A stretch of 64,000 nucleotides of DNA from Candidatus Saccharimonadota bacterium. GTDB lineage: Bacteria; Patescibacteriota; Saccharimonadia; CAILAD01; BJGX01. The position numbers and the translations under genes are program-made. Below, one piece after another: positions 1 to 64,000 of this stretch. The notes beneath the pieces were generated by a model. That model made no database searches. It saw only the letters and a list, made by a program, of their open reading frames with translations, and was not told the origin of the DNA. The stretch lies in NCBI GenBank assembly GCA_016191105.1, contig JACPPH010000008.1, positions 136,951 to 200,950 of the forward strand. The letters run 5' to 3'. Within the stretch, counting starts at the first letter, position 1, and every line of letters begins with the position of its first letter.

Positions 1-585
1 GATCTGCCAAAGTTCACTCTAATTGGTGCTACCACTCGTTATGGCTCACTGTCGGGACCATTACGTGATCGCTTTGGCTTGGTGAACCGGCTTGAATATT
101 ACCAGCCACAAGAAATCGAAAAGATCTTAGCACGTTCTGCTAGGCTGCTCGATATCAACGTAGAGCCCAAGACTCTTTCTCATATGGCGGCTCGTTCCAG
201 GCTAACGCCCCGTATTGCCAACCGACTGATTAAGCGGGTGCGCGACTACGCTCAGGTGCATGGCACAGGCAAAATCGACAAAGATGCCTTGTATAAAACG
301 GTTGAACTGTTAAGCATCGATGAATATGGGCTCGAAGCCGCCGACCGCCAAGTTATGAGCATAATTATTGAAAACTATCGGGGCGGACCAGTTGGAATCG
401 AGGCGGTTGCTGCTAGTATTGGCGAAGAACGCCAGACTATCGAAGATGTTTACGAGCCCTATCTGATTCAGATTGGCTTTTTAGAGCGCACGCCACGGGG
501 CCGTAAGGCCACTGCTAAAGCTTACGATCATTTGGGCTTTCAGAAGCCAGCTGCAAATACTGATAATCGGCAAAAGCTATTGTAG
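1..585 (+). CDS. ruvB: Holliday junction branch migration helicase RuvB (C-terminal part; 5' end outside window)
   Basis: Frame-1 translation from nt 1 reads DLPKFTLIGATTRYGSLSGPLRDRFGLVNRLEYYQP...IQIGFLERTPRGRKAT, typical of the RuvB C-terminal AAA lid / winged-helix region. Confidence 0.85.
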   Translation, partial: DLPKFTLIGATTRYGSLSGPLRDRFGLVNRLEYYQPQEIEKILARSARLLDINVEPKTLSHMAARSRLTPRIANRLIKRVRDYAQVHGTGKIDKDALYKTVELLSIDEYGLEAADRQVMSIIIENYRGGPVGIEAVAASIGEERQTIEDVYEPYLIQIGFLERTPRGRKATAKAYDHLGFQKPAANTDNRQKLL

Positions 586-627
586 TGTCAGCTTCCGTCT
601 GCATAGTTTTTGAGCTAAACTATAGAT

Positions 628-1347
628 ATGGAAAACTATCATTACCCAGGCCAGCCTGCCGACGAAGTTACCAAACGAGTAATTTATAAACATATTATTT
701 CGATTGTGCCATTTTTGGTAGCTACTGTAATTGTAGGCGTGGCAGTGGTAGTTGGCCTTTCATATCTATCCATGAACCCCAATGTGCTACCAATAAAGTT
801 TTCAGCCGGCCTGTTCAGCCTAGTGGGCTTTGGTGTAATTGTCATGCTGCTATTAATGTTGGTGGCGGTGGTTTGGATATGGCGAGCTAACAAAATTGTT
901 GTAACTAACCAGCACATAGTTGATATCGACCAGATTGGGCTTTTTAACAAACGCGTTTCTACCCTAACCCTGTCGCGTATCCAAGACGTATCGGCTCGGG
1001 TGCGCGGACCCCTCCAAACTGTGCTGGGTTATGGCAATATCAATGTCCAAACAGCCGGCGAAGACCGCAATTTTGAATTCGACTATGTGCCCAACCCATA
1101 CGACCTAGAGAATTATATTTTAGAAGTGCACAAACAGTTCTACAACCAAGATAGCGGGGTCGAAGAAGATGTTGCCCCGCCAAGACCGTCCAAAACCGAT
1201 AGTGGCAGTGCTGTATCTAATCAAGCTATCTCAAATCCAATCACACCAAGCTCTAAGGCGGGCAAAACCAATAGTTTGCAGCCGGGCGAAGATGATTTTA
1301 ATGTAGCTGAAGCCGCTGGCTCTCAAAAACCACCAAATCAAACTTAG
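628..1347 (+). CDS. membrane protein with bacterial PH (YdbT/bPH_2-like) domain
   Basis: Two N-terminal TM helices, then a domain resembling bacterial PH domains, then a low-complexity Ser/Pro-rich tail. Confidence 0.5.
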   Translation: MENYHYPGQPADEVTKRVIYKHIISIVPFLVATVIVGVAVVVGLSYLSMNPNVLPIKFSAGLFSLVGFGVIVMLLLMLVAVVWIWRANKIVVTNQHIVDIDQIGLFNKRVSTLTLSRIQDVSARVRGPLQTVLGYGNINVQTAGEDRNFEFDYVPNPYDLENYILEVHKQFYNQDSGVEEDVAPPRPSKTDSGSAVSNQAISNPITPSSKAGKTNSLQPGEDDFNVAEAAGSQKPPNQT

Positions 1348-2354
1348 CTCAGGCTAGCTAGCGCCATGCTCAGCGGTAGGCTAAAAACTGGTTTTAGACT
1401 GCGGGCCAGTGGCCGTAAGGGATAACTGGCGACCTTGCTCCACGGGTCAAATTGCACAAGCTTAGTATTTGTTTGTGCTGCAATACTTTCGGCCAGCCCA
1501 GCTACCCGCGCGCCATCGCCGAGTACTACTAAAGTCGTCTCATCTAGTCCCAATGATTTTATAGTTTCATCGACTACCACTGCCAATGGTGTCAGACATG
1601 ATTTTAAAACTGTATTTAGAGCCCGTACGATATTAGAGCTGGCTTCTAAATTTAACACCATGGCTTTGTAGGAGTGTTGGCGTTCTAGCGACAGCACTTT
1701 GCTTAAGTTTTGCAAAATATGTTCAAAACCAACAGGAACGGTAGTAATTGATTCTATTCGGTCTGTTAGGCCAATAACTTTGGTGCTAAGCACACCCATG
1801 TGGACTACAATAGTTTGCTCAACTTTTGAATCTAGTAACAGGTTGCCAAGACTAGCGGTGGCCGAAACCAGCTCAGAATCGTACGGTTGTTCGCTGAGCC
1901 TTTCTGTTAGGTAGTGATGCAAAATTGCCGGCTGTGACCGAATCAAAAATGATTGTTGCACATTGCCTCCCGAGTCAATATATTGATTTAGGGGCAGGTG
2001 TGTAAAATATTGTGGGCTACTCTCATCGGCAATATGTGCTTGCAATTGAGAGTCGAGCTCGTGAACATGTGCGAATGCCAAGGTTTTAACCTGCTCGTTT
2101 TCGGATATACCAGGTAAGGAAATGATAACCTTATTGCCAACAAAATTCCCCCAATGTGGCTCGGCCAGCTGGATGTTTAGTTTTTTTAGCTGTTCGCTAA
2201 CATCTAGTCTGTTAGGAGTGGTGTCTTGCAAATATTGACTGTAAGCATAGCCTGCAACTGTAGCGGGTTTGGTAGCCCGCAGTTGCAGAACTCTGATTGT
2301 ATGACCATCTAGATTCACGCAGATTGGTGAGAACTCAGTTTGGCTCATGATCAA
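1344..2354 (-). CDS. type IV pilus assembly protein PilM-like (actin-like ATPase fold)
   Basis: Length and PilM/FtsA-like pattern. It lies immediately upstream of a prepilin gene with a 4-nt start/stop overlap to the downstream gene. Confidence 0.5.
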   Translation of the reverse strand: MIMSQTEFSPICVNLDGHTIRVLQLRATKPATVAGYAYSQYLQDTTPNRLDVSEQLKKLNIQLAEPHWGNFVGNKVIISLPGISENEQVKTLAFAHVHELDSQLQAHIADESSPQYFTHLPLNQYIDSGGNVQQSFLIRSQPAILHHYLTERLSEQPYDSELVSATASLGNLLLDSKVEQTIVVHMGVLSTKVIGLTDRIESITTVPVGFEHILQNLSKVLSLERQHSYKAMVLNLEASSNIVRALNTVLKSCLTPLAVVVDETIKSLGLDETTLVVLGDGARVAGLAESIAAQTNTKLVQFDPWSKVASYPLRPLARSLKPVFSLPLSMALASLS

Positions 2355-2363
2355 CCTACCTAG

Positions 2364-2774
2364 CTATGGGTTAGAGCTAGTAATTTCGTAGGTGTTCTTG
2401 GTGCCCACTTTTATATCTGGGTCAGTTTTATTCTCTAGATTAGTCTGCAAAATAAATCCGCTAGGCGGGTTGCCCGTAACTATGTACGTGTAGTTTTGTC
2501 GGGTTTTTGGATCGGTCGGCACAGTTTTTATATATGGTATAGAGCCACCTTCGAGCGCGGTTAGAGTGGTGGGGTAGGCGCCTTGTTCGTTGTAATAGTT
2601 TTCTAGCGCAGTCTTAATATTACGCAAATCAATTTTGCGTTGGGCATCGCGCGCCCGGGCAGGACCAGTTAGTAGCTGCGGCACAATCAGGAAAGCTAGA
2701 ATACCGATTACTACAATCACAATTACGAGTTCGAGCAGGGTAAAGCCGCTTTGTTTTGTACGAAACAAAATCAC
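2364..2774 (-). CDS. type IV pilin / prepilin-type N-terminal cleavage-methylation domain protein
   Basis: N-terminus KQSGFTLLELVIVIVVIGILA is a classic class III signal / N-methylation motif (G-F-T-L-x-E). Confidence 0.8.
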   Translation of the reverse strand: MILFRTKQSGFTLLELVIVIVVIGILAFLIVPQLLTGPARARDAQRKIDLRNIKTALENYYNEQGAYPTTLTALEGGSIPYIKTVPTDPKTRQNYTYIVTGNPPSGFILQTNLENKTDPDIKVGTKNTYEITSSNP

Positions 2775-2833
2775 CTCTTAGTAAAATGATATACAAATTG
2801 TATACCGTTTGTGCTTACGGTGCAACCGAGAAA

Positions 2834-3232
2834 TCAGACTTGTTGGCTTTTGGGCTGAGTAATATTAGCCGGCCGCTCATAACTAGGCACAATAATGTGC
2901 TCAGCCCCGCCATTAGTTAGCTTTTCTACGGCTTGCTTTTGCCAGCCACTGCCCTGGCCGACAACAATTGGAATGCCCAGGCTATATGCCAGAGTGTTTG
3001 CTACAGTCGCGCCAATTCGCAATCCAGTAAAAGATCCGCTACCCGTAAATACCCCGATTCCATCGAGGTCTGCCAGCTTTGTGCCACTATCTTTTAACAG
3101 GGCTTCTATATGTGGTAGAAGCTCGTTGGCTAAGCGACGTTCAGCCAGCCACTTGTCTTTGGCAAACACTTTTTGAATGTCTAATAAATACAGCTCAGCT
3201 TGTGGTTCGTCGCTGCGGATTAGTAAAATCAC
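2834..3232 (-). CDS. tsaB: tRNA threonylcarbamoyladenosine biosynthesis protein TsaB (YeaZ)
   Basis: GVFTGSGSFTGLRIGATVANTLAYSLGIPIV motif of inactive Kae1/YgjD paralogs. Co-located with tsaE. Confidence 0.8.
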   Translation of the reverse strand: MILLIRSDEPQAELYLLDIQKVFAKDKWLAERRLANELLPHIEALLKDSGTKLADLDGIGVFTGSGSFTGLRIGATVANTLAYSLGIPIVVGQGSGWQKQAVEKLTNGGAEHIIVPSYERPANITQPKSQQV

Positions 3233-3717
3233 TTGATGGCCTCTAACAGCCCCCGGCTCTTAGGACCCATTGCGTTTAATGTTAGTTTGCGAGAGTCGTC
3301 GTTTACAAATTCAAACTTAATAACTAGCCGGTCATTGCTCAAGTGTGAGTGAAAATGCTCAGCCCATTCTACACAAACCACCGAGTTGCCGTTTTCGAGT
3401 GAATCGGCTAGCTCGTTTTGCACGAGCTGATCGTCTGTTAGCCTATATAGATCAAAATGTTCCAAGCTACCGCCACTAGGGGTCTTGTAACTTTGGTGGA
3501 TGGTAAAGGTAGGGCTAACAATCGTCTTTTCAACACCAAGAGCCCTGCCCAGGGCTTTTACAAAAGCAGTTTTACCGCCACCCAGATCTCCAACCAGCTC
3601 TATTAGCAAGGGCGGCTTAAGGTTTTGAGCTAGTCTTAACGCCAAGTCCGAACTTTGTTCTAAGTTTGTGGTAAGTATTAATGATTTCTGGCCGGTATTC
3701 ATAAATCCCATATCCAA
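3229..3717 (-). CDS. tsaE: tRNA threonylcarbamoyladenosine biosynthesis ATPase TsaE (YjeE)
   Basis: P-loop GDLGGGKTAFVKALGRALGV, about 150 aa. Start may be the internal Met at about 3702 (MNTGQ). Confidence 0.8.
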   Translation of the reverse strand: MDMGFMNTGQKSLILTTNLEQSSDLALRLAQNLKPPLLIELVGDLGGGKTAFVKALGRALGVEKTIVSPTFTIHQSYKTPSGGSLEHFDLYRLTDDQLVQNELADSLENGNSVVCVEWAEHFHSHLSNDRLVIKFEFVNDDSRKLTLNAMGPKSRGLLEAIK

Positions 3718-4951
3718 TAGTACCGACTCCTAGCACAATCAGCAACCAGGTCCACAGTGTAGAATTCTTACTAATGTTGGCGGCAGCTTCGGTAGCGCTA
3801 TTGGCTATTTTGGCTACCGGGCTCTTAGCAGCCGCCTTGGCCTTACTGGTTTTGGCAGCCGCAACTTTCTTGGCAGTAGTTTTCTTGCTAGCAGCAGCCT
3901 TTGCTGTCGTACTGCCAGCCGAATCTACAAGGGCGGCGGAGTTTACGCCACCGGGTGTTGGGCTAGTTGTCCAAGTCCACTCGCCGTTTACTAGCCCCCA
4001 GCTTAGGCCTTGCTTGGCGTTGCCATAATCTGGTGTAGTATCGCCAATTGATCCATCGGGCGCTAGCAGGCTAATTACATCGCCGGTGTTATTAAGTGTA
4101 ATACTTGTTTCCTTGCTATAAAGTACCAAGTAGCCACCAGCCGCAATCGTTTTGCTCTTGATTACAAACACTTTGCCACTGCCATCGCGCAAGCTCCAGC
4201 CATTTAGATCTACATCTGCTCCAGTCGGATTGTACAGTTCAATAAACTCATCGCTACTGTCAACCTGTGGGCTGGCTGGATCTGGTAATAATTCTGTAAC
4301 TACAATGCGGGCATAATTTGCTGGGCTGGGATCATCGACACCTTGATCTCCAGGATTTGGTGGTTCAACAGCAGGAATTGCGCCTGGTGTAGCAGTGGTG
4401 CTGAGCGAAAAGTCACTCAAGTTGTTATCGCTATTGAGCATGGTTTGAGTGGCATCATCGAAGTCCCTGGCCAGCACCTCGTTGGTAACAGGTGCGGGTG
4501 CGGCCAGACCTAATGGACTATCACCATTACCCCAGGCAAACTGATCAACTGCGCTGTCGTTTGAGTCGCGCAATTGAATGTTACCACCGGTTTGCGCCAA
4601 CCCACTGTTAAACTTAGTGTTGGCAGCAATATCACTGGCTAGTAGCCAGAAGCCATGGGCGGCTATAACCGAGCCTGACGGTAGAGTAGCTTTCTTGCTC
4701 CAGCTGGTGCCGGTGGCTGATTTGTAATACAAGCTCCAGCCTGAAATGTCGATATCGCTATTCGTGTTGTTATAGAGCTCAACAAATTCATCCCCCGATG
4801 AAGTAGGGGAGCCGGGTTGAAGCTCGCTTATTACTACAGGTTTGGCAACAGCCCTTACGGGCGGTGCGCCATTGATTAATATGCCCAGCATGGGTAAAGC
4901 CACGAGCAAACTAATCATGGTCCGATTTAAAACTTTGTGTAACACATTCAT
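3617..4951 (-). CDS. lamin-tail-domain (LTD) repeat surface protein with C-terminal TM anchor
   Basis: Two LTD-like repeats (DEFVELYNNTNSDIDISGWSL / DEFIELYNPTGADVDLNGWSL), a signal peptide, and a C-terminal Lys/Ala-rich stretch plus TM helix. Start is uncertain: ORF-track start 5053 would overlap repeat copy 1, so MNVLHK at 4951 or MISLL at 4918 are more plausible. Confidence 0.55.
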   Translation of the reverse strand: MNVLHKVLNRTMISLLVALPMLGILINGAPPVRAVAKPVVISELQPGSPTSSGDEFVELYNNTNSDIDISGWSLYYKSATGTSWSKKATLPSGSVIAAHGFWLLASDIAANTKFNSGLAQTGGNIQLRDSNDSAVDQFAWGNGDSPLGLAAPAPVTNEVLARDFDDATQTMLNSDNNLSDFSLSTTATPGAIPAVEPPNPGDQGVDDPSPANYARIVVTELLPDPASPQVDSSDEFIELYNPTGADVDLNGWSLRDGSGKVFVIKSKTIAAGGYLVLYSKETSITLNNTGDVISLLAPDGSIGDTTPDYGNAKQGLSWGLVNGEWTWTTSPTPGGVNSAALVDSAGSTTAKAAASKKTTAKKVAAAKTSKAKAAAKSPVAKIANSATEAAANISKNSTLWTWLLIVLGVGTIGYGIYEYRPEIINTYHKLRTKFGLGVKTSSKP

Positions 4952-4989
4952 AAACCCCATTGTATGCAGTCCAAAAACCGAAAGTAAAG

Positions 4990-5275
4990 CGTATGCACAA
5001 TACTTTTTTGAAAAAAGTCTGTTTGCGTCTTTTGCATAATCAAAGAAGCCCAAAAACTAATCCCTCGGCCGTTCGGCCGAAACCGAATCTATGGCTTTAA
5101 GCAGCCGGCACTTCTTTGAAAGCCAAAGAAGCAAAGCTCTTGGCATGGACACAAAACATGAACACACCTTAAGCTCTCGCTTCCAGTTCTGCGGAACTCG
5201 CTAAACGCTCAGACAGTCCTCGAACATGGAGCACTCAAGCTCAGTTAGCTTCCTGTTTGCTTTAATGCCGGAGTA
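4990..5275 (+). repeat. copy 1 of a 3-copy ~400-nt intergenic structured repeat element (5' part diverged)
   Basis: Direct sequence matches to 61830-62052 and inverted to 57648-57870. Shared blocks: tcggccgttcggccga hairpin, ggcatggacRcaaaaca, cgcttccagttctgcggaactc, cagtcctcgaacRtggagcac, gcttcctgtttgctttaatgccggag. Confidence 0.7.
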
Positions 5276-5486
5276 AGCTCAGCAACGGCTGGGAGAGAAG
5301 ATTCCTAGATTGACTTTCAGATACAAAAGGCGTTTAATGGGGTTAGGTATATTACCAACTTTTTACGATTTAGATTTAATTAATCACTAAAGTTTGTGTG
5401 TTCTGGCCAAGGTCGCAGTGTGTGCAGCAACAGTTGACTTTATGCAGATCCGAAGCACACGAACTCTTATGGAAGAGAGGTGAATT

Positions 5487-7004
5487 ATGTTATTGGTTTT
5501 TGTGGCCATTGCCGTAATTGGTGGTGGTGTTTTGGGATACACGGGCCAAACCGTAATTAATAAACGGAAAAACAGCGATGCCGAGGCCAAGGCCAAAAAG
5601 GTTTTAGACGAGGCCAAAGAACAGGCTAAAAAACTCGAACTCGAAGGTAAAGAAAAAGCTCTAAAGATTGCCGACGAGGCCAAGGCCGAAGAACGCGAAC
5701 GCCGCACCAAACTCGATGCGCTCGAAAAGCGGGTGGCTGATCGCGAAAGCTTGCTCGACAGCAAACTCGAACAAATTGAACGCCGATCCGAGGCTTTAAA
5801 TACCGACGAAAAAGAGATCTCAGCCATTAAAGATGAGCTGCGCAGCATTCGTGCTAAACAAGAAAAGAACTTAGAAAAAATTGCCAAGCTCAAAAAAGAC
5901 GATGCACAAAAGAAGCTAATGGAAATGACCGAAAAGGAGCTTAAGGTAGACTTGGCGGCCTATATAGAAAAGCGCAAACGCGATGCGACCGAAAATGCCG
6001 AAGAAGACGCCAAGCAAATTATGACCGAGGCCATGGAGCGCCTGGCTACCGCCACCGCTACTGAGCGGCCTATTACCACCGTGGCTATCCCGAGCGACGA
6101 GCTAAAGGGGCGCATTATTGGTAAAGAAGGTCGTAACATACAAACCCTAGAGCGACTTACAGGAGTTGATGTGATTATCGACGAATCTCCGGGTGTGATT
6201 ATGATATCGGGTTTTGACCCAGTGCGCCGCCAAGTAGCTCGCCGCAGTTTAGAAAAACTAATCGAAGACGGTCGGATTCACCCAGGCCGAATAGAAGAGG
6301 TTGTCGAAAAAGTTCAAAAGGAAGTTGACGACGAAATTAAAAAGGCTGGTGAACAAGCCGCCCGCGATGCCAAGGTTGCCGGTTTACCACCCGAGATTGT
6401 TAAGCTCATGGGTCAGCTTAAGTTCCGTACCAGCTATAGCCAAAACGTGCTTTACCACTCGGTCGAAATGGCTCACCTAGCTGCCATGATTGCCGAAGAG
6501 GTGGGTGCAAATATTCAAGTGAGCCGCACGGCGGCGTTCTTGCACGATCTTGGCAAGGCCGTGAGCCATGAGATCGAGGGTAAGCACCACCACATTACTG
6601 GCGACATGATGCGCAAGGCTGGGTTTGACGAGGCTACCACCCACGCCGCCGAAGCTCACCACGACGACATTGAGGCCACCACGCCCGAGGCACTGATTGT
6701 GCGTGTAGTCGATGCCCTAAGCGCTGGCCGCCCAGGAGCTCGCGGTGACACGCTCGAAAACTATGTTAAACGCATGCAAGATCTCGAAAACGTAGCCAAT
6801 AGCTTTGCTGGCATCGACAAAAGCTATGCCGTTAGTGCCGGCCGCGAGATCCGGGTGTTTGTAACACCCGAAGAGATTGACGACCTAAGTGCCATTAAGC
6901 TGGCTCGCGATGTAGCCACCAAGATTGAGGCAACACTAAAGTATCCTGGCACAATCAAAGTTAATGTAATACGGGAAACCCGTGCACAGGAGTACGCCAA
7001 GTAG
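5487..7004 (+). CDS. rny: ribonuclease Y
   Basis: N-terminal TM helix, long coiled coil, a KH domain (GKEGRNIQTLERLTGVD) and an HD domain (HSVEMAHLAAMIAEEVG...LHDLGK). Good RBS GGAAGAGAGGTG. Confidence 0.9.
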   Translation: MLLVFVAIAVIGGGVLGYTGQTVINKRKNSDAEAKAKKVLDEAKEQAKKLELEGKEKALKIADEAKAEERERRTKLDALEKRVADRESLLDSKLEQIERRSEALNTDEKEISAIKDELRSIRAKQEKNLEKIAKLKKDDAQKKLMEMTEKELKVDLAAYIEKRKRDATENAEEDAKQIMTEAMERLATATATERPITTVAIPSDELKGRIIGKEGRNIQTLERLTGVDVIIDESPGVIMISGFDPVRRQVARRSLEKLIEDGRIHPGRIEEVVEKVQKEVDDEIKKAGEQAARDAKVAGLPPEIVKLMGQLKFRTSYSQNVLYHSVEMAHLAAMIAEEVGANIQVSRTAAFLHDLGKAVSHEIEGKHHHITGDMMRKAGFDEATTHAAEAHHDDIEATTPEALIVRVVDALSAGRPGARGDTLENYVKRMQDLENVANSFAGIDKSYAVSAGREIRVFVTPEEIDDLSAIKLARDVATKIEATLKYPGTIKVNVIRETRAQEYAK

Positions 7005-8029
7005 TGAAGCTTAGCCGGGAAAAACTAACGGAAAAGTTAATAAGCGCTGCAGAAAAATTTGTCTCCAGCGATGAAGCCGCATATCTAGCCGATGAAACAA
7101 TTGAGGCATATTTAAGGAAAGCCCCGAGAACAAACCCTTTAAAGTCCACGATTGACGACCTAGGCGCAACACAAAAGTTTTCGAGCAACAAGATTAAATA
7201 CTCAGTGGACTTGCCTTCATTTGTCGAAATTAACTTTGAGCATCAAGGGCCACTTACTTACTTAAAAAGAGTGCATGATTTACTCGCCGGTAGGTCGGCC
7301 AAGAATGGGCTTGCAATGGCCTCTTTTGTAAACTCACAATCCATGCATACGCTACACACTTGGGTACAGGGGCTAGCTAAGAAAGGAATTTTGGCTATTG
7401 CTGTTTGCAATGGTGGGCCCGGGGCTGTAGTCCCGTTCAACGGTACAAAAGGTCTATTCGGTACGAATCCAATTGCTTACGGCATACCGGGCAAAAGTGG
7501 CGAGATTTTCTGCGTAGATATGGCTACATCCGAAATTCCTTATTTTGAAATCATGAATGCCAATAAGAACAACGAGACTTTAAAAGAAAGAGCAGCCGTA
7601 GATAGCAATGGAGAGTTTACGACCAATGCAAAAGCGGCGCTGGATTTTTCTGAAAGCGAAACAGACCCAACTTCTAATATCGTGCCGATGGGTGGTGGCT
7701 ACAAGGGCTACTACATCGTTTACTTAATGGAGGTTTTAACAAGTGCTCTTATAGGCATGCCATCAAGCCCAGAAATGAGTACCGATTTTGTTCCAGAAGA
7801 ACATGGGGCGGTGCTGCTTGCGTTCAGCCCAAAAGCGATGGGAACAAGTGAGAAGTTTGCACAAAGTATTGAGGCACTATGTGGTGCAATAAAAGACCAG
7901 AAAGCGAAAAAGGGCGAAAAGGTTCTTTATCCAGGAGAGGGAAACAATGAAAAATTCAGCAAACTTTCTGGCGCAGAGATTGAGGTTGATGAAGATTTAA
8001 TAAAGAGACTAGAAAGCCTTACAAAATAG
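7004..8029 (+). CDS. Ldh_2 family (malate/L-lactate/L-sulfolactate dehydrogenase-like) oxidoreductase
   Basis: Motif CNGGPGAVVPFNGTKGLFGTNPIAYGIPGKSGEIFCVDMATSEIPYFEI matches the G-x-G-TNP...D-ATS core of PF02615. Confidence 0.55.
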   Translation: MKLSREKLTEKLISAAEKFVSSDEAAYLADETIEAYLRKAPRTNPLKSTIDDLGATQKFSSNKIKYSVDLPSFVEINFEHQGPLTYLKRVHDLLAGRSAKNGLAMASFVNSQSMHTLHTWVQGLAKKGILAIAVCNGGPGAVVPFNGTKGLFGTNPIAYGIPGKSGEIFCVDMATSEIPYFEIMNANKNNETLKERAAVDSNGEFTTNAKAALDFSESETDPTSNIVPMGGGYKGYYIVYLMEVLTSALIGMPSSPEMSTDFVPEEHGAVLLAFSPKAMGTSEKFAQSIEALCGAIKDQKAKKGEKVLYPGEGNNEKFSKLSGAEIEVDEDLIKRLESLTK

Positions 8030-8031
8030 AT

Positions 8032-8841
8032 ATGGTAGGCCCTGAATCTCAGCCGTTGACCAACGAAAATCAGCCAGTTCGGGTAGAATCGGGCCACTTT
8101 TACGGTCCAGAAAATGTTACTGACGGCTATGATGTTCATGATCCACAAGGCAAATCCAACGCCGCTGAAAGAAAGGTCCGCAATGAAAGAATTGAGCAGG
8201 GGCTAGAGCTGGGAAGAGAAGTTGAAGACTTGCTAATCCGCCACAATTTTGCGGTAGAGCGAATATTATTCCACGATGACATCGATGTAAAGATTGAACA
8301 AAGTAAATCAGTAGATTCCTGGCGCTGGCAATTGTTTATTAACAGAGCCGTAATGACGGCACTAGACCGCACCAAACTTAGCTCATCTTCGCCAGTAAAG
8401 CTTGAGGAAGAATCGAAGTATGTTGACCCCGCTCGTGAGTTAATTGAGGAGCTCAAAAAAGCCGCCGAAATGAAAGATGGCTGGCGCATCTCTGAGGGCG
8501 GCAAAAAGTTAATAGTTGGTAGTGGGCCAAATCGCCAAAGAATAGACATGGTTGGTTTTTTAGAACATGATGAGCTGCCCAGCTGCGAAGTGTTAGATAT
8601 GGTTGCGTATCGTAAAAAGATCTGGGGCTCAAAAGGTACGGTTACTGTCTTGCCGGAGTCTTATAAAGGCCAGCAAGATAGGGTTAAAAGATTATTTGAG
8701 CTTTTTGACGAAGCTGCGCCTGTCGTGGTGGTGTATCATGACGACAAAGGCCGACCAGTTGATATTGACGAGTGGTCGCCTCAATATACCCAGGAAGTCG
8801 GGGCAATAATTAAGCAAGGACTAGAGAATGATATCGATTGA
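8032..8841 (+). CDS. hypothetical protein
   Basis: 269-aa ORF with coding-like composition, no recognisable motif. Start overlaps the previous stop. Confidence 0.4.
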   Translation: MVGPESQPLTNENQPVRVESGHFYGPENVTDGYDVHDPQGKSNAAERKVRNERIEQGLELGREVEDLLIRHNFAVERILFHDDIDVKIEQSKSVDSWRWQLFINRAVMTALDRTKLSSSSPVKLEEESKYVDPARELIEELKKAAEMKDGWRISEGGKKLIVGSGPNRQRIDMVGFLEHDELPSCEVLDMVAYRKKIWGSKGTVTVLPESYKGQQDRVKRLFELFDEAAPVVVVYHDDKGRPVDIDEWSPQYTQEVGAIIKQGLENDID

Positions 8842-9160
8842 AGACTTCGACAAGGTAGATATAAGGGTCGGCAAGATTGTGGAGGTTAATGACTTTCCCG
8901 AGGCTCGTAAGCCAAGCTATAAATTGAAGATTGATTTTGGCAAAGAGATCGGCATTAAAAAGTCGTGTGCTCAGTTGCCGCAGAACTATAGCAAAGAAGA
9001 GCTCGAAGGCAAGCTGGTAGCTGCAGTCGTAAACTTTCCACCACGCCAAATTGGCCCAACAACTAGCGAAGTTCTAACGCTCGGCTTTCCCGACGAAGAC
9101 GGCAACGCTGTTTTAATAACCTCGACCAAAGATGTGCCACTCGGCGGGAAGTTGTTTTGA
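8828..9160 (+). CDS. stand-alone tRNA-binding domain protein (CsaA / EMAP-like, MetRS C-terminal domain homolog)
   Basis: VDIRVGKIVEVNDFPEARKPSYKLKIDFG...KLVAAVVNFPPRQIGPTTSEVL is the OB-fold tRNA-binding domain signature. Confidence 0.75.
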   Translation: MISIEDFDKVDIRVGKIVEVNDFPEARKPSYKLKIDFGKEIGIKKSCAQLPQNYSKEELEGKLVAAVVNFPPRQIGPTTSEVLTLGFPDEDGNAVLITSTKDVPLGGKLF

Positions 9161-9201
9161 TTACACTTTTCAGTATCTGTCGAGCAGGGTATAATTGAGC
9201 T

Positions 9202-9546
9202 ATGGCAGATGTAGATTATGCAACCAAAAAAGACCTCAAGACTACCGAGCGCAATTTAGAAACTAGCCTCGATAAACTTGATGAAAAGATCAACCAAAGA
9301 TTCGATGACACTACTGGCTTGATCCGTGAACTGATAGAAGAATTTAGTGGCCGTTTTGATAATGTTGAACAGCGGCTCGACAGGCTCGAGAAAAACTATG
9401 GCCAACCTTTGCTCACAATGGATAAATTTATTGCTCGGCTGGACCGCGAAGAGCTTGAGAATAGTTCTCGTGATGCCCAGCTGGCTCGGCTCGAAGCTTG
9501 GGCAATCAAAGTCTCTAAGAAAACTGGCATCAAACTAGAATATTAG
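9202..9546 (+). CDS. hypothetical coiled-coil protein
   Basis: 114-aa charged, heptad-rich ORF. Confidence 0.35.
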   Translation: MADVDYATKKDLKTTERNLETSLDKLDEKINQRFDDTTGLIRELIEEFSGRFDNVEQRLDRLEKNYGQPLLTMDKFIARLDREELENSSRDAQLARLEAWAIKVSKKTGIKLEY

Positions 9547-9549
9547 CAG

Positions 9550-10203
9550 ATGCTTACCAACCCAAATGCAAAAAGAATCTTGCTATATGGAGATTCTTTT
9601 GTGTTTGGCAAAGTTGGTGGGCAGAACAAACGGTTCGATTCAAAAACTCGATTTAGTGGAGTACTGCAAGACACACTGGGTGCCAACTACGATGTGATCG
9701 AAGAGGGCTTGCGGGCCCGTACGCTATCGGGCGAGAATGGATTCTTTGCCGATCGCGATAGGCTGCAACAATTTAGCCCAATACTCGGCAGTCATTTGCC
9801 AGCAAATCTTGTGGTGATAATGCTTGGCACCAACGACTTTAACTCGAAGAGCTCAAAAGAACCAGTAGGTGTTGGCAAGGATTTAAGGGCCTACCAAAAG
9901 CAGATCGATGAATGGTGTGAGTTCTTGGAAGTACCCATGCCCAAAGTCTTATTGGTTGCACCACCCAACATCAAAGACAAGTACTTCGATGACGGTCAAC
10001 GTGCTATATTTGGCGAGCAAGCTGCGAGCAAAGTCGCAGAGTTACCGACTGGATACGAAAAAGCTGCTAGGGGACTGGACTGGGCATTTTTTGAAGCCAG
10101 CAAGGTTTGTGAAGCCGGTTCTGGAGATGGTGTGCATTTAGACGAAGCAAACAATCGCAAGTTAGGTGAAGCTTTGGCGAAGAATGTGAAAGGAATCGTA
10201 TGA
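9550..10203 (+). CDS. SGNH/GDSL family hydrolase
   Basis: ILLYGDSFVFG (GDS block I), GTNDF (block III) and DGVHL (block V). Confidence 0.7.
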   Translation: MLTNPNAKRILLYGDSFVFGKVGGQNKRFDSKTRFSGVLQDTLGANYDVIEEGLRARTLSGENGFFADRDRLQQFSPILGSHLPANLVVIMLGTNDFNSKSSKEPVGVGKDLRAYQKQIDEWCEFLEVPMPKVLLVAPPNIKDKYFDDGQRAIFGEQAASKVAELPTGYEKAARGLDWAFFEASKVCEAGSGDGVHLDEANNRKLGEALAKNVKGIV

Positions 10204-10838
10204 AACTTTTACTAACTTCAGCTGGCCTTAAGAACCAAACTCTTATTGATGAGTTCTTAAGGCTCGTTGGTAAACCAGCGAAAGAAATTAAAGTTGCCTA
10301 TATTCCTACTGCGGCTAACGTTGAGGTAGGGAACAAAGATTGGCTGATTGATAATTTGTATGAATTTAGACAGCTGGTTGGCGAAGTCGACATTGTAGAT
10401 GTTTCTTCGCTAAAACTTGAACAATTTAAGCCACGGCTAGAATGGGCTAATGCAATTGTAGTTGGCGGCGGTATGTCGTCTTACCTTTATAAACAAATTG
10501 TGGAGTCTGGACTTTCGAAGATTTTGCCTAAGCTACTAGAAGATAGAGTTTATGTCGGCATAAGTGCGGGCAGTATGGTTGTAGGGCCAGACATTGATGA
10601 CGAACTTTCCCAGAAATATTTCAACGAAAAATTGGGTGGTGGTTTAGGGTTTGTAGACTTTTGGATCAAGCCGCATATGAACTCGCCATACTTTAGCGAT
10701 AGAACCCCAGAATTGTTTGCGAAGATTTTTAAAGACACACCAAAAACAGTATATGCGCTTGAAGATAGCACTGCGGTAAAGGTTGATGGTTTAAAAGTGA
10801 CGCCGCTCGGTGAAGGTAAATGGGTAGAGTTTAAGTGA
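10200..10838 (+). CDS. peptidase S51 (dipeptidase E / cyanophycinase-like) family protein
   Basis: Nucleophile motif GISAGSMV and overall S51 layout. Confidence 0.65.
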   Translation: MKLLLTSAGLKNQTLIDEFLRLVGKPAKEIKVAYIPTAANVEVGNKDWLIDNLYEFRQLVGEVDIVDVSSLKLEQFKPRLEWANAIVVGGGMSSYLYKQIVESGLSKILPKLLEDRVYVGISAGSMVVGPDIDDELSQKYFNEKLGGGLGFVDFWIKPHMNSPYFSDRTPELFAKIFKDTPKTVYALEDSTAVKVDGLKVTPLGEGKWVEFK

Positions 10839-11629
10839 AAATCCTCTACATCGGTGACATCGTAGCCCGCATTGGTCGTAAGGCTGTTACGCAAGTATTG
10901 CCCGAGCTGAAGCGCGAAAAGCAGATTGATTTTGTAATTGCCCAAAGCGAAAACATGGCCACCGGCAATGGCTTAACCGAAAAGGGTGTTAGCGACATGA
11001 TGGACGCAGGGGTAGATTTTTTTACCGGTGGCAACCACAGCTTTAAAAAGCCAGAGTTTTTGCCGAAGTTTGAAGATCACACTGTGCCAGTAATCCGCCC
11101 AGCCAACATGCCGGGCGAGCATGTGCCTGGGCGAGGTTGGGCGGTTGTGGACACTGCCTTTGGTAAGATTCTAATAATTAATGTACTTGGCATAACCTTT
11201 AATAGCGAAGAAGTTGAGAATTCGCTGAGAGTTGTCGATAAAATCTTAGAGGAAAACAGCCACCAAAAACTGGCTGCTTCACTGGTGGACTTTCATGGCG
11301 ACTTAAGTAGCGAGAAAGTGGCTGTTGGATTTTACCTCGATGGCCGAGTGAGTGCGGTGGTGGGTAGTCATACTCACGTGCCCACGGCCGATGCACGGGT
11401 GCTATCAGGCGGCACAGCCCACATTACCGACACCGGCATGACCGGCCCCATCGACAGCGTGTTGGGTGTAAAAAAAGAAATTATTATAGGCCGTTGGCTT
11501 GGTGATCGCACTGAATCGTTCGATTGGCCAAAAAGCGGCACGGTGCGCTTTAGTTCGGTACTGATCGATGTTGACCAAAGCGGAAAAGCCAAATCGATTG
11601 AGCAAATTTTACGCTTTATTGACGTATAA
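10835..11629 (+). CDS. YmdB-like metallophosphoesterase (2',3'-cNMP phosphodiesterase family)
   Basis: MKILYIGDIVARIGR...FVIAQSEN...GGNHSF...DFHGD...GSHTHVPTAD, characteristic of the TIGR00282 family. Confidence 0.8.
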   Translation: MKILYIGDIVARIGRKAVTQVLPELKREKQIDFVIAQSENMATGNGLTEKGVSDMMDAGVDFFTGGNHSFKKPEFLPKFEDHTVPVIRPANMPGEHVPGRGWAVVDTAFGKILIINVLGITFNSEEVENSLRVVDKILEENSHQKLAASLVDFHGDLSSEKVAVGFYLDGRVSAVVGSHTHVPTADARVLSGGTAHITDTGMTGPIDSVLGVKKEIIIGRWLGDRTESFDWPKSGTVRFSSVLIDVDQSGKAKSIEQILRFIDV

Positions 11630-11652
11630 TAGTGAAAGTAAGTGAGGGTAAA

Positions 11653-11934
11653 ATGACACACCGTGAACTAATACGCGAACTGGCCGAAGAGCTGGGGGTA
11701 AGCAAAGCCCAGGCCGAGCGGTCGATAAAAAAGCTCAGCCAGATCGTGATGACCGAGGTTAAGGCTGGCCACAAAGTAGGCATAACCGGCTTTGGCGTGT
11801 TTTATCGTGGCAAGCGGGCGGCTCGGGCTGGCATTAACCCAATGACTGGTGGCAAGATCAAGATAGGGGCTATGGATCTGCCCAAGTTTCGAGCTGGCTC
11901 AACCTTTAAAGAGATGCTGCGTAAGTCTCCTTAA
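11653..11934 (+). CDS. DNA-binding protein HU
   Basis: MTHRELIRELAEELGVSKAQAERSIKK...GFGVFYRGKRAARAGINPMTGGKIKI. RBS GAGGG upstream of the ATG at 11653. Confidence 0.85.
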   Translation: MTHRELIRELAEELGVSKAQAERSIKKLSQIVMTEVKAGHKVGITGFGVFYRGKRAARAGINPMTGGKIKIGAMDLPKFRAGSTFKEMLRKSP

Positions 11935-11983
11935 GCCAAAGCAGGTTGTGTAATAACTCTCCCTTAACTATAATCTAGCTAAC

Positions 11984-13357
11984 ATGCCAAGAAAAAAGAA
12001 TATATTTACAAAAGCTGTCGAGGTTCCAGCGGTAGCTTTAGACAAAACGGTTGATACTGCTAAAAACGTTTCTGGTAAGCTACCGCAACCGCATGTGATT
12101 CAGCGAACCAAAAACTTTTGGCATAATTTGGGCCCTGGATTAACCACCGGCGCATCTGACGACGACCCATCGGGGATAGCCACATATTCACAAACTGGTG
12201 CCCAGTTTGGATTTCAATTTTTGTGGATGGCAATATTCACTTATCCTCTGATGTCGATTGTGCAAGAAATGTGTGCACGTATTGGCTTGGTAACCGGCCG
12301 GGGGTTGGCTGGTAATATTCGGATTCATTTTCCACGCTGGGTGATTGCAACCGCAGCTATATTGTTATTTGCTGCCAATGCCTTTAATATTGGTGCTGAC
12401 CTGGGTGCTATGGCTAAGGCTGTCCAATTGATAAGGCCGAGTATGAACTACGGTGTTTTGGTAATTGGCTTTACTGCTTTTAGTATTTGTTTGCAAATCT
12501 TTACGCCATACGAAAAATATGCCAAGTACCTTAAATGGTTAGCGCTAATCTTGCTCTCATATATTGTCTCGGCTTGGCTGGCTAATCCCAATTGGCAAGA
12601 GGTGCTTACACGTGCTGTTGTTCCAAGTTTTAATTTTAACAAAACTCAAATTCTCATAGTCTCTGCTATTTTGGGCACGACTATTTCGCCATACTTGTTT
12701 TTCTGGCAGACATCGCAAGAAGTTGAAGAGCAGATCTTAAAGGGTCGCACCACGGTGTTACAGCGCCAGGATTCCAATAAAAAAGAGGTGCGTCAAATGC
12801 GGGTCGATGTTTGGTCGGGTATGTTGCTATCAAACATTGTAATGTTTTTTATTATTGCGGCTTCTGGTGGCATCTTGTTCCCAAACGGCGTAACCAATAT
12901 AGGTACTGCTGCCCAAGCCGCCGAAGCCTTGCGGCCATTTGCTGGCGATGCAACATATTGGTTATTCGCAATCGGTATTATTGGCACAGGTTTACTTGCC
13001 ATTCCGGTTATGGCCGGTGCGAGCTCATATGCTTTCGCTGAAAGCTTTGGTTGGCAAGAAGGTTTGTTCCGAAATCTCAAACAGGCTCATGCCTTTTATG
13101 GTGTTATAATCTTCTCTATGCTAATTGGTCTGGCCTTAAATTTTGTTGGCCTAGATCCGATTAAGGCTTTAATTTATGCTGCTGTTGGCAACGGCATTGT
13201 TGCGCCTGTTGTGTTGGCACTAATTGTGATAATTAGTAGTAATCCAAAGCACATGGGCCGCTGGGTGAACAAAAAGTCGGTTACCATCATGGGCTGGCTT
13301 ATAACTGGTGTTATGGCAATAGTCGGCATTGCCGCTATTATCTCGATGTTGTCATGA
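11984..13357 (+). CDS. mntH: NRAMP family divalent metal (Mn2+/Fe2+) transporter
   Basis: TGASDDDPSGIATYSQTGAQFGF plus about 11 TM segments. Confidence 0.85.
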   Translation: MPRKKNIFTKAVEVPAVALDKTVDTAKNVSGKLPQPHVIQRTKNFWHNLGPGLTTGASDDDPSGIATYSQTGAQFGFQFLWMAIFTYPLMSIVQEMCARIGLVTGRGLAGNIRIHFPRWVIATAAILLFAANAFNIGADLGAMAKAVQLIRPSMNYGVLVIGFTAFSICLQIFTPYEKYAKYLKWLALILLSYIVSAWLANPNWQEVLTRAVVPSFNFNKTQILIVSAILGTTISPYLFFWQTSQEVEEQILKGRTTVLQRQDSNKKEVRQMRVDVWSGMLLSNIVMFFIIAASGGILFPNGVTNIGTAAQAAEALRPFAGDATYWLFAIGIIGTGLLAIPVMAGASSYAFAESFGWQEGLFRNLKQAHAFYGVIIFSMLIGLALNFVGLDPIKALIYAAVGNGIVAPVVLALIVIISSNPKHMGRWVNKKSVTIMGWLITGVMAIVGIAAIISMLS

Positions 13358-13395
13358 CTAAAAAAGATCCAACTTTGGATCTTTTTAGATAAATT

Positions 13396-13473
13396 TGGGG
13401 TGAGTGATGGGGCTCGAACCCACGACCTTCGGGACCACAACCCGACGCTCTAACCAGCTGAGCTACACCCACC
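13396..13473 (-). tRNA. tRNA-His (anticodon GTG) with encoded G-1 and CCA
   Basis: Folds as GGTGGGTG-TA-GCTC...GAGC / TCGGG-TTGTGGT-CCCGA / GTGGG-TTCGAGC-CCCAT / CACTCAC-C-CCA, with G-1:C73. Confidence 0.85.
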
Positions 13474-13502
13474 ACGTCCAAATAATGCTTCGATAAGCAT
13501 TG

Positions 13503-13516
13503 CGAATAGTTATTCG
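13503..13516. promoter_or_regulatory. perfect palindrome CGAATAGTTATTCG within a conserved module upstream of the tRNA-His 5' end
   Basis: Same 14-nt palindrome recurs at 13808-13821 upstream of tRNA-Arg(TCT), embedded in about 85 nt of conserved flank with TTGAAT and TATTAT-like boxes. Confidence 0.4.
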
Positions 13517-13595
13517 CAATTTACATTCTCGCATTATTTCTCCTATCGATTCAACAAATAGAAACAATTCTCTTGCTGAATCGACTAGAAAAGCA

Positions 13596-13701
13596 ATGAA
13601 ATTTATTCGATCAAAAGCGGGAACGGTTTTGATCGTGAGGAGAATTGCTATATCAGCTGTAGCAATTTAATAAATACGAAAGCTACAATAGCAATTCGAC
13701 G
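13596..13701 (-). repeat. tRNA 3'-flank repeat module (family B), minus orientation, downstream of tRNA-Arg(TCT)
   Basis: Reverse complement matches 15713-15846 and 15924-16065 (CGTCGAATTRCTATTGTAGCTTTCGTA...GATCAAAAC...GCTTTTGATC). Confidence 0.6.
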
Positions 13702-13778
13702 TGGTACCCCCGGCAGGACTCGAACCTGCGACCTACGGTTTAGAAAACCGTTGCTCTATCCAGCTGAGCTACGGGGGC
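13702..13778 (-). tRNA. tRNA-Arg (anticodon TCT), CCA encoded
   Basis: GCCCCCG-TA-GCTC AGCTGGATA GAGC-A-ACGGT TTTCTAA ACCGT-AGGTC-GCAGG TTCGAGT CCTGC-CGGGGGT-A-CCA. Confidence 0.85.
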
Positions 13779-13807
13779 ACGTTCAAATAATACTCTGATA
13801 TTTGGTA

Positions 13808-13821
13808 CGAATAGTTATTCG
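13808..13821. promoter_or_regulatory. second copy of palindrome CGAATAGTTATTCG upstream of the tRNA-Arg(TCT) 5' end
   Basis: Part of the conserved family-A flank (13779-13870) shared with 13474-13560. Confidence 0.4.
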
Positions 13822-14018
13822 CACCTTATATTCTCGCATTATTTATCTCTGCGATTCAAATTTATTCGACAATTTGAATCGCAGAGTCAGCTGCTGGCTA
13901 CTCTTACCAAAGACAATTAGAATACTTTCAATTGTTTTTGGTAATAGGAAATTTTAGGCATCAGCCAAAGAGAACATAAAAGTCTTTTGTTCTCGAAGGC
14001 TAAAGCCTAAAAATGACG

Positions 14019-14093
14019 TGGAGCGGGTAGCGGGAATCAAACCCGCATCGCCTGCTTGGAAGGCAGGCATAATAATCATTATACGATACCCGC
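14019..14093 (-). tRNA. tRNA-Gly (anticodon TCC), CCA encoded
   Basis: GCGGGTATCGTATAATGATTATTATGCCTGCCTTCCAAGCAGGCGATGCGGGTTTGATTCCCGCTACCCGCTCCA. Anticodon stem CCTGC/GCAGG with loop CTTCCAA. Overall very similar to the canonical bacterial tRNA-Gly(UCC) scaffold, with a D-loop lacking GG. Confidence 0.75.
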
Positions 14094-14316
14094 TTAGAGC
14101 CAAAACGCCATTTTAGATGGTCGTTAAGGCTACTTAATATAAGGTGCCAGGCCGAGGCCCACAAGAACAATATAATACTAGAAAACAAGCCATATTTCAA
14201 GTTGGTGCTAATGCACCTATCCTATCAAAAGTATAGCACGGCCCAATACTCGGTTGCATAAGCTCAACGATTGGTGTTTAATTAACTATATAGTAAAAAC
14301 TACAAGGAGTTATACA

Positions 14317-14775
14317 ATGACAAAATCTGCACTTATTAAAGCTTCGGCTGCGGCAGCAGCGCTAAGTAGCTTGGCGCCGCTGGTCGCTCGAGCCGATGAT
14401 ATTAGCAGCACTACCACCGATACAGCCAGCACCGCGGCCGGTACTGCCGCTGCAGGTGGTATATTGGGTGTTGTTCTAATTTTTTGGATCTTGTTCTTGG
14501 CAATTGCGTTAGGATTTTTTATTTTTTGGGTTGTAATGCTAATTGATGCCTTTAAGCGAACCAACTGGCAAGACGAAGGCCAAAAGAATCTGTGGCTAAT
14601 AATACTGATCGTCTCGATTTTCGTGGGCTTGGCTTGGTTGGCGGCTCTGCTGTACTACTTCATTATCAAGCGAGCTCTCGACAAGGGTGCGGCACCGCAA
14701 GTGGCTGCCCAGGCTAGCCAGCCAACAGCTCCAGCTCAACCGGCCACTCCAGAACAAGACAACCAACAAAAGTAA
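14317..14775 (+). CDS. small secreted/membrane protein (signal peptide, 3 TM helices, Gln/Pro-rich tail)
   Basis: RBS AAGGAG 8 nt upstream of the ATG at 14317. Hairpin plus T-run terminator follows at 14792-14824. Confidence 0.5.
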   Translation: MTKSALIKASAAAAALSSLAPLVARADDISSTTTDTASTAAGTAAAGGILGVVLIFWILFLAIALGFFIFWVVMLIDAFKRTNWQDEGQKNLWLIILIVSIFVGLAWLAALLYYFIIKRALDKGAAPQVAAQASQPTAPAQPATPEQDNQQK

Positions 14776-14791
14776 CAGTTTACAAACCATA

Positions 14792-14824
14792 AAAGCGCCT
14801 GAGTTTAAGCCGGGCGCTTTTTGG
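14792..14824 (+). terminator. Rho-independent terminator
   Basis: aaagcgcctg-agttta-agccgggcgcttttt hairpin followed by a T-run. Confidence 0.5.
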
Positions 14825-14839
14825 TATAATGCGAGAGCA

Positions 14840-15577
14840 ATGAAAATTACTCCAATCAAAACCCGTCCGTTAATTCCGCCTAAAGATGACTTGCTAGCCG
14901 TAATAGCAGAAAGTTTAAAGGAGCTGCCAGAGCAATCAGTTTTGGCCATTGCCTCGAAGGTAGTGGCGATTGATGAGGGTAGATGTATCCCGCTGAGCGA
15001 GATTGAGCACGATGACCTAGTGAAACGAGAGTCTGATAAGTATTTACCGCGTAGCTGTGTGCCTGGAGCCCACATTATACATACTCTGAAGAACAACCTG
15101 CTAATTGGCTCTGCTGGCATAGATGAGAGTAACGCCAACAATTACTTTATACTCTGGCCCGAAGATCCAAAAGCTTCTGCTAAACAGATTTTTGAGTATT
15201 TGAAAAGTGAATTTGGAACTAAGCGATTCGCAGTTTTAATAACTGATTCTCATTCTGTCGCGATGAGGCGAGGCACGGTGGGCATATCGTTGGCGAGCTA
15301 CGGCCTAAAGCCATTAAAGGACTATCGTGGTAAAGAAGATATATTTGGGCGAGAGCTTAAAGCCACAATGACCAATCTTGCTGATGGCTTAGCGGCAGCC
15401 GCCACACTGGTAATGGGAGAGGGCGCAGAAGTCTGCCCATTGGCCTTGATTGAAGATTTAGATGTAGAGTTTATTAGCCAACCCTACAGACCGACAGATC
15501 CTGATGGTAGCTTTGAAATACCACCAGAACAAGATATGTTTAAGCCGTTTTTTGATGGTGTAGACTGGCAAGAATAG
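14840..15577 (+). CDS. CofE-like protein (F420-0:gamma-glutamyl ligase family, PF01996 fold)
   Basis: MKITPIKTRPLIPPKDDLLAVIAESL...LAIASKVVAIDEGRCIPL mirrors the CofE N-terminal motif (I-x-G-LP-x-I-x-GDDL...V-x-SK-x-V-SK-x-EGR). Confidence 0.5.
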   Translation: MKITPIKTRPLIPPKDDLLAVIAESLKELPEQSVLAIASKVVAIDEGRCIPLSEIEHDDLVKRESDKYLPRSCVPGAHIIHTLKNNLLIGSAGIDESNANNYFILWPEDPKASAKQIFEYLKSEFGTKRFAVLITDSHSVAMRRGTVGISLASYGLKPLKDYRGKEDIFGRELKATMTNLADGLAAAATLVMGEGAEVCPLALIEDLDVEFISQPYRPTDPDGSFEIPPEQDMFKPFFDGVDWQE

Positions 15578-15635
15578 CTATCTCCTGGGTGACTTTCATT
15601 GCCATAAGATATATGGTAAAATAACCTGGTTTCTA

Positions 15636-15712
15636 GCGCCCTTAGCTCAGCGGATTAGAGCGACTGGCTTCGGACCAGTAGGTCGGGGGTTCGAATCCCT
15701 CAGGGCGTACCA
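15636..15712 (+). tRNA. tRNA-Arg (anticodon TCG), CCA encoded
   Basis: GCGCCCT-TA-GCTC AGCGGATTA GAGC-G-ACTGG CTTCGGA CCAGT-AGGTC-GGGGG TTCGAAT CCCTC-AGGGCGT-A-CCA. Confidence 0.8.
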
Positions 15713-15846
15713 CGTCGAATTACTATTGTAGCTTTCGTAACTCACAGTTACTTCAGCTGACATATTAATTCTCCTCGCGATCAAAACCATTGCTGCTTTT
15801 GATCGGTTGAAAACAAGCCGATTCAAGTTGTCGAAATTTGAGTTGG
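15713..15846 (+). repeat. tRNA 3'-flank repeat module (family B) between tRNA-Arg(TCG) and tRNA-Lys
   Basis: cgtcgaattactattgtagctttcgtaactcacagttacttcagctgacata...ctcctcgcgatcaaaaccattgctgcttttgatcg. Near-identical to 15924-16065. Confidence 0.6.
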
Positions 15847-15923
15847 GGGCCATTAGCTCAGTTGGTTAGAGCATCTGCCTCTTAAGCAGAGTGTCCTGGG
15901 TTCGAGTCCCAGATGGCCCTCCA
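15847..15923 (+). tRNA. tRNA-Lys (anticodon CTT), CCA encoded
   Basis: GGGCCAT-TA-GCTC AGTTGGTTA GAGC-A-TCTGC CTCTTAA GCAGA-GTGTC-CTGGG TTCGAGT CCCAG-ATGGCCC-T-CCA. Confidence 0.85.
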
Positions 15924-16065
15924 CGTCGAATTACTATTGTAGCTTTCGTAATCCATGATTACTTCAGCTGACATAGCAATTCTCCTTGCGATCAAAACCA
16001 TTCCCGCTTTTGATCGAAAACAAAATAACCGATTCAAATTGTCGAAGAAATTTGAATCGAATAGC
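15924..16065 (+). repeat. tRNA 3'-flank repeat module (family B) between tRNA-Lys and tRNA-Pro
   Basis: Second tandem copy of the CGTCGAATTACTATTGTAGCTTTCGTAA...GATCAAAACC...GCTTTTGATCG module. Confidence 0.6.
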
Positions 16066-16142
16066 CGGGGTGTGGCGCAGTTGGCTAGCGCGCCGCGTTT
16101 GGGACGCGGAGGTCGAAGGTTCGAGTCCTTTCACCCCGACCA
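16066..16142 (+). tRNA. tRNA-Pro (anticodon TGG), C1:G72, CCA encoded
   Basis: CGGGGTG-TG-GCGC AGTTGGCTA GCGC-G-CCGCG TTTGGGA CGCGG-AGGTC-GAAGG TTCGAGT CCTTT-CACCCCG-A-CCA. Confidence 0.8.
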
Positions 16143-17929
16143 GAAGATATTTTTGGTAAATCCGCCAGTAAATTATATGGCGGATTTAGTGTTATTTCAG
16201 ATATAGAGTCGTTTGCGGCTCGTAGGTTCGACACTAGCTCGTTGCAAATAGTATCTTGTTCCACTAAATCGTTTGTGTTGAGCAATGTTTTCAGATAAGA
16301 ATCAATGAGTTCGTAGAAATCTTGCTCGCTTGGTAAGCTAGTGCCTAGTCGCTCCAATTCTTGCTCACTAGTTTTTTTGTTGTGTTTAGCTATATCTACC
16401 AGTTTTTGGTAGTGTTCTAATTTGCCATTGTGATGTTTTTTATAATCTTCTGGGTGGTCAACCTGAAACTGTTGGTAACGCATATAATGCTGTGTATTCG
16501 TTCTAACGTCTTTTTTCGCATTACTTAACTTGCGTTTAGCAATAGCTATCTCCTGTGCATGCTTGCTTTTTAGACGTTCAATGTACAGCTGATATGCTTC
16601 TTTACTATTCTTCGTTAGATGTCGTAAAGTCCACTCAATAGCTGACGAAACATATTTGGCTCTAATACTCTTTTTGAGTTTGATACCTTTCTCTCGGTTT
16701 TCTTCTGCTTTATAACGTTGGCAGTTAGTATTCCTGCAATAAAAACTAATAACCCATCTCCCCTTATTTTTGCCCTTTTTAATAGGCTGATGTTGGAATT
16801 GCATTGGAAGATCGCAGTAATCACAAATAACCTTGCCCCTTAGTAGGCCATAACCTAGCTTTTTGGCGTTTACAGAGTTGCCCACGTGTTTTTCACCGTA
16901 ACTAGCTGCCGTACCCTTGTTAAGGGCAATATACTCGTCAGGCGTCATTAAAGGCAAGAAGTCATAAGTTTCTGCTAAATTGGTCAGGTTGTTACCATAT
17001 CTATATAGCCCAAAATAGAATGGGTCTTCAAATAAATCGCCCACCATTTGTTTATCCACTCGCACTACCTTATAAGGCTCGTCTTGATCTTTACGTTCGC
17101 TAAAGTAGGCAGAGTTTAAGAATTCGGCAACCTCTATATTGCTTTTACCCTCCTGTAATCGCATGATTACACTTTGTCTCAATAAATCCCAGTTATATCC
17201 ATCTGGAATAAAGTATCCTGTACTAGCATCAACATAATAGCCTTTTTTTGTTACGCCGTTATATTTACCTTCTTTAATATTGCCACTAGTACCACGCTTA
17301 ACATCCACAGACAACTTATCAGAATACTGTTTCGAAGTGGCAAATAGTATTCCTAGCATCATTTTGCCATTTGGATTGTTCTCAAATTGGTACGTTCTGA
17401 ACTGTAAATCCTGAATCTGCTCATGGTCTATCATTTCAATGACTTCGCCCGCTTCTTTCATATTCCTTGATATTCTGTCGGGCGACCACGAAATTAGACC
17501 ATGATACTTGCCAGTCTTAAATCCCATAATCATGTCGTCAAATATAGGCCGATTGCCTGAGATCTTGGCAGAAGCTGACTCTTCAAGTATATCTTCTTCT
17601 CGTATTGTAATACCTTGTGCTTCCGCTAGTTCAAGACACTCAGACCGTTGATCTTCTAATGATCTAACTTGTTTTGATTCGTCATCAGTTGATTTACGTA
17701 GATATAGTACATAACACCGCCTTTCTTTTGGGAGTATTCGTTTACTTCCTTCTTGCTCACGAGCAAAATACTCTGTTAACTGCTCAACTGTATGGCTACT
17801 CGCAGGTAAATTAAATACGTCAGGATTACCTTCCTTTTGCTTGGCAAGCCTTTTTTCAATTTCAACTACCTTGTCGCTCGGTAGGTATGCAATCTTGCGT
17901 CTTCGTGCTGGTTTTTTCTGATTAGCCAT
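16085..17929 (-). CDS. large serine recombinase (resolvase/invertase catalytic domain + recombinase domain + zinc ribbon)
   Basis: N-terminal YVLYLRKSTDDESKQVRSLEDQ...ISWSPDRISRN (catalytic Ser/Arg motifs), central recombinase domain, Cys-rich CDYCD...CRNTNC zinc ribbon. The last 19 codons read through the tRNA-Pro(TGG) 3' half on the opposite strand. Confidence 0.85.
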   Translation of the reverse strand: MANQKKPARRRKIAYLPSDKVVEIEKRLAKQKEGNPDVFNLPASSHTVEQLTEYFAREQEGSKRILPKERRCYVLYLRKSTDDESKQVRSLEDQRSECLELAEAQGITIREEDILEESASAKISGNRPIFDDMIMGFKTGKYHGLISWSPDRISRNMKEAGEVIEMIDHEQIQDLQFRTYQFENNPNGKMMLGILFATSKQYSDKLSVDVKRGTSGNIKEGKYNGVTKKGYYVDASTGYFIPDGYNWDLLRQSVIMRLQEGKSNIEVAEFLNSAYFSERKDQDEPYKVVRVDKQMVGDLFEDPFYFGLYRYGNNLTNLAETYDFLPLMTPDEYIALNKGTAASYGEKHVGNSVNAKKLGYGLLRGKVICDYCDLPMQFQHQPIKKGKNKGRWVISFYCRNTNCQRYKAEENREKGIKLKKSIRAKYVSSAIEWTLRHLTKNSKEAYQLYIERLKSKHAQEIAIAKRKLSNAKKDVRTNTQHYMRYQQFQVDHPEDYKKHHNGKLEHYQKLVDIAKHNKKTSEQELERLGTSLPSEQDFYELIDSYLKTLLNTNDLVEQDTICNELVSNLRAANDSISEITLNPPYNLLADLPKISSGRGERTRTFDLRVPNAAR

Positions 17930-18035
17930 TCACACCTCAATAATAGTTATTTTCTCACTAGATTACGAACCTATCAAATCCTAAGTGTGACTTATAGTCC
18001 GTAGACCCATAGTCTACTGCTAATCAAGATAGGGT

Positions 18036-18254
18036 ATGACAAAAACATACCCAGAGGTAGCCGCTCAGTTTGGTCAAAGGCTTAGAAAAATTCGTGAATC
18101 AAAGGGCATCTCACAAGAGAAATTAGCCAATGAATCTGGGCTTGATCGCACATATGTCTCTGGAATTGAAAGAGGCAGACGCAATCCGTCACTTATCAAT
18201 ATCTCAAAACTGGCTAAAGGTTTAAACGTAAAGATCACGGATCTATTTAATTAG
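18036..18254 (+). CDS. XRE-family helix-turn-helix transcriptional regulator
   Basis: LRKIRESKGISQEKLANESGLDRTYVSGIERGRRNPSL canonical HTH_3. Divergent from the recombinase. Confidence 0.8.
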   Translation: MTKTYPEVAAQFGQRLRKIRESKGISQEKLANESGLDRTYVSGIERGRRNPSLINISKLAKGLNVKITDLFN

Positions 18255-18426
18255 TGTATGCTTTTTATTGTGTGAGAAAACTACCCTCTGTGTATCATTT
18301 TATAGCGTCAATTAATTCTTCTAACCTGGCCTAATTTGAAGCTATTGAATCTTTTGTTTAGATATTGCATTATATTTAAGTGTGACTTATAATCTACGCA
18401 AGTTAAAAATTAAATCAGGAGTTACT

Positions 18427-18978
18427 ATGGCAACTAAGAAATCTAACAAGACAGCTATTATCGTTGTAATTGCGATCATTGTAGCGTTATTGGTAGTAGG
18501 TGGAGGAGCATACTATTTCATTTGGGGCAACAAGACCCAAGTTACAACAAATAACGGTACAGCAAGTGTAGAGAGTAACACAAATAAGAAACAACTTAAT
18601 GTAGAGCAAATACTTGCAAACGTAAAAGCAAAATATCCTACCGTAACAGAAGTAAAAATATACAGTGAACAAAATGACCCAAACAATCAGCTAGGTAAGC
18701 CAGGGTATTACATAGCGGGAGGTGCTTTTGCAGATTCACGAGCAGGCGGAATCTCAGATAGCAATTGGGGTGCAGAAGCGGGTGGAAGTATAGAAATATA
18801 TCAGACAGAAGCAGATGCAGCAAAGAGAACAGAATATCTAAAGCAGTTTCAAGGCAATGCTTTGCTAGACCCAGGGGCTTATAAGCAGATTGGTGTAGTG
18901 ATTGTAAGAGCATCTAGCAAATTAACTGCTTCACAGCAGGCTGAGATTGTAGATTATCTTGCCAGCCAAGTGCAGTAA
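18427..18978 (+). CDS. membrane-anchored secreted protein of unknown function (island cargo)
   Basis: RBS AGGAG upstream of the ATG at 18427, N-terminal TM/signal peptide, Asn/Gly-rich mature part. Confidence 0.45.
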   Translation: MATKKSNKTAIIVVIAIIVALLVVGGGAYYFIWGNKTQVTTNNGTASVESNTNKKQLNVEQILANVKAKYPTVTEVKIYSEQNDPNNQLGKPGYYIAGGAFADSRAGGISDSNWGAEAGGSIEIYQTEADAAKRTEYLKQFQGNALLDPGAYKQIGVVIVRASSKLTASQQAEIVDYLASQVQ

Positions 18979-19016
18979 TGGTTCAATAGACCAAGATATT
19001 TAATTAGGAAAAACAA

Positions 19017-19655
19017 TTGGGATTTAAGGATCTAACGTCAAAGGCAAAAGCGAAGTGGGACGCTTACAACGAAGCTGCTAAGCAAAGAGCGGAAGAAGCA
19101 AGGAAAGAGCATGAAGCACAAGTAAAAGCAGAGAACGAACGCCGTGAAGCGGTTTTGTCTGGGAAACTTACACCCATTTCATTTCAAGGCTTAAGTTTAG
19201 ATGATGGTGAGACAGCTTATTATGGTGTTGGCGTAATAAGGTTTGCTGACAGAGAGTATGTTACTGAAGTCACAACTGGCAAAAGTAAGAAGAAACATGT
19301 CGTTAGTAGAGGTTTAGTTGGTGGTGTGCTTTTAGGCCCTGTTGGGCTGGTCGCAGGTGCGGCCACAGCAGGCAGTAAACACAACTCCAAAACCACCCAA
19401 CAAACCGATATACGCACCGAAGAAATAGACAGAGGGTCATTTTACTTAACAAATAAGAGACTATTGTTTGTAGGGTCAGAGATATTGTCACTCCCATACT
19501 CTAATATCTTAGCTTTTAGCGTAGAAAGTAATAAGTTGTATTTGAAGTACCCTGAAATGCAGCGAAATGAGTACTTTCAAGTTACAGATAACAACAACGA
19601 GCTTGATTTATACTATCAAGGTGTACAAAAATCGCTCGATAGTAGCAACAAATAG
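19017..19655 (+). CDS. hypothetical protein with PH-like (bPH/GRAM-like) C-terminal domain (island cargo)
   Basis: TTG start in the ORF track. Coiled-coil N-terminus and a YYGVGVIRF...GSFYLTNKRLLFVGSEILSLPYSNILAF pattern like bacterial PH domains. Confidence 0.4.
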   Translation: MGFKDLTSKAKAKWDAYNEAAKQRAEEARKEHEAQVKAENERREAVLSGKLTPISFQGLSLDDGETAYYGVGVIRFADREYVTEVTTGKSKKKHVVSRGLVGGVLLGPVGLVAGAATAGSKHNSKTTQQTDIRTEEIDRGSFYLTNKRLLFVGSEILSLPYSNILAFSVESNKLYLKYPEMQRNEYFQVTDNNNELDLYYQGVQKSLDSSNK

Positions 19656-19682
19656 TATAACTGGTCAATTACTGGTAAACAT

Positions 19683-20072
19683 TTAGGCAGCCCAGCTGTG
19701 GCCAAGGCTGTCTAGCTTCAAGTTATCACTTGTAAACATTATGGGTTCTTCTTCTTTGGCTAGACTATCAGATAGCTTAATAGCTAACTCTATCAATTTG
19801 CTAGTTGATACTTCTGATAAGTCTCTGTTACCTAATTCATCTCTAATAGCTGTCAATTGAGTCCCTAAAACCATCACTCTATGTCTTTTTGTAGCAAGGT
19901 ACTGATCACGTAGCGATTCTAGTTCAATCGCTTTATAATTTGCTAATTCACTTTCTAGTTCATCGCTCCATTTGATTAGGGTGGGTTTGCTTACTCCAAT
20001 AGATTCAGCAATACTGTTGTAGCTATTGCCTTTGGCTCTTAGCTCAATAAACTGCTGTTTCTTCTCATTCAT
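19683..20072 (-). CDS. HTH-domain protein (resolvase/terminase-small-subunit-like HTH; possible recombination directionality or regulatory factor)
   Basis: FIELRAKGNSYNSIAESIGVSKPTLIKWSDELE HTH motif, then a coiled coil. Confidence 0.45.
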   Translation of the reverse strand: MNEKKQQFIELRAKGNSYNSIAESIGVSKPTLIKWSDELESELANYKAIELESLRDQYLATKRHRVMVLGTQLTAIRDELGNRDLSEVSTSKLIELAIKLSDSLAKEEEPIMFTSDNLKLDSLGHSWAA

Positions 20073-20092
20073 AGGTTCTACAAACTTCTGGC

Positions 20093-20446
20093 TTAGAGAA
20101 AATTATTACCAGCCTGAGCATTGTGGCGTTCCACAGCCTGTCTATTTTTTTCTTCCTCTTCTTTAGTCCAGTAGTTTATCTTAAGACCAAATACAACACG
20201 ACTTACGGTGGCATTCTTGTTTTCTTTGCTTATATCGCCACCGCCTTCAATGAATTCCAGCACTTTAATACCAGCTTTGCCTGATTTTTTGTCTGAATGT
20301 TCTGCTGATACTGCTATATCAAACTCAATAGTGCGTGCATTGTCTTTCTCAGAAAACTGAATATCTCTTGATGTCTCTGTTCTAGCTTCATCAACAGCAG
20401 CATTGATCTGAGTTAAAACATCTTTCACAAAATCTTTTAAATTCAT
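20093..20446 (-). CDS. hypothetical protein (island cargo)
   Basis: 117-aa ORF. Its ATG overlaps the stop of an upstream 58-aa ORF (ATGA), suggesting translational coupling. Confidence 0.4.
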   Translation of the reverse strand: MNLKDFVKDVLTQINAAVDEARTETSRDIQFSEKDNARTIEFDIAVSAEHSDKKSGKAGIKVLEFIEGGGDISKENKNATVSRVVFGLKINYWTKEEEEKNRQAVERHNAQAGNNFL

Positions 20447-20619
20447 TGCTCTGTATCCTGTTTATTCTGTACAGATTGGCTTATATCAGGTGTTTGTGGC
20501 TTAAATTCTTCAATATGAACTCTACCATCTGGTGCAATAAATGGCCTATCTTCCCAATTAGTCGTGTCTGAGGGCGACGCTTGAGGTGGCAGTGGTTGTT
20601 CTTGAGGTTTATCTTCCAT
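20443..20619 (-). CDS. small hypothetical protein (58 aa), translationally coupled to the downstream gene
   Basis: ORF MEDKPQEQPLPPQASPSDTTNWEDRPFIAPDGRVHIEEFKPQTPDISQSVQNKQDTEQ, below the ORF-track size cutoff. Stop TGA overlaps the next ATG. Confidence 0.25.
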   Translation of the reverse strand: MEDKPQEQPLPPQASPSDTTNWEDRPFIAPDGRVHIEEFKPQTPDISQSVQNKQDTEQ

Positions 20620-20803
20620 AATTACATTATAGCAAGAATGTAGTTTCTAAGGCTCTACTAGGCTTTACCAGGTTATCAAGCTGTTGTTTTAGATGTTCTA
20701 ATTGATTATTGAGTAACCTATAATTGAGTAGAAGGGTATACAGGGCATCTAAGTTAGGTTCGATTTGAGTATGCATACCCCGACCACGTCATAATACCGC
20801 TTC

Positions 20804-20843
20804 AACACAAAAAGTGATTTCAACTGAAATCACTTTTGTTGTT
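20804..20843. repeat. perfect ~16-bp-stem inverted repeat (acaaaaagtgatttca / tgaaatcacttttgt)
   Basis: Seen directly; in the island's intergenic region. Confidence 0.6.
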
Positions 20844-20857
20844 TGTGCAGCATTTTT

Positions 20858-20896
20858 ACTCTTCAATTGAAAACAGTATAGTTTTCAATTGAAGAG
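20858..20896. repeat. perfect ~16-bp-stem inverted repeat (ctcttcaattgaaaac / gttttcaattgaagag)
   Basis: Seen directly; 15 nt from the previous IR. Confidence 0.6.
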
Positions 20897-20917
20897 CAGC
20901 AGTGATAAAATTAGATT

Positions 20918-21139
20918 ATGGATCTGAACTTATTTGTACAGCAAAATCTGTGGTGGCTGTTGCTTCTAACCGCCTGGAGTTTGGGCTGGAAAGGTTGGGC
21001 TCTTTGGCGGGCAGCCAAACTGGATCAAAAAGCTTGGTTTGTGGTTTTTATGATTGTTAACACCCTTGGAATTTTAGAAGTTTTTTATGTCTTCTATTTT
21101 TCCAAGCAAAAAACCGCTACAAAAACTGCCTCTAAATAA
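20918..21139 (+). CDS. small two-TM membrane protein (island cargo)
   Basis: 73 aa with two hydrophobic helices (LWWLLLLTAWSLGW / FVVFMIVNTLGILEVFYVFYF). Confidence 0.4.
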   Translation: MDLNLFVQQNLWWLLLLTAWSLGWKGWALWRAAKLDQKAWFVVFMIVNTLGILEVFYVFYFSKQKTATKTASK

Positions 21140-21413
21140 TGCGGTCGTTAGATCAGATTAGAGCCGATATAGACGTTGTCGATAAAGCACTCATCAATGA
21201 TTTGAAGCGGCGTTTTGAACTAACTCATGAGACCGGCGTATACAAGAAGACTCATAACTTACCAAGCCTAGATAATACCAGGTATCAAAAATGTTAGTGG
21301 CCAGAAATGAAGCAGCCAAGGCCGCTGGGCTACCCGAGGACTTAGCTATAGAAGTCTTTGGTCTAATTCACAAATATTCTGTACTAGAACAAGATAAGCT
21401 AAAATAGCCATTG

Positions 21414-21490
21414 CGGGGTGTGGCGCAGCCTGGTAGCGCGCAGCGTTCGGGACGCTGAGGTCGCCGGTTCAAGTCCGGCCACCCCGACCA
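21414..21490 (+). tRNA. tRNA-Pro (anticodon CGG), C1:G72, CCA encoded
   Basis: CGGGGTG-TG-GCGC AGCCTGGTA GCGC-G-CAGCG TTCGGGA CGCTG-AGGTC-GCCGG TTCAAGT CCGGC-CACCCCG-A-CCA. Confidence 0.85.
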
Positions 21491-21582
21491 ATCTAAGTTC
21501 ATCACTTGCTTAATTTAACTTGGCCAAGAGTTGCGTGATCTGAATCGGCGCGCCGGTTAGCCAGAATTGTATATCTGGCGCT

Positions 21583-21602
21583 GTCCGGCCACCCCGACCA
21601 AT
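21583..21602 (+). repeat. 20-nt direct repeat of the tRNA-Pro(CGG) 3' end (gtccggccaccccgaccaat), att-like remnant
   Basis: Exact copy of 21473-21492, located 93 nt downstream of the tRNA. Confidence 0.6.
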
Positions 21603-21652
21603 AGATTACTATAGACTCAGCAAAAACCAGCGTTTAAGTTATACTTGTTTGT

Positions 21653-22324
21653 ATGAATAAGCACGACAATAAGTCACTAGATCTGAGACGCAAGCCAGCT
21701 AACGATCGAAAAGAAGCAAAGCAAAACACTGCCACTATTGGCCAGACGAAAAAACCCGGCTTTTTAAAACGAAACAAAAGACTTCTGCTTGTATTACTAG
21801 CAATTGTATTAATAGGCATTGCTATATATGTACTGTTTCTATTGCTGTGGCCAAAAGTTCAAAAGAAGAGTGCTAAAGAAATTTATAGTAGTGCGCAACA
21901 GGCTACTTCGGATACCGATATGGTCTTTATTCCATCGGCAGGAATTCAAGCCGAAATAGCCGAGGGCGGTGCAGACCAGCTCGATCGCGGCAAGGCCTGG
22001 CATAGGTTCCCAGATCGCGGCGACCCCCAAAAAGGTGGCAACTTTATTATTACTGGCCATAGCTTTGTGTGGGGCTATTCTCCGGGCGAAACCTCCAAGA
22101 AATCAATATTCTATAGTTTGGGTGATGCTAAGCCGGGCGACGAGGTGATTGTAAGGTGGAACAAGCAAATGTATAACTACACTATAACCGACAAACAAAC
22201 CGTTAAACCTACCGAGGTGGCAATTGAAGCTGCCAGCAAGATACCCCAACTAACTATCTATACCTGTACTCAAGGGGGCACAGCCGATGGGCGAATAGTG
22301 CTGGTTGCAAAATCAAAAAGCTAG
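21653..22324 (+). CDS. sortase (class E-like transpeptidase)
   Basis: N-terminal TM anchor, His in IITGHS, TLxTC-type motif LTIYTCTQ, Arg downstream. An LAQTG substrate is encoded 2 kb downstream. Confidence 0.8.
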   Translation: MNKHDNKSLDLRRKPANDRKEAKQNTATIGQTKKPGFLKRNKRLLLVLLAIVLIGIAIYVLFLLLWPKVQKKSAKEIYSSAQQATSDTDMVFIPSAGIQAEIAEGGADQLDRGKAWHRFPDRGDPQKGGNFIITGHSFVWGYSPGETSKKSIFYSLGDAKPGDEVIVRWNKQMYNYTITDKQTVKPTEVAIEAASKIPQLTIYTCTQGGTADGRIVLVAKSKS

Positions 22325-22376
22325 CGCCTTGTAGCTTTTATGTCTATCTGATAAGCTATAAAAAAACTTATGGTTT

Positions 22377-24227
22377 ATGGTGGTAAGAAAACTGATACAA
22401 ATATTTGGCCTAGCTCTAACCAGTTTATTGGTGCTGGCTTTTTTTGCAACCAAAGCCCAGGCTGCAACCTTTACGGTTGATAGTGTAGACGATGGCGGCA
22501 ACACGGGTGGGCCGGGTGTTTGCGACGATGGTGGTGGCAAGTGCACGCTGCGCGCGGCTATAGAGGCAGCCAACACTACAGCTGGAGCCGATGTAATTAA
22601 TTTTGCTATTCCTGGTGGTGGGGGTGTAAACACCATTACACCGGCCCTGCCATACGAAATAACAGAACAGGTTACAATCGATGGCTCCACTCAAACTGGT
22701 GCGAGTTGTGGCACATTAGTGCCAGCTAGCTTGCCGGCGAGTTCAAACACCCCACACGTACTTAAGATTGAAATCGATGGTTCGGGCATGGGTACTGGGT
22801 CGGGCTTAGAGCTAAGCTCTGGCTCTGACGGCTCGGTAATACGTGGGTTGGTTGTGAACGATGCGCAGTCTCGGCCAGAAATCCAGATAAATGCCAACAG
22901 TGTTACGGTTGAGTGTAACTATATAGGCACAAATGTTAGTGGAACTGCGGCTGGCGCCAGTAATACCGGCAGCGGACTCGAAGCTAGTGGTGCCTCATTG
23001 ACAATTCAAAATAATCTAATTTCTGCGAATGAGGGTAGAGGAATGTATGTGTCGGCATATTCACCTGGTTCGTTGGTGGCAAACAATTTAGTTGGCGTAA
23101 CGGCCAACGGGCTAGGCGCACTTGCCAATATGGGCTCTGGCATTGTAGCTAGCCAATATACAACCGTTAGCCATAATATTGTTAGCGGTAATACAACAGA
23201 TGGGATATTTATACAGGGCTACTTCAACCGCATAACTGATAGCTACATTGGGTTGAGTATGAATGGCTCGGCGCTGGGCAATGGCGGTAGCGGCATAAAT
23301 ACCGACAGAACCAGTAACGATTACCGCATTGGCGGCTCATCGGCTGGCGAGGGCAACATAATTTCGGCCAATGCCAATAATGGCATTTCTATTCGAAGCC
23401 AGTCTGGTATTGCGTGTCCAGCGAATCAGATTTCCTACATCTTTGGCAATAAGATTGGTACGAACGTAAGCGGTGAAGCACAGTCTGGTTATGGCAACGG
23501 TGGCTCGGGCATATCTGCCAGCGAAACTGTTGGCGGCAGCTGTGTTACAAGTGTATATAAACACCAGATAGGCGGTGGCAACTCTGGAGAAGGTAATGTT
23601 ATAGCTGGCAACGCTCAGGACGGCGTACGGGTGTATGAATATAATAACCCAGAAGATGATACTGATCATACTGATGTTTTCAGCATCTCGGTGGTGCAAA
23701 ATAGTATTTTTGGCAACGGCAACCTAGGCATAAACCTGGCGTCGGCCAGTGATCCGTTCAACGACGTTGCAAATGTTGATTTAGGGCCAAATAGTCTAAA
23801 TAGCTTCTTGATTGACTACCCAGCCAGCCGTGCCAACAACTATCTAAATAGCCCAATCATAAACTCACTCAGTACAAGCGGAAACAATATTACGGTTAAC
23901 TACAGTTTTCAGGCACCGCCCAGAGTAGTAGAGAACCCCAACTTTCTGCTGGCTTCAAACCTGGTCGGCTATAGGCTCGACTTTTACCTGAATAACGGCA
24001 CTCAAGACGGTGCCTATTCGGGTTATTCACAGGGCAAAACTCACCTGGGCAGCTTTGTTGTAAACGGCTCGGAGGCAGGGGCAACGCATACGTTTACTAG
24101 CCCGGTTGCGCTAAACCCAAATCAAAACATTACAGCCACTGCAACTATATTGTGGCAAGTCCAGAATTGTTCTGGCCAGCAAGATCAAAATGGTGCTGGA
24201 CCACCCTATGGCGGCTGTGGGGGTTAA
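22377..24227 (+). CDS. secreted CSLREA-domain protein with parallel beta-helix repeats (paralog 1)
   Basis: Signal peptide, then FTVDSVDDGGNTGGPGVCDDGGGKCTLRAAIEAANTTAGADVINFAIPGGGG (CSLREA-type motif C-T-L-R-A-A-I-E-A-A-N), then many N-x-I/V-x-G-N beta-helix repeats. Cys-containing C-terminus. Confidence 0.6.
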   Translation: MVVRKLIQIFGLALTSLLVLAFFATKAQAATFTVDSVDDGGNTGGPGVCDDGGGKCTLRAAIEAANTTAGADVINFAIPGGGGVNTITPALPYEITEQVTIDGSTQTGASCGTLVPASLPASSNTPHVLKIEIDGSGMGTGSGLELSSGSDGSVIRGLVVNDAQSRPEIQINANSVTVECNYIGTNVSGTAAGASNTGSGLEASGASLTIQNNLISANEGRGMYVSAYSPGSLVANNLVGVTANGLGALANMGSGIVASQYTTVSHNIVSGNTTDGIFIQGYFNRITDSYIGLSMNGSALGNGGSGINTDRTSNDYRIGGSSAGEGNIISANANNGISIRSQSGIACPANQISYIFGNKIGTNVSGEAQSGYGNGGSGISASETVGGSCVTSVYKHQIGGGNSGEGNVIAGNAQDGVRVYEYNNPEDDTDHTDVFSISVVQNSIFGNGNLGINLASASDPFNDVANVDLGPNSLNSFLIDYPASRANNYLNSPIINSLSTSGNNITVNYSFQAPPRVVENPNFLLASNLVGYRLDFYLNNGTQDGAYSGYSQGKTHLGSFVVNGSEAGATHTFTSPVALNPNQNITATATILWQVQNCSGQQDQNGAGPPYGGCGG

Positions 24228-24253
24228 TAGAAAATAAGCTAAGGAGTAAGGAT

Positions 24254-24583
24254 ATGAAAACAAATCAACAATTAGATTCAAAAAAACTATTAGTGCTAGT
24301 TTTGCTGGGGGTTGCGACTACATTGCTAGCATTGGAGCTTACGGCTTTGCCAGCTAGGGCACAAGAAATTAATCCAGACCCAGGCACCTACAGCTATGGC
24401 TCGACCTCGGAGTTTTCGCCCTATGTGTCGCTAAGCGCTTCGGGGAACAGCTCTTTGGCTCAAACAGGATCTGACCAGTTGGTCGGGTATTTGGCAGCCG
24501 GTTTGCTGGCGTTAGGTGCTAGCGTGGCGCTGTACTTGTCGCGTAAACCAGGAGTTAGGGCAGCCAAAAATGTTAAAACGTAG
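24254..24583 (+). CDS. small sortase-substrate surface protein (LAQTG sorting signal + TM + basic tail)
   Basis: RBS AAGGAG 6 nt upstream of the ATG at 24254, signal peptide, and C-terminal SLAQTGSDQLVGYLAAGLLALGASVALYLSRK. Confidence 0.6.
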   Translation: MKTNQQLDSKKLLVLVLLGVATTLLALELTALPARAQEINPDPGTYSYGSTSEFSPYVSLSASGNSSLAQTGSDQLVGYLAAGLLALGASVALYLSRKPGVRAAKNVKT

Positions 24584-26441
24584 TGCATATTTAGTAGCTG
24601 CTTTAGGCATTGGCTTGTTTGCATTGTTATTTTTTGCCCAAACTGCCCAGGCTGCAACTTTTACGGTCGATAGCGTTGATGACGGCGGCAACGCGGGTGG
24701 CCCAGGTGTTTGTGACGATGGCGGCGGCAAGTGCACGCTGCGCGCGGCTATAGAGGCAGCCAACACTACAGCTGGAGCCGATGTAATTAATTTTGCCATT
24801 CCTGGTGGTGGGGGTGTAAACACCATTACACCGGGGTCAGACTATCCGGATATAACTGAGCAGCTTACTATAAATGGTGAAACCCAAAATAACCCAAGCT
24901 ATCCTACGATTGCGCCAGATGGTGCGAGTTGTGGCACATTGGTGCCCGCTAGCTTGCCGGCGAGTTCAAACACCCCACACGTACTTAAGATTGAAATCGA
25001 TGGCACCAGTGTAAATCGTGTTTTTAGTCTAGCTGCCAGCAATATCACTCTGCGCGGTCTTGCAATCCACGACGGCTCAACGGCAGTTTATGGCAACTCG
25101 AGTATAAATAATACTCTAATTGAGTGCAATTACATTGGCACAAATCCACCTGGCACGGCAGCCGAGGGTGGCACAGAAGGTATAAATCTACAAAGCAACA
25201 ATAATTCAACAATTCAAAATAATTTGCTAAGCGGCACAAATAACACAGGCATGTTTATTTACAACAGTAGTAATGTGCTTATCCAAAACAACTTGGTTGG
25301 GACTACCGCAATAGGCACGCAGGCGCTGGGTAATGGCAGTATTGGCATATATACCTACAATCTCACAAATGCGACCATTAGCCACAACATTGTTGCTGCG
25401 AACGGCGGCGGTGGTACGCGGGACGATTTGGGTACCTCAACCACTTTCACCGGTAATCTGGTGGGCATAGGCCTATCTGGTAGCCCATTGGGCAATACGG
25501 GCGATGGAGCAATCTTTAAGGGCTCGAACGGGTTTGTGGTTGGCGGCACATCTGCCACACTTCGCAACGTAATGTCGGCCAATACCGGTGATGGGCTACA
25601 TATTTTTGCCAACTGTGATGTCGGCTCATCACTAGTCTCGAACACATACGGCAACTATATTGGTACCAATACAGATGGCACAGTGCAGTCTGTATTCGGC
25701 AATGGCAAGGCGGGCATTGAAGTTAATGAATACCAAGGCAACTGTGGGTCGGTTTATAAACACCAAATTGGCGGCGATAGTGCTGGCCAAGCCAACATTA
25801 TAGCCGGCAATGGTGCTCAAGGTATCTTAATCCACCAGGACACCAATCACGATGTATTTAGCATAACGGCTATCGTGAATAGTATTTATGGCAACGGTCA
25901 GTTTGGTATTGATTTAGCTGCCGACAGTAGCACTACGAATGGGGTTGCCGACACCGATCTTGGCCCCAACCCGCTAAATTTACTAGCTATGACTTACCCC
26001 ACCACAGTTGCCAATTATTATCTTAATACCACTATTGTGAATTCGGCTACCTACTCTGGCAACCAGGTTACTGTTAATTACAGCTTGCAAGCCAACCCGG
26101 CACAAAATAGTAGTGACGGTGTTAGCTTACTTGCCAGTGATCTTGTTGGCTACCGCTTGGATTTTTATATAAATAGTGGCGGCCAGGACGGCGCTTATGC
26201 TGGCTATGGGCAGGGCAAAACCCATTTGGGCTCATTTATAGTAAATGGCTCAGAAACAAATGCCAACCATACTTTTATTAGCTCTGTTGCTTTGACCAAC
26301 GGCCAAACAATAACTGCTACCACGACCGTGCTTTGGACTAATAGTCCAGGCCCAGCTATTACGCCACGAGAGTGTGACGGTGAAACCGAACGAGAAGGCA
26401 ATGGACCACCATATAATTATGTAGGTTCTTGCCCTATGTAG
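24570..26441 (+). CDS. secreted CSLREA-domain protein with parallel beta-helix repeats (paralog 2)
   Basis: Same N-terminal module as paralog 1, with nucleotide tracts 100% identical over about 100 bp. Divergent central beta-helix, conserved C-terminal GYRLDFY...GKTHLGSF block. Confidence 0.6.
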   Translation: MLKRSAYLVAALGIGLFALLFFAQTAQAATFTVDSVDDGGNAGGPGVCDDGGGKCTLRAAIEAANTTAGADVINFAIPGGGGVNTITPGSDYPDITEQLTINGETQNNPSYPTIAPDGASCGTLVPASLPASSNTPHVLKIEIDGTSVNRVFSLAASNITLRGLAIHDGSTAVYGNSSINNTLIECNYIGTNPPGTAAEGGTEGINLQSNNNSTIQNNLLSGTNNTGMFIYNSSNVLIQNNLVGTTAIGTQALGNGSIGIYTYNLTNATISHNIVAANGGGGTRDDLGTSTTFTGNLVGIGLSGSPLGNTGDGAIFKGSNGFVVGGTSATLRNVMSANTGDGLHIFANCDVGSSLVSNTYGNYIGTNTDGTVQSVFGNGKAGIEVNEYQGNCGSVYKHQIGGDSAGQANIIAGNGAQGILIHQDTNHDVFSITAIVNSIYGNGQFGIDLAADSSTTNGVADTDLGPNPLNLLAMTYPTTVANYYLNTTIVNSATYSGNQVTVNYSLQANPAQNSSDGVSLLASDLVGYRLDFYINSGGQDGAYAGYGQGKTHLGSFIVNGSETNANHTFISSVALTNGQTITATTTVLWTNSPGPAITPRECDGETEREGNGPPYNYVGSCPM

Positions 26442-26621
26442 TTTTGTATTAGTGACGGACCACCTTATCAGATATCTAGTGACTGTAATTAAAAGCCCTT
26501 TGCAAAATCTTTAGAAACGACTATAGTGTAATTAGTTTTACAAAAGTATAGGTGGAATTTGGAAGAGCCAAGTTTGTTTATAATAATCTCTACCCATCTA
26601 GTTGGCGCAAACTGCCAACGA

Positions 26622-26649
26622 AACACTGAAGGCTGCAGCAAAAAAGCTG
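26622..26649 (+). terminator. Rho-independent terminator
   Basis: ggctgcagc-aaaaaa-gctgcag followed by tttttt. Confidence 0.45.
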
Positions 26650-26656
26650 CAGTTTT

Positions 26657-27682
26657 TTGTTTGGGACAAACACTATGAATGACTACATGTCCAAAAATAT
26701 ATCTGTTATAAAAAACTCTGGCAATCCTCAGAAAACTTGCCAAGAAGTATGCAGGTTGATATTCTCACACTACGAGCAGGGTCGGCTAAGTGCTGCCGAA
26801 GCGATGGTTTTGTTAAAAAGCAGCATAGTACAGTTAGATGATCGAAAAGAAGGCGGCTTTAGGTTTCTGTCTGTATGTAAAAAACCGGGCGCGATGCTAG
26901 CCATATTTGCACTAATAGGGGCACTACTAGGCGCGACTTTTACACTAAGTGGTGCATATAATTCAGCTCAAATTACCGTATTAATATTTAGCTGCTTCAT
27001 TAATTTGATATTAGGGGGTATGGTTTTTGCAAAAAATCCAAAGAGTCAATGTAACAAGATATTCTTTGCAACATCGATTGTACTGACAGGCTTTTTACTG
27101 ACCAATTTTATGTCTTTACACCCCCTAGCTTTAGCACAAATTACTTGGATAAGATTACAAATGGTGAGTGTAGTTAGCTTTGTATTAGGCTATTACCTCA
27201 TAATCTTGTTGTTTCCCAATAGGCTAATTACTCAATTGTCGCAATTCCAAAAAAGTGTCATTGGACTTTCACTCATATTAATAGGCTTGTGCTTAACACC
27301 AACGATTTTTGTTGCCACAACTCAAGCTCCCAATGCACGTCTTGGCAACTTATTCTTTTTAATACTTGTTCAACAATTTGGCTTAATAGTACTTACAATT
27401 TATGAAATATACAAGAAATCCAAGGTTGCCACAAAAACTAGAAAACTACAACTAGTCATAATAGCTGTTGGCATACTTTTTAGCTTTTTTGGTATCTTTG
27501 TATTCAACTTTATATTCGTTCAAGTACTGAATACTACTGCCTTCATCTACTTGAGTAATCTTGCCACTCTAGCCTTTACTGCTAGCTTTGCTTATGTAGT
27601 TTTTTACAAAAAAATGTTTGATAAGATACAGAGATTAAAAAAGTTATCAGGGCTAACCTGGATAACCGTGATTGGTGTTTGA
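26657..27682 (+). CDS. polytopic membrane protein of unknown function
   Basis: 341 aa with at least 7 predicted TM segments. Confidence 0.45.
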   Translation: MFGTNTMNDYMSKNISVIKNSGNPQKTCQEVCRLIFSHYEQGRLSAAEAMVLLKSSIVQLDDRKEGGFRFLSVCKKPGAMLAIFALIGALLGATFTLSGAYNSAQITVLIFSCFINLILGGMVFAKNPKSQCNKIFFATSIVLTGFLLTNFMSLHPLALAQITWIRLQMVSVVSFVLGYYLIILLFPNRLITQLSQFQKSVIGLSLILIGLCLTPTIFVATTQAPNARLGNLFFLILVQQFGLIVLTIYEIYKKSKVATKTRKLQLVIIAVGILFSFFGIFVFNFIFVQVLNTTAFIYLSNLATLAFTASFAYVVFYKKMFDKIQRLKKLSGLTWITVIGV

Positions 27683-27854
27683 TTATTTGCGAGCACATTC
27701 GCAATAAGCTGACTATGTTAGTTCTACCGCTGTTTTTGTAATAAATTTTATAGGTGAATCAAATATAATAAGAAAACCGAACCCATAATCCACACACATA
27801 ATCACTGGCTGCTGCTATCTATTGGCTAAGACCTAAAATAACTGGTAAACTTCT

Positions 27855-28328
27855 TTAGTCCCAGCTCCTAGATTGGTAAACTGCTATAACTAGAGAACAA
27901 ACAGGTTTGTGTTCACAGATTGTTCCAGAAACTGATAGTTTGATGGGGTGCCAGCTATGATCTGGGCGCCTTTTCATCATATCTGTTAAGGTCTTATAAA
28001 TATCTTTTTGAACCTCATCTTCACTGCTCCCAGTATGTTCTACAAACATACCCTGTTTAGTTTTTTTATCTAATACCCAACCTATACCCGCCCAAGCTTG
28101 TTTATTTGGGATAGTTTCACGTTTTTGAGCAATAACGCAGTAAAGTTTATGACCAAATTTGCCATTTTCTGGTTTTGGTTTGGATTGTATAATTTTTGAA
28201 CCAGCTGGAATAATCGAACTCAAGTAAATTAGATTATAGTTTGCAGCACCTGCTTCCTGTAGTGCAGTATCAAAGGCAGCTAAAGGAGTAGGTCCGCTGG
28301 CAGATGCCTTAACAACATGTATATCCAT
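27855..28328 (-). CDS. pdaD: pyruvoyl-dependent arginine decarboxylase
   Basis: ASGPTPLAAFDTALQEAGAANYNLIYLSSIIPAGS parallels the archaeal/bacterial PvlArgDC motif [31 protein letters not shown] (self-cleaving Ser-Ser). Confidence 0.65.
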   Translation of the reverse strand: MDIHVVKASASGPTPLAAFDTALQEAGAANYNLIYLSSIIPAGSKIIQSKPKPENGKFGHKLYCVIAQKRETIPNKQAWAGIGWVLDKKTKQGMFVEHTGSSEDEVQKDIYKTLTDMMKRRPDHSWHPIKLSVSGTICEHKPVCSLVIAVYQSRSWD

Positions 28329-28368
28329 AATAGATATTGTAAACTAAATTTAAAAGCATATATATATT

Positions 28369-28397
28369 GACAATCTAACTGAAATATAGTAGAATAG
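28369..28397 (+). promoter_or_regulatory. sigma70-like promoter TTGACA-N17-TAGAAT
   Basis: attgacaatctaactgaaatatagtagaat, immediately upstream of the higher-GC two-gene module. Confidence 0.45.
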
Positions 28398-28427
28398 AGA
28401 AAGTTCTTTTTACAGAAGGAACGATCC

Positions 28428-28967
28428 TTGAGAACGGGAGTAAACATGCAGAAATTGGAATCAAACAGCGATCATCTTGAGTTCCAGCTTCCGCTGGTGG
28501 TCAAGGTTTTCGTGTTCGTGATCCCACTTTGGATCATCAACGCGTATGCCACCCGATTAGGTCTCTGGCCCGTAGGAATTGCTCTCTCCGTAATCACGGC
28601 GAGTGCAATTATTTGGCAATGGCCGAAGATTGAACGTGGAATTGTCAAACTCCGCCACAAAGCAATCAACGACTACCACGTCAGTCCCAAGACTTTTGCT
28701 GTGCTTTACATCTTCAGTTTTGCGCCTTTCTATCTTGGCCTGTTCATGATGGCCGAAGGTGTCGTTCGTCAAAGTTGGGCGCTAGTTGCGCTAGGAGGAC
28801 TGATCAATCGGTTTTCGTATGCGCTTCCTTATCTCTACGTCATTTTCTGGGGGGATCTCACTGAAAAGGTAGGAATTTGGAAGATCAGGCTTAGACTAAA
28901 CGTCTTGGTGTGGGGTTGGATTGTCATTTCGGTGGCTTTCTTTGTCCTAACAAAGGTGCTCTCGTAG
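28428..28967 (+). CDS. membrane protein of unknown function (higher-GC module)
   Basis: 4 TM helices. Codon usage is richer in C-ending codons than neighbouring genes. Confidence 0.45.
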   Translation: MRTGVNMQKLESNSDHLEFQLPLVVKVFVFVIPLWIINAYATRLGLWPVGIALSVITASAIIWQWPKIERGIVKLRHKAINDYHVSPKTFAVLYIFSFAPFYLGLFMMAEGVVRQSWALVALGGLINRFSYALPYLYVIFWGDLTEKVGIWKIRLRLNVLVWGWIVISVAFFVLTKVLS

Positions 28968-28990
28968 CACCACCCCTTAAAGGAGTAAGT

Positions 28991-29536
28991 ATGTCGTCAT
29001 ACGTTAGCATGGAAAGTGGTTTCTCGGATGACGTGGTTGAATTGTTGTGGCCCTTGTATGACGAAGGCTTCAAAGACATCAACCTGCACAGTCCGTGCCG
29101 GCAATCGTTCAACTACGGCGAATTCGTTGCTGCGTTAAAGGACCCCAGGGTCTATAGGGCAGTACTACGAGATGACGAAAGCAACGAGATGCTCGCTGTG
29201 GCTGTATGGAGCAACAACTTCGATCACTTCCCTTGGCTTAGCGCGGAGTACTTCAAAGCGAGGTACCCCGAGGAGTTTGAGGCAGGCCGACTGTACTACA
29301 CAGTTGCAACCCTATCTCTCAACAAGCGAAGTGGGCACATGACAAAGATCATGCTTGAGATGACTCGACGAATCGCCGCGGAACGTGGCAGAATGTTGTT
29401 TGATCTCTGCGAAGAACTTGTCAACATAAATTGGCAAGTTGTCATCTTTGAAACAGCCAGCTCAGTGGTTGATGAACCACTAGAACTGGAAAACCTTGGA
29501 GTACAGCAATACTTCTCGGTTGGTTTCAAGAGTTGA
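28991..29536 (+). CDS. hypothetical cytoplasmic protein (higher-GC module)
   Basis: RBS AAAGGAG upstream of the ATG at 28991, 181 aa, no recognised motif. Confidence 0.45.
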   Translation: MSSYVSMESGFSDDVVELLWPLYDEGFKDINLHSPCRQSFNYGEFVAALKDPRVYRAVLRDDESNEMLAVAVWSNNFDHFPWLSAEYFKARYPEEFEAGRLYYTVATLSLNKRSGHMTKIMLEMTRRIAAERGRMLFDLCEELVNINWQVVIFETASSVVDEPLELENLGVQQYFSVGFKS

Positions 29537-29540
29537 CGCC

Positions 29541-29573
29541 AGGGGACCCTTAGGGGTCCCCTTCTCTTTTTGT
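29541..29573 (+). terminator. Rho-independent terminator
   Basis: aggggaccc-ttagg-ggtcccct plus ttctcttttt. Confidence 0.6.
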
Positions 29574-29592
29574 TATAATAACTACAAGTAGA

Positions 29593-31794
29593 ATGAAAAT
29601 TCAATTTTTTATCTATATTCCTACATTTCTGTTACTTTTTTTATTGGGGCTACTTGTTTATCTAAAAAACCACAAGACACGCTCCAACAAACTTTTTATA
29701 TTATTAGATGCCTCCATATTGTTTTGGTTGATACCTTCATTTGTGGCTGACATAGCCACAGACTCAATGATTTCGTTAAGAGCCCTTCAAATAGGGTATT
29801 TAATATCGCTCCTAATTCCTTATTTTTTTATATTGTTTTCATTAACTTTTTTATCTAATAAGAAACTGAACAAACTTACAGTAGGTTTACTTACACCGAC
29901 CCCAATTGTTTTATCTTTATTTTCATTTAGTGTACTAAACATTAATGAAGTCACGATTAGAAATTGGGGGGCAGAGGTTACAAAAAGTGGAATAATATAT
30001 TCAATTTCAGCTGCTTATTTCTTTGGGTACGCGTTACTAGCCTTGCTAGTGCTAATTAGAAAACAGAGAAAATCGAAAGGTAGTGAGAAGGACCAACTTA
30101 GGTTGATAATATATGGTACAGCATTCGCTGCCATTGCAAATGTAGCTACGAGTTATGTGTTTGTTCTATTTGGTAATTCACAATATGCAGTTTTATTTGG
30201 GATACCATCCTTTGTTATATTTGTAGGCTGTATAACCTATGCAATAGTAAGACATAAGCTATTTGACATAAGAGCTGTAATTGCCCGATCGGTTACATTT
30301 GTGCTGCTAATAACTACTATGGCTGGAGTTTATGGTGTAGTGGCTTTTCAGGTAATAAATGTAATACTAAAGGGGAGCTCTAACACTGCAAGACAGCTGG
30401 CCGATGTTCTGCTGGCTGTGGTGTTGGCTTTTACGTTTGGGCCGCTGCGGCGGTTCTTCGAGAAACTAACCGATAGGGTGTTTTATCGTGATCGCTACGA
30501 TCCACAAGTGTTGGTAAACAAAATAGGGCGCATTCTGGCCAGCGAAATTGATTTAGAAAAACTTTGCCGCAAGGTTATAAGTGAATTGACGGTCTCTATG
30601 CGTTTAAGTTTTACCGACATAGTAGTATTTGGCGAAAAGGAAGTTCATTTTCAAACTCGGGTGTTTTCGCCAGATCAGCACCACATATTAATTGCCGATC
30701 TAAAAAAGCTTGGCCGTTTAGCTGTGGTGCGTGATGAGTTAGCTACGGGCGAGCGAAAAGAGGTTATGGATAAATACGGGGTTAGCGCCAGTCTGGCCTT
30801 GCGAACCAGCGAGGAGTTTATAGGCTATCTTTTGTTGGGCGAAAAGAAGTCAGGTGACATATATAATGATCAAGATATTCAGATTCTTAAGATTATTGCT
30901 AATGAGCTATCGGTGGCCATACAAAATGCCAAAGCCTTTACTGAGATACAGTTATTCAATGCAACATTGCAAGAGAAGGTTCAACGTGCCACCAAAAATC
31001 TTCGTCATGCCAACGAACAGCTCAAAGAGCTAGATCAAGCCAAAGATGAGTTTATTAGCATGGCCAGCCATCAGTTGCGCACACCGCTAACTACCGTTAA
31101 GGGCTATGCCAGCATGTTAGCCGAGGGCGATTTTGGCAAGCTGAACAGCCAGCAAAAAGAGCCGGTGCAAGAGGCTCTAGACGGCGCTAGCCGTATGGCT
31201 CGACTAATTGACGATCTGCTGAATGTTAGCCGCATGGAGGCCGGCCGGTTCTTTATAGATGCTGTAAGTACCGACGTGGTTAAAATGACTCAGCAAGAAG
31301 TAGATCAACTGCAAAGCCTGGCCCAAGCCAAGAAGGTAGAGCTTGTGTACGAACCGCCCAAAACACCGCTCAAGCCAATTTTACTCGATGAAAACAAAAC
31401 CCGCCAGGTAATCATGAACCTGGTCGACAACGCCATTCACTATAGCCAGCCGCCGGCCGGCGGAGGGCATGTTCATGTTAAGTTAACCGCCGAAGGCAGC
31501 AACTTGGTGTTTACGGTGCAAGACGATGGCATTGGTGTGCCAAAAGAGCAGCAAGGCAGGCTTTTTCATAAGATGTTTAGAGCCGGAAATGCTAAAAATG
31601 TTCGGCCAGATGGCACAGGCCTTGGTTTGTACCTAGTTAAGCGGGTAGTCGAAGACCAGGGTGGCCAAATAATATTCCAAAGCGAAGAGGGTAAGGGTTC
31701 GCTATTCGGGTTCCGATTACCATTGAGCGGGGTTCCTCAAGAACTGTTGGGTAAGGCCAAAGAAATTGCCAAAACCGCCCACCTGACTGCTTAG
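29593..31794 (+). CDS. sensor histidine kinase (polytopic membrane sensor + GAF-like + HisKA + HATPase_c)
   Basis: About 7 N-terminal TM helices, H-box HQLRTPLTTVKGYASML, and N/G1/G2 boxes (NLVDNAIHYS, DDGIGVP, GTGLGL). Confidence 0.8.
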   Translation: MKIQFFIYIPTFLLLFLLGLLVYLKNHKTRSNKLFILLDASILFWLIPSFVADIATDSMISLRALQIGYLISLLIPYFFILFSLTFLSNKKLNKLTVGLLTPTPIVLSLFSFSVLNINEVTIRNWGAEVTKSGIIYSISAAYFFGYALLALLVLIRKQRKSKGSEKDQLRLIIYGTAFAAIANVATSYVFVLFGNSQYAVLFGIPSFVIFVGCITYAIVRHKLFDIRAVIARSVTFVLLITTMAGVYGVVAFQVINVILKGSSNTARQLADVLLAVVLAFTFGPLRRFFEKLTDRVFYRDRYDPQVLVNKIGRILASEIDLEKLCRKVISELTVSMRLSFTDIVVFGEKEVHFQTRVFSPDQHHILIADLKKLGRLAVVRDELATGERKEVMDKYGVSASLALRTSEEFIGYLLLGEKKSGDIYNDQDIQILKIIANELSVAIQNAKAFTEIQLFNATLQEKVQRATKNLRHANEQLKELDQAKDEFISMASHQLRTPLTTVKGYASMLAEGDFGKLNSQQKEPVQEALDGASRMARLIDDLLNVSRMEAGRFFIDAVSTDVVKMTQQEVDQLQSLAQAKKVELVYEPPKTPLKPILLDENKTRQVIMNLVDNAIHYSQPPAGGGHVHVKLTAEGSNLVFTVQDDGIGVPKEQQGRLFHKMFRAGNAKNVRPDGTGLGLYLVKRVVEDQGGQIIFQSEEGKGSLFGFRLPLSGVPQELLGKAKEIAKTAHLTA

Positions 31795-32696
31795 TTAAGA
31801 TTTGGCTCCAAAGTAAGTCTTATAGAGTAACCTTCACCATAGTTTGTATCGTAAGTCTTGTACCCCTTGGGAAATAGTTGCACTAACTGCTTATGCTCTA
31901 CTGCGATATTTTTTTGATGATCAGTATATTTAGCTAAGTACTCATCGTACAAAACCGGCGTAACAATAATCAATCTACCATTACTATTCAAAAGACTGTT
32001 AATTTTTTCTACAAACTCAGCTTTATCGTCGATGAATGCCAGTACTAAATTTACAGTTATTAAGTCAAACTTTTTCTTGCCAAAGTTATAGCTCATAAAG
32101 TCACCAACAATTCCGGCCGAATAATCACTTAAATCAATACCTGTAACTCTACAGCCCCTATCTTTGAGCTGCTTCATCAGTTCACCTTGGCCACAGCCAA
32201 TATCTAATACATCACCTCTAGGACTGATATCATCGAGTATGATTTCACTCACAGAAGCAAACTTCCGACCTTCTTTATATGCTTTATTCCAATCTAATTT
32301 TTTCATTGCAATTACCCCACAGATATGAGGGTCGGAATGGCCCTCGTACAACCCAGGGTCGTAGGCGATGCCGTGTTCGGCCATGAACATCCTTGTGTCG
32401 TCCGCTGGCCGTACCACATCGCCGTCCCGATCTGTCGGGTTGTGGTGCAAGAAGAAGCCGAAAGCGTCGCAGCAGTACTGCTGGTACTCGCGCGTGTAGA
32501 GGATGAAGGTGTGCCAACCGATGTCGACGAGCTGGGGTGAGCCGAGCCCCTCCTGACTCATGGCCGCGGCTCGCATGTAGATCAGCGTCTCGTCCATGAT
32601 GGCGCTAGCCATCTCGCACGAGAACTGATGCTCGCCCATCATGAGTTTGATGATCCGTTGGCGAGTCTCCTCGAGCGGGTGTATTGTGGTGTTCAC
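31791..32696 (-). CDS. two-domain protein: N-terminal unknown domain (high-GC DNA) fused to a class I SAM-dependent methyltransferase (AT-rich DNA)
   Basis: C-terminal half has VLDIGCGQGELMKQL (SAM motif I). An abrupt GC-content step occurs inside the ORF at about 32290. Confidence 0.55.
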   Translation of the reverse strand: MNTTIHPLEETRQRIIKLMMGEHQFSCEMASAIMDETLIYMRAAAMSQEGLGSPQLVDIGWHTFILYTREYQQYCCDAFGFFLHHNPTDRDGDVVRPADDTRMFMAEHGIAYDPGLYEGHSDPHICGVIAMKKLDWNKAYKEGRKFASVSEIILDDISPRGDVLDIGCGQGELMKQLKDRGCRVTGIDLSDYSAGIVGDFMSYNFGKKKFDLITVNLVLAFIDDKAEFVEKINSLLNSNGRLIIVTPVLYDEYLAKYTDHQKNIAVEHKQLVQLFPKGYKTYDTNYGEGYSIRLTLEPNLN

Positions 32697-32823
32697 TGGT
32701 AGGTCTTCTTTCGTTTATTTGGCTACCAGTTGCCCGCACTATATTCCTGGTTGTACTTATTGTCAAACATCGTTATAACGACAATTTGCAACTTCCGGCA
32801 GTAACTATTACCATAAGAACAAT

Positions 32824-33009
32824 ATGTCCCCACTAAAACTCATTGCCTTATTTGTACTAGTATTTTGTGTGAGTGCTTTCTTGTTGTTGCTAATTGTCAA
32901 AATAACACATTTTATTACCAAAGATCATACCAACAACTACTGGCTGGCAATTGCAGTCTTTTCAGCGCTGCTGGCGGCCATGGTTGTTTATACTAATTTA
33001 GGAAGATAA
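32824..33009 (+). CDS. small two-TM membrane protein
   Basis: 61-aa hydrophobic ORF ending 1 nt before pgk. Confidence 0.3.
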   Translation: MSPLKLIALFVLVFCVSAFLLLLIVKITHFITKDHTNNYWLAIAVFSALLAAMVVYTNLGR

Positions 33010-34194
33010 ATGGCGGTTGAGCTTATTACCCTAGACAAATTGTATCTTCGTGGCAAAAGAGTCTTTGTGCGGGTTGATTATAACGTAGTCGAAAACGGAA
33101 AGATTATCGATGACTTTCGAATCGAAGCTAGCCTAACAACCCTGCAGTATTTGTTAAAGCAAGACTGTGCGCTTGTGCTGGCGAGCCACAATGGTAGGCC
33201 AAATGGCAAACCAAATAAATCTCTGAGCCTTCAACCAGTGGCTCGGCGACTGGCGCAGCTTTTGCGCAGAGAGGTGGTTTTTATGCACGACTGCGTGGGT
33301 AAACAAGTAAAAGCAGAAGCTACTGCACTGCGAGCGGGCGACATAATGATGCTCGAAAACTTACGTTTTCACCCGGGCGAAGAGAAAGACTCGGCCGAAT
33401 TTGCCAAAGATCTGGCTAGTTTAGCCGAAGCCTATGTCGACGATGCTTTTGCCAACATCCATAGGGCTCATGCTAGCATGGTGGGAGTGCCCAAACTCTT
33501 GCCACATGCAGCTGGCAAACTGGTGGCTACCGAATACAAAACTCTACACCATATGCTAACCAAACCTACCCGTCCATTTACGGCCGTGATTGGTGGGGTT
33601 AAGGTGTCAGACAAAATCGATGTATTATATGGCCTATTAGACATAGTCGACAATCTGCTTATCGGTGGTGCTATGGCCAACACCTTTCTGGCAGCGGCTG
33701 GCAATAATATGCGCGCCAGTGTGGTTGAAAAAGATCACCTGCGCGACGCTAATTACATTGTCGAAAAAGCTAAACAAAAAGGTGTTAAGCTGTATCTACC
33801 AAAAGACTTGGTGGTAGCACATTCCATGCAGCGCGGGGCAGCTAAACACACGGTCGATGTTGGTTCGGTTCGAGATGGCGAAGCCGCCTACGATCTGGGA
33901 GATGCTACTATGAAGGGGTTTAGTAAAGTTATTAAAGTTAGCAAAACGGTTTTTTGGAACGGCACGCTAGGCATGGCCGAAATCCCCGACTTTGCAACTG
34001 CTAGTCAGCAGTTGGCGCGGGCTATGCTAAGCTCTGGCGCCGAAACAGTAGTGGGCGGGGGAGACACGGCAAGCTTTGTAGACGCCGAAAAACTGCACGA
34101 TAAATTCGACTTTGTTTCAACCGGCGGCGGGGCTACATTGGAGTTGATCGCGGGTAAAAAACTGCCGGCTCTCGAAATTCTGTTTAAGAAATAA
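33010..34194 (+). CDS. pgk: phosphoglycerate kinase
   Basis: KRVFVRVDYNV, ASHNGRP, GGGDT motifs; 394 aa. Confidence 0.9.
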   Translation: MAVELITLDKLYLRGKRVFVRVDYNVVENGKIIDDFRIEASLTTLQYLLKQDCALVLASHNGRPNGKPNKSLSLQPVARRLAQLLRREVVFMHDCVGKQVKAEATALRAGDIMMLENLRFHPGEEKDSAEFAKDLASLAEAYVDDAFANIHRAHASMVGVPKLLPHAAGKLVATEYKTLHHMLTKPTRPFTAVIGGVKVSDKIDVLYGLLDIVDNLLIGGAMANTFLAAAGNNMRASVVEKDHLRDANYIVEKAKQKGVKLYLPKDLVVAHSMQRGAAKHTVDVGSVRDGEAAYDLGDATMKGFSKVIKVSKTVFWNGTLGMAEIPDFATASQQLARAMLSSGAETVVGGGDTASFVDAEKLHDKFDFVSTGGGATLELIAGKKLPALEILFKK

Positions 34195-34216
34195 ACAATT
34201 CTGGCATAATAGGACT

Positions 34217-34678
34217 GTGCCAAATAACACAATCGAGCTAGTAAAAGAAGTTATCGCCGATTTAGAAGCAAATGGAGTTAATGTTTTGCTTGGCGGCGGT
34301 TGGGCCGAAGAACGGCTTGGTCTAAAGGCGCCGTGGGCGCATGGCGATATTGATCTTTACTACATCGCTCAAAACTTTAATCTGCTAGATAGCTACATAG
34401 CTAAGCGCAATCTTAAGCTACACAAAAACAAGCCCCACAAACGGGCATTCAAGGTGAATGGCGTGCAGGTAGAGGTTATTCTTATACAACAAGATGAGGG
34501 TGGATATTTCTCTACTTACCAAAATCATTCCGATGTTGTCGATAAAGTTACTATTAGATGGCCAGACAACATAAAAACTGCTTGTGATCTTGGTATTGAA
34601 CACTTGAGTCCGACAGCCCTAAGATTCAAACGCAAAGTTCATAGGCAACTTTTCCCAGAGTCAGAGCATAGGGCCTAA
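34217..34678 (+). CDS. ANT(2'')-like nucleotidyltransferase family protein (PF10706-like)
   Basis: VNVLLGGGWAEERLGLKAPWAHGDIDLYY parallels ANT(2'')-Ia LPLWIGGGWAIDARLGRVTRKHDDIDLTF. Confidence 0.6.
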   Translation: MPNNTIELVKEVIADLEANGVNVLLGGGWAEERLGLKAPWAHGDIDLYYIAQNFNLLDSYIAKRNLKLHKNKPHKRAFKVNGVQVEVILIQQDEGGYFSTYQNHSDVVDKVTIRWPDNIKTACDLGIEHLSPTALRFKRKVHRQLFPESEHRA

Positions 34679-34764
34679 GTTCTAATTGGCTTAATGCCAC
34701 CATGACTTACAATTACCGCCGGCCGGCCATGAACCATACCAATCCGCTCTATACGCAAACCGCA

Positions 34765-34795
34765 TTCGGCACAAAATGCATCTGTGCCGGTTTGT
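34765..34795 (+). terminator. putative terminator hairpin
   Basis: cggcaca-aaatgcatc-tgtgccg followed by gtttg. Confidence 0.35.
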
Positions 34796-34928
34796 AGATT
34801 ACTTACCCAACTCTATCGCTACCAATTTCATTTAAATAGCACCTTATAAGGACTCCTGATTTGGCTTTGCTGGTACTTGCCAAAAGGCAGATGACCGTTC
34901 TTGCACCTTACCTCGATAACTTTTTGCT

Positions 34929-36041
34929 TCATGGCAATTGACTAACGTTGCGAACGCGCCGCAGGGTAAAGATGTTTTCGGGAGTTTGATACAAGCCACT
35001 TATGGTTGTAACTGCGGTACTAAAACCAGCCTTGCGCACCGCATCGATTGTGGTGCCATTAAAGCTGCCGTACGGGTAAGCCAGGGTGGTTATGGGCACA
35101 CCTAGCATTGCCTCAAGTTTTTGTTTGGCGCTCACAATCTCGAATGTCTGCAGCTCGGCATTTAGAACCGGAAGATTAGAATGATCAGCAGTGTGGTTGC
35201 CTATTTCAATTAGACCAGTTGCTAACGCCTGTCTAATCTGGTTCCAGTTTAAATAACTATCGCCACAATTGCCAGGTCTGCGCTCAACACCAATACACCA
35301 GTTAGAGCGTTCGCCAGCTGTAATCAAATACAGCGTGGCCTTAAAATGGTGTTTAATAAGGCTGGGCATAGCTGCTTGCTGGGCCGAAAAACCATCGTCA
35401 AAGGTAATAACCGCTGGCTTGGGCGGTGAGGTCATTTCGCCCGATATGATTTTGGCTGCCTCGGCCATACTAACAGTGGTGTAACCTTTGGCTGCCAATT
35501 GATTCATCTGAGAATCAAAATCGGCCGGCGGTTTGTGGTAAAACAATATTGGTAGCAGCACACTTTTGGTAGGGCTGTTTGCAGCAGCCACGGGTTTATT
35601 TGGTTGTTGCCTGGCATACAGAGCTTTGGCAAACTCTATTTGGGCGCTTCCCAGGCTCAATTTAGCCTGATTAATCTGGTTGTAGGCCTGCAGGTATTTA
35701 CGTTGCTTTATAAGGTCTCCAGTCTGTTGGATCTTCTGCTCGCTGCTAGACTGGTCGTCGAGGCTAAGATTGCTTTGAGTGGCTAGCTTTCTAAAAAGTT
35801 CTAATCGCTGCTGAAGGGCATTGGCTTGAGCGTTTAGGCGCACACTGCTAGCTGCCTGGCTACGTGCAATGGCGTGAGCTCGATAATATACAAAGCCTAT
35901 AGCTGCGGCATATAGAATAACCATTGCAATACTCAACAGGGTTAGCCAAAGACTCAAGTGCTGGCCTCGGCCTTTCGCAGACCCCCTGGACTTAGATTTT
36001 TTTGATTTTGATTTGCTGGCCGGGTGTTTTTTGGCTGGCAT
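34929..36041 (-). CDS. polysaccharide deacetylase (NodB-homology) with N-terminal TM anchor and coiled coil
   Basis: AVITFDDGFSAQQ (DD motif), HTADH (His motif), and C-terminal NodB-like blocks. Confidence 0.7.
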   Translation of the reverse strand: MPAKKHPASKSKSKKSKSRGSAKGRGQHLSLWLTLLSIAMVILYAAAIGFVYYRAHAIARSQAASSVRLNAQANALQQRLELFRKLATQSNLSLDDQSSSEQKIQQTGDLIKQRKYLQAYNQINQAKLSLGSAQIEFAKALYARQQPNKPVAAANSPTKSVLLPILFYHKPPADFDSQMNQLAAKGYTTVSMAEAAKIISGEMTSPPKPAVITFDDGFSAQQAAMPSLIKHHFKATLYLITAGERSNWCIGVERRPGNCGDSYLNWNQIRQALATGLIEIGNHTADHSNLPVLNAELQTFEIVSAKQKLEAMLGVPITTLAYPYGSFNGTTIDAVRKAGFSTAVTTISGLYQTPENIFTLRRVRNVSQLP

Positions 36042-36091
36042 AGTTTAACAAGATAACATACGAACAAAAGTAAAACAACTTAATAGCTTAA

Positions 36092-37378
36092 CTATAAAGA
36101 CAAGGTGGGTGCAGCCACATTAGTAGCTTGGGCTGGGTTAGTGGCTTGACGATCTTCTAAGCCAGCCTCGATTTCGAGTAAACGGTTATATTTAGCAACT
36201 CGTTCACCTCTAACTGGAGCGCCTATCTTTAACCCCATAGCGCCTATGCCGTAGGCTAAATCAACTATTAGGTCGTCATTGGTTTCACCCAGGCGTTGAC
36301 TGATTATCACCTTAGCGCTAGTGCTGCGAGCAGCCTTAATGGCTGCGAATGTTTCGCTAATTGAGCCGATTTGACTTGGTTTTATTACTATGGCGTCAAA
36401 TATCTTGTCTTTGTTGAGCTCTTCGATTTTTTTGCCGTTCGAAACCGTGTAATCGTCGGCGATTATCAAGAATTCTTTGTTGTCTTTGGGCATGCCTTTA
36501 ATAATTTCTAGACCCTCAAGATCGCTTTCGGCAAACGGATCCTCAATGGCGTACAGGCCAAACTTTTTATGCCAGTCCTGATACAATTTGTTCAGATCAC
36601 TAGCATGCAGTTTTTGAGCTTCTACTTGGTAAGTTTGGTCAGCAAAAAAACTATTGGCTGCGGCATCGATAGCCACATCAAATTTTTGGGCTTGCTTAGT
36701 GGCCAGCTGACTCATAGCTTCAAGCATTACCTCAATGTTGGCTCCAACGGGCGCTAGGCCACCATCATCACTACTCAGCAGCGCCGAGGGGCCGTAGAGG
36801 TTCTGCATAATAGTTTGAGCGGTATGATAAACTTCGTCTATTTGAGCAACTGCCTGCAATGGCTGGTTGGTTTGGGGGACGGCCATAAACTCTTCTATAC
36901 TCACGCCTGGAGCGTGCTTGCCACCACCAAAGATAGTAGCAAACAGCCGCGGAAACTCCGGACTGGTGCCATCAACCTCAGCTATATACTGCCAAACCGG
37001 CTTATTTTGCTCGGCTGCGCTCAACTTAAGATAAGCTGCCGATAGCCCCAAGATCGTATTGCTGCCCAAATTTTGTTTATTAGGTGTGCCGTCGAGCGCA
37101 ATAAGCAGGCTATCGAAGTCTTCTTGCTGGGCTAGTGGATAGCCGGTAAATTTATGGGCCAACACCTCGGTAATTACCTTTATACAATTAGTAACTCCCA
37201 TGCCGCCGTAAGTTTCGCCGCCATCGCGCTTTTCGACAGCCTCGTCTTTACCTCGGCTTTGACCAGAGGGCACCGAAAAAGTAGCTGTTTTGCCACTATC
37301 CGATACAATATTAACCCGCAGTGTTGGTACACCCCGAGAATCCAAAATCTGAACCGCCGATATATGCTTAATGTTCAT
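36092..37378 (-). CDS. eno: enolase
   Basis: MNIKHISAVQILDSRGVPTLRVNIV...SQRLGETNDD...; 428 aa. Confidence 0.9.
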   Translation of the reverse strand: MNIKHISAVQILDSRGVPTLRVNIVSDSGKTATFSVPSGQSRGKDEAVEKRDGGETYGGMGVTNCIKVITEVLAHKFTGYPLAQQEDFDSLLIALDGTPNKQNLGSNTILGLSAAYLKLSAAEQNKPVWQYIAEVDGTSPEFPRLFATIFGGGKHAPGVSIEEFMAVPQTNQPLQAVAQIDEVYHTAQTIMQNLYGPSALLSSDDGGLAPVGANIEVMLEAMSQLATKQAQKFDVAIDAAANSFFADQTYQVEAQKLHASDLNKLYQDWHKKFGLYAIEDPFAESDLEGLEIIKGMPKDNKEFLIIADDYTVSNGKKIEELNKDKIFDAIVIKPSQIGSISETFAAIKAARSTSAKVIISQRLGETNDDLIVDLAYGIGAMGLKIGAPVRGERVAKYNRLLEIEAGLEDRQATNPAQATNVAAPTLSL

Positions 37379-37479
37379 AAGATAGCTGTATGCTAAATTA
37401 TAGCATAAGCAGTAAGAAGAATTCTATGCGAAAGGGGCCCGTACAGGACCCCTAATCGCTCCTCATGGCGAACGACTAC

Positions 37480-37803
37480 CTAGCTGGCATCGTCATGTTC
37501 GTGTCCGAACCGCCGCTCATACGATCGCGCGCTTGGCTTGTGGTAGTGCCGCGTGTGAGTATTGCGCACGAAGCCTGTAACCTCTGGCTCCACCGAACTT
37601 GGTTTTGCACCGGTCTGCTCCCAGTCGTTGCCCGTTGCCAGATCCAGCATTGAGGCCACAGATTGTCTGCCCGTAGGCAGATATTGGCCAACACGCCGTG
37701 GATCTTGTGTGGCACAACCGGCTGACTGGCTACTTCTTCTGAGGAGCAGAACCCCGAGACCAGCTGCTCCAGCCCCGAGGATCACTTTGGTACGAAGTCG
37801 CAT
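37480..37803 (-). CDS. small signal-peptide protein encoded in a high-GC patch
   Basis: Strong RBS GGGAGG 8 nt upstream of the ATG at 37803, N-terminal hydrophobic signal. GC is far above local background, and several overlapping alternative-frame ORFs are typical of high-GC DNA. Confidence 0.35.
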   Translation of the reverse strand: MRLRTKVILGAGAAGLGVLLLRRSSQSAGCATQDPRRVGQYLPTGRQSVASMLDLATGNDWEQTGAKPSSVEPEVTGFVRNTHTRHYHKPSARSYERRFGHEHDDAS

Positions 37804-37880
37804 TACTAATACCTCCCTGTAGGCCGAAAATGCGATGCCGGCATTTTAACTTATATTTATCTGTTAATCAAAAAACCACC

Positions 37881-37932
37881 TGGTGACCCCAGGGGGAGTC
37901 GAACCCCCGTTGTCAGGATTAAAACCTGGTAC
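37881..37932 (-). pseudogene. 3'-half fragment copy of tRNA-Glu (anticodon loop mutated to UUUUAAU); tandem partial duplication
   Basis: Near-identical to 38046-38098 (T-arm, acceptor 3' strand, CCA, anticodon arm), but the 5' half cannot form an acceptor/D-arm. Confidence 0.55.
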
Positions 37933-38045
37933 CTTTCGTTATAAGTCAATTAGGGCTTACGCAAAAAGCTTAACGCCTTTTTGCTTCAGTCTCCATTAAC
38001 TTCTTCCTCTTAAATCAAAACACTTTGGTGACCCCAGGGGGAGTC

Positions 38046-38120
38046 GAACCCCCGTTGCCAGGATGAAAACCTGGTGTCCTAACCGCTAGACGATGGGGCC
38101 ACAAAGCAAGTGTTTTGATT
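38046..38120 (-). tRNA. tRNA-Glu (anticodon TTC), CCA encoded
   Basis: GGCCCCA-TC-GTCT AGCGGTTA GGAC-A-CCAGG TTTTCAT CCTGG-CAAC-GGGGG TTCGACT CCCCC-TGGGGTC-A-CCA. Confidence 0.85.
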
Positions 38121-38337
38121 TAGAAGGAACAATAAGCTGTAAGTTGAAATTTATAGCTTGAGCATAGTGGTTAGTGCTATCAATGTAAACTGAAGGCTTT
38201 CTTGTAACGCGACGATGGGACCATCAGCTAGTTTCTAGGCAAAAATAACCTCAAAATTATACCATTTATGCCTATATTCTTCAAGAGATTGGACAAGTGG
38301 TGGGTATTTAGGTATAACTTAAACCATAAGGATAATC

Positions 38338-38931
38338 ATGACAGACATCGAACCAAGAGCCTCAACTGAAGAACATGCAGCTTCAAGCCTAAGTGCCAAA
38401 GAGCTAGAGGCGCTCAAGCCGGATTCACAACTGGGCAGAGCAGTTGATCAGGCCGTTGCCAATGAAGACCAAATTGTTGCTGAAGAAGCCAGGGGGCGCG
38501 AGATAACCCCCGATCGTGCAGCTTCGATGCAAAGAGTGGCGCAGGCTATGGTTGAAGGCAAAGTAAAGCCCCCGGGCTCACCCGAAATACGTGATCAAGT
38601 ATTGCAAGAAATGAAGACCAGCCTGCAATCTTATGAGGCAACCGGCGATCCCTCGGAGCTTGTAGGGGTGTTTGATAAGTACCGGGTCGGCAGCAATACT
38701 GGCCAAGCAGAGATTGAGCGACTAACAAAAGCACGTAGAACCCTACAAGAGAAAATTGCCGAGTCAGATGCCAAGCTTCAGGCCGAAAAAGAGGCCAACA
38801 AGGCTGAGCGAAAGGCAAGGCTTGAGGCTTATGATCGGCGTCAGGCAGACGAAAAGGCTACCATCAAAGAAAGTCGAAAAGGCAAGTCGCTATCGCGCCG
38901 CTTCTTTAGCTGGTGGGCAGGAGAAAACTAA
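38338..38931 (+). CDS. hypothetical coiled-coil protein
   Basis: 197 aa, charged/coiled-coil. Stop overlaps the next start (TAATG). Confidence 0.4.
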   Translation: MTDIEPRASTEEHAASSLSAKELEALKPDSQLGRAVDQAVANEDQIVAEEARGREITPDRAASMQRVAQAMVEGKVKPPGSPEIRDQVLQEMKTSLQSYEATGDPSELVGVFDKYRVGSNTGQAEIERLTKARRTLQEKIAESDAKLQAEKEANKAERKARLEAYDRRQADEKATIKESRKGKSLSRRFFSWWAGEN

Positions 38932-39689
38932 TGGGCGGCGAAAAGTTTCCAGGCAACCATGATGGCGACAATGTAAGGCCGCTTGTGCCAAAGCTAGGCT
39001 CACCGAATAATCCTTTGCCAATTGACTCGCATTCAGATTTAGCAAACAAACCAAACAGTATTGTGACCGATGTAGACAAGAAGGCTAAAGCAGCGCGGCG
39101 AAAAAACCTGCGCCGAGGAGTTGTGGCCGGGTTGGCTGGCACAGCCATAACAGCCGCTGCTGTAGCTGGGGTGAGCCACGAGCAAGTCCGGCGCGAAAAA
39201 ACTGCCGAGACCAAGCCCGAAATTAAACCTCTAGATATTGAAGGTCTGCGCAAAGGTAATAGGATCTTGTATCTGCCGGGTGAGTTTAGGATTGATTTTA
39301 GTAAAGTTCGTGCCCGAACCAGCCCTCATGTCGAGGAGGACTCGGTAAGCGGTTCATCGAACCGTGTAGATATGGGCGAGGAGGCAATAACACAATCAAA
39401 CATAATGGTTGTAACGAATGAATACGGTGGAGCTGCATACGATAAATTTGGACCTTGGTATGTTTTGTTTGGCAGCAATGGCGAGGCTATATATGTAACA
39501 GCAAGCGATAATTCTAGTGGCGTGAGTCGCACCGGATCTGGTCAACTGCTCCAGTATGATAACAAGCAGATCGAGAGAGCGGCACAAGGAGGTGTAGTTG
39601 AAGACGCACTTACCTCCGGGGTTGTTATCAAAAACGAAAACGGGCAGAGCTCAGTAACCCCACCGTATAGAATAGAAAAAGGTCAATAA
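38931..39689 (+). CDS. hypothetical membrane-anchored protein
   Basis: ATG overlapping the upstream stop. Internal TM (GVVAGLAGTAITAAAVAGV). Confidence 0.4.
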   Translation: MGGEKFPGNHDGDNVRPLVPKLGSPNNPLPIDSHSDLANKPNSIVTDVDKKAKAARRKNLRRGVVAGLAGTAITAAAVAGVSHEQVRREKTAETKPEIKPLDIEGLRKGNRILYLPGEFRIDFSKVRARTSPHVEEDSVSGSSNRVDMGEEAITQSNIMVVTNEYGGAAYDKFGPWYVLFGSNGEAIYVTASDNSSGVSRTGSGQLLQYDNKQIERAAQGGVVEDALTSGVVIKNENGQSSVTPPYRIEKGQ

Positions 39690-39697
39690 ACGTGAAA

Positions 39698-39725
39698 GGG
39701 ACCCGTCCATGGTAGGACGGGTCCC
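39698..39725. terminator. bidirectional terminator hairpin between convergent genes
   Basis: gggacccgtcc-atggtag-gacgggtccc, a perfect 11-bp stem. Confidence 0.5.
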
Positions 39726-39745
39726 GGCGGACAAAATTATGTGGG

Positions 39746-40114
39746 CTAGGCGCCAGTTGGCGGCCGGCCGTTGCATTCGGCCGGAAGCCAAGCCCCGCCA
39801 TCGGCTCTGATACCTTGCGGGTTCAGTGACAAGATGGCCTGGGCTACCACTTGTTCGGGCAGCTCCTTGAAGTGCTGCCGAGCCAGCAACGTGGCGTTAC
39901 CGTTGCTGGTAGTTATCTTTACGGCTGCGGGCCAACGACCCTTGCAGCTCACGTAGTCACGCGAGCCGCCCAGGTTTTGGCCGATTGTGGCCAAGAACCA
40001 GATAGTGGTCGCCACCACCACCACCGCTGCCGCTGAGATGAACAGCATGCGAGCATATGCTCGCAGGTTCATCTGCTCTACGTGTGTCTCTTCAACAGTG
40101 TTCGACTTCGGCAT
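39746..40114 (-). CDS. small membrane-anchored protein encoded in a high-GC patch
   Basis: Start MPKSNTVEET at 40114 with RBS AGGAAAGAGGAAGG. One TM helix; very GC-rich. Confidence 0.4.
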   Translation of the reverse strand: MPKSNTVEETHVEQMNLRAYARMLFISAAAVVVVATTIWFLATIGQNLGGSRDYVSCKGRWPAAVKITTSNGNATLLARQHFKELPEQVVAQAILSLNPQGIRADGGAWLPAECNGRPPTGA

Positions 40115-40394
40115 CGCCTTCCTCTTTCCTCTCGTTCGTCGAAAAAAATTTGGTGCAAATGGGATTATATTATAGCACAAGAGCCGCTATCAGTCAACCT
40201 TTCGTAAACCTGAATCACGAAATATTTTCACCCTGTGTTTGCACATAAGCCTAAACAGTGGCAATATTGATCAGACTTTTTATGGCGGTTTGACAAATTT
40301 TAACAGGCAAGAAGTTAGTTTTTGTGATTCACATTCAAACCAACACCCATAGCAAGCATTGGCAGTTTAGGCCACCAGCCGCTACAATATAAGA

Positions 40395-41918
40395 GTGAAG
40401 ATTGATGCCACCTTATTTAAAAAAACCAAGATTATTGCCACTGTCGGCCCAGCCACCGAAGATAAGATAGAGGATCTACTAGCCGCAGGCGTAAACGGCA
40501 TACGTCTAAACTTTAGTCACGGCACTCATACTAGTCATTTGGCCGCCCTTGAACAGGCTCGGGCTGCCGCCAAAAAGCTCGATCGATCAGTTGCTATAAT
40601 AGCTGATTTGCAAGGGCCAAAGATCCAGGTGGGTAGCTTACCGGCCGGAGGTGTTGAGATTAGTGCGGGTCAGCAGATTAAATTCCAACACGGAGCCGAT
40701 TTTAGCAAAACGAGCATTATTCCTATCCAATATGATTTCAGCGCCATGGTGGCCAAGGGTGAACCGCTTTATCTGCGCGATGGTCAGATCAAGACTGTTA
40801 TTCGCTCGGTTAAAAAAGGCGTTGTGGTGGCCGAGGCTCAGAATTCTGGCAAGCTCATGAGCAACCAGGGTATAAATCTACCCGAAACTCATTTCTCGGC
40901 CTCGGTGCTTACCAAAAAAGACCGCCAAGACATTGACCTTGGAGTCAGTAAAAAGGCCGACTACATAGCCCTTAGTTTTGTGCAGACAGCAGCTAGTGTT
41001 CACGAGCTTAGAAAAATTTTGGCTAGCCACAAGTCAACAACTAAAATAATCACAAAAATCGAAACCCGACTGGCAGTTGAAAACTTAGAGGAAATTGTAA
41101 AAGCTAGTGATGCGGTTATGATTGCCCGTGGTGATTTAGCTATCGAGACGGCAAGCGAAGAAGTACCCATAATCGGCCGCGAGATTATCTTGCTAGCGCG
41201 CAAATACAAAAAAATCGTAATCATGGCCACCCAGATGCTCGAGGGCATGATGAATAGTACCCAGCCCACCCGAGCCGAAGCTAACGATGTGGCTACCGCC
41301 GTTAGCTTGGGGGTGGATTGTGTTATGCTTAGCGGCGAAACAGCGATTGGTAAATTCCCGATTGAGACTGTTCAAACCATGAAGCGAATAATTTTGCGAT
41401 CCGAAAAGTACTTTGTAGCCACCTCGATGGCTGTCGAAACCACAGATAGCGATGAAACAGAGCTGAATATAGAGGGCAGTAAAAGCCTGGTTGATAGGGT
41501 GGCCCAAAAAACTAAGCTTATTTTTACCCGGGAGCTGACGGCTGCTGGCAAGATTTCGACAGACATTGCTCAAAAGAGCATTAGCTTGAGCGCTATAACG
41601 TTGGCTGAACAATTGCGCGCTAAGCTGATCGTGGCCGAGACACTGAGTGGCAGCACCGCTCTCAGCCTTGCAAGCCTGCGACCCAGCGCCCCCGTAGTTA
41701 TAGCTAGCCCGCACGAGGTTGTTTGCAACCAATTGGCTCTGCTTTGGGGCGGTAAACCCTTCTTGGTAGGTAAAAACCAGCGCGGCTACGAGGCCGCTAT
41801 CAAAAAAATGAAAAGCCGCGGTGCCGTGAAAGACGGTGACTTTGTGGTTACGGCTTATGGCAAACAGCACAACGTGGCTGGTGGCACCGATACCATTCGT
41901 TTGCTCGAAGTTAAGTAG
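40395..41918 (+). CDS. pyk: pyruvate kinase
   Basis: KTKIIATVGPA, NFSHG, MIARGDL, and MLSGETA motifs. Confidence 0.9.
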   Translation: MKIDATLFKKTKIIATVGPATEDKIEDLLAAGVNGIRLNFSHGTHTSHLAALEQARAAAKKLDRSVAIIADLQGPKIQVGSLPAGGVEISAGQQIKFQHGADFSKTSIIPIQYDFSAMVAKGEPLYLRDGQIKTVIRSVKKGVVVAEAQNSGKLMSNQGINLPETHFSASVLTKKDRQDIDLGVSKKADYIALSFVQTAASVHELRKILASHKSTTKIITKIETRLAVENLEEIVKASDAVMIARGDLAIETASEEVPIIGREIILLARKYKKIVIMATQMLEGMMNSTQPTRAEANDVATAVSLGVDCVMLSGETAIGKFPIETVQTMKRIILRSEKYFVATSMAVETTDSDETELNIEGSKSLVDRVAQKTKLIFTRELTAAGKISTDIAQKSISLSAITLAEQLRAKLIVAETLSGSTALSLASLRPSAPVVIASPHEVVCNQLALLWGGKPFLVGKNQRGYEAAIKKMKSRGAVKDGDFVVTAYGKQHNVAGGTDTIRLLEVK

Positions 41919-41948
41919 GCCTTGTATAATAAGCACAAGCATTAATCT

Positions 41949-42725
41949 TTGGGCGGCAGACGCAAAATGAAGAAACTTATTGTTGGTAATTGGAAAATGC
42001 ACTTAGATGTGCCAGGCTCTAGCTTGCTAATTGCTAGAGTGCAACACGAGATTAAGGGTGGCAGCAGTGCCGTAGTGGTGGTTTGCCCGAGTTTTACCTC
42101 GTTGTTTGCTTGTCATCGCGAGCTCCAGGCCTACAAAGAACCAAAAATGGTGCTTGGAGCCCAGAACGTTTCACAGTTTGAAGAAGGCGAATATACAGGA
42201 GAAGTTTCGGCAACCCAGCTTAAGGGTTTGGTAAGATATGTGATTATTGGCCATTCCCAAAGGCGCCTTTACTATAGCGAAACAGATGAGCAAATAAGCA
42301 AAAAGATCTCACAAGCCTTGCGCTATAAGCTTAAGCCAATACTATGTGTAGGTGAAACTCTCAAACAGCGCCACGACAAACTGGCTACGCAAACTGTGCT
42401 TGATCAGCTAGATGAAGATCTAGATATGGTAACAGCAACCGATCTGGGCAAAATCGCCATTGCCTATGAGCCGATTTGGGCGATTGGTACGGGCGAATTT
42501 GCCAAACCGGCTCAAGTCGAAGAGATGGTGCAATTAATATTCGACGTGTTGCGCCAAAAGTTTGGCGAAGAAGCAGCCCAAAAAGTTAGAATTTTGTATG
42601 GCGGTAGCGTAGACGACCAAAATTCGACCACGTATTTAGCATTACCTCACGTTAGTGGATTGCTTGTAGGTGGCGCTAGTCTTAACTATCGCAAATTTGC
42701 CAAAATTATTAATAACCTTGGCTAA
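41949..42725 (+). CDS. tpiA: triosephosphate isomerase
   Basis: LIVGNWKMH, AYEPIWAIGTG, and YGGSV motifs. True start probably MKKLIV at about 41967. Confidence 0.9.
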   Translation: MGGRRKMKKLIVGNWKMHLDVPGSSLLIARVQHEIKGGSSAVVVVCPSFTSLFACHRELQAYKEPKMVLGAQNVSQFEEGEYTGEVSATQLKGLVRYVIIGHSQRRLYYSETDEQISKKISQALRYKLKPILCVGETLKQRHDKLATQTVLDQLDEDLDMVTATDLGKIAIAYEPIWAIGTGEFAKPAQVEEMVQLIFDVLRQKFGEEAAQKVRILYGGSVDDQNSTTYLALPHVSGLLVGGASLNYRKFAKIINNLG

Positions 42726-42771
42726 TCTGGTGGAATTGGTTACAATATAGCCATAATTTACAGGAGAAACT

Positions 42772-43284
42772 ATGTCGTTGAACGATGTCAAAATTGGTGG
42801 TGCCGCACCAAAAGAGGTAAACGTAATTATTGAGATCCCGCGCGGCAGTGGTAATAAGTATGAGCTCGACAAAGACACCGGCGCTATTTTTTTGGATCGA
42901 GTACAACCCACCAATCTAAAGCAGCCCTACGACTATGGCTATATCCCCCAAACCTTGGGTGATGACAACGACCCGCTCGATGCGCTAATTGTGATCGACG
43001 AGCCGCTTTACCCAGGCGTGGTTATACCCTCACGCGTGGTGGGGGTGTTATACATGGTAGATAGCGACGAGCAAGATGAAAAGATTGTCTGCGTGGCCGC
43101 CGACGATATGCACTACGAGCATGTGGTAGAGCTCAAGGACTTGGGCAAGCATTTTAAAGATAAAGTTGCCCACTACTTCGAACACTACAAAGACTTGCAA
43201 CACAAAAAAGTTGAAATTAGCGGTTGGGGCGAACGCGATGAAGCTTTAGAGATTATCGAGAAATATCGCTTAGACAAAAAGTAG
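42772..43284 (+). CDS. ppa: inorganic pyrophosphatase
   Basis: VNVIIEIPRGSGNKYELD and DPLDALV motifs; 170 aa. Confidence 0.9.
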   Translation: MSLNDVKIGGAAPKEVNVIIEIPRGSGNKYELDKDTGAIFLDRVQPTNLKQPYDYGYIPQTLGDDNDPLDALIVIDEPLYPGVVIPSRVVGVLYMVDSDEQDEKIVCVAADDMHYEHVVELKDLGKHFKDKVAHYFEHYKDLQHKKVEISGWGERDEALEIIEKYRLDKK

Positions 43285-43287
43285 GCC

Positions 43288-43818
43288 ATGAAGGTTATAA
43301 TGCTCAACACGATGTCGGTTAACGGCATGATTTCTCTTGAGGATGGAAGCGAAAACTTTCTGTCTGACGAAGGCGGTGACTATGTTATGCAAAAAGCCAA
43401 GGAATTCGGCTGCATAATTTGGGGTCGCAGGGTCTACGAAAACCTTTAGAGTAATCTTACAGAGTTTAACGAGAGGCAGTCCAAAAAGTTGGCCGAAATT
43501 TATAAGATAGTTGTTTCAAGCGACACAAATTTACAGCTTGAGGAAGGCTATAATTTGACAACAAGTCCGCGGCACGCTCTAGAGTTGCTTAGGGAACAGG
43601 GCACGGAAAGCGCTTTAGTAGACGGCGGCGGTAAGCTCAACGCTTCATTTCTCAGAGAAGGCTTAGTTCATGAAATTCATCTTATCATCGAACCTGTAAT
43701 GATTGGCAAGGGGCTGCCAATTATTGCGCCAGATGCTTTTGAAGTAAGAACCTCCTTAATTTCGGTCGAAGAGATTCATAAAGAAGAAGTTCTGCTAAAA
43801 TATAAGGTAGAGAAATAA
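43288..43818 (+). pseudogene. dihydrofolate-reductase-like (RibD C-terminal domain family) gene interrupted by a single in-frame TAG at 43447-43449
   Basis: N-terminal segment MKVIMLNTMSVNGMISLEDGS...WGRRVYENL, then TAG, then in-frame continuation ...EIYKIVVSSDTNLQ...ALVDGGGKLNASFL...IHLIIEPVMIGKG. Confidence 0.5.
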
Positions 43819-43820
43819 CT

Positions 43821-44276
43821 ATGGATGTCGAAAAAGTAATCCGCGACTACCTGCCAGATGTTATACACATGTTGCTCGGAACCTGTGCTGGCAACAAACC
43901 ATGGGTCTGCGAAGTTCACTTTGTTTATGACAATGACTTAAATTTATATTGGCGATCGCTAACTTCTCGTAGACACAGCCGTGAAATTGACTCTAATCCT
44001 AAGGTCGCCGGCAATATCGTACGCCAGCATACATTAGATGATTATCCCCATGGCATTTACTTTGAGGGCAGGGCTGAAAAGATTGACGTTGAAGCCGAAC
44101 GCAACAAGGCCTTTCCACTATTCCAAAAGCGATTAAATTGTGACGAAGGTATTTTAGAAGAAGCCAAACGCGAAGATGGCCACCAGTTTTATAAGGTAAA
44201 TGTTGATAGTTGGTATGCTTTTGGAAAGTTTGGCGGCTATAAAGGCCAAAAGTTTGAGCTCAAGTGGGGTAAATGA
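43821..44276 (+). CDS. pyridoxamine 5'-phosphate oxidase-like FMN-binding protein
   Basis: 151 aa with a PNPOx-like split-barrel pattern (GTCAGNKPWVCEVHFVYD). Confidence 0.5.
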   Translation: MDVEKVIRDYLPDVIHMLLGTCAGNKPWVCEVHFVYDNDLNLYWRSLTSRRHSREIDSNPKVAGNIVRQHTLDDYPHGIYFEGRAEKIDVEAERNKAFPLFQKRLNCDEGILEEAKREDGHQFYKVNVDSWYAFGKFGGYKGQKFELKWGK

Positions 44277-44749
44277 AAACCCTAGAAATTATCGGCCTAA
44301 TAGCACTGAGCCTACTGGTTTTACTATTCGTAGCTTTTTTATTGGTGCGAGCCTACTATGGTTGGCGCACTAGCCAGATGCCAGAGCACAGTCAGTTTGC
44401 GAGTGGGACAGCTCCAACCGAGCTGCCAAACGGCAGCTACAAAGGCACAGCCACAGTTTCGCAAGGCAGCTGGCAGGGTAAGAAGTTCGATTCTGCAACG
44501 GCCGCTGGAATTAATGTGTTTGCCGAAGGTGATAAGTACGAGTTTAAGATGTCGAGCGCCAAAGGCTTAACTGACCCCGACAAGCAAGTACTGAAGATCG
44601 ACTATAACCTGCCAAGCAACCCGTGGTGGCTACGCTTGGTGGTAGATGAAGTGGTGCAGACTGGGCCAAATGAACTACTTGGCAAGATCCAAATTAACGC
44701 TATCCCGTCGCTGCCATTTACGGTCGGCTACTTTAAGCTTCAGAAATAA
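44273..44749 (+). CDS. hypothetical membrane-anchored protein
   Basis: N-terminal TM helix, 158 aa. Confidence 0.4.
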   Translation: MKTLEIIGLIALSLLVLLFVAFLLVRAYYGWRTSQMPEHSQFASGTAPTELPNGSYKGTATVSQGSWQGKKFDSATAAGINVFAEGDKYEFKMSSAKGLTDPDKQVLKIDYNLPSNPWWLRLVVDEVVQTGPNELLGKIQINAIPSLPFTVGYFKLQK

Positions 44750-44777
44750 TTTTCGTCTTTTTGTGCTAAAATAATCT

Positions 44778-45262
44778 CAACCCGGCCACAAGCGGTCCCA
44801 CCAGTGGGGCAACTCACAGGTTCGACTGCGGTTCTCGGGTGCCCATTGGGTTAAGTGCCGGTGTGCCTCGGTGCCTGTCCTACACAGGGGCGGGAAAAGC
44901 CGGTAGACTGGCTCGAGCGAGCTCCTGAGCTTGTAGGGCAACAGTGGTAGTGGAACTGCAAAGACAGCCAGGACTAGGGCTTAGAAACAGCCCCGGTTGA
45001 AAGAGTGCGTAACAGCTCACTGGTCGAGTGGTTCTGCGCCACAAAACGCAAGTGGTATGTTTCGGCGATGTCGGCCGCCGCGTGCCGACTTTAAGGGCCT
45101 CTGGCCTATCACATACCCACTCCGACCCTGGCGTTCGCGCTAAGGCGGGGCAAAGGTGGTTTCTCGAGCCGAACTAGAGACTCCACCAACCCCTCGATCG
45201 TATCGAGGTGCCATCCGGAAGGGTGGGCGGGGATTAAAGCATGTCCCCGTCCACTCGCTGGG
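44778..45262 (+). ncRNA. 23S rRNA domain II-like RNA (helices ~41-46 / L10-L11-binding GTPase-associated-centre region) as an isolated ~480-nt non-coding segment
   Basis: Co-linear blocks match conserved 23S sequence, e.g. ACAGCCAGGACTAGGGCTTAGAAACAGCC...AAAGAGTGCGTAACAGCTCACTGGTCGAGTGGTTCTGCGCC vs E. coli ACAGCCAGGATGTTGGCTTAGAAGCAGCC...AAAGAAAGCGTAATAGCTCACTGGTCGAGTCGGCCTGCGCG. Also AACCCGGCCACAAGCGGTCCC, GGTTAAGTG, CTAAGGCGGGGCAAAGG blocks. Extended -10 TGcTAAAAT at 44764-44772 and a terminator-like hairpin/T-run at 45224-45269. No ORFs. Confidence 0.45.
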
Positions 45263-45318
45263 CTTTTTTATTTACGGCAAATGTTCGTATGTGCTAATGC
45301 TTGTAGTAAAATAGACCA

Positions 45319-47487
45319 ATGCAACAGATTCTGGAATCTCTAAATGAATCGCAAAAGCAGGCCGTGCTGGCCACCGAAGGGCCAGTATTAATGCTGGCTG
45401 GTGCTGGCAGTGGTAAAACCAAAACCCTTACGCACCGCATAGCCTACCTGATTGCTGAGCGCAAAATTCCGGCCGCCAACATTTTGGCGGTTACGTTTAC
45501 CAACAAAGCCGCTGGCGAAATGCGCCGACGGGTGGCGCGGATTCTGCACTTTCACGAAGACAATATGAACTATCTGCCCTTCCTTGGCACCTTCCACTCC
45601 ATTGCCAACAAGATTTTGCGGCGCGAGGCGACCCACATTGGCTACCCTAGTAACTTTTTAATCTACGACACCAACGACTCTCAGGCGCTCATTAAGCACC
45701 TTATTAAACAACACCGCATCGACGAAAAAACTATTACTGCTAACGCTGTGGGGCACATGATAAGCAGCGCCAAAAATGAACTGCTCGATCCAAACCAATA
45801 CGCCAACTTTGCCGTCGGTCGCTTGCAAGAGGCCGCGGCCAAAATTTACCCTGATTATCAAAAAGAGTTGCGTAAGGCCCAGGCTATGGACTTTGATGAT
45901 CTTATAATGCAGTTAGTTAAGTTGTTCCAAACTGAGGCCGAGGTGTTAAAAAAATACCAAAGCCAGTTTCAGTACATATTGGTCGATGAGTATCAGGATA
46001 CCAACAACGCTCAGTACACACTCATTCACTTACTGGCGCGTGAGCACAGCAATGTTTGTGTAGTTGGTGACGACTGGCAGAGCATATACAGCTGGCGCGG
46101 TGCCAATTACGAAAACATCCTTAATTTTGAGCGTGATTATCCGACCGCTAAGATTGTAAAACTCGAGCAAAACTATCGCTCTACTCAGACCATACTAGAT
46201 GCTGCCCACGCGGTGATATCTAAAAACACTGCCCGCAGCGAAAAAGAGCTCTGGACCGAAGCCGGCAGTGGAGCTAAGATCCAGCTCGTGAGTGTGCGCG
46301 ATGAGCTCGAAGAGGGCCGGTTTATAGTGCAAACTATTCAGAGCGCTATCGAGCACGACCCACGGCTTAGTCGGCATGACTTTGCGGTGCTGTACCGTAC
46401 TAACGCTCAGTCACGCGCCTTGGAAGAGTCATTTCTGCGCTACAACGTGCCATACCAGATCGTCGGTGGAGTACGGTTTTATGAACGCAAAGAGATCAAA
46501 GATACCTTAGCTTACTTGCGCTTTGTATTTCAGCCCAACGACCAGATTAGTTTACGCCGCGTAATCAACGTGCCTCCGCGCGGCCTGGGCGAGCGCAGCT
46601 TACAAACATTTTTCGATTATACGGCTCGGTTTGAACTTAACTTGCTCGAGGCCATGGCCAACGCCACAGAGATTGAAGGGCTAACACCTAAGGCGGCCAA
46701 AGCTTTCACTGAGTTTGCCGCCACCATCAAAGAGCTTCAGGTAAAACAAGAGACTCTGCCCTTGAGCGTGCTGGTTGAGACAGTATTAAAAACCACTGGC
46801 TACCTTAAGTATCTAGACGACGGCAACATCATCTCGGCCGACCGCATTGAGAACCTCCAAGAGTTTATAGGCGTAGCCAAGAGCTTCGACAATGCTGGCT
46901 TGGAGGCCTTTCTAACAGAAATCACATTAATTTCTGACCTCGATGGCCTCAAAGAAAGCCAAGACGCCGTAACCTTGATGACTCTACATTCGGCTAAAGG
47001 GCTGGAGTTCGACACCGTCTTTATGGCCGGTATGGAGGAGGCTATATTCCCGCACTCTCGAGCCATGTTTGAGGCTGTGGAGCTCGAAGAGGAGCGCCGC
47101 CTATGCTACGTGGGCATGACTCGCGCCAAGAGCAAGCTTTATATGATTCATGCCAATGCTCGTATGTTGTATGGACGCACTCAGCACAACGTGCCCTCGC
47201 GCTTTTTGAGCGACATCCCAGCCGAGCTGGTGGAATCAACCTCACCGACTGGCACCCTTGGCCAGCTGCTACAGCGACAAACACTGTCTGATCCATCGAG
47301 CGGTGACAGCTTCGACGATGAGCCGTTTGTCAATCTGCCTAAGCTTAGCCCGGGTGATGAGGTAGAGCACGATGCCTTTGGCCGCGGCATCGTTAAGAGT
47401 CTCGATGACAGTGAAGTTGTAGTAAGCTTCTACCGAGCCGGCGTAAAAACCCTAAACTTAGGCTTTGCACCATTGAGAAAAGTATGA
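45319..47487 (+). CDS. pcrA: ATP-dependent DNA helicase PcrA/UvrD
   Basis: LNESQKQAV, GAGSGKT (Walker A), VDEYQDTN, and UvrD-C motifs; 722 aa. Confidence 0.9.
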   Translation: MQQILESLNESQKQAVLATEGPVLMLAGAGSGKTKTLTHRIAYLIAERKIPAANILAVTFTNKAAGEMRRRVARILHFHEDNMNYLPFLGTFHSIANKILRREATHIGYPSNFLIYDTNDSQALIKHLIKQHRIDEKTITANAVGHMISSAKNELLDPNQYANFAVGRLQEAAAKIYPDYQKELRKAQAMDFDDLIMQLVKLFQTEAEVLKKYQSQFQYILVDEYQDTNNAQYTLIHLLAREHSNVCVVGDDWQSIYSWRGANYENILNFERDYPTAKIVKLEQNYRSTQTILDAAHAVISKNTARSEKELWTEAGSGAKIQLVSVRDELEEGRFIVQTIQSAIEHDPRLSRHDFAVLYRTNAQSRALEESFLRYNVPYQIVGGVRFYERKEIKDTLAYLRFVFQPNDQISLRRVINVPPRGLGERSLQTFFDYTARFELNLLEAMANATEIEGLTPKAAKAFTEFAATIKELQVKQETLPLSVLVETVLKTTGYLKYLDDGNIISADRIENLQEFIGVAKSFDNAGLEAFLTEITLISDLDGLKESQDAVTLMTLHSAKGLEFDTVFMAGMEEAIFPHSRAMFEAVELEEERRLCYVGMTRAKSKLYMIHANARMLYGRTQHNVPSRFLSDIPAELVESTSPTGTLGQLLQRQTLSDPSSGDSFDDEPFVNLPKLSPGDEVEHDAFGRGIVKSLDDSEVVVSFYRAGVKTLNLGFAPLRKV

Positions 47488-47918
47488 GCAAGCCAAAGGT
47501 CATTACTATTAACAATAAGCAAGTTCATGTTTCAGCAGGTGTTCTGGTAGTAAATGACAAGAATCAAGTTCTTTTAATTGATCGTGCAACCCCTCCATTT
47601 GGTTTAGCAGGCATAGCTGGTCATGTTGATGAAGGTGAGTCTGCTAAAGTCGCAGCTATAAGAGAAGTCTTGGAGGAGGCCGGCCTAGCCGCCAAAGATC
47701 TTAAATTGCTGAAACATGAGCTTATTGATTGGAACTGGTGTAGTGCTGGTGTAACTGGCCACGACTGGTATCTGTATGAAGCTAAGGTTACCGGGAGGCC
47801 TAAAATACAAGAATCCGAAGTGAAATCTATTGGCTGGTATGATCTGGGAAGCCTAAAATCAAGCCAGCTCGAGCCGGTTTGGAAATTCTGGCTTGAAAAA
47901 TTACAGCTTCTCGGTTAA
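47484..47918 (+). CDS. NUDIX hydrolase
   Basis: Nudix box GHVDEGESAKVAAIREVLEEAGL. Confidence 0.75.
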   Translation: MSKPKVITINNKQVHVSAGVLVVNDKNQVLLIDRATPPFGLAGIAGHVDEGESAKVAAIREVLEEAGLAAKDLKLLKHELIDWNWCSAGVTGHDWYLYEAKVTGRPKIQESEVKSIGWYDLGSLKSSQLEPVWKFWLEKLQLLG

Positions 47919-47956
47919 GCATAAGCTAAATGAATCAAAAATGTATTCAAAATCCA

Positions 47957-47986
47957 TTGACATGCTTATGCTTGAAGGTCTAGAAT
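47957..47986 (+). promoter_or_regulatory. sigma70-like promoter TTGACA-N18-TAGAAT
   Basis: ccattgacatgcttatgcttgaaggtctagaat upstream of the RpfB-like gene. Confidence 0.4.
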
Positions 47987-48033
47987 AGTGATTAGCCAAA
48001 TATAAACAAAAACAAAAGCCTTTTAGATAATTT

Positions 48034-49266
48034 GTGAGGCTTATTATTTTACCGAGAAGATTGTCATCTTCAGTTGTCCGCAAGGGCTTGGCAAAAGCAA
48101 ACACTGGAAAAGCAAAATACACACTCAAGCGCGGGCTAATTGTCTTTGGACTCGTGTTTTTGTTTATCTTAACAGTCGGTGCTTTTTCGCGCGATCAGAT
48201 CAACCTGAGTGGTAGCAACCAGGCATTTGCCAATAGTCAGAGCCTGGTAAGCATTTTTGCCGACGGCCAGAAGCGCACGGTTGCTACTAGCGCCAATACG
48301 GTGGGTGAGGCATTAGAAAAGAATGGTGTAACGCTTGGCCAGGGCGATGTGGTTGAACCTAGTGCCGACCAGCCTCTGAGCTCAAATGTAACCAATATAA
48401 ACATTTATCGGGCGCGGCCGTACTTAATTGTCGATGGTGGCAAAGCCACAACCATTCTTTCGGGCTATCGCAGCCCGCGCAGCGTGATTGAGCGCAACAA
48501 CATCACTCTGTATCCAGAAGATGTTGTAACGCCCGAGCTCCAAAACGAACACCAAATGCTTAGTGACGGCTCGGTTGGCGAAAAGCTAGTTATACAGCGT
48601 GCTACACCAGTGACTGTAGTGTTGGCCGGCAAAACTTTCAACGTGCGTACCCAGAAATCGACAGTTGCCGACTTGTTGGCCGAAAAAGGCCTAACTGTTC
48701 AGCCGAATGATGTTATTACTCCAGGGGCAAACGCTAAATTAGTTGCCGGCATGAAGATTGCTATTAACCGGGTTGACCAAAAGATTGTAGCCGAGCAGCA
48801 AACTATAGAACCCGAAATTCAGTATGTGACCGACGACTCTAAACCGGTCGGCTATAGTGAAGTTCGCGATCCTGGTGCGCCTGGGCAGAAGACACTGACT
48901 TTTACTATAACCATGCAAAATGGCGCCGAACAATCCAGGCAGCTGCTGCAAGAGGCAGTTGATGTTGCTCCAAAAACCAAGGTGGTTGTGATTGGCCCGG
49001 TATCGGTGGCTGCCCAAAACGCTCATAATGCCAACACCTCTGGCTGGGCGGCCTTGCGTAACTGTGAATCGGGCGGTAATTATGCTAACAAGAATAATCC
49101 ACTCTATCGCGGCGCCTACCAGTTTAGCTACTCGACTTGGGGCAATTATGGCGGCTATCGTGACCCTGCCGATGCTCCGCCGGCCGTGCAAGATGCCAAA
49201 GCCCAAGCTACCTACGCAGTCTCTGGCTCCAGCCCGTGGCCTATCTGTGGCCGGTTCCTGCGCTAG
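48034..49266 (+). CDS. RpfB-like protein (DUF348 repeats + G5 + Rpf-type lytic transglycosylase domain)
   Basis: N-terminal TM; three DUF348-like repeats (KTILSGYRSP..., VTVVLAGKTFNVRT..., GMKIAINRV...); C-terminal GWAALRNCESGGNYANKNNPLYRGAYQFSYSTW is the Rpf transglycosylase signature. Confidence 0.65.
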   Translation: MRLIILPRRLSSSVVRKGLAKANTGKAKYTLKRGLIVFGLVFLFILTVGAFSRDQINLSGSNQAFANSQSLVSIFADGQKRTVATSANTVGEALEKNGVTLGQGDVVEPSADQPLSSNVTNINIYRARPYLIVDGGKATTILSGYRSPRSVIERNNITLYPEDVVTPELQNEHQMLSDGSVGEKLVIQRATPVTVVLAGKTFNVRTQKSTVADLLAEKGLTVQPNDVITPGANAKLVAGMKIAINRVDQKIVAEQQTIEPEIQYVTDDSKPVGYSEVRDPGAPGQKTLTFTITMQNGAEQSRQLLQEAVDVAPKTKVVVIGPVSVAAQNAHNANTSGWAALRNCESGGNYANKNNPLYRGAYQFSYSTWGNYGGYRDPADAPPAVQDAKAQATYAVSGSSPWPICGRFLR

Positions 49267-49325
49267 TATTTAATAGGTAACATACTTAAGAGGCCAACCC
49301 GGCCTCTTTTTGGTATTATTAATCT

Positions 49326-49931
49326 ATGAATAAAACACGAATAATGTCGGTAGATATGCAAAAAGACTTTGCAGCCAAGGGCGGCAAGCACTTCCACGAG
49401 CATCCTAACGTTGAATTTGTTAGTGCAACGCTCATACCTTTTATGAGGGATCACAACTTAAAACTTGCCGAAATTGTATCGGACTATCGTCAACCTAGGC
49501 CGGGCGATAGAGACTCGAGTTGTCTGCCTGCTACCAGTGGCTACGAGTCTGTTATACCAGATGATGTAAAGCTACAACCTGTCTGGATAAAGTGCATGAA
49601 CTCACCTATTTGGACACGCGAAAATGCCGGTGATCCCTCAAAAAATCCAGGCTATCCATATGAAGACACAAAACGGCTTGGAGAGTGGCTAGATAAAGCA
49701 GTTGGCAAGCCAGGGGAAGTCGACGTAGCCTTAATTGGCTTAACAATTGATTGTTGTGTGTTGTGCGCCGCCCAAGAGCTAAGCATGCGCGGCTACAAAG
49801 TCTTTGTACTCAAAGAGGGGGTCGATCCATATTCGGGAAACCAAGAAGACAAAGAGTTCATACTAAGTGGGCCAATTCTTAGAAACTGGGCCAAAGTCGT
49901 TACTTGGACCGAGCTTAAAGAGAAGATTTAG
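49326..49931 (+). CDS. isochorismatase-family cysteine hydrolase
   Basis: VDMQKDF (Asp), Lys, GLTIDCCV (Cys) catalytic-triad pattern. Confidence 0.65.
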   Translation: MNKTRIMSVDMQKDFAAKGGKHFHEHPNVEFVSATLIPFMRDHNLKLAEIVSDYRQPRPGDRDSSCLPATSGYESVIPDDVKLQPVWIKCMNSPIWTRENAGDPSKNPGYPYEDTKRLGEWLDKAVGKPGEVDVALIGLTIDCCVLCAAQELSMRGYKVFVLKEGVDPYSGNQEDKEFILSGPILRNWAKVVTWTELKEKI

Positions 49932-49933
49932 GG

Positions 49934-50431
49934 ATGGCCAAGTACAATTATTTGATTGAAGGCATCTCTGGTAGTGGCAAGTCGACAGTTGGCGAAGAGC
50001 TAAAAACAAAGGGCTATACTGTAATTGATGCAGACAAGGTTTTTGGTTACTATGGTGATCCAAAAACGGGTGAGCCAACCAGCGAGAAGTCTCAGCTAAA
50101 TTGGTTGTGGGAAAAAAACAAGGTTGAACAGCGGCTAGGCAGTCAAACAGATAATATACTTTTTGTTTGTGGTGGAGCTATGAACCAGGCCCAATTTGAG
50201 CATTACTTTAGTAAGATATTCATGCTCAAAGTAGACGACGAAACTTTGAAGCACCGCATTATGAACCGAACCAGCCACGATTTTGGCAAAGACCCAGAAG
50301 ATCTTAAGCGTCAACTTGCATGGAATAAAGGCGTGGAAGAATATGCCAAGCAAAAAGGCGCAATATTGGTCGATGCGTCTAAGCCTGTTGCAGATGTAGC
50401 TCGGTACATCTTGAAAGAAGTAGGGCAATGA
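49934..50431 (+). CDS. P-loop NTPase, small nucleotide/nucleoside kinase-like
   Basis: IEGISGSGKSTVGEEL Walker A; 165 aa. Confidence 0.5.
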   Translation: MAKYNYLIEGISGSGKSTVGEELKTKGYTVIDADKVFGYYGDPKTGEPTSEKSQLNWLWEKNKVEQRLGSQTDNILFVCGGAMNQAQFEHYFSKIFMLKVDDETLKHRIMNRTSHDFGKDPEDLKRQLAWNKGVEEYAKQKGAILVDASKPVADVARYILKEVGQ

Positions 50432-51207
50432 AAGCTAAAAAGTCATTTGGGCAGCATTGGTTGTTCGACCAAGAAAGCCTAGAAAAAGTTGTGGAGGCGG
50501 CTGAGCTAACCAAAGACGACTTTGTGCTCGAGGTTGGCCCTGGCCGTGGTAGCTTAACCGAACTTTTAGCACGAAAGGCCAAAGCCGTAATTGCGGTCGA
50601 GGCCGATGCCGATTTGCTGCCTGGCTTGCAAGCCCAGTTTGCACTAACCAGCAATGTTGAGATTGTTGAGCAAGACATACTCAAGTTTGATCTATCTAAA
50701 CTACCACCAGGCTACAAGGTTGTGGCTAACATCCCATATTACCTAACCTCGAATTTAATTCGTAGACTACTAGAGGCTCCAAACTCACCGAGCATTATGA
50801 GCTTGCTCATCCAAGAAGAAGTTGCCGAACGGATTGTGGCCAAGCCAGGGCAGATGTCGATATTGAGTGTGAGCGTGCAATACTATGCGACTGCTCATAT
50901 TGTTCGAGCTGTAAGTCGAGAACTATTCCAGCCTGTCCCGAATGTGGATTCGGCCATAATCCAGATTGTGCGACGCCCCAAGCCAGCCTTTACGGCCGAC
51001 ACCAAAAAGCTTTTTCGTTTAGTTAAGGCCGGCTTTGGCGAGAAGCGCAAGATGCTACGCAATTCCCTGAGTGGTGGCTTGCAGTTGCCAACAAATGAGG
51101 TCGAGAGTTTACTCGAACAAGCTAAGCTTAAGCCAACTGCTCGTGCCCAAGAACTAAGTTTAGACGAATGGCGGCGGCTGTATAATTCGGCAGAAAGTGT
51201 GCTATGA
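50428..51207 (+). CDS. rsmA: 16S rRNA (adenine1518/1519-N6)-dimethyltransferase
   Basis: KKSFGQHWL, LEVGPGRGSLT, and NIPY motifs. Confidence 0.9.
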   Translation: MKAKKSFGQHWLFDQESLEKVVEAAELTKDDFVLEVGPGRGSLTELLARKAKAVIAVEADADLLPGLQAQFALTSNVEIVEQDILKFDLSKLPPGYKVVANIPYYLTSNLIRRLLEAPNSPSIMSLLIQEEVAERIVAKPGQMSILSVSVQYYATAHIVRAVSRELFQPVPNVDSAIIQIVRRPKPAFTADTKKLFRLVKAGFGEKRKMLRNSLSGGLQLPTNEVESLLEQAKLKPTARAQELSLDEWRRLYNSAESVL

Positions 51208-51638
51208 ACGAAAAGTCAACAATAAAGGTTTTAAAAGAATGCACAGATAATAATCTTAATGACCTAAATGAATTATTTAAGTTATTTGATAAGCCCAGAA
51301 AGTTGGATATCACAATTGTTAACGATATGCTCAGTAACAAAGAGACTATCGTTGTAGTTGCGGTTCGTGATCAAAAGGTTGTTGGTATGTGCACAGTCGC
51401 AGCTTACTATACGCTCACAGGAAAACAAGGCGTATTTGAACACTTCGCTATAGACAGAAGCAATCAAGGCACGGGGTTGGCAGACAAAATGTTTAACTTT
51501 GCAGTCGAACGGGCCAAAAAAATGGGTGTCACTAGACTTATGTGGACGTCGCGGCCATCTAAAGAGAAGGCTAACGCCTTTTACCGAAAACGACTAGTAC
51601 CAGCCCCAACCAATGTTTATAAGTACGACCTGAAATAG
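51204..51638 (+). CDS. GNAT family N-acetyltransferase
   Basis: HFAIDRSNQGTGLADKMFNFAVERAKKMGV (motif A, Q/R-x-x-G-x-G/A). Confidence 0.7.
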   Translation: MNEKSTIKVLKECTDNNLNDLNELFKLFDKPRKLDITIVNDMLSNKETIVVVAVRDQKVVGMCTVAAYYTLTGKQGVFEHFAIDRSNQGTGLADKMFNFAVERAKKMGVTRLMWTSRPSKEKANAFYRKRLVPAPTNVYKYDLK

Positions 51639-51659
51639 TTCATATGCTATCATAAAAAT

Positions 51660-53639
51660 ATGAGAAAATTTGGCCAGAGATTTACTGGCGGCTGGCTGTT
51701 GCAAGCCGCAGCTATCGGGTTGTTGATTCTTTATGGCCTAATGGCCACAGCTGTTCCACAGCCGAGCCGGGCGGCGGCCGAATTTGCAAATACGGTTGAC
51801 ATTAAGTATGAGGCTCGATCTGATGGCGTCACCCGGGTTACCGAAACTTATGCGGTTACAAATCAAACCGCCAACAAATACCTAAACAGCATTCAGCTTT
51901 CAGCTCCGACCGATCAGCTGACTAACCTAACAGTCAACTATGGCGACGGTGCTAGTATCCCTTACACTACGGCTGTGAAAGCGGCCAACAGCAAGGGCTA
52001 TAGCTATAACTACCAACAGATACTGATTAACTTTAATCGTCAAAATGCTGGCTTAGGCAATCGCTGGAGTTTTGTGGTTAGTTTTGATACTACTAAGCTG
52101 GTAGAAAGCCAAGGTAGTGCGCGCACAGTTTATATTCCCTCGGTGGCGGCCGATGCAAGCGTACAATACAAGATTAGCTTGGTTGTGCCCGACAATTTTG
52201 GGCCACTACACACCACTGGTCCGCGGCCAGTCAATGCCGGCAGTAAAGACGGTTTTACTACTTATAACTTTGATCAAACCGATATTGCCAACCAATCTCT
52301 TAGCCTGGTGTTTGGCGACTCTACAGTGTATGACATTAATTTTAACTTTCCGCTCAACAACGACTCTAATACGGCCAAAACCCTTACTGTAACCCTACCG
52401 CCTACCACTTCGGCTCAAAAAGTCTACATAAATAGGCTTGAGCCTCAACCATCGGCTACGCGTTTGGATGCTGAGGGCAACATACTAGCTGATTACATGG
52501 TGCCACCACGAACTCGCATGGTAGTGAAAACTAGTGTTGCGGTGGTGGTTAAGTACTTAGATTACAACCTGGTAGCCAGTGGCACCAAGGCCGATATTCC
52601 GGCTGAGTTGGTAGGCGCCTATACTAGCCCTCAGCCCTATTGGCAAGCCAATAATCCGGCGATTATTCAAAAAGCCAACGAGCTAACCAAGGGCAAAGAT
52701 ACGGTTGCCAAGCAGGTACAAGCTATTAATGACTATGTGGTGAGCAGGCTTAGCTACAACAGCGAAAAAATTAAATACAACATTCGCCAAGGTGCGCTCA
52801 AGGCCTTTGAAAACCCCAATAATGTTGTTTGTTTGGAGTACTCCGATCTTACTATCGCGCTCTTGCGGGCGGCCGGTATTCCGGCACGCATGCCAATTGG
52901 TTATGGCTATTCTGGTAATCTCAAGCCGTCTTCGTCGGTTAGCGATTCGCTGCACTCCTGGGTTGAAGCTTATGTACCGGGTGTAGGCTGGATGAACGTT
53001 GACCCAACCTGGGCTGAGAAGTTTCAGAACTTTGGCACCTCTGATCTTGCTCATGTAGCTTTTGCTATTTGGGGCAAAAACAATGACTCACCGACCGCGG
53101 TTATGCAAAACGGCCAGGATATTAATTACCAATACGAAGCTACAACTATTAGCTACCAACAAGCTGTGGCACAACTACCATCCACGAGTCAGATAAGTGT
53201 TAGTAAATATGCGGTTCTGCCGTTTGTGAGTCTCATAAACTATAGCTTACAGGCACCTCAGAATGCTGCCGGTGACAATTATTACCTCGAAATAACCGAA
53301 GGTAGCTACAGCCAGCGAGTTAAGCTTGGTTCGCTGGCGCCGGCTCAAAAAATTAGCTCCGTGGCCTGGGGGCTAAGCATTGGCTTTCTTAATCCTTCGA
53401 CCGTTAAGGTTTTACAGACAGGTAATAATTCGCTGATGCTAGCCACTACCCAGGTCTCGAGTCAATGGTGGCCGTTGGTGGTGTTCTGTCTAATTCTGGC
53501 TGGCATTGTTATCTATTTGTTGGTAAAATCCAGACACACTAAGCGAAAATTAGCCCAAGCTAAGCAGACCCAAGCTCAGGCGGTTAATCGCTTGCACGAG
53601 ATCAAAAACAAGCCAAAGACACCGGAATCAAAATCATGA
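51660..53639 (+). CDS. transglutaminase-like domain surface protein (signal peptide, C-terminal TM anchor)
   Basis: Cys-His-Asp core: VCLEYSDLTIALLRAAGIPARMP...HSWVEAYVPGVGWMNVDPT. Confidence 0.7.
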   Translation: MRKFGQRFTGGWLLQAAAIGLLILYGLMATAVPQPSRAAAEFANTVDIKYEARSDGVTRVTETYAVTNQTANKYLNSIQLSAPTDQLTNLTVNYGDGASIPYTTAVKAANSKGYSYNYQQILINFNRQNAGLGNRWSFVVSFDTTKLVESQGSARTVYIPSVAADASVQYKISLVVPDNFGPLHTTGPRPVNAGSKDGFTTYNFDQTDIANQSLSLVFGDSTVYDINFNFPLNNDSNTAKTLTVTLPPTTSAQKVYINRLEPQPSATRLDAEGNILADYMVPPRTRMVVKTSVAVVVKYLDYNLVASGTKADIPAELVGAYTSPQPYWQANNPAIIQKANELTKGKDTVAKQVQAINDYVVSRLSYNSEKIKYNIRQGALKAFENPNNVVCLEYSDLTIALLRAAGIPARMPIGYGYSGNLKPSSSVSDSLHSWVEAYVPGVGWMNVDPTWAEKFQNFGTSDLAHVAFAIWGKNNDSPTAVMQNGQDINYQYEATTISYQQAVAQLPSTSQISVSKYAVLPFVSLINYSLQAPQNAAGDNYYLEITEGSYSQRVKLGSLAPAQKISSVAWGLSIGFLNPSTVKVLQTGNNSLMLATTQVSSQWWPLVVFCLILAGIVIYLLVKSRHTKRKLAQAKQTQAQAVNRLHEIKNKPKTPESKS

Positions 53640-55066
53640 CCAAGCCAAAATTCTATGTAACCACTCCCATTTACTACATCAACGATGTTCCACATGTTGG
53701 CCACGCCTACTCGACCATTGCAGCCGATGTGTTGGCTCGCTATTGGCGCGGTAAGCTTGGTGATAGCAATGTATTTTTACTAACTGGCACCGATGAGAAT
53801 TCTAAAAAAACCATCGAGGCCGCTAAAGCAGTCGGCCAGGAAATTCAAGAGTATACAGATCAGACTGCCAAAAAATGGGAGGCTATCTGGAAACAGCTAG
53901 GCATAACCAATAATGGCTTTATTCGCACTACCGAACCAGCCCATGTTAAAGCGGTACAAGATGTAATTTTGAAAATCCACGAAGCAGGCGACATTGAGAA
54001 AGGCGTTTACGAAGGACCATATTGCTTTAAGTGCGAGGCATTCTATCGCGAAGACGAGCTGATCGACGGTTGCTGCCCAATACACAAAACCGAAGTTGAA
54101 CATCTTAAAGAGGAAAATTATTTCTTTAAACTCAGTAAATATCAAGACCAACTCAAGCAGTATATAACCGATAATCCACACTTTGTAGAGCCCGAGAGTC
54201 GGCGCAACGAAGTATCGGCCTTTATTGATCGCGGTTTAGAAGATGTTAGCATCTCGCGAGCCAGCCAAAAGTGGGGTATAAAACTGCCTTTCGACGAAAG
54301 CCAGATAATATACGTATGGTTCGATGCACTTATTAACTACCTAACTGGTGTCGGCTACCCAGATGACAAGTACAAGGAATTCTGGCCGGCCAATGTTCAC
54401 ATTGTTGGCAAAGATATTATTAAGTTTCACTGCATTATCTGGCCAGCAATGCTCATGAGTGCCGGCTTAGAGCTTCCGCAAAAAGTCTTTGCCCACGGCT
54501 TTTTTACCATCGATGGCGAAAAGATTAGTAAGAGTCTGGGCAATGCAATCGATCCTGTTGAACTAGCCAACAAATATGGCAACGATGCTCTACGCTACTT
54601 TTTATTGCGCGAGATCCCTTTTGGGGCTGACGGTGATTTCAGTCGGGAACGGTTCAAGATTGTCTATGAGACTGAGCTTGGCAATAAGCTGGGCAACTTA
54701 GTAACTCGAACAGCCGCAATGCTCAACAAATATTGCGATGGGTCATTTGAAAAAATTAACCCAGCTAAGCCTCTAGCGCTCGAAGATGATATTGAAAAAC
54801 TCAAATTTGAACAGTATTTGCAAAAAATATTTGTTCGAATTGAGGAACTTAATACTTCTATCGAGGAAAACAAACCGTGGGAACTAGTAAAAACCGAACC
54901 CGGTAAAGTTAAAGATGTATTGAGTGGGATTGTTTCTGAACTGGTTGAGTTGAGTAAATGGCTAGAGCCGGTTATTCCAGAAGCCACCGCTAAGATTCAG
55001 AAGACTTTCATGGGCGGTAAAGTTGACAGCTCAGTAGGCATTTTGTTTCCTCGGGTTGAAGAATGA
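53636..55066 (+). CDS. metG: methionyl-tRNA synthetase (short form, no C-terminal tRNA-binding domain)
   Basis: HVGH (PHVGHAYS), Zn knuckle CFKCEAF...CCPIH, KISKSLGN (KMSKS); 476 aa. Confidence 0.9.
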   Translation: MTKPKFYVTTPIYYINDVPHVGHAYSTIAADVLARYWRGKLGDSNVFLLTGTDENSKKTIEAAKAVGQEIQEYTDQTAKKWEAIWKQLGITNNGFIRTTEPAHVKAVQDVILKIHEAGDIEKGVYEGPYCFKCEAFYREDELIDGCCPIHKTEVEHLKEENYFFKLSKYQDQLKQYITDNPHFVEPESRRNEVSAFIDRGLEDVSISRASQKWGIKLPFDESQIIYVWFDALINYLTGVGYPDDKYKEFWPANVHIVGKDIIKFHCIIWPAMLMSAGLELPQKVFAHGFFTIDGEKISKSLGNAIDPVELANKYGNDALRYFLLREIPFGADGDFSRERFKIVYETELGNKLGNLVTRTAAMLNKYCDGSFEKINPAKPLALEDDIEKLKFEQYLQKIFVRIEELNTSIEENKPWELVKTEPGKVKDVLSGIVSELVELSKWLEPVIPEATAKIQKTFMGGKVDSSVGILFPRVEE

Positions 55067-55863
55067 GCTTAGTCGATACCCACGCTCACATTCATTTCGA
55101 TGAATTTAGCCACGATCTAGGCGAAGTCTTTGGTAATTGTCGTAAAGCCAAAGTCAACCAGATAATCTGTGTAGGGGTGAACGACGTTGACTCGCAAAAA
55201 GCCCTGGACTTCGTGAGTAACGCAGAGGTTAAAAGGCAGGCTGCCAGCATTGGCTTGTATGCCACGGCCGGGCTTCATCCGCACGAAGCTAGCAGGGGAG
55301 AAGATGCGCTGCTTACTATTAAGGAACTCATCCAAGCCGAAGATAACCAAGGCAAAATTGTGGCTGTTGGTGAATGTGGCCTCGATTACTATCGAAATTT
55401 GTCTGGCCAGGCTGAGCAGCAGAGAGCTTTAGAATTTCAGCTTGAACTGGCGGCACAAGAGGGGCTACCGGTGGTTTTTCATATACGAGACGGGTGGGAA
55501 GATTTTTGGACAATCTTAAAAAATTACCCCAAAATCCAGGGCGTAATTCATAGTTTTACGGGCGGTCCAAAAGAGGTCGAAAAAGGGCTTGAAGCTGGTT
55601 TATATTTTGGGCTCAACGGCATCATGACCTTTACCAGAGATGCCAACCAGCTTAAGGCGGCTGAATTGATTCCAGATGATAAAATTCTACTTGAGACCGA
55701 TTGCCCATATCTGGCTCCCGTGCCATATCGTGGCAAGCGCAACGAACCTGCTTATGTTTTGGAAACTACTAAGTTCCTGGCCGACTTGCGTGGCCAAGAA
55801 GTCGAGGAACTAGCCAGCATCTCCACGAGCAATGTCGATAAACTTTTTAATCTAGCAAAATAA
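55063..55863 (+). CDS. tatD: TatD family deoxyribonuclease
   Basis: LVDTHAHIHFDEF, GECGLD, and HSF motifs. Confidence 0.85.
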   Translation: MSLVDTHAHIHFDEFSHDLGEVFGNCRKAKVNQIICVGVNDVDSQKALDFVSNAEVKRQAASIGLYATAGLHPHEASRGEDALLTIKELIQAEDNQGKIVAVGECGLDYYRNLSGQAEQQRALEFQLELAAQEGLPVVFHIRDGWEDFWTILKNYPKIQGVIHSFTGGPKEVEKGLEAGLYFGLNGIMTFTRDANQLKAAELIPDDKILLETDCPYLAPVPYRGKRNEPAYVLETTKFLADLRGQEVEELASISTSNVDKLFNLAK

Positions 55864-55884
55864 GCGCTTTTCTGGTATAGTAAT

Positions 55885-57033
55885 ATGCCTATGAAGCGTG
55901 TTTATTTAGATTACGCTGCCGCCACACCACTAGATAATGAGGTCGGAAAAGTTATGGTTAAAACCGCCAGAAGCTTTGCCAATCCTTCGGCTAGCTACTC
56001 GAGTGCGCGTACAGCCAAAGAGATTCTACGCTTAGCTCGAAAGTCTGTTGCCATGTTTTTGGGTGCCAACTCGACTGAGATTATATTTATCAGCGGTGCT
56101 ACTGAAGCCAACAACCTGGCTATCTTAGGTTATGCCCGTGCCCACAAAGCTCCAAAAGCACGTATAATTAGTATCGCTACCGAGCACGCTTCGGTTTATG
56201 AACCTCTCTTACAGCTTGAGCGCGAAGGCTTTGAGGTCGTATGGTGCCCAGTCGACGAATCTGGGCAGGTTAAGCAAGCTGAACTCAAAAAGCTTATAAA
56301 CAGCAAAACAATTTTAATCACAATTTCAGCAGTAAACAGCGAATTCGGTACGGTCCAGCCAATTGCGGAGATCTGCCGGCTAGCCAAACAGGCCAATAAG
56401 AACGTTGTTATTCACACCGATGCCTCGGCTGCTACCAACTTAAATTTACAGGTTAATAGGCTGGGAGTGGACTTGCTAACCCTGAGCGGCGCCAAGGTCT
56501 ATGGCCCTAAAAGTGCCGGTGTATTGTATGTACGCCGTGGTACCAAACTCGAACCCACCGCTTTCGGCGGCGCTCAGCAACGGGGATTACGGCCGGGTAG
56601 CGAGGACGTGGTTGCTGCTGCAGGCATGGCCAAGGCCTTGGAGCTTGCAAGCCAACATCGTAAAGTCGACAATCTAAAATTTCAAGCACTCTATCTTAAG
56701 CTAATCAGTTTTGTGCAAAAAAATTATCCAAAGGCTATAATTAACGGCCACAAAAAGTCTAGGGTGTTTTGGTGTGTGAGCATTTGTTTTGCCGGCATCA
56801 ACGGCGAAGATTTGGTGGCAAGTCTGGATGCTGCAGGGCTTGAAGTGGCCACTGGTGCGGCCTGCGAGGCTAGCAACGACCGGCCCAGCCGCGCACTAAT
56901 GACACTTGGCCTAAATAGCGGGCAAGCTCAAGGGTCACTCAGAGTTAGTTTTGGCCGTAGTACTAGTGGCGATGATGTCGATCGATTTCTGGCAGCTTTG
57001 TCGAATTGTTTAAAGCAATTTGGGTATAATTAA
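55885..57033 (+). CDS. cysteine desulfurase / class V aminotransferase (IscS/NifS-like)
   Basis: YLDYAATTP, and PLP-Lys region SGAKVYGPKSAGVLY. C-terminal Cys ...GAACEAS. Confidence 0.75.
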   Translation: MPMKRVYLDYAAATPLDNEVGKVMVKTARSFANPSASYSSARTAKEILRLARKSVAMFLGANSTEIIFISGATEANNLAILGYARAHKAPKARIISIATEHASVYEPLLQLEREGFEVVWCPVDESGQVKQAELKKLINSKTILITISAVNSEFGTVQPIAEICRLAKQANKNVVIHTDASAATNLNLQVNRLGVDLLTLSGAKVYGPKSAGVLYVRRGTKLEPTAFGGAQQRGLRPGSEDVVAAAGMAKALELASQHRKVDNLKFQALYLKLISFVQKNYPKAIINGHKKSRVFWCVSICFAGINGEDLVASLDAAGLEVATGAACEASNDRPSRALMTLGLNSGQAQGSLRVSFGRSTSGDDVDRFLAALSNCLKQFGYN

Positions 57034-57628
57034 GGCAATGAAGAAGCGTACAGTTGCAGCAATTATCTTGGCTGGTCTTATTGGCGGCTTGGTCTTGTTG
57101 ATTTTCTTTGGCCTAGGCTTTTTTTTGAGCCCTCAAGATAACTTGCAAAAGGCCGATGCTATTGTGGTGATCTCGGGCGGCCGCACAACAGCTAGAGCCC
57201 AGAAGGGCATCCAACTATTTAAAGATGGCTACGGCAAAAAGCTAATTCTTTCTGGTGCTGCTCTCGACGATGGCCCCAGCAACGCCCTGGCTATGCGCGA
57301 TCAGGCTTTGAGTGCTGGCATAGCCGACCAAGACATATTGATAGATGAAGCTGCTCAAGACACCTATCAAAACGCAATCGATAGCAAACATATCTTAGAC
57401 CAACTCGATGCCCGCAGTTTAATATTGGTAACCAGCCCCTACCATCAACGCCGGGCCGATATGACATTTAGGGCAGTGCTTGGGCCAGCCTACAAGGTAA
57501 TTGGGGTTTCTGCCTTCGACGATCGCTGGAGCAAGGCGGCTTGGTGGAAGTCGGGCTTTGCTTTTGATATTTCTTTGAGTGAGTTACAAAAGCTAGTGTT
57601 TATTTACCTAACCGGCAGTTACCAATGA
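57020..57628 (+). CDS. YdcF/ElyC-like DUF218 family protein
   Basis: ADAIVVISGG...GKKLILSGAA...DTYQNA...SPYHQRRA pattern of the DUF218 fold with N-terminal TM. Confidence 0.65.
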   Translation: MGIIKAMKKRTVAAIILAGLIGGLVLLIFFGLGFFLSPQDNLQKADAIVVISGGRTTARAQKGIQLFKDGYGKKLILSGAALDDGPSNALAMRDQALSAGIADQDILIDEAAQDTYQNAIDSKHILDQLDARSLILVTSPYHQRRADMTFRAVLGPAYKVIGVSAFDDRWSKAAWWKSGFAFDISLSELQKLVFIYLTGSYQ

Positions 57629-57647
57629 TACCTGGCGTCCTCCAACA

Positions 57648-58078
57648 TTCGAAAATACATCTAGCTACTTTCTCCGGCATTAAAGCAAACAGGAAGCTAA
57701 GTAAGCTTAAGTGCTCCAAATTTGAGGACTGTTTGAATCCCGGTCTTGACCGAGATGAGTTGCGCAGAACTGGAAGCGAAAGCTCATTAGTGCTCATGTT
57801 TTGTGTCCATGTCGGCAGTTTTATCCAACTTTTACTGCCAAAAGTTGGCCAAGCCATGGAATGGCAAGATTCAGCTTTTGGCCGAATGGCCAACCTTCTT
57901 TTGAAAAGACTAAAAGAAGGCAAAAGTCTTTGGCCTGTGCTGCGATTCAAGCAGCGCGCAACAAGCAAAATACTTTCTGTTTCTGCGCGGTCTGGTAAAA
58001 ACCAGATTCTCAAAAAAAGAGTGCATTTTGCTATTGCACTTGCTGATCTTGCAACGGCCGGGGAAACGATACGTGTCT
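57648..58078 (-). repeat. copy 2 (inverted orientation) of the 3-copy ~400-nt structured repeat element
   Basis: Reverse complement aligns along about 400 nt with 61662-62060, including gatcagcaagtgca, gctgcttgaatcgcagca, ggccattcggcc, ggcatggacacaaaacatg, cgcttccagttctgcg, cagtcctc...ggagcac, and gcttcctgtttgctttaatgccggag. Confidence 0.7.
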
Positions 58079-59170
58079 AGGGTCTTTGTTGGGCTTTCGG
58101 GCGGAGTCGACAGCTCGGTGGCTGCGGCCTTACTTAAAGACCAGGGCCACGAAGTTATAGGTGTGTACATGAAAAACTGGAGTCACGATGTGGCCGGCCA
58201 TCACTGCCCGTGGCGCGAGGATCTGGCTAGTGCTCGCTCGGTGGCCGCGCACCTCCAGATCCCCCTGAAAGTCTATGACTTTGAAAGAGAGTATTTCGAT
58301 ACTGTCGCTAAATATATGATCGATACCTACAAAGCTGGTCTAACCCCCAATCCCGATATTATGTGCAATTCTGAGATTAAATTTAAGCTGTTTTTAAGTA
58401 AGTGTCGGGCTGATGGCGCCGAAATGATCGCTACTGGCCATTATGCCAAGATCATCGACGGCCAACTTTGTAAGGCCAAGGACGCCAGTAAGGACCAAAC
58501 TTATTTTTTGTATCGCATGCCAGGGAGCGCGGCTAAGAAAACAATTTTCCCGCTTGGTGAGCTTGCCAAAACTCAAGTTCGTATATTGGCTCGTAAGTAC
58601 AAATTACCTACAGCCAACCGAGCCGATAGTCAGGGGTTGTGTTTTGTAGGGCCGGTGCCCATGCGCGATTTTTTGGCTGAGTTTGTAAGGCCTAAACCAG
58701 GTGATATCGTGAGCGAGAGAGGCAACAAAATAGGCCAACATCAGGGTGCGTTTTATTACACCATTGGTCAGCGTCATGGCCTTGGAGTTGGCGGCGGCCA
58801 ACCCTACTTTGTATACAAAGTTGATACAAAAGCCAACGTAGTGCACGTAACAACAGATGAGGACTCAACCCTTCTCAAGAGAAATAATTTTAAGATAAAT
58901 GACTGCGTTTGGTGGCAAGAGCCAGAAACCGGCAAAGAATATACAGTTAAGGTTCGATATCGTGTCAAGGCAATTGCTTGCACTATTACCCCGCGTTTTC
59001 CTGTCACTTCGACCGGGGTGGAAAAGTCTAGCCAGATCTCTCGACAAGCTCGAGACGACACCTGGACGGTCAAACTCACAAAACCAGAACGGGCAATAGC
59101 TCCTGGCCAATCGGCTGTTTTGTACGATGGCAACAAGGTGGCGGGTGGCGGCATTATCGAACCCTTCTAA
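58028..59170 (+). CDS. mnmA: tRNA 2-thiouridine(34) synthase MnmA
   Basis: PP-loop VFVGLSGGVDSSVAAALL and catalytic Cys motifs. True start may be the GTG at 58073 (VSRVFVG), since 58028-58078 overlaps the repeat element. Confidence 0.85.
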   Translation: MLLHLLILQRPGKRYVSRVFVGLSGGVDSSVAAALLKDQGHEVIGVYMKNWSHDVAGHHCPWREDLASARSVAAHLQIPLKVYDFEREYFDTVAKYMIDTYKAGLTPNPDIMCNSEIKFKLFLSKCRADGAEMIATGHYAKIIDGQLCKAKDASKDQTYFLYRMPGSAAKKTIFPLGELAKTQVRILARKYKLPTANRADSQGLCFVGPVPMRDFLAEFVRPKPGDIVSERGNKIGQHQGAFYYTIGQRHGLGVGGGQPYFVYKVDTKANVVHVTTDEDSTLLKRNNFKINDCVWWQEPETGKEYTVKVRYRVKAIACTITPRFPVTSTGVEKSSQISRQARDDTWTVKLTKPERAIAPGQSAVLYDGNKVAGGGIIEPF

Positions 59171-59247
59171 AATGCTTATGCTATAATAAGTTCAAAATAA
59201 CAAGGGCTCATTATGGATCAACAAAACCAATCGGTACCTGCTTTCGA

Positions 59248-59805
59248 ATGGCAGTGAAAAACCGCAAGGATAGATCGTTAACTCCAAAGCCGGCCCAGCG
59301 CAATGGTTGGAGGGTAGCTACCTGGGTTCTGGCGGCTGCGGCTCTTGTTTTACTATTCGTAGTTTTTGTGCAGCAAGGTCAAATAAATAATCTCAAGGCT
59401 GACAATCAAAAATTGGCCAATGGGTTTAAAAGTGGTGCCGGTTCTTACTTAAACATTCCCGAAAAAGGCATAAAACTACAACTCTCACCAACCATTAGAG
59501 ACGCCTACTATTTTATCGATTCGTCGGGCAATGTGAGTTTTTCGACTCGCACCCTCAATGCAATAAAGATTCCACAGTGCAAGGCCCAGGCAGTGGTCGA
59601 AGGTAGCTCCAATAAATTATCGGGCGCAGCTCTGTTGGGCACCGCGCAACAAGGCTTTAAGGGAGCCCAAAAGGTCGGCGCCGTGTATTACAGCATTCAG
59701 CCCAATGCTGACTGTAAGAGTGACGATCCAAACGTTCAGACGGTGATAAAATCTATTCAAGACGCCTTATTTTATGCGGGCGGCACCATCGCCCCTAGTA
59801 ACTAG
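59248..59805 (+). CDS. hypothetical membrane-anchored protein
   Basis: N-terminal TM helix; 185 aa. Confidence 0.4.
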   Translation: MAVKNRKDRSLTPKPAQRNGWRVATWVLAAAALVLLFVVFVQQGQINNLKADNQKLANGFKSGAGSYLNIPEKGIKLQLSPTIRDAYYFIDSSGNVSFSTRTLNAIKIPQCKAQAVVEGSSNKLSGAALLGTAQQGFKGAQKVGAVYYSIQPNADCKSDDPNVQTVIKSIQDALFYAGGTIAPSN

Positions 59806-59838
59806 CCCCAAACCTGAAAAAGTAGTATAATCAAGCTC

Positions 59839-61656
59839 ATGAAAACCGCAGAAATACGGCAGAAATTCTTAGATTTCTTTAAATCTAAAGACCACGCCAT
59901 TATCCCCAGTGCACCGGTGGTGCCCGAGCACGATCCAACGGTGCTGTTTACAACTGCCGGCATGCACCCTTTGGTGCCCTATCTGTTGGGTCAACCACAC
60001 CCGCAAGGCAAGCGCCTGGCTGACAGTCAAAAGGTGGTTCGAACCACCGATATCGATGAAGTTGGTGATTACTCTCACCTAACTTTTTTCGAGATGCTTG
60101 GCAACTGGAGCTTGGGCGACTACTTTAAACAAGACTCAATTACCTGGAGCTGGGAATTTTTGACCGACAAAAAGTGGATGGGTATAGATCCACACAAACT
60201 ATACATAACTGTCTACGAGGGTGATGGTGAGGTGCCGAAAGATGATGAGTCTATCAAGATCTGGCAAGAGCTGTACAAAAAGGTTGGCATCGAAGCCAAA
60301 GAAGGTGAGCGAATCCTTGCTCTGGGACACGACGATAACTGGTGGGGCGGGGTAGAAACAGGCGCAGCCGGCCCAGATACCGAGATCTTCTATTATCTAG
60401 GCAGCGATAAAAATCCCAAGTTCGATACCGAAAGCACCGATTTTGTGGAGATTTGGAATAACGTGTTTATGACTTACCGTGCCAATAAGGATGGTAGCTA
60501 CACTGAATTACCAAACAAAAATGTGGATACCGGCATGGGCTTGGAACGCATGGCTGTAGCCATGCAGGGCGTAGATAATGTTTACGAAACCGACTCTGTG
60601 CACGAAATCCTGGAGACAGTCGAGGCTTATGCTCGCAACGTGCACAAAACCGTTTTTGAGGAAACCTCACCTGAATCATCGCTGCGCGCAGCTCGAATTA
60701 TCACCGATCATAGCCGCACAGTTACTTTTATGTCGGCCGATGGTGTAAGCCCTGGTAACAAAGACCAAGGCTATGTAATGCGCCGGCTGGCTCGCCGCGC
60801 AATTCGCGAAGGCCTGGTATTGGGAATTCAAAGCGACTTATTTAAAAACATAGTGCCAAAAGTGATTGAGATTTATGGCGATGCTTACCCGGAGCTTAAC
60901 GACCGGGAGGCAGAAATTATGAGCACTCTCGAACGCGAAGAAAAAGTATTTCGCTCAACACTAGCTCGTGGCCTTAAAGAGTTTGAGCGCCTATTACGCG
61001 ACAAAAAAGACCTGAATGGCGCAACTGCCTTCACCCTTTACGACACCTATGGATTTCCAAAAGAGCTTAGCCTAGAAGAGGCTAAACGAGTTGGCTTGCC
61101 AGTAGCTCAAGATTTTGAAAACCAATTCGAGATCGAGATGGAAAAGCAACGCGAACGTAGTCGAACCGCCACAGCTGGGCAATTCAAGGGCGGCTTGGCC
61201 GATGATAGTGAGGTTGCCACCAAGTACCACACTGCTACACACCTTATGTACCGCGCTCTGCGTAATGTGCTGGGTGATCATGTGGTGCAACGCGGATCCA
61301 ATATTACGGCTGAGCGTATGCGCTTCGATTTTTCGCATCACGAAAAAATGACTCCAGAGCAGATCAAAGAGGTGGAAGACATGGTGAACGATGTGATCCA
61401 CAAAGACATGCCCATGAGTTTTGAGGAAATGCCGAAAGATACAGCTTTCGAGAAAGGTGCTTTGGGTGCCTTTGGCGAGAAGTACCCCGATGTGGTGAAA
61501 GTTTATACCGTGGGTGATCCAGAGGGGGATTGGTATTCCAAAGAAATTTGTGGTGGCCCGCACGTTAAACACACCGGCGAAATAGGTAAATTTAAGATAA
61601 CCAAAGAAGAGTCGTCGTCAGCGGGCGTGCGCCGCATTAAAGCCGTTATCGAATAG
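59839..61656 (+). CDS. alaS: alanyl-tRNA synthetase (short form: catalytic + tRNA-recognition + editing domains, no C-Ala domain)
   Basis: FLDFFKSKDHAIIPSAPVVP, TTAGMHP (class II motifs), and editing-site HxxxH...CGGxH (HTATHLMYRAL...CGGPHV). Confidence 0.85.
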   Translation: MKTAEIRQKFLDFFKSKDHAIIPSAPVVPEHDPTVLFTTAGMHPLVPYLLGQPHPQGKRLADSQKVVRTTDIDEVGDYSHLTFFEMLGNWSLGDYFKQDSITWSWEFLTDKKWMGIDPHKLYITVYEGDGEVPKDDESIKIWQELYKKVGIEAKEGERILALGHDDNWWGGVETGAAGPDTEIFYYLGSDKNPKFDTESTDFVEIWNNVFMTYRANKDGSYTELPNKNVDTGMGLERMAVAMQGVDNVYETDSVHEILETVEAYARNVHKTVFEETSPESSLRAARIITDHSRTVTFMSADGVSPGNKDQGYVMRRLARRAIREGLVLGIQSDLFKNIVPKVIEIYGDAYPELNDREAEIMSTLEREEKVFRSTLARGLKEFERLLRDKKDLNGATAFTLYDTYGFPKELSLEEAKRVGLPVAQDFENQFEIEMEKQRERSRTATAGQFKGGLADDSEVATKYHTATHLMYRALRNVLGDHVVQRGSNITAERMRFDFSHHEKMTPEQIKEVEDMVNDVIHKDMPMSFEEMPKDTAFEKGALGAFGEKYPDVVKVYTVGDPEGDWYSKEICGGPHVKHTGEIGKFKITKEESSSAGVRRIKAVIE

Positions 61657-61661
61657 TTCCT

Positions 61662-62060
61662 TCCGGCCGTTGCTGTGATCAGCAAGTGCAGTGGCAAAAT
61701 GCGTTCTTGTTGCGAGAATCTTGTCACTACAAGACCGCACAGCAACAGGAAAGTATTTTTGCTATTGCACGCTGCTTGAATCGCAGCATAGGCCAAAACA
61801 CTTTTGCCCTCTTTTGGTGTCTCAAAAGAACGGTCGGCCATTCGGCCGAAAGCTGAATCTTGTACTGTGCATACGGCACTTCTTTGTAGCCAAAGAAGCA
61901 AAGCTTCTGGCATGGACGCAAACAAGGAGCGCCATCTACTCTCCGCTTCCAGTTCTGCGGAACTCGTCCCGACGGTACTGTCGGGACTCAAACAGTCCTC
62001 GAACGTGGAGCACACCAAGCTCTTTGGCTTCCTGTTTGCTTTAATGCCAGAGAAAGCTAT
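61662..62060 (+). repeat. copy 3 of the 3-copy ~400-nt structured repeat element
   Basis: See copies at 4990-5275 and 57648-58078. Begins 6 nt after the alaS stop. Confidence 0.7.
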
Positions 62061-62242
62061 TTTTGCGATTTTTTGCTAGCGTAAGCCATGTAGATAGCCA
62101 TAGCCAAAAAACCTGCACCCATGCCGGCTAGGGTACCAATAGCCACGCTGTTCCAATAAGAGCCGGCTGCTATGCCGACAAACATAAAGCCAACAAACAG
62201 TAACCCGCCCGAGCCGTTGCTGTCTTTTTTGTTACTCGCCAT
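62057..62242 (-). CDS. small two-TM membrane protein
   Basis: RBS AGGAG 8 nt upstream of the ATG at 62242; 61 aa, hydrophobic. Confidence 0.45.
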   Translation of the reverse strand: MASNKKDSNGSGGLLFVGFMFVGIAAGSYWNSVAIGTLAGMGAGFLAMAIYMAYASKKSQK

Positions 62243-62310
62243 TAATTTAAGCTCCTATAAATAATGTTTTAAGTATAAGAACTTTGGCTGAAAAAAGTCA
62301 CGTATAACGA

Positions 62311-62340
62311 AAACGAGCCCCCGCGAGGGGACTCGTTTTG
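62311..62340. terminator. bidirectional terminator hairpin
   Basis: aaacgagcccc-cgcg-aggggactcgttt, a perfect ~11-bp stem. Just downstream of the pgsA-like gene's stop. Confidence 0.5.
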
Positions 62341-62362
62341 AGTAACTCCTTTCGCGACGGCT

Positions 62363-63265
62363 TTAAGCCACTCGGCCGAACCTCTCGAGCGGGAATCTGG
62401 TGGCCAGAGCCAACCGGATCGGGAATTGAACGTCTACTTGCGGCGCCGGGGGGTTGATCTGGCTTAGCACTACCAGCCAGATGTATTCCCAACGGTGGCG
62501 AGTCAGACTCTTGTCGGCTAACCATCGGGCAATGCCTAGCAGAACCACGGTTGTAACCGGGCCGAACTGGTTGGTGGGATCGTGGATCAGGAACATGAAC
62601 CCCACCAAGAACGCTGCCATCTGCACGTTGAACTTGATCTTGCCCCAGACGTTAGCACCAGGATGGGCAACCTCCATACGGAGCACCATGGGCGCAATCA
62701 ATTTGGTCGAAACCTTGACCAGGTTGAGTTCAACATGGAAGACCCACACGATTACCACCAACAAGGGCGGTACCAGCAGCCAACCGGTTTCGTGGATGGT
62801 GCCGATTACATAGGCCAACACCAGGCAGACCATCATGATCTTGTCGGCCAACGGGTCGAGTATCTTGCCCAGGTCGGTTTCGGCATCGAGATAGCGGGCG
62901 CAGGGTCCGTCAATACCGTCGAGCAGGGCTATACCTACCACCCAAGTGGTCCACTTGGTGATATCGCCCTGTTGAAGGATCGAGGGCAAGAAGTAGCCCA
63001 AGATCACAACCGGCGCTACCACCAGCCGTGCAAAGCTCATGATGTTGGCTGTCATCTTGACCACCCACAGCCGTCGTAGCGGCATAAGCACGATCAAGAT
63101 TGGTGAGGCGAGTAGCACAAAGACGAACCGAAAGGTTGCTTCGAGCCCCGCCAGCAGATCCTTGCCTAGTTTGGCGTAGGCTGACCGATCGGCCTGCCAA
63201 CGCGAGGGTTGCTCGAGACCGGCCCGAGCCTGGTCGTTGATAGGTATAACTTGGCTCATGCTCAT
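62363..63265 (-). CDS. CDP-alcohol phosphatidyltransferase family protein (high-GC region)
   Basis: DG-x2-AR-x8-G-x3-D-x3-D motif (DGIDGPCARYLDAETDLGKILDPLADK) with multiple TM helices. Start set at MSMSQV (63265); the longer ORF-track extension overlaps the WhiB gene. Confidence 0.6.
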   Translation of the reverse strand: MSMSQVIPINDQARAGLEQPSRWQADRSAYAKLGKDLLAGLEATFRFVFVLLASPILIVLMPLRRLWVVKMTANIMSFARLVVAPVVILGYFLPSILQQGDITKWTTWVVGIALLDGIDGPCARYLDAETDLGKILDPLADKIMMVCLVLAYVIGTIHETGWLLVPPLLVVIVWVFHVELNLVKVSTKLIAPMVLRMEVAHPGANVWGKIKFNVQMAAFLVGFMFLIHDPTNQFGPVTTVVLLGIARWLADKSLTRHRWEYIWLVVLSQINPPAPQVDVQFPIRLALATRFPLERFGRVA

Positions 63266-63281
63266 GCTGTCCTTTCGCTGT

Positions 63282-63536
63282 TCAGACTCCGATTTGGCTC
63301 GGGTTGTCGGGTTGTTTGCGTTTCTTGAGTATTCGCCGTCGTTGGCGTTCGCTGGTAGCGCCCCACACGCCGTGATCGAGATGGTGCTCGAGTGCATACT
63401 CAAGGCACGGATCCTTGACCGGGCAGGTGGCACAGACGCGCTTGGCGATCTCCACCCCCACTCCATCGCTGGGAAAAAATTTTGCGGGTGGCTCGAACCG
63501 GCACGCGCCGCGAGCCATCCAATCGTCATCGCGCAT
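63282..63536 (-). CDS. WhiB-like (Wbl) Fe-S transcription factor (high-GC region)
   Basis: Four Cys (C-x22-C-x2-C-x5-C: ...GACRFEP...CATCPVKDPC) and G(V/I)WGG-like turn GVWGATSERQRRR; 84 aa. Confidence 0.7.
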   Translation of the reverse strand: MRDDDWMARGACRFEPPAKFFPSDGVGVEIAKRVCATCPVKDPCLEYALEHHLDHGVWGATSERQRRRILKKRKQPDNPSQIGV

Positions 63537-63681
63537 GGTGTCATCTCCTTTTGTTCTTCAGGTGCGCTTGTTCGCCCATAATATCATAACTTTATATGGT
63601 TTTCAAGGTTTTAGTGGCTAGCCAAGCCCTACCATAAGCGGTACAATTATAGGTGATTTACAAACAGGCAAATCATACGAA

Positions 63682-64000
63682 TTGAAGTTTCCAAAATTTT
63701 CTAAAAAATCGCAAAACACAGATCAATATTTAGTTGCACTCGATATTGGTACCGAGTACGTTAAGGCTCTTATTGGTCAAGTAGTAGAGGGCAAAGACGA
63801 AAAGACCGGCAAGCGTGAGCAGGTGGTAGAGATTATTGGCAGCGGCCGCCAGCGCCAGCGCCTAACCGATATGAGTAGCGGTGCTATTACCGATATTGCT
63901 GGAGTGGTAGAGAACTGCGATGCCGCCTTGCGCCGAGCCGAAGAGATGGCTGGCTGTGTGGCCAAAGATGCGGTTTTGGGTATTGCCGGCGAGTTGGTAA
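63682..64000 (+). CDS. ftsA: cell division protein FtsA (N-terminal part; 3' end outside window)
   Basis: YLVALDIGTEYVKALIGQVVEG...GAITDIAGVVENCDAALRRAEEMAG. Start codon uncertain (TTG at 63682 or an upstream alternative). Confidence 0.55.
   Translation, partial: MKFPKFSKKSQNTDQYLVALDIGTEYVKALIGQVVEGKDEKTGKREQVVEIIGSGRQRQRLTDMSSGAITDIAGVVENCDAALRRAEEMAGCVAKDAVLGIAGELV

What the first reader, a model, noticed from the sequence alone, without database searches (positions are those of the whole stretch)
4990..5275. Three-copy ~400-nt intergenic element with stem-preserving sequence variation: candidate novel structured ncRNA family
The same roughly 400-nt sequence occurs at 4990-5275 (+; 5' third diverged), 57648-58078 (inverted) and 61662-62060 (+), always between genes and with no credible ORF. 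Conserved blocks are separated by hairpins whose sequence differs but whose pairing is kept:
- cttctttgTAGCcaaagaag vs cttctttgAAAGccaaagaag vs ccaacttttggcagtaaaagttgg
- gtcccgacGGTActgtcgggac vs atctcggtcAAgaccgggat
A palindromic tcggccattcggccga hairpin is common to all. Compensatory change of this kind argues for selection on RNA structure rather than a decaying MITE, and no terminal inverted repeats are evident. I cannot match it from memory to OLE, GOLLD, ROOL, raiA or HEARO.
Basis: seen in the sequence. Interest (0 to 1): 0.8.

Follow-up and report, generated by a model that had tools for sequence, protein, structure and literature searches.

The report
Structured palindromic repeat family in Saccharibacteria
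The three copies are real members of an undescribed, non-coding repeat family found only in a few related Saccharibacteria; its roughly 200-base unit keeps a conserved hairpin fold and has inserted between housekeeping genes, so it behaves like a small mobile element, and whether the fold acts as RNA or single-stranded DNA is unresolved.

Summary

**What is there**
- The window (Candidatus Saccharibacteria MAG) holds three strong copies of a ~190-nt core (149-168 bits with my covariance model).
- With its upstream P-1 hairpin the unit is ~215-230 nt: two small hairpins (P-1, P0) and a ~130-140-nt irregular rod (P1-P6) with conserved asymmetric internal loops.
- The "400-nt element" at 57.6 kb and 61.7 kb is a head-to-head doublet. 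Its 5' half is a diverged unit on the opposite strand.

**Support for the fold**
- Eleven more units, counted by distinct locus, came from Saccharibacteria contigs elsewhere.
- Across 12 aligned units, 90% of cells pair and 24 of 36 pairs show double changes. That is 88 compensatory cells against 26±4 in shuffles and 10-15 in slid controls.
- No Rfam family matches, even at E≤10. There is no conserved ORF.

**Evidence of mobility**
- Every syntenic relative fetched has empty sites for copies 2 and 3.
- Copy 1 sits on the junction of a lineage-specific 2.2-kb inversion.
- Units nearly always occur as inverted doublets, sometimes followed by fragments of other units.

**What is missing**
- No promoter or terminator pattern and no preferred gene context.
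- The strand could not be decided.
- No transposase is present in the window.

**Best reading (0.45):** a REPIN/BIME-like, non-autonomous structured repeat copied in trans. A genuine multi-copy ncRNA remains a live rival (0.3).

The parts
5016..5309 (+). Copy 1 block: sequence with no counterpart in relative L025, lying exactly at the right junction of a 2.2-kb inversion (tsaB-tsaE-LTD block).
   Evidence: blastn of the window against L025: 2848-5015 aligns inverted, 5310-7006 aligns collinear, and nothing aligns in between.
5065..5080 (.). P-1 palindromic hairpin of copy 1 (TCGGCCGTTCGGCCGA).
   Evidence: Regex location; flagged as a terminator-like hairpin on the minus strand.
5095..5279 (+). 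Unit A of copy 1. P0 hairpin at 5111-5131; rod from P1 5' strand (GGCATGGAC at 5142-5150) to P1 3' strand (GCTTTAATGCCG at 5259-5270). It lacks the P6 tip hairpin.
   Evidence: cmsearch 167.8 bits, E=3e-41; P0 fold; motif positions.
5280..5309 (+). Tail of copy 1. CAGCAACGGCTGGGAGAGAAG resembles the 3' end of a B-type unit in direct orientation, so it may be a fragment of another unit.
   Evidence: Read by eye against the B units of copies 2 and 3. Inference only.
57629..58072 (-). Copy 2: a 444-nt insertion between the DUF218 stop codon and the mnmA start codon. In relatives these two genes overlap (ATGA) or lie at most 12 nt apart.
   Evidence: Empty site at L002 8192-8195. The site is also empty in L003-L007 and L017-L024.
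57666..57861 (-). Unit A of copy 2. P0 lies within 57823-57850; the rod ends at GCTTTAATGCCG (57675-57686); the P6 tip is ATCTCGGTC/GACCGGGAT.
   Evidence: cmsearch 149.3 bits.
57878..57893 (.). P-1 palindrome at the head-to-head junction of copy 2.
57884..58069 (+).
   Evidence: cmsearch 31.7 bits, E~1e-6. The antisense of the true window units scores below the E≤5 cut-off. 32 of 36 model pairs are kept.
57629..57665 (-). Extra 37-nt tail of copy 2. TCGAATGTTGGAGGACGCC resembles the P4 3' region of a unit, so it may be a fragment.
   Evidence: Read by eye. Inference only.
61657..62056 (+). Copy 3: an exact 400-nt insertion between the alaS stop codon (TAG) and the stop codon (CTA on the plus strand) of a convergent 61-aa gene. 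In relative L002 the two stop codons are adjacent. No target-site duplication.
   Evidence: L002 11822-11827 against the window.
61655..61842 (-). Unit B of copy 3: a diverged, inverted unit.
   Evidence: cmsearch 21.4 bits, E=4e-4; nhmmer E=8.8e-8.
61834..61849 (.). P-1 palindrome at the head-to-head junction of copy 3.
61863..62058 (+). Unit A of copy 3. P0 at 61879-61898; rod from GGCATGGAC (61909-61917) to GCTTTAATGCCA (62038-62049); the P6 tip is GTCCCGAC/GTCGGGAC.
   Evidence: cmsearch 163.7 bits.

Best explanation
This is a lineage-restricted family of non-coding, mobile, structured palindromic repeats.

**Shown**
- The basic unit is a ~190-nt core, ~215-230 nt with the upstream P-1 hairpin. 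It consists of two small hairpins (P-1; P0 with core YTTTTG/CAAAAR) and a ~130-140-nt irregular rod (P1-P6).
- The rod has conserved asymmetric loops: GGACAC opposite GCTTTA, and UGCGGAACUC opposite CAAACAGUCCUC.
- Units sit in intergenic DNA of a few related soil and groundwater Saccharibacteria, almost always as inverted doublets, either head-to-head or tail-to-tail.
- The two 400-nt copies in the window are head-to-head doublets of a canonical A unit and a diverged B unit, and the doublet has been copied as one piece to two sites.

**Inferred**
- The unit is copied by a factor encoded elsewhere in the genome that recognises it as a folded single strand, either ssDNA or a transcript. This is the logic of REPINs and their RAYT enzymes.
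- Lineages of the element therefore keep the fold while their stem sequences drift and compensate.
- New units tend to land next to or inside resident units. That would give doublets, abutting tails and left-over 3' fragments, and the copies also mark a rearrangement breakpoint.
For: **Real repeat family with a conserved fold**
- Nine units score 131-175 bits, and there are five weaker ones.
- RNAalifold predicts 36 pairs, 19 of them with compensatory change.
- On a structure-blind MAFFT alignment 89% of cells pair, and 53 cells have double changes against 20±3.4 in shuffles and ≤17 in slid controls.
- On 12 units 90% of cells pair, with 88 such cells against 26±4 and 10-15.
- P0 folds in 13 of 14 units, with covarying outer pairs.

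**Insertion and turnover**
- The sites of copies 2 and 3 are empty in L002-L007 and L017-L024.
- Copy 1 lies on an inversion junction.
- Two species whose flanking genes are 89-92% identical carry a tail-to-tail pair at the same CDP-OH-transferase/ftsA spacer. The spacer edges are 96-100% identical, yet the pairs do not align by blastn. One unit there is A-type in one species and B-type plus an A-type 3' fragment in the other.

**Doublets**
- Head-to-head: copies 2 and 3, L008, and L011 (by eye).
- Tail-to-tail: L009, L017/L020 and L012, with the tails abutting at a palindromic centre.

**No sign of a gene**
- No promoter or terminator pattern.
- Both orientations occur, next to gene starts and gene ends alike.
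- No conserved ORF.
- No clear strand bias.

**Precedent**
- REPINs are inverted doublets that form ssDNA or mRNA hairpins, and compensatory changes in them are common (PMC3116915).
Against: - No candidate mobilising enzyme was found. No Y1/RAYT, TnpB, IS110 or DDE transposase occurs among 61 of the 63 window ORFs of at least 90 aa or among the ORFs tested next to other copies. The two unscanned ORFs, 57625-58080 and 61691-62044, lie inside copies 2 and 3 and are the non-coding ORFs. Only 64 kb of the genome and a few 8-20-kb loci could be inspected.
- Copy 3 has no target-site duplication, and the ends are imprecise: copy 2 carries about 6 and 37 extra nt.
- Copies within one genome are about 24% diverged, far more than in active MITE families.
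- The unit is five times longer than a REP, and its conserved parts are asymmetric loops rather than two identical inverted arms.
- The fold persists in copies that appear orthologous between species, which would also fit a host function.
- Transposition was not observed. It is inferred from presence and absence between species.
Confidence: 0.45

Rival explanations
1. A genuine multi-copy structured non-coding RNA, acting in trans or sequestering a protein. Its genes have duplicated and moved, and the fold is kept by selection on RNA function in the host.
For: - Covariation is strong.
- The loop sequences are conserved, asymmetric and shared by different organisms.
- The fold is kept in diverged units outside the training set: 83-89% of model pairs.
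- The fold is also kept in a pair held at the same spacer in two species with about 90% flank identity, including compensated P1 changes (GGCAC/GUGCC against GGCUC/GAGCC).
- It is not in Rfam.
Against: - No promoter or terminator pattern.
- Head-to-head units are about 20 nt apart, which leaves no room for divergent promoters.
- The strand is undecided. The antisense minimum free energy is lower in 12 of 13 units, alifold energies are about equal, and the strand-neutral count is 42 G·U against 34 A·C.
- Sites are polymorphic between close relatives.
- Truncated fragments and nested pieces are present.
Confidence: 0.3
2. A cis-acting transcript element carried by a repeat, acting like REP/BIME as a bidirectional terminator or a 3'-end stabiliser of neighbouring mRNAs. 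The inverted doublet would guarantee one correctly oriented hairpin for either direction of transcription.
For: - Copy 3 lies between convergent genes, and copy 2 lies just after a gene end.
- In all three window copies the GC-rich P-1 hairpin is followed by a T-rich run on the strand antisense to unit A, and the scanner flags it as terminator-like.
- Both strands of the doublet fold very stably, with z-scores of -8.5 and -6.8.
Against: - Copy 1 and the L009/L017 pairs lie between divergent gene starts, where no 3' end needs protecting.
- The T-rich run after P-1 is not seen in L008 or L010 (read by eye).
- Relatives manage without the element at the same sites.
- Conserved asymmetric loops are not needed for a terminator.
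Confidence: 0.08
3. Functionless palindromic DNA whose arms stay complementary through a mutational process, either template-switch "quasipalindrome correction" or arm-to-arm gene conversion, with no selection on any folded molecule.
For: - Stems P0 and P6 are nearly perfect while their sequences differ completely between copies.
- The fold is about equally good on both strands.
- A unit that has lost the conserved loop motifs (the first L017 unit) still keeps rod pairing.
Against: - Correction should erase mismatches. Instead the same asymmetric internal loops and bulges recur in different organisms: GGACAC against GCUUUA, an invariant U·G, and a near-invariant A·C.
- It does not explain spread to new sites.
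Confidence: 0.07
4. A diverged member of a known RNA class linked to mobile elements: a TnpB or IscB omega RNA (HEARO, IS605-orfB), an IS110 bridge RNA, a retron msr-msd RNA, or 6S RNA.
For: - The size is right, at about 200 nt.
- The layout of two small hairpins followed by a long rod recalls a retron msr-msd RNA.
- The variable sequence just after the conserved 3' end recalls a guide segment.
- The rod shape recalls 6S RNA.
- All of these are resemblances from my own knowledge, not tests.
Against: - No Rfam hit at E≤10 for the window copies, and none at gathering score for seven related loci.
- No reverse transcriptase, TnpB, IscB or IS110 gene lies next to any of the copies inspected.
- In bridge RNAs the loops are the variable, programmable part; here the loops are conserved and the stems vary.
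- 6S RNA is not inserted polymorphically or found as inverted doublets.
Confidence: 0.03

Closest known systems
REPINs / BIMEs (REP doublets mobilised by RAYT tyrosine transposases)
   Same: - Non-coding and extragenic.
- The replicating entity is an inverted doublet.
- They form hairpins in ssDNA or mRNA.
- Compensatory changes across the hairpin are common (PMC3116915).
- They persist and are inherited vertically in a lineage.
- Two unit types occur in head-to-head and tail-to-tail arrangements, as in BIMEs (the BIME comparison is from my own knowledge).
   Different: - The unit is 190-230 nt and is itself a three-hairpin structure, whereas a REP is 20-40 nt.
- The conserved parts are asymmetric internal loops, not two identical inverted REP cores.
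- Few copies were seen: three loci in 64 kb.
- No RAYT gene was found in the DNA inspected.
- The host is a CPR bacterium, not a proteobacterium.
Bacterial MITE-like repeats that fold as RNA hairpins (ERIC, Correia/NEMIS, RUP, BOX); comparison from my own knowledge
   Same: - Small, non-coding, intergenic, multi-copy.
- Present or absent between relatives.
- Able to fold into long stem-loops when transcribed.
- Modular, with different modules joined.
   Different: - No target-site duplication at the one site with exact limits (copy 3).
- Only about 10 nt of imperfect terminal inverted repeat.
- Copies are highly diverged, yet they carry extensive compensated stems and conserved loops.
Transposon-associated structured RNAs (HEARO/IscB omega RNA, IS605-orfB/TnpB omega RNA, IS110 bridge RNA)
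   Same: A structured RNA-like module of about 150-300 nt that travels with mobile DNA, with a conserved end next to variable flanking sequence.
   Different: - No Rfam match.
- No associated nuclease or recombinase ORF next to any copy.
- The fold is a simple rod preceded by two hairpins.
Retron msr-msd non-coding RNA
   Same: Short hairpins followed by a long hairpin that varies in sequence but keeps its structure; total length about 200 nt (from my own knowledge).
   Different: - No reverse transcriptase gene downstream of any copy.
- Multi-copy and arranged in inverted doublets.

Membership tests
Any Rfam 15 family (OLE, GOLLD, ROOL, raiA, HEARO, 6S, IS605-orfB-I/II, group II intron and others) | Match to the family covariance model at or near its gathering score. 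| tested here: not met
   - No hit over the copies at gathering score.
- At E≤10, nothing overlaps copies 2 and 3, and only four noise hits of 11-16 bits to unrelated families fall in or beside the copy 1 region.
- No hit at gathering score in seven related loci.
Structured non-coding RNA gene (generic) | Conserved secondary structure supported by covariation. | tested here: met
   - 24 of 36 pairs have double changes.
- 88 compensatory cells, against 26±4 in shuffles and 10-15 in slid controls.
- 90% of cells pair.
- The same result holds on a structure-blind alignment.
Structured non-coding RNA gene (generic) | A defined transcription unit: its own promoter and terminator, or a detected transcript, on a defined strand. 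| tested here: inconclusive
   - No consistent sigma-70-type promoter or intrinsic terminator.
- The strand tests conflict.
- No expression data were available.
Structured non-coding RNA gene (generic) | Conserved genomic position or context across species. | tested here: inconclusive
   - The sites of copies 2 and 3 are empty in all relatives fetched.
- One pair is held at the same CDP-OH-transferase/ftsA spacer in two species.
MITE | Terminal inverted repeats. | tested here: inconclusive
   - The doublets are inverted pairs of homologous units.
- The terminal 10 nt match 9/10 in copy 2 and about 7/10 in copy 3. Beyond that only 10-11 of 30 match without gaps.
- Single units have no terminal inverted repeat.
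MITE | Target-site duplication flanking the insertion. | tested here: not met
   Copy 3 lies exactly between two stop codons that are adjacent in L002, with no duplicated bases beyond an ambiguous AG.
MITE | Presence/absence polymorphism between related genomes. | tested here: met
   Empty sites in L002-L007 and L017-L024; L025 and L027 lack copy 1.
REPIN / REP-RAYT system | Short (20-40 nt) REP core with a conserved tetranucleotide and a small palindrome. | tested here: not met
   The unit is 190-230 nt with three hairpins.
REPIN / REP-RAYT system | Units organised mainly as inverted doublets that form hairpins. | tested here: met
   - Confirmed doublets: copies 2 and 3, L008, L009, L012 and L017/L020.
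- L011 and L010 show partner remnants by eye.
REPIN / REP-RAYT system | A single-copy RAYT (Y1 transposase) gene in the same genome, flanked by the repeats. | not testable with these tools
   None occurs among the window ORFs or the neighbours tested. The rest of each genome could not be scanned.
TnpB/IscB omega RNA or IS110 bridge RNA | Adjacent or overlapping nuclease or recombinase gene, at least in autonomous copies. | tested here: not met
   No such ORF lies next to any of the copies inspected. Autonomous copies elsewhere in the genomes cannot be excluded.
Retron | Reverse transcriptase gene immediately downstream of the msd region. | tested here: not met
   The downstream genes are rny, a DUF218 gene and a 61-aa membrane-protein gene, and housekeeping genes in the other loci.

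The most novel reading that the evidence does not exclude
The units are a new class of structured RNA (or folded ssDNA) specific to candidate-phyla-radiation bacteria. They would be under purifying selection where they sit, and would either serve the host as a multi-copy trans-acting RNA or act as the nucleic-acid component (guide or recognition module) of an unrecognised mobility system encoded elsewhere in these tiny genomes.
Probability: 0.2. Interest if true: 0.8.

Novelty: new variant of a known kind. Interest (0 to 1): 0.55.

Why it matters
- Saccharibacteria and other CPR bacteria have genomes of about 1 Mb with almost no spare DNA, and I found no description of repeat families or MITE-like elements for them in the searchable literature.
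- A 200-nt module that keeps an elaborate fold through wholesale sequence turnover, spreads between essential genes and marks an inversion breakpoint is either a new structured RNA or a new kind of hairpin-dependent mobile element.
- Either way it gives a handle on genome plasticity in organisms that are hard to culture.
- It also explains why short-read assemblies of these genomes break at these loci.
- The covariance model built here can be used directly to map the family.

Tried and rejected
- **Rfam.** No family covers the element, either at gathering score or at E≤10.
- **First collection scans.** The exact 22-mer found nothing in GTDB species genomes or JGI metagenomes. A degenerate two-block pattern then found five loci, all from Saccharibacteria or unlabelled metagenome contigs.
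- **Viral contigs.** The four pattern hits are chance. The best one lies in phage coding sequence.
- **Spurious-ORF search.** Searching the ORF across copy 2 against 5.8 billion proteins found only the window's own annotated hypothetical protein HYX70_04930.
- **Coding potential.** Rejected. The ATG in GGCATGGAC is followed by stops after 4-19 codons in several copies (by eye) and is missing in L009b. ORF translations share only short patches.
- **Strand assignment.** Wobble counts, minimum free energies, z-scores and alifold energies conflict, so the strand is left open.
- **Promoter and terminator scans.** No consistent signal.
- **Transposase search.** Pfam scans of the window ORFs and of neighbours of other copies found only an unrelated large serine recombinase at 16085-17929.
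- **Possible unit fragment at the start of contig L026**, upstream of rny in the closest relative. It looked similar by eye but is not supported by blastn, nhmmer or cmsearch, so I do not count it.
- **GC-rich inserts near the L005 and L010 copies.** They are unrelated to each other and to the element.

Full report
**Observation**

The three copies are real.
- Reading the sequence, the repeat finder and a three-way alignment show a shared sequence at about 5060-5280 (+), 57629-58072 (-) and 61657-62056 (+).
- A 22-mer from it occurs three times in the window against 0.00 expected.
- No ORF is conserved. Translations of the overlapping ORFs share only short patches interrupted by frameshifts.
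- The flanking genes are housekeeping genes: LTD protein and rny; DUF218 and mnmA; alaS and a 61-aa membrane protein.
- The organism is a Candidatus Saccharibacteria MAG. Its AlaRS is 100% identical to an NCBI protein on a 203-kb contig.

**Anatomy**

More units from other organisms (see the next section) let me define a ~190-nt core, which is ~215-230 nt with the upstream P-1 hairpin. Its parts are:
- A small hairpin P-1. In the window this is the palindrome TCGGCCRTTCGGCCGA.
- A hairpin P0 with a conserved inner stem YTTTTG/CAAAAR and covarying outer pairs.
- A ~130-140-nt irregular rod with these features:
  - P1 is GGCAU/AUGCC.
  - A conserved asymmetric loop has GGACAC opposite GCUUUA.
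  - Stems P2-P4 differ completely in sequence between organisms.
  - A conserved region has UGCGGAACUC opposite CAAACAGUCCUC.
  - The tip hairpin P6 is optional.

A covariance model built from nine units finds exactly three strong units in the window, at 149-168 bits. It also finds two weaker hits, at 57884-58069 (+, 31.7 bits) and 61655-61842 (-, 21.4 bits).
- The antisense of the genuine window units scores below the E≤5 cut-off, so these are not simple mirror-image matches.
- Clear head-to-head and tail-to-tail pairs exist elsewhere: L008 at 163.8 and 70.4 bits; L009; L012; L017.
- The 400-nt element is therefore a head-to-head doublet of a canonical unit (A) and a diverged unit (B) that share the central palindrome.
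- Copy 1 is a single A unit with extra sequence on both sides.

**Family and covariation**

An exact 22-mer found nothing in the GTDB species genomes or the JGI metagenomes. A degenerate two-block pattern recovered five loci, with no obvious chance hits. The three from genome contigs are titled Saccharibacteria, and the two metagenome contigs carry no label. Fetching syntenic loci added another pair, L017/L020.

Support for the fold:
- RNAalifold on nine units predicts 36 pairs, 19 of them with compensatory change.
- On that structure-blind MAFFT alignment, 89% of cells pair. Fifty-three cells have changes on both sides, against 20±3.4 in shuffles and ≤17 when partners are slid.
- On 12 units aligned to the model the figures are 90% paired, 24 of 36 pairs, and 88 cells against 26±4 and 10-15.
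- Units that were not used to build the model keep 83-89% of the pairs.
- P1 itself covaries: GGCAU/AUGCC, GGCAC/GUGCC, GGCUC/GAGCC, CCGGCUA/UAGCCGG.

Selection on pairing is well supported. The family appears narrow and rare in public data.

**Mobility**

Copies 2 and 3:
- In the closest relative (L002, AlaRS 88% identical), DUF218 and mnmA overlap (ATGA), and the alaS stop codon directly abuts the stop codon of the convergent 61-aa gene.
- Copies 2 and 3 are therefore insertions of 444 nt and exactly 400 nt.
- Both sites are also empty in L003-L007 and L017-L024.
- Copy 3 has no target-site duplication.
- Copy 2 carries about 6 and 37 extra nt at its two ends, so the ends are not precise.

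Copy 1:
- It lies exactly on the right junction of an inversion of the tsaB-tsaE-LTD block, relative to L025 and L027.
- Window 2848-5015 aligns inverted to L025, 5310-7006 aligns collinear, and 5016-5309 has no counterpart.

Turnover at one spacer:
- Two species whose flanking genes are 89-92% identical both hold a tail-to-tail pair in the CDP-alcohol-phosphatidyltransferase/ftsA spacer.
- The spacer edges are 96-100% identical, yet the pairs are too diverged for blastn.
- One position holds an A-type unit in one species. In the other it holds a B-type unit followed by an A-type 3' fragment.
- By eye, similar left-over 3' fragments follow copy 1 and copy 2.

Other observations:
- Tail-to-tail units abut at a palindromic centre: TGAAAA|TTTTCA in L012 and TTAAGGA|TCTTAA in L009.
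- Several short-read contigs end inside units (L001, L003, L018, L020), as expected for repeats.

**What it is not, and what stays open**

- No Rfam family matches at gathering score or at E≤10.
- There is no consistent promoter or terminator. The P-1 hairpin followed by a T-rich run looks terminator-like on the strand antisense to unit A in the three window copies, but by eye not in L008 or L010.
- No transposase, reverse transcriptase or RNA-guided nuclease is encoded in the window or beside the other copies. Only a small part of each genome was visible.
- The strand cannot be called:
  - The model's orientation holds an invariant U·G pair, but it also holds a near-invariant A·C.
  - Strand-neutral counts are 42 G·U against 34 A·C.
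  - Alifold energies are similar or slightly favour the antisense.
  - The antisense minimum free energy is lower in 12 of 13 units, partly because that strand is richer in G+U. Z-scores favour it in only 10 of 15.
  - Both strands of the copy 3 doublet fold far better than shuffles, with z-scores of -8.5 and -6.8.

**Interpretation**

The best-supported reading is a non-autonomous, structured palindromic repeat. Its unit, or its doublet, would be copied in trans by a factor that recognises a folded single strand. That would explain why the fold and the loops are kept while the stems turn over.

The closest precedent is the REPIN/RAYT system. There the replicating entity is an inverted doublet that forms an ssDNA or mRNA hairpin, and compensatory changes are common (PMC3116915).

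This family still fails REP membership on three counts:
- The unit is five times longer than a REP.
- The unit is itself a three-hairpin structure with asymmetric conserved loops.
- No RAYT gene is known for it.

It also fails the MITE criterion of a target-site duplication.

A true multi-copy ncRNA remains a serious rival. It is favoured by the conserved loops and by retention of the fold in copies held at the same site in two species. Cis-acting terminator or stabiliser roles, purely mutational maintenance of palindromes, and membership of a known transposon-RNA class are less likely, for the reasons given under the rival explanations.

**Novelty**

Literature searches returned nothing on repeat families, MITEs or such structured motifs in Saccharibacteria or CPR bacteria. 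I rate it a new variant of a known kind, the hairpin-forming bacterial repeat. There is a modest chance that it is something more unusual.

**Limits**

- Only 14 distinct units from about six organisms were available.
- Alignments fitted to the model lean towards the model's structure.
- No expression data and no complete genomes could be examined.
- The resemblance of the tail fragments to parts of other units rests on inspection by eye.

Noticed in passing
window 44780-45270 (+): A ~480-nt GC-rich non-coding stretch lies between ORF 44273-44749 and a UvrD/PcrA-type helicase gene, and ends in a terminator-like GGGCTTTTTTATT. It embeds a 100-nt segment (44946-45045) that matches bacterial 23S rRNA positions 1071-1170, the L11/L10-binding GTPase-associated centre, at 82 bits. 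Nothing else in the stretch matches Rfam. It is not part of an rRNA operon. It may be a large structured RNA with an rRNA-mimic domain, and it could be more interesting than the assigned finding.
   Followed up: partly
window 2817-5015: The tsaB-tsaE-LTD gene block is inverted relative to two relatives, L025 and L027. The right junction carries copy 1 of the repeat, and the left junction (2817-2847) is clean.
   Followed up: yes
window 16066-21490: A probable integrated element. A 614-aa large serine recombinase (16085-17929, minus strand) abuts a tRNA gene. Two 83%-identical tRNA genes (16066-16142 and 21414-21490) bracket about 5.3 kb of low-GC DNA (39-41%) that holds ORFs with no Pfam match.
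   Followed up: partly
window 13399-16139: A cluster of six tRNA genes on both strands, with repeated spacers and inverted repeats between them (D2, D5, D8, I1, I6 and I9).
   Followed up: no
window 22377-24227 and 24516-26441: Two adjacent paralogous genes of 616 and 641 aa. The second has a beta-helix domain. Segments at the 5' end of the coding sequences are 91-98% identical (22440-22644/24630-24834 and 22697-22780/24920-25003), which suggests a recent duplication or gene conversion.
   Followed up: no
L010 about 1270-1900: A stretch of roughly 600-700 nt that looks very GC-rich by eye and is densely self-complementary lies about 130 nt downstream of the L010 unit, in a genome that is otherwise about 45% GC. 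Its ORFs have no Pfam match and it has no Rfam match. It is unexplained.
   Followed up: partly
L005 12020-12620 (also L006): GC-rich foreign-looking DNA lies in the ~800-nt gap between alaS and the CDP-OH-transferase gene. It encodes a small protein containing a CQFCGK motif on the minus strand. It is unrelated to the repeat family and to the L010 stretch.
   Followed up: partly
L001, L003, L018 and L020 contig ends: Short-read (Logan) contigs from several samples end inside units of the repeat family. This is consistent with assembly breaks at repeats, or with poor sequencing through hairpins.
   Followed up: no

What the first reader, a model, noticed from the sequence alone, without database searches (positions are those of the whole stretch)
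13474..13870. Conserved modules with a perfect 14-nt palindrome (CGAATAGTTATTCG) upstream of two minus-strand tRNA genes
The approx. 85-nt sequence immediately 5' of tRNA-His and of tRNA-Arg(TCT) is conserved (acgtYcaaataat...cgaatagttattcgca...attctcgcattattt...cgattcaa). It contains TTGAAT/TATTAT-like promoter boxes in the tRNA orientation and the palindrome, which is an ideal dimeric repressor/activator site. This points to shared, possibly regulated, promoters for individual tRNA genes.
Basis: seen in the sequence. Interest (0 to 1): 0.5.

Follow-up and report, generated by a model that had tools for sequence, protein, structure and literature searches.

The report
Hairpin cassettes flanking Saccharibacteria tRNA genes
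The repeat in front of tRNA-His and tRNA-Arg is real, but it looks like a species-specific RNA hairpin cassette, an inverted relative of the hairpins that follow other tRNA genes here, rather than a repressor-controlled promoter, and a promoter inside it cannot be excluded.

Summary
Two 83-nt modules (13474-13556 and 13779-13861, minus strand, 76% identical) sit directly 5' of tRNA-His and tRNA-Arg(TCT) in a Saccharibacteria genome. The "perfect 14-nt palindrome" is really a 6+2+6 inverted repeat. It forms the tip of a 22-bp, three-helix hairpin that both copies keep intact through 20 differences.

A covariance model of the module finds no further copy anywhere. It does hit the 3' trailer hairpins of five other tRNAs in the window and three or four in three relatives, always in antisense and abutting the CCA end. 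The module is therefore an inverted paralogue of a lineage-specific tRNA-flanking hairpin family.

Six close relatives have Arg(TCT) and His only 2-69 nt apart, with no module. A canonical TTGAAA-17-TATTAT promoter upstream of tRNA-Gly is conserved in the window and one close relative.

Most likely the module is a transcribed leader/spacer hairpin in a Gly-Arg-His operon. An internal weak promoter (TTGAAT-18-TGcGAGAAT) remains possible, and a transcription-factor operator is unlikely. Modest interest.

The parts
13396..13473 (-). tRNA-His(GTG), including the encoded G-1 at 13473
   Evidence: ARAGORN; Rfam tRNA 64.8 bits; sequence
13474..13556 (-). Module M1. It is an 83-nt cassette directly 5' of tRNA-His, with a three-helix hairpin spanning 13480-13539
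   Evidence: Repeat D2; alignment; fold -19.9 kcal/mol, z -3.6; 22/22 pairs; model R1 107 bits
13499..13520 (-). Inner stem-loop of M1 (AUUGCGAAU-AACU-AUUCGCAAU).
13525..13533 (-). Extended -10-like box TGCGAGAAT in M1. Under the promoter rival, the predicted start is near 13519-13517
   Evidence: Sequence; invariant block; below the threshold of the promoter scan
13545..13585 (-). Hairpin P upstream of M1 (GUCGAUUCAGCAAGAGAAU...UUCUAUUUGUUGAAUCGAU). Its 3' arm holds the TTGAAT box at 13549-13554
   Evidence: Fold -19.8 sense vs -12.0 antisense. A closely similar hairpin (ATTCAACAAGAGAAT...TTCTATTTGTTGAAT) lies 6 nt upstream of both tRNA-Pro genes in L084
13603..13702 (-). Trailer unit of tRNA-Arg(TCT). 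It begins CGUC after CCA, followed by long hairpin T (13642-13697), the linker UUCUCCU, and short hairpin H2 (13608-13635)
   Evidence: Repeats D4, I2, I9, I12; R1 hit 13626-13702(+); alignments
13702..13778 (-). tRNA-Arg(TCT)
13779..13861 (-). Module M2. It is an 83-nt cassette directly 5' of tRNA-Arg(TCT). The hairpin spans 13785-13844, the 14-mer is at 13808-13821, and the TGCGAGAAT box is at 13830-13838
   Evidence: (-20.5 kcal/mol, z -6.0); identical in the independent assembly L085
13847..13886 (-). Hairpin P upstream of M2, a perfect 16-bp stem (CUCUGCGAUUCAAAUU / AAUUUGAAUCGCAGAG). The TTGAAT box is at 13854-13859
   Evidence: I13; I9; fold
13936..14019 (-). Trailer unit of tRNA-Gly (CGUCAUUUUUAGGC...GCCUAAAAUUUCC). 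A similar trailer occurs in L092 and L087
   Evidence: R1 hit; folds; relatives
14019..14093 (-). tRNA-Gly(TCC), the first gene of the Gly-Arg-His cluster
14172..14200 (-). Canonical sigma-70-type promoter TTGAAA-17-TATTAT upstream of tRNA-Gly. It is conserved with the same spacing in relative L084
   Evidence: Scan (10/12); L084 sequence
13361..13386 (.). Terminator hairpin after tRNA-His (AAAAAGAUCCAA/UUGGAUCUUUUU). It ends the cluster
   Evidence: I24; fold
15712..16065 (+). Sister spacers of the opposite-strand cluster Arg(TCG)-Lys-Pro(TGG). Each consists of T, H2 and P without any M. The P hairpins (15818-15846 and 16029-16060) end 0 and about 5-6 nt before the next tRNA
20786..20896 (+). 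Original trailer of tRNA-Pro(TGG), displaced by a 4.6-kb island. It is the closest relative of P+M when read in antisense. It has a CGUC start, a long hairpin with terminator features, and a perfect 16-bp hairpin at 20859-20896
   Evidence: R1 33.3 bits, E 3e-6; I1, I8; sequence

Best explanation
M1 and M2 are two copies of a species-specific, hairpin-forming leader/spacer cassette. Each is transcribed together with its tRNA as part of a Gly-Arg(TCT)-His precursor. That precursor is driven by the conserved TTGAAA-17-TATTAT promoter upstream of tRNA-Gly and ends at the terminator after tRNA-His.

The so-called palindrome is the apical stem of a 22-bp, three-helix RNA hairpin. The hairpin ends 6 nt (7 counting the encoded G-1 of tRNA-His) before the RNase P site (...GRACGU|G).

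The cassette is an inverted paralogue of the trailer units that follow other tRNAs of this lineage. Those units run CCA|CGUC, long hairpin, UUCUCCU, short hairpin.

Inferred role: a self-contained folding unit that keeps neighbouring tRNAs from misfolding with the long spacer. It would also offer a double-stranded target or stop for the nucleases that cut the precursor apart; an RNase III-type cut in the 22-bp stem is the concrete guess. RNase P then removes the remainder.

Shown: the repeat, the hairpin and its maintenance, the family relationship, the absence from relatives, and the operon promoter.
Inferred: read-through transcription, and any role in processing.
For: 1. Both copies fold into the same hairpin (z -3.6 and -6.0).
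2. All 22 pairs are standard in both copies despite 20 differences. Seven differences fall in stems. They make two double compensatory changes (A-U to G-C, U-A to G-C) and three G:U changes.
3. Twenty random substitutions keep all pairs with probability of about 3e-5 to 2e-4.
4. On the opposite strand, 1 and 2 of these pairs become mismatches, and folding is weaker (-16.8 and -12.9 kcal/mol vs -19.9 and -20.5).
5. Model R1 hits trailer hairpins abutting the 3' ends of Gly, Arg(TCT), Arg(TCG), Lys and Pro(TGG) in the window, and of Arg(TCG), Pro(TGG) and Gly (plus a weaker Pro(TGG) hit, E 0.05-0.09) in L086, L084 and L092. These hits are always in antisense with the model's ACGU on A76.
6. The family alignment is 94% paired, with 21 of 22 pairs showing double changes; slid controls give 31-46%. 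This alignment is fitted to the model's structure and includes the two antisense rows of M itself, which inflates these counts.
7. Hairpin P, immediately 5' of M, is an RNA-sense structure. The Lys copy gives -12.3 vs -0.9 kcal/mol and the His copy -19.8 vs -12.0. In L084 it lies downstream of a TATAAT box in a tRNA-Pro leader. Transcription therefore plausibly enters M from upstream.
8. The sister spacers Arg(TCG)-Lys-Pro carry T-H2-P with no promoter-like site before the next tRNA, so these units do not stop transcription.
9. Relatives have Arg(TCT)-His 2-69 nt apart (2-13 nt in five of the six) and Gly-Arg 29 nt apart in the two closest. That indicates an ancestral co-transcribed cluster.
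10. The Gly promoter is conserved with identical spacing in L084.
11. The whole 229- and 240-nt spacers fold into consecutive hairpins (-78 and -91 kcal/mol).
Against: - Only two copies of M exist, so the covariation rests on seven substitutions. Hairpin-templated mutation could mimic selection.
- The 5' half (AAAUAAUGCGAGAAU) is invariant while the facing 3' half varies. A plain hairpin does not explain this asymmetry; a promoter box would.
- Strand evidence is weak for the family as a whole. Most trailer units fold better on the strand antisense to their tRNA, so G:U counts are not a reliable guide to the working strand.
- More distant relatives (L090, L092) do have a separate TGGTACAAT promoter in front of Arg(TCT).
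- No RNA data exist, and no nuclease was tested.
- M is absent from the closest relatives, so whatever it does is dispensable.
Confidence: 0.4

Rival explanations
1. Promoter cassette. Each module carries its own sigma-70 extended -10 promoter: TTGAAT, 18 nt, TGcGAGAAT. Transcription would start about 7 nt downstream, at the foot of the inner stem. The inverted repeat would then be a 5'-terminal leader hairpin, or less likely the operator of a dimeric regulator centred near +12.
For: - The blocks that are invariant between the copies are exactly TTGAATCG, AAATAATGCGAGAAT and TGCGAATAACTATTCG. The differences fall in the -35/-10 spacer, just after the -10 box, and downstream of the repeat.
- tRNA promoters of this lineage are of the TGn-extended type: TGGTAAAAT before Arg(TCG) here and in L086, and TGGTACAAT before Arg(TCT) in L090 and L092.
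- A long structured leader also follows the Gly promoter.
- More distant relatives transcribe Arg(TCT)-His from a promoter of their own.
Against: - The match is 8/12, with G instead of T at the first -10 position and an 18-nt spacer. It is below the scan threshold, and promoter-like matches occur at the shuffled rate (6 found vs 5.3 expected).
- TTGAAT is explained by hairpin P, which is RNA-sense-specific and abuts the tRNA elsewhere.
- The outer stem pairs the untranscribed 5' arm with the leader, which this model leaves unexplained.
- His has no promoter in any relative.
- For the operator version: there is no third site in 64 kb, in 99 loci or in the metagenome scan. No specific regulator gene was recognised among the neighbours scanned. 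The compensatory changes at the flanks of the repeat serve pairing, not protein contacts.
Confidence: 0.25
2. The module is a relic or selfish palindromic unit without a dedicated role. It would be an inverted duplicate of a trailer/terminator unit, closest to the Pro(TGG) trailer. It would have been copied into the Gly-Arg-His spacers of this one species by duplication, template switching or a MITE/REP-like process, and tolerated because RNase P still finds its site. At most it would damp antisense transcription across the tRNAs.
For: - M is found in this species only. The two closest relatives have compact spacers of 29 nt (Gly-Arg) and 13 or 69 nt (Arg-His).
- P+M aligns end to end with the antisense of the Pro(TGG) trailer plus its perfect 16-bp hairpin (33 bits).
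- tRNA genes in this window are recombination hot spots. There is a 4.6-kb recombinase island at Pro(TGG), and duplicated tRNA 3' ends at Pro(CGG) and Glu.
- On the plus strand the inner hairpin is followed by a T-rich tail.
Against: - There are no target-site duplications at the hairpin ends (sequence).
- All family members abut tRNA ends at a fixed register, and none lies elsewhere in 64 kb.
- Pairing is kept through 20 differences far better than random drift allows.
- Trailer hairpins at corresponding positions in L086, L084 and L092 keep the architecture while the sequence diverges.
- No transposase of the RAYT or IS200 type was seen among the ORFs scanned. The scan was incomplete.
Confidence: 0.25
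3. The module encodes a tiny peptide on the tRNA strand. The peptides would be MRECKLRITIRNAYRSIIWTWWV (M1, AGGAG 5 nt upstream of ATG) and MREYKVRITIRTKYQSII (M2), and their translation would influence the downstream tRNA transcript.
For: Same frame in both copies. 13 of 18 residues are identical. Three of the differences are synonymous third-position changes. These are read directly from the alignment.
Against: - The same three changes are G:U wobble or compensatory positions of the hairpin.
- M2 has a poor ribosome-binding site.
- The M1 frame runs into the tRNA.
- The related trailer units do not keep an ORF.
- There are no His codons and no AGA codons, so nothing would link translation to the downstream tRNAs.
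Confidence: 0.04
4. The inverted repeat with its non-symmetric GT centre is a recombination site for the large serine recombinase encoded 2.3 kb away.
For: Serine recombinase sites are imperfect dyads around a central dinucleotide (established knowledge). A 614-aa Resolvase-domain protein lies at 16085-17929.
Against: The junctions of the recombinase island (16143 and 20785) share ACCCCGACCA. By inspection they show no similarity to M. The two M copies are direct repeats with an essential tRNA between them, so recombination between them would delete it.
Confidence: 0.03

Closest known systems
Transcribed spacers and leaders of bacterial polycistronic tRNA operons, processed by RNase P and other endonucleases (E. 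coli valV-valW, lysT, metT and secG-leuU transcripts; PMC4176162, PMC2241853)
   Same: Several tRNAs lie behind one promoter and ahead of one terminator. The spacers are removed. Structure next to the tRNA influences RNase P access; a synthetic example of leader sequestration is in PMC7897497. A U at -1 and a few unpaired nucleotides precede the cleavage site.
   Different: The spacers here are 229-240 nt and are built almost wholly from repeated hairpin units. Those units recur at other tRNAs in fixed register with the tRNA ends. No such repeated cassette is described for the E. coli operons, and processing here is untested.
Correia repeat-enclosed elements (CREE/NEMIS) of Neisseria (PMC2649163)
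   Same: A short multi-copy inverted-repeat element. It can create promoter boxes at its ends and, when transcribed, forms a hairpin bound or cut by RNase III. This is the same dual reading as is open for M.
   Different: CREE are 100-155 bp MITE-like elements dispersed in hundreds of copies next to many kinds of genes, with TA target duplication and an IHF site. M has two copies, no target duplication, and no sequence similarity to CREE. Its relatives all abut tRNA ends.
Leader-trailer processing stems of rRNA operons (RNase III substrates; established knowledge)
   Same: Long double-stranded segments flank a stable RNA and are removed during maturation. tRNA-Glu in this window has such a leader-trailer stem.
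   Different: M is a local hairpin, not a leader-trailer duplex. Complementarity between M and the trailer of the same tRNA is limited to short motifs (AGGAGAA/UUCUCCU, GACG/CGUC).
REP/BIME extragenic palindromes and their RAYT transposases (established knowledge)
   Same: Imperfect palindromes in intergenic DNA that occur in both orientations.
   Different: REPs are 20-40 nt, carry a conserved 5' GTAG, occur in tens to hundreds of copies between many kinds of genes, and go with a RAYT gene. None of these features was seen here.
Dyad-symmetric operators that also act in the transcript, such as CIRCE/HrcA (established knowledge)
   Same: An inverted repeat just downstream of a promoter could act both as a protein site and as an RNA hairpin.
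   Different: CIRCE is conserved across phyla and recurs at several operons with a cognate repressor. This repeat is confined to two paralogous copies in one species.

Membership tests
Sigma-70-type promoter (extended -10 class) | -35 and -10 hexamers close to TTGACA/TATAAT, 16-18 nt apart, optionally with TG at -15/-14 | tested here: inconclusive
   TTGAAT (4/6), 18 nt, TG-c-GAGAAT (4/6, with A2 and T6 kept) in both copies. The total of 8/12 is below the 9/12 threshold of the scan, and the scan's yield equals that of shuffles.
Sigma-70-type promoter (extended -10 class) | A mapped primary transcript 5' end about 7 nt downstream of the -10 box | not testable with these tools
   No transcript data are available. 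The predicted positions are 13519-13517 and 13824-13822.
Sigma-70-type promoter (extended -10 class) | Conservation of the boxes at the orthologous position in relatives | tested here: not met
   Six relatives have no module. His follows Arg(TCT) after 2-69 nt. The Gly promoter, by contrast, is conserved.
Operator of a dimeric transcription factor | Dyad symmetry of the site | tested here: met
   CGAATA-GT-TATTCG has 6-nt arms around a non-symmetric centre. The arms extend to 9-10 nt.
Operator of a dimeric transcription factor | Recurrence of the site at several promoters (a regulon), or at orthologous promoters | tested here: not met
   There are only the two paralogous copies in 64 kb. No genuine occurrence was found in the 99 loci: the only matches are the same-organism contig L085 and the chance hits retrieved by pattern scans. 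The 3 metagenome and 7 IMG/VR matches are chance, with no module around them.
Operator of a dimeric transcription factor | A cognate regulator gene nearby | tested here: inconclusive
   The neighbours scanned are Nramp, HU, YmdB, a CofE-like ligase and hypothetical membrane proteins. No specific regulator was recognised, but not all ORFs were scanned.
Cis-acting structured RNA (leader/spacer hairpin) | A fold more stable than shuffled sequence | tested here: met
   z -3.6 and -6.0 for the 72-73-nt cores on the tRNA strand.
Cis-acting structured RNA (leader/spacer hairpin) | Pairs maintained through compensatory change | tested here: met
   22/22 pairs in both copies, with 2 double changes and 3 G:U changes. 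The chance probability is 3e-5 to 2e-4. The family alignment has 21 of 22 pairs with double changes, but it was fitted to the model and includes the two antisense rows of M itself.
Cis-acting structured RNA (leader/spacer hairpin) | Evidence that the folded strand is the transcribed one | tested here: inconclusive
   M folds better on the tRNA strand, and the adjoining hairpin P is sense-specific. Most related trailer units, however, fold better in antisense.
MITE / REP / Correia-like mobile palindromic element | Terminal inverted repeats with target-site duplication | tested here: not met
   The outer stem supplies inverted ends, but the flanks (GGAG...GGAC and AGAT...GAAC) are not duplicated.
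MITE / REP / Correia-like mobile palindromic element | Many dispersed copies at unrelated sites | tested here: not met
   All model hits with E below 0.1 in the window abut tRNA genes or a tRNA fragment. The rest of the genome could not be searched.
Any Rfam family | A match to a curated covariance model | tested here: not met
   Only the tRNAs score. Nothing covers the modules at E up to 5 or at gathering thresholds.
Intrinsic terminator | A G+C-rich hairpin followed directly by a U run | tested here: not met
   Not reported by the scan on either strand. The plus-strand tail is T-rich but below the threshold.

The most novel reading that the evidence does not exclude
The tRNA genes of this Saccharibacteria lineage are bracketed by a dedicated family of about 110-nt two-hairpin cassettes. 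These dock in fixed register on the mature tRNA ends: GACGU|G1 on the 5' side and CCA|CGUC on the 3' side, as mirror images. On this reading the cassettes spread between tRNA genes by a targeted copying or recombination process, and they supply the signals (promoter, nuclease ruler, insulation) that a reduced genome with few RNases uses to express and excise each tRNA. They would be a tRNA-end-specific mobile processing module.
Probability: 0.1. Interest if true: 0.6.

Novelty: new variant of a known kind. Interest (0 to 1): 0.3.

Why it matters
If the reading is right, the finding is not a new regulatory circuit. It shows how a tiny-genome, uncultivated bacterium builds its tRNA operons. Long spacers are assembled from repeated hairpin units that sit in exact register with tRNA ends, and they turn over quickly: they are present in one species and absent from its nearest relatives.

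This gives a concrete, testable substrate for studying tRNA precursor processing in Patescibacteria, where the set of RNases is reduced and nothing has been mapped.

It is also a caution for motif-based regulon prediction. Here an apparent operator is the tip of an RNA hairpin, and an apparent -35 box is the arm of another.

The practical value is limited, because the module is confined to two copies in one metagenome-assembled genome.

Tried and rejected
- Rfam search of 12500-17000 at E up to 5, and of the whole window at gathering scores: nothing but tRNAs over the modules.
- Nramp-anchored retrieval of 80 Saccharibacteria loci: synteny with the tRNA cluster is not kept, so these loci served only as negative controls and as a sample of tRNA promoters.
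- Metagenome scan for TGCGAGAAT-N6-12-CGAATANNTATTCG: three hits, all inside unrelated G+C-rich or coding sequence, with no tRNA nearby. This is the number expected by chance.
- IMG/VR scan for the 16-mer: seven hits, none with the module around it.
- blastn of the whole spacer against phage genomes: no match.
- The source NCBI contig (203 kb) could not be retrieved. Only an identical 2-kb Logan contig was found, so the rest of the genome was not searched.
- YATTAT box 8 nt before the tRNA as a -10 element: rejected. It has no -35 (ACTATT), no TG, and it is the 3' arm of the outer stem.
- AATAAT as a -10 element: rejected, because no -35 lies at 16-18 nt.
- Leader-trailer pairing of M with the trailer of the same tRNA: only 4-7-nt motifs are complementary, and the local hairpins win in folding.
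- Strand inference from G:U pairs across the family: gave mixed results and was down-weighted.
- Small-ORF reading and recombinase-site reading: kept as minor rivals.
- Literature searches found no description of such elements in Saccharibacteria or Patescibacteria.
Full report
**What is there**

The window comes from a Saccharibacteria (TM7, Patescibacteria) genome. A neighbouring Nramp gene retrieves only Saccharibacteria contigs at 63-71% identity. Two window proteins are named by NCBI as Candidatus Saccharibacteria proteins.

ARAGORN and Rfam place three tRNA genes on the minus strand: tRNA-Gly(TCC) at 14019-14093, tRNA-Arg(TCT) at 13702-13778 and tRNA-His at 13396-13472. tRNA-His has its G-1 encoded at 13473. 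A second cluster, Arg(TCG)-Lys-Pro(TGG), lies on the plus strand at 15636-16142.

An ungapped 82-83-nt direct repeat lies immediately 5' of His and of Arg(TCT), with 20 differences. The 14-mer occurs exactly twice in 64 kb, and only there. An independent Logan assembly reproduces the Arg(TCT) copy.

**What the palindrome is**

The 14-mer is not self-complementary; its reverse complement differs at the two central bases. It is the tip of a much longer hairpin. On the tRNA strand both copies fold as follows (z -3.6 and -6.0):
- a 9-bp outer stem (AAAUAAUGC/GCAUUAUUU)
- an internal loop
- a 4-bp middle stem
- a 9-bp inner stem closed by AACU

All 22 pairs are standard in both copies. Seven of the 20 differences fall in stems, and every one preserves pairing. 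Two are double compensatory changes at the foot of the inner stem (A-U to G-C and U-A to G-C). Three are G:C or A:U to G:U changes.

In a simulation, 20 random substitutions left all pairs intact in only 3e-5 to 2e-4 of trials. On the opposite strand the wobble pairs become mismatches and the fold is weaker. Something therefore keeps this a hairpin, which a duplex binding site for a dimeric protein would not require.

**The module belongs to a family that flanks tRNA genes**

I built a covariance model from the two copies. It found no third copy in any of these searches:
- the window
- 80 other Saccharibacteria loci and the two first relatives
- seven closer relatives
- IMG/VR hits for the 16-mer

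A metagenome pattern scan returned three chance matches.

The model did hit the sequence immediately 3' of other tRNAs. E-values in the 7.7-kb search ran from 3e-6 to 0.07. In the window the hits follow Gly, Arg(TCT), Arg(TCG), Lys and the displaced trailer of Pro(TGG). In relatives they follow Arg(TCG) in L086, Pro(TGG) in L084, and Gly in L092, with a weaker hit (E 0.05-0.09) after Pro(TGG) in L092. Every hit lies on the strand antisense to the tRNA, with the model's final ACGU lying over A76.

Read in one orientation, all members share the same plan: a short hairpin (xCGAUy...yAUCGx), the linker AGGAGAA, a long three-helix hairpin, and GACGU next to the tRNA end. The family alignment is 94% paired, and 21 of 22 pairs show changes on both sides, against 31-46% pairing in slid controls. 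That alignment was fitted to the model and includes the two antisense rows of M itself, which favours the structure.

So the unit upstream of His and Arg(TCT) (hairpin P plus module M) is an inverted paralogue of the trailer units (CCA|CGUC, hairpin T, UUCUCCU, hairpin H2). It is closest to the original Pro(TGG) trailer at 20786-20896 (33 bits).

**The promoter-like boxes**

In the closest NCBI relative, L084, a closely similar P hairpin ends 6 nt before both tRNA-Pro genes and lies downstream of a TATAAT box. In those places it cannot be a -35 element.

The Lys copy contains three G:U pairs. It folds at -12.3 kcal/mol on the tRNA strand and -0.9 on the other. The His copy gives -19.8 vs -12.0. 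P is therefore an RNA structure of the sense transcript, which means transcription plausibly reaches M from upstream.

The best promoter reading is TTGAAT, 18 nt, TGcGAGAAT. It scores 8/12, below the threshold of the scan, and the scan itself finds promoter-like sites at the shuffled rate.

In its favour, the invariant blocks between the copies are exactly TTGAATCG, AAATAATGCGAGAAT and TGCGAATAACTATTCG, while the facing 3' half of the hairpin varies. The lineage also uses TGn-extended -10 boxes before tRNAs.

**Comparative context**

I retrieved relatives through a lineage-specific membrane protein and a CofE-like gene that lie between the two clusters. They show the ancestral layout.
- Arg(TCT) and His are 2 nt apart in L087, L089, L090 and L092, 13 nt apart in L086 and 69 nt apart in L084.
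- Gly and Arg(TCT) are 29 nt apart in the two closest relatives, and 113-256 nt apart, with a separate TGGTACAAT promoter seen in L090 and L092, in the more distant relatives.
- None of them has M.
- In the window these spacers are 229 and 240 nt. They fold almost entirely into consecutive hairpins (-78 and -91 kcal/mol).
- A canonical TTGAAA-17-TATTAT promoter precedes tRNA-Gly at 14200-14172. The same boxes with the same spacing are present in L084.
- A terminator follows His.
- The sister spacers between Arg(TCG), Lys and Pro carry T-H2-P with no promoter-like site. These units therefore do not end transcription, otherwise Lys and Pro would not be made.

**Most likely mechanism**

I conclude, with moderate confidence of about 0.4, that M is a transcribed leader/spacer hairpin of a Gly-Arg-His precursor. 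It is recently derived by inverted duplication of a trailer unit and is maintained as a hairpin.

The repeat, the structure, the family relationship, the absence from relatives and the operon promoter are shown. Read-through and any function are inferred.

The concrete proposal is that each hairpin unit folds on its own and so keeps the long spacer from interfering with tRNA folding. The hairpin would also give a double-strand-specific nuclease, or a nuclease that measures from a hairpin, a defined target. The 22 bp are about the size of an RNase III substrate. An RNase Y gene lies near the corresponding tRNA clusters in relatives L090 and L092. RNase P would then cut at GRACGU|G, where 6 nt (7 counting His G-1) remain unpaired.

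Known E. coli polycistronic tRNA transcripts are separated by RNase P and are sensitive to neighbouring structure (PMC4176162, PMC2241853, PMC7897497).

**Rivals**

- An internal promoter with a 5'-terminal leader hairpin is a serious alternative (about 0.25). Within it, the operator version is unlikely, because the site recurs nowhere and its flanks covary for pairing.
- A functionless or selfish relic is equally possible (about 0.25). The module exists in one species only, and tRNA genes here are recombination hot spots. Against it, there are no target duplications, every family member docks on a tRNA end, and pairing is kept far better than drift allows.
- A tiny ORF (18-23 codons, in frame in both copies) and a serine-recombinase site are minor rivals.

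The closest described analogue for the dual promoter/hairpin reading is the Correia element of Neisseria (PMC2649163). M fails that element's defining features of dispersal and target duplication.

**Limits**

- Only two copies of M exist.
- The rest of the source genome could not be searched.
- Strand inference from wobble pairs is inconsistent across the family.
- There are no transcript data.

**Verdict**

The regulated-promoter interpretation is only partly supported. The element is a new variant of a known kind, namely structured and repeated tRNA-operon spacer elements. Interest is modest.

Noticed in passing
window 16085-20785: A 4.6-kb island sits directly after tRNA-Pro(TGG). It carries a 614-aa serine recombinase (16085-17929, minus strand, with its 3' end overlapping the tRNA), an HTH protein (19683-20072) and small ORFs. 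The 10-nt sequence ACCCCGACCA is repeated at 16133-16142 and 20776-20785. After the second copy, the original tRNA trailer (CGTCATAATACC...) resumes. This looks like an integrated element in the tRNA 3' end.
   Followed up: partly
window 21414-21600: The last 17 nt of tRNA-Pro(CGG), TCCGGCCACCCCGACCA, recur at 21584-21600, only about 93 nt downstream of the gene. This resembles the footprint of an integration event with almost nothing left between the two att-like copies.
   Followed up: no
window 37881-38140: tRNA-Glu (38026-38100, minus strand) is followed, after about 95 nt, by a roughly 50-nt copy of its own 3' half (37881-37930; weak Rfam tRNA hit at 37886-37955). The 95 nt contain a long hairpin (37943-38002) of the same family. 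The 5' leader (CUUCUAAAUCAAAACACUU) is complementary to the start of the trailer (AAGUGUUUUGAUUUAAGAGGAAG), giving a leader-trailer stem of about 20 bp around the tRNA.
   Followed up: partly
window 44946-45045: A 100-nt stretch matches bacterial 23S rRNA (model positions 1071-1170, 76-82 bits). It lies inside a 570-nt G+C-rich gap between ORFs (44750-45318), with no other rRNA around it. It could be an rRNA fragment or an rRNA mimic. Nothing else in Rfam matches the gap.
   Followed up: partly
window 13474-13545 and 13779-13850, minus strand: Both modules hold an in-frame ATG-started mini-ORF. They encode MRECKLRITIRNAYRSIIWTWWV (M1) and MREYKVRITIRTKYQSII (M2). The M1 ORF has AGGAG 5 nt upstream. 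The linker AGGAGAA, or its complement UUCUCCU, is shared by all units of the family.
   Followed up: partly
window 13480-13539 and 13785-13844, minus strand: The internal loop between the outer and middle stems can form tandem G:A/A:G pairs in both copies (5' GA facing GAA in M1 and AGA in M2), with the extra A on different sides. This might be a protein-recognition motif. It was not analysed further.
   Followed up: no
window 13600-13702 vs 15712-16021: The trailer units of the minus-strand and plus-strand tRNA clusters are 84-97% identical in inverted orientation, about 2.1-2.3 kb apart (repeat pairs I2, I3, I9). That is higher than the identity between the tRNA genes themselves (72-77%, pairs I4-I7). 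This suggests recent copying or gene conversion, and the potential for inversion of the segment between them.
   Followed up: no
L087 (about 50-90 nt upstream of tRNA-Arg(TCT) at 146) and L092 3750-3812: In more distant relatives the tRNA-Gly trailer ends in a terminator hairpin CGAATAAAAA...TTTTTATTCG followed by GTTTTAT. Its arms begin with the same CGAATA/TATTCG as the repeat in M. This may be chance or a hint to the origin of the inner stem.
   Followed up: no

What the first reader, a model, noticed from the sequence alone, without database searches (positions are those of the whole stretch)
13596..16065. Conserved ~100-130-nt module immediately following the CCA end of three tRNA genes (both strands)
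CGTCGAATT(A/G)CTATTGTAGCTTTCGTA...(gtaac-N5-gttac hairpin)...GATCAAAAC-N8-10-GCTTTTGATCG follows tRNA-Arg(TCG) and tRNA-Lys on the plus strand and tRNA-Arg(TCT) on the minus strand, always starting right after ACCA. Two internal hairpins are maintained. This may be a tRNA-linked small RNA, a processing or 3'-trailer element, or a tRNA-targeting mobile repeat.
Basis: seen in the sequence. Interest (0 to 1): 0.5.

Follow-up and report, generated by a model that had tools for sequence, protein, structure and literature searches.

The report
Hairpin repeat anchored at tRNA borders
A roughly 95-base sequence that folds into two hairpins is copied next to several tRNA genes of an uncultured Saccharibacteria bacterium and its relatives; it always has the same end against the tRNA, matches no described RNA family, and most likely helps cut the tRNA precursor or is a selfish repeat.

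Summary
The window (Candidatus Saccharibacteria) has two tRNA operons. All four inter-tRNA spacers start, right after CCA, with one module: CGTC, a long three-segment hairpin H1, a UUCUCCU linker, and a second hairpin H2. A fourth, about 52% identical, follows tRNA-Gly and keeps the fold through compensatory changes (10 of 20 pairs).

The same module also occurs inverted, with its CGTCGAA end against the 5' end of tRNA-His. This holds strongly in one relative, weakly in two more and in the window, and by flank motifs in four others. A further inverted copy precedes tRNA-Arg(TCT) in the window.

Other relatives have spacers of only 6-69 nt. One has three tandem hairpin units, and one has a decayed GIY-YIG gene in a spacer. 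The module has no Rfam match, lies nowhere away from tRNAs in the DNA searched, and gave only chance pattern hits in genome, metagenome and viral collections.

Best reading: a lineage-specific structured spacer element of pre-tRNA transcripts, spread by copying between tRNA borders and probably serving as an endonuclease processing hairpin (RNase Y or III). A selfish repeat that targets tRNA borders is a strong rival. Function is inferred, not shown.

The parts
15713..15805 (+). Module copy A, trailer type, directly after tRNA-Arg(TCG) (15636-15712). CGTC 15713-15716; hairpin H1 15717-15771; linker UCCUCG 15772-15777; hairpin H2 15778-15805.
   Evidence: fold; pattern; covariance model, 83.7 bits.
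15818..15846 (+). Hairpin H3 (CCGATTCAAGTT...AAATTTGAGTTGG). It ends at the 5' end of tRNA-Lys and is of the same CGAT...ATCG kind as H2 in leader-type copies.
15924..16016 (+). Module copy B, trailer type, directly after tRNA-Lys(CTT) (15847-15923). H1 15928-15982; H2 15989-16016.
   Evidence: 87.4 bits.
16030..16059 (+). Hairpin H3 (CGATTCAAATT...AATTTGAATCG), 6 nt before tRNA-Pro(TGG) (16066-16142). Read on the opposite strand it looks like a terminator.
   Evidence: I8.
13608..13701 (-). Module copy C, trailer type, directly after tRNA-Arg(TCT) (13702-13778, minus). H1 13697-13642; H2 13635-13608. An orthologous copy lies at L010 9735-9800.
   Evidence: 79.2 bits; L010, 69.8 bits.
13904..14018 (-). 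Module copy D, the diverged fourth copy, directly after tRNA-Gly(TCC) (14019-14093, minus). H1 14012-13952; linker AUUUCCU; H2 13944-13904.
   Evidence: 73.4 bits.
13473..13583 (+). Inverted, leader-type module against the 5' end of tRNA-His (13396-13472, minus). On the + strand it reads CGTCCAAAT-[H1']-TTTCTCCTAT-[H2' 13547-13583 CGATTCAAC...GCTGAATCG]. It is transcribed as its complement in the Arg(TCT)-to-His spacer.
   Evidence: D2; 21 bits.
13779..13886 (+). Second inverted, leader-type module, against the 5' end of tRNA-Arg(TCT). It reads CGTTCAAAT-[H1']-TTTATCTCTG-[H2' 13847-13886].
   Evidence: (D2 78% identical to the His-leader copy; I13).

Best explanation
The module is one member of a lineage-specific family of structured spacer elements that sit at the borders of tRNA genes in a clade of Saccharibacteria.

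Each unit reads CGTCGAA, then a rod-like hairpin H1 of about 22-25 bp, then UUCUCCUCU, then a second hairpin H2 (CGAU...AUCG). H1 has an outer stem, a 1-nt bulge, a middle stem, a 3x3 internal loop and a tip stem. The CGTCGAA end always faces the tRNA.

The oldest and most widespread copy lies inverted in the 5' leader of tRNA-His. In the window's lineage, and in that of L010, it was copied in mirror orientation onto the trailer of the upstream tRNA-Arg(TCT). It was then pasted behind tRNA-Gly, tRNA-Arg(TCG) and tRNA-Lys. The junction is always CCA|CGTC, which also mirrors the His 5' border.

Shown:
- the units lie inside spacers with no recognisable internal promoter or terminator;
- their stems co-vary.

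Inferred:
- They are transcribed as part of polycistronic pre-tRNA.
- The H1 rod begins 4 nt after CCA and acts as a cis processing or insulating hairpin.
- H1 guides an endonuclease to cut at or just after the tRNA 3' end. This could be RNase Y, which in S. aureus cuts about 6 nt upstream of a 24-bp helix. Alternatively, RNase III could cut inside the rod.
- RNase P frees the next tRNA.
- The spacer is released as a folded by-product.
For: Position and copy number:
- All four inter-tRNA spacers in the window carry the module right after CCA. Terminal or single tRNAs (His, Pro-TGG, Pro-CGG, Glu) do not.

Structure:
- In the four window copies, 93.8% of cells are paired and 10 of 20 pairs show changes on both sides. 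None of 500 shuffles reached this, and slid controls give 31-42%.
- With L010 added, 11 of 20 pairs change on both sides.
- In ten trailer and leader copies, 84% are paired and 13 of 16 pairs change on both sides, again 0 of 500 shuffles.
- Bases around the bulge and internal loop, and the flanks, are conserved while the outer and tip stems vary.

Family across genomes:
- The covariance model finds inverted copies at the 5' border of tRNA-His: L014 46 bits (E 2e-9), L016/L017 27.7 bits, L015 20 bits, window 21 bits.
- All eight genomes with long spacers keep ..UUCGAC.. just upstream of tRNA-His, together with TCCTCT-CGAT.

Transcription:
- Only the operon promoters are found (TTGAAA-N17-TATTAT upstream of tRNA-Gly; TTGAAA-N16-TATGTT upstream of Arg-TCG). 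No terminator-like site lies on the sense strand in the spacers.

Enzymes:
- An RNase Y gene lies in the window at 5487-7004.
- S. aureus RNase Y needs a 24-bp helix and cuts 6 nt upstream of it (PMC5449607).
- RNase III binds intergenic RNA of rRNA and tRNA operons (PMC3386247).
Against: - The element is dispensable. L007 and L001 have spacers of 6-69 nt around the same tRNAs, and L015 and L016 have only 7-10 nt between Arg(TCG) and Lys.
- The trailer copy appears decayed in L022 and is absent in L009 and L019, which are closer to L010 than the window is.
- The unit works in both orientations only if the hairpin, not the sequence, matters. Yet the flanking motifs are conserved.
- For the youngest copies A and B, the transcribed strand folds less stably than its complement.
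- A stable hairpin after CCA would hinder exonucleolytic 3' trimming unless an endonuclease acts. No cleavage data exist.
- Compensatory changes in hairpins can arise through template switching without selection (PMC8794818).
Confidence: 0.4

Rival explanations
1. It is a selfish, non-autonomous palindromic repeat (MITE- or REPIN-like) that homes to tRNA gene borders. The two ends of a tRNA gene are inverted repeats of each other (the acceptor stem, plus CCA or the His G-1). A border-specific insertion mechanism would therefore place the element in mirror orientation at the 5' and 3' borders, as observed. Being transcribed and folded would be incidental.
For: - The same unit occurs in both orientations, always with the CGTCGAA end next to the tRNA.
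- Distribution is patchy and copy number varies between close relatives. L014 has three tandem units, and L007 and L001 have compact spacers.
- The whole 134-nt Arg(TCG)-to-Lys spacer is an insertion relative to the 7-10 nt in L015 and L016, with an exact CCA junction.
- Spacers A and B are 89% identical although the flanking tRNAs differ.
- Inter-tRNA spacers in this clade do take up selfish DNA: there is a frameshifted GIY-YIG gene in L009.
- Integration scars lie at tRNA-Pro and tRNA-Glu in the window.
Against: - No copy lies away from tRNAs in the 64-kb window (filters off) or in about 120 kb of relatives' loci (default filters).
- No target-site duplication is evident.
- Of 39 long ORFs scanned, none is a transposase or RAYT; the only mobility gene found is a serine recombinase on an unrelated island.
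- The His-leader copy stays at the same orthologous site across genera, with conserved flanks and covarying stems. That looks like vertical inheritance under constraint.
- Only chance hits were found in genome, metagenome and viral collections.
Confidence: 0.3
2. It is a stable regulatory small RNA derived from the spacer. Processing of the pre-tRNA releases the H1-UUCUCCU-H2 RNA. Its conserved single-stranded CU-rich linker, which resembles an anti-Shine-Dalgarno sequence, pairs with ribosome-binding sites or with another RNA. This would work like the E. coli tRNA spacer sponges.
For: - The linker AAUUCUCCU is conserved and predicted unpaired in copies A, B, C and L010; copy D has AAUUUCCU.
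- Two flanking hairpins would protect both ends.
- There is precedent: the 3'ETS and ITS of E. coli tRNA transcripts act as sRNA sponges (Lalaouna 2015, as summarised in PMC9514646).
Against: - In most genomes the family sits in the opposite orientation, where the motif reads AGAGGAGAA and pairs with an upstream pyrimidine run.
- Trailer copies decay or are missing in relatives.
- There is no expression data.
- There is no Rfam match.
Confidence: 0.12
3. It is a neutral by-product of mutation. Inverted and ectopic duplication (template switching at CCA/TGG microhomology, or gene conversion seeded in similar tRNA 3' ends) created quasi-palindromic spacers with no function. The apparent covariation is produced by templated repair between hairpin arms.
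For: - The junction CCACGTC is shared by the trailers and by the reverse complement of the His 5' border.
- The long spacers of the minus-strand operon are head-to-head module pairs.
- Template switching is known to create and maintain hairpins (PMC8794818).
- The element is dispensable in relatives.
Against: - Copy D is only 52% identical to A-C yet keeps every helix, the bulge, the loop and the linker.
- The His-leader copies keep their flanking motifs and hairpin at about 70% protein-identity distances, where neutral intergenic DNA would be scrambled.
Confidence: 0.13
4. It is a small protein gene on the strand that reads AGGAGA-N5-9-ATG. That strand is antisense to trailer copies and sense in leader copies.
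For: - A Shine-Dalgarno-like AGGAGA followed by ATG occurs antisense to copies A and B.
- The same arrangement occurs in both leader copies of the window (conceptual peptides MRECKLRITIR.. and MREYKVRITIR..), read.
- Most relatives have a start codon 5-9 nt after the motif.
Against: - The start codon is lost in copy C (ATA) and in copy D.
- ORFs in relatives are 1-22 codons long and unrelated in sequence.
- The differences between A and B change amino acids but preserve base pairs.
Confidence: 0.02

Closest known systems
Spacer-derived RNAs of E. coli tRNA transcripts (3'ETS-leuZ and ITS-metZW sponges; RtT RNA from the tyrT 178-bp repeats)
   Same: Non-tRNA sequence lies inside tRNA transcription units and is released by the tRNA processing enzymes. 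In tyrT the unit is also repeated after the tRNA. (Lalaouna 2015 via PMC9514646; RtT from my own knowledge.)
   Different: There is no sequence or Rfam match. This element is a long rod hairpin plus a second hairpin. It occurs in both orientations and at both tRNA borders. No target or stability data exist.
Transcribed palindromic repeats of bacteria (Correia/NEMIS, ERIC/IRU, REP/BIME/REPIN, RPE)
   Same: Imperfect palindromes of about 60-150 nt occur in either orientation in transcribed intergenic DNA. They fold into hairpins in RNA and vary in copy number between relatives. Some are cleaved by RNase III or RNase E. (My own knowledge.)
   Different: Those families are dispersed at tens to hundreds of sites of many kinds. 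This one was found only at tRNA gene borders, always with the same end proximal. No terminal inverted repeat plus target duplication and no cognate transposase were found.
Endonuclease guide or processing helices: the RNase Y 24-bp downstream element in saePQRS, and RNase III processing stems in rRNA/tRNA operons
   Same: H1 is a helix of about 22-25 bp starting 4 nt after the site where a cut is needed, inside a polycistronic transcript. RNase Y is encoded in the window (PMC5449607; PMC3386247).
   Different: No cleavage has been mapped here. In B. subtilis the downstream hairpin mainly stabilises the product rather than directing the cut (PMC11780869).
Stable RNAs species 1 and 2 (rnaC, rnaD) in the phage T4 tRNA cluster
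   Same: Structured non-tRNA RNAs of about 120-140 nt, of unknown function, are co-transcribed and co-processed with clustered tRNAs. (My own knowledge.)
   Different: Those are phage-encoded single-copy genes, not a repeated module in mirrored orientation. Similarity was not tested beyond a viral pattern scan that found nothing real.

Membership tests
tRNA spacer-derived sRNA (3'ETS/ITS sponges, RtT RNA) | Lies within the external or internal transcribed spacer of a tRNA operon | tested here: met
   All four trailer copies lie between tRNAs of one operon. No internal promoter or terminator was detected.
tRNA spacer-derived sRNA (3'ETS/ITS sponges, RtT RNA) | Accumulates as a discrete stable RNA after processing | not testable with these tools
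   No transcriptome data are available.
tRNA spacer-derived sRNA (3'ETS/ITS sponges, RtT RNA) | Sequence and structure homology to the described families (for example Rfam RtT) | tested here: not met
   The Rfam scan at E up to 5 gives only tRNA hits and noise. The same holds in relatives.
MITE / REP-like palindromic repeat | Imperfect palindrome present in both orientations | tested here: met
MITE / REP-like palindromic repeat | Many copies dispersed over unrelated intergenic sites | tested here: not met
   A covariance-model search of the 64-kb window (filters off) and of about 120 kb of relatives' loci (default filters) finds copies only beside tRNA genes or tRNA remnants. The rest of the genome was not available.
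MITE / REP-like palindromic repeat | Terminal inverted repeats with a target-site duplication, and a cognate transposase or RAYT in the genome | tested here: inconclusive
   The ends of the long spacers are weakly inverted (CCACGTC..GACGTGG). No duplication was seen. No transposase was found among 39 ORFs, but only about 64 kb of the genome was seen.
Intrinsic (Rho-independent) terminator | G+C-rich stem followed by a U tract on the transcribed strand | tested here: not met
   The scan finds none on the sense strand in the spacers. The stems are A+U-rich, and H1 and H2 are followed by UUCUCCU or by A-rich sequence.
Integron attC site | R''/R' core sites (RYYYAAC / GTTRRRY) at the base of the hairpin, and a nearby integron integrase | tested here: not met
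   The stem base is GAATT/AATTC. GTCGAAT matches the R' consensus only in part and lies outside the stem. No tyrosine integrase was found in the ORFs scanned.
Endonuclease processing or guide helix (RNase III or RNase Y type) | Helix of about two turns close to the required cleavage site in a polycistronic RNA | tested here: met
   H1 has 18-24 predicted pairs and begins 4 nt (6 nt in copy D) after CCA. RNase Y is encoded at 5487-7004.
Endonuclease processing or guide helix (RNase III or RNase Y type) | Enzyme-dependent cleavage demonstrated at the site | not testable with these tools
   This needs RNA end-mapping or in vitro cleavage.

The most novel reading that the evidence does not exclude
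The module is a new kind of non-autonomous mobile element that homes specifically to both borders of tRNA genes. It would recognise the acceptor-stem symmetry or the CCA junction, which explains the mirrored orientation. A nuclease such as the GIY-YIG protein found decaying in a relative's spacer might mobilise it. Its hairpins would be tolerated because tRNA processing excises them.
Probability: 0.15. Interest if true: 0.7.

Novelty: new variant of a known kind. Interest (0 to 1): 0.45.

Why it matters
- Saccharibacteria and other CPR bacteria have tiny genomes, so about 100-240 nt of conserved, folded RNA between tRNAs is unexpected baggage.
- If the hairpins guide endonucleolytic 3'-end formation, they would show how CCA-encoding tRNAs are matured in a lineage with RNase Y but no characterised 3' pathway.
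- If instead they are a repeat that targets tRNA borders, they would be a compact example of selfish DNA sheltering where RNA processing removes it.
- Either way, the element gives a covariance model and a clear experiment for a clade with few described non-coding RNAs.

Tried and rejected
- **Rfam.** Scans of the region and of relatives' loci gave only tRNAs.
- **Collection scans.** Degenerate patterns were run against 185,579 representative genomes, JGI metagenomes and IMG/VR. Each gave one hit. All three are G+C-rich stretches (at least two look protein-coding) with no tRNA on the locus, so they are chance matches. The window's own genome is apparently not in those collections, so 'elsewhere in the genome' could not be tested.
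- **Extending the window.** The attempt through an end gene failed because there was no exact protein on record.
- **Internal promoters or terminators.** None was found in the spacers.
- **Coding potential.** Small ORFs exist on the AGGAGA strand but are not conserved, so this was rejected.
- **attC, REP/RAYT and terminator models.** Each fails a defining feature (see the membership test).
- **Strand test by folding energy and G-U counts.** Not decisive; the transcribed strand is more stable in 9 of 14 copies.
- **Long leader-trailer pairing around one tRNA.** Only about 3-7 bp can pair, except at tRNA-Glu.
- **L001 terminator stem.** The 11-nt identity between the L001 tRNA-Pro terminator stem and the outer stem of H1 is not significant by my own rough estimate.
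Full report
**Context**

The window comes from an uncultured Candidatus Saccharibacteria bacterium. A protein encoded at 14840-15577 is 100% identical to an NCBI entry of that name on a 203-kb contig.

ARAGORN finds eight tRNA genes. Six of them form two divergently placed operons:
- Minus strand: Gly(TCC) 14093-14019, Arg(TCT) 13778-13702, His 13472-13396, then a terminator.
- Plus strand: Arg(TCG) 15636-15712, Lys(CTT) 15847-15923, Pro(TGG) 16066-16142.

Near-consensus promoters lie only upstream of tRNA-Gly (TTGAAA-N17-TATTAT) and upstream of tRNA-Arg(TCG). No promoter-like site lies inside the spacers, and no terminator-like site lies there on the sense strand. The spacers are therefore most likely transcribed with the tRNAs.

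**Checking the observation**

The three copies are real.
- The 17-mer CTATTGTAGCTTTCGTA occurs exactly three times, against 0.24 matches expected even with three mismatches allowed.
- The repeat finder recovers the same units.
- Each copy begins with CGTC directly after CCA.

Each copy folds into two elements (z = -4.1 to -5.7):
- H1, a long hairpin made of an outer stem, a 1-nt bulge, a middle stem, a 3x3 pyrimidine internal loop and a tip stem.
- H2, a 9-bp hairpin that follows an unpaired UUCUCCU linker.

The modules are 86-89% identical to each other, while the tRNAs they follow are only 71-78% identical. The spacer, not a tRNA-plus-spacer unit, is what was copied.

**A fourth copy and covariation**

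The Gly-to-Arg(TCT) spacer starts with a copy that is only about 52% identical but has the same architecture. One degenerate pattern, CCACGTC-N12-TAGCNTTCG-N16-40-GCTGA-N9-13-TCCT, matches all four copies and nothing else in the window, with 0 matches expected.

On the alignment of the four copies:
- 93.8% of cells are paired.
- 10 of 20 pairs show changes on both sides.
- No shuffle out of 500 reaches this.
- Slid controls give 31-42% paired.

The bases around the bulge and internal loop and the linker are invariant, while the outer and tip stems vary.

**Relatives**

Both large pattern scans returned single chance hits that lie next to no tRNA. I therefore used the conserved neighbour YmdB to fetch syntenic loci. 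The same tRNAs are clustered there, but spacer lengths differ enormously:

| Locus | Inter-tRNA spacer lengths (nt) | Note |
|---|---|---|
| L007 | 30, 30, 48, 49, 6 | compact |
| L001 | 29, 69 | compact |
| L014 | 59, 391 | three tandem hairpin units |
| L015 | 64, 252, 7, 137 | |
| L016 | 57, 134, 10, 363 | a gene lies in the 363-nt spacer |
| L009 | 370, 139 | |
| L010 / L011 | 211, 238 | |

L009's 370-nt spacer holds a frameshifted GIY-YIG gene (Pfam E 9e-13 on a stitched translation).

L010 carries a recognisable orthologue of copy C after tRNA-Arg(TCT). It has a compensatory G-C to A-U change in the middle stem. L022 seems to hold a decayed version of that copy. L009 and L019 lack it, although they are closer to L010 than the window is.

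**The turning point**

A covariance model built from the five trailer copies finds the element on the opposite strand, against the 5' end of tRNA-His, in several loci:
- L014: 46 bits, E 2e-9
- L016 / L017: 27.7 bits
- L015: 20 bits
- the window itself: 13475-13548, 21 bits

When each copy is read away from its tRNA, all share CGTCGAA, then a hairpin, then TTCTCCTCT-CGAT, then a hairpin ending ATCG. In a ten-copy alignment, 84% of cells are paired and 13 of 16 pairs show changes on both sides.

This changes how the spacers should be read.
- The long spacers of the window's minus-strand operon are head-to-head pairs of the unit: tRNA|CGTC-H1-UUCUCCU-H2 ... H2'-AGGAGAA-H1'-GACG|tRNA.
- The plus-strand spacers hold one unit plus an H2'-type hairpin.
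- The weaker model hits in the window that are not simply the reverse strand of a trailer copy also lie beside tRNA material. One is next to a partial tRNA-Glu copy, and one follows a remnant of tRNA-Pro.

No hit with an E-value below 0.1 lies away from a tRNA gene or tRNA remnant in the DNA searched.

**Interpretation**

Shown:
- It is a real, structured, covarying element family.
- It is confined to tRNA borders, with one end always proximal.
- It is absent from Rfam.
- It is variable in copy number and dispensable in some relatives.

Inferred:
- Because it sits in transcribed spacers, the RNA forms rod-like hairpins 4 nt after CCA.
- RNase Y is encoded in the window. In S. aureus it cuts 6 nt upstream of a 24-bp helix (PMC5449607).
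- RNase III associates with intergenic RNA of tRNA and rRNA operons (PMC3386247).
- I therefore favour a cis processing or insulating role, with spread by inverted and ectopic copying at the CCACGTC junction.

The main rival is a selfish repeat that homes to tRNA borders. It explains the mirrored orientation, the patchiness and the exact insertions just as well, but it lacks dispersed copies, target duplications or a transposase.

The other readings are weaker:
- An anti-SD-like regulatory sRNA is weakened because the element usually lies in the opposite orientation.
- Coding is rejected.
- The strand test by folding energy is not decisive.
- Template switching could mimic covariation (PMC8794818).

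**Verdict**

The element is a new variant of known kinds (structured tRNA-operon spacers and transcribed palindromic repeats). Interest is moderate.

Noticed in passing
window 16143-20790: A low-GC island (0.39-0.41) carries a 614-aa large serine recombinase (16085-17929, minus strand) whose ORF overlaps the 3' end of tRNA-Pro(TGG). At 20779-20787 there is a remnant of that tRNA end (CCCCGACCA), followed by the displaced original trailer CGTCATAATACC plus a terminator hairpin. This looks like an element integrated into tRNA-Pro(TGG).
   Followed up: partly
window 21414-21603: The last 20 nt of tRNA-Pro(CGG), GTCCGGCCACCCCGACCAAT, recur about 110 nt downstream (21584-21603). This looks like an att-type scar.
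   Followed up: no
window 37880-38130: tRNA-Glu (38026-38100, minus strand) is bracketed by an exact 15-nt leader-trailer complement (TAAATCAAAACACTT / AAGTGTTTTGATTTA). About 90 nt after it lies a partial copy of the 3' two-thirds of tRNA-Glu (37880-37935). The piece in between gives a weak match to the module model (25.8 bits).
   Followed up: partly
L009 13925-14294 (minus strand): The 370-nt Gly-to-Arg(TCT) spacer of a relative holds a frameshifted GIY-YIG nuclease gene (Pfam PF01541, E 9e-13 on a stitched translation). It is preceded by a long hairpin, TTCGACTCGCCA...TGGCGAGTCGAA, that starts right after CCA.
   Followed up: partly
L014 9578-9968 (minus strand): The Arg(TCT)-to-His spacer contains three tandem units of about 130 nt. 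Each unit has a pyrimidine run, a CGAT...ATCG hairpin and AGAGGAAGA.
   Followed up: no
L007, L015, L016 versus the window: tRNA order differs between relatives. L007 has Gly-Arg-His-Lys-Pro(TGG) on one strand and Arg(TCG)-Pro(CGG) on the other. The window, L015 and L016 have Gly-Arg-His and Arg(TCG)-Lys-Pro(TGG). The Lys-Pro pair was therefore moved and inverted between tRNA borders.
   Followed up: no
L009, L014, L015, L016, L019, L022, just upstream of tRNA-Arg(TCT): A TATAAT box lies 3-13 nt before tRNA-Arg(TCT). In L014, L015 and L016, tRNA-Gly is followed by a G+C hairpin with a T run. In those genomes Arg-His may therefore be a separate transcription unit from Gly.
   Followed up: no
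window 5487-7004: An RNase Y gene (RNase_Y_N, KH and HD domains) lies about 6.4 kb from the tRNA-His end of the cluster. This synteny holds in all relatives that were fetched.
   Followed up: partly
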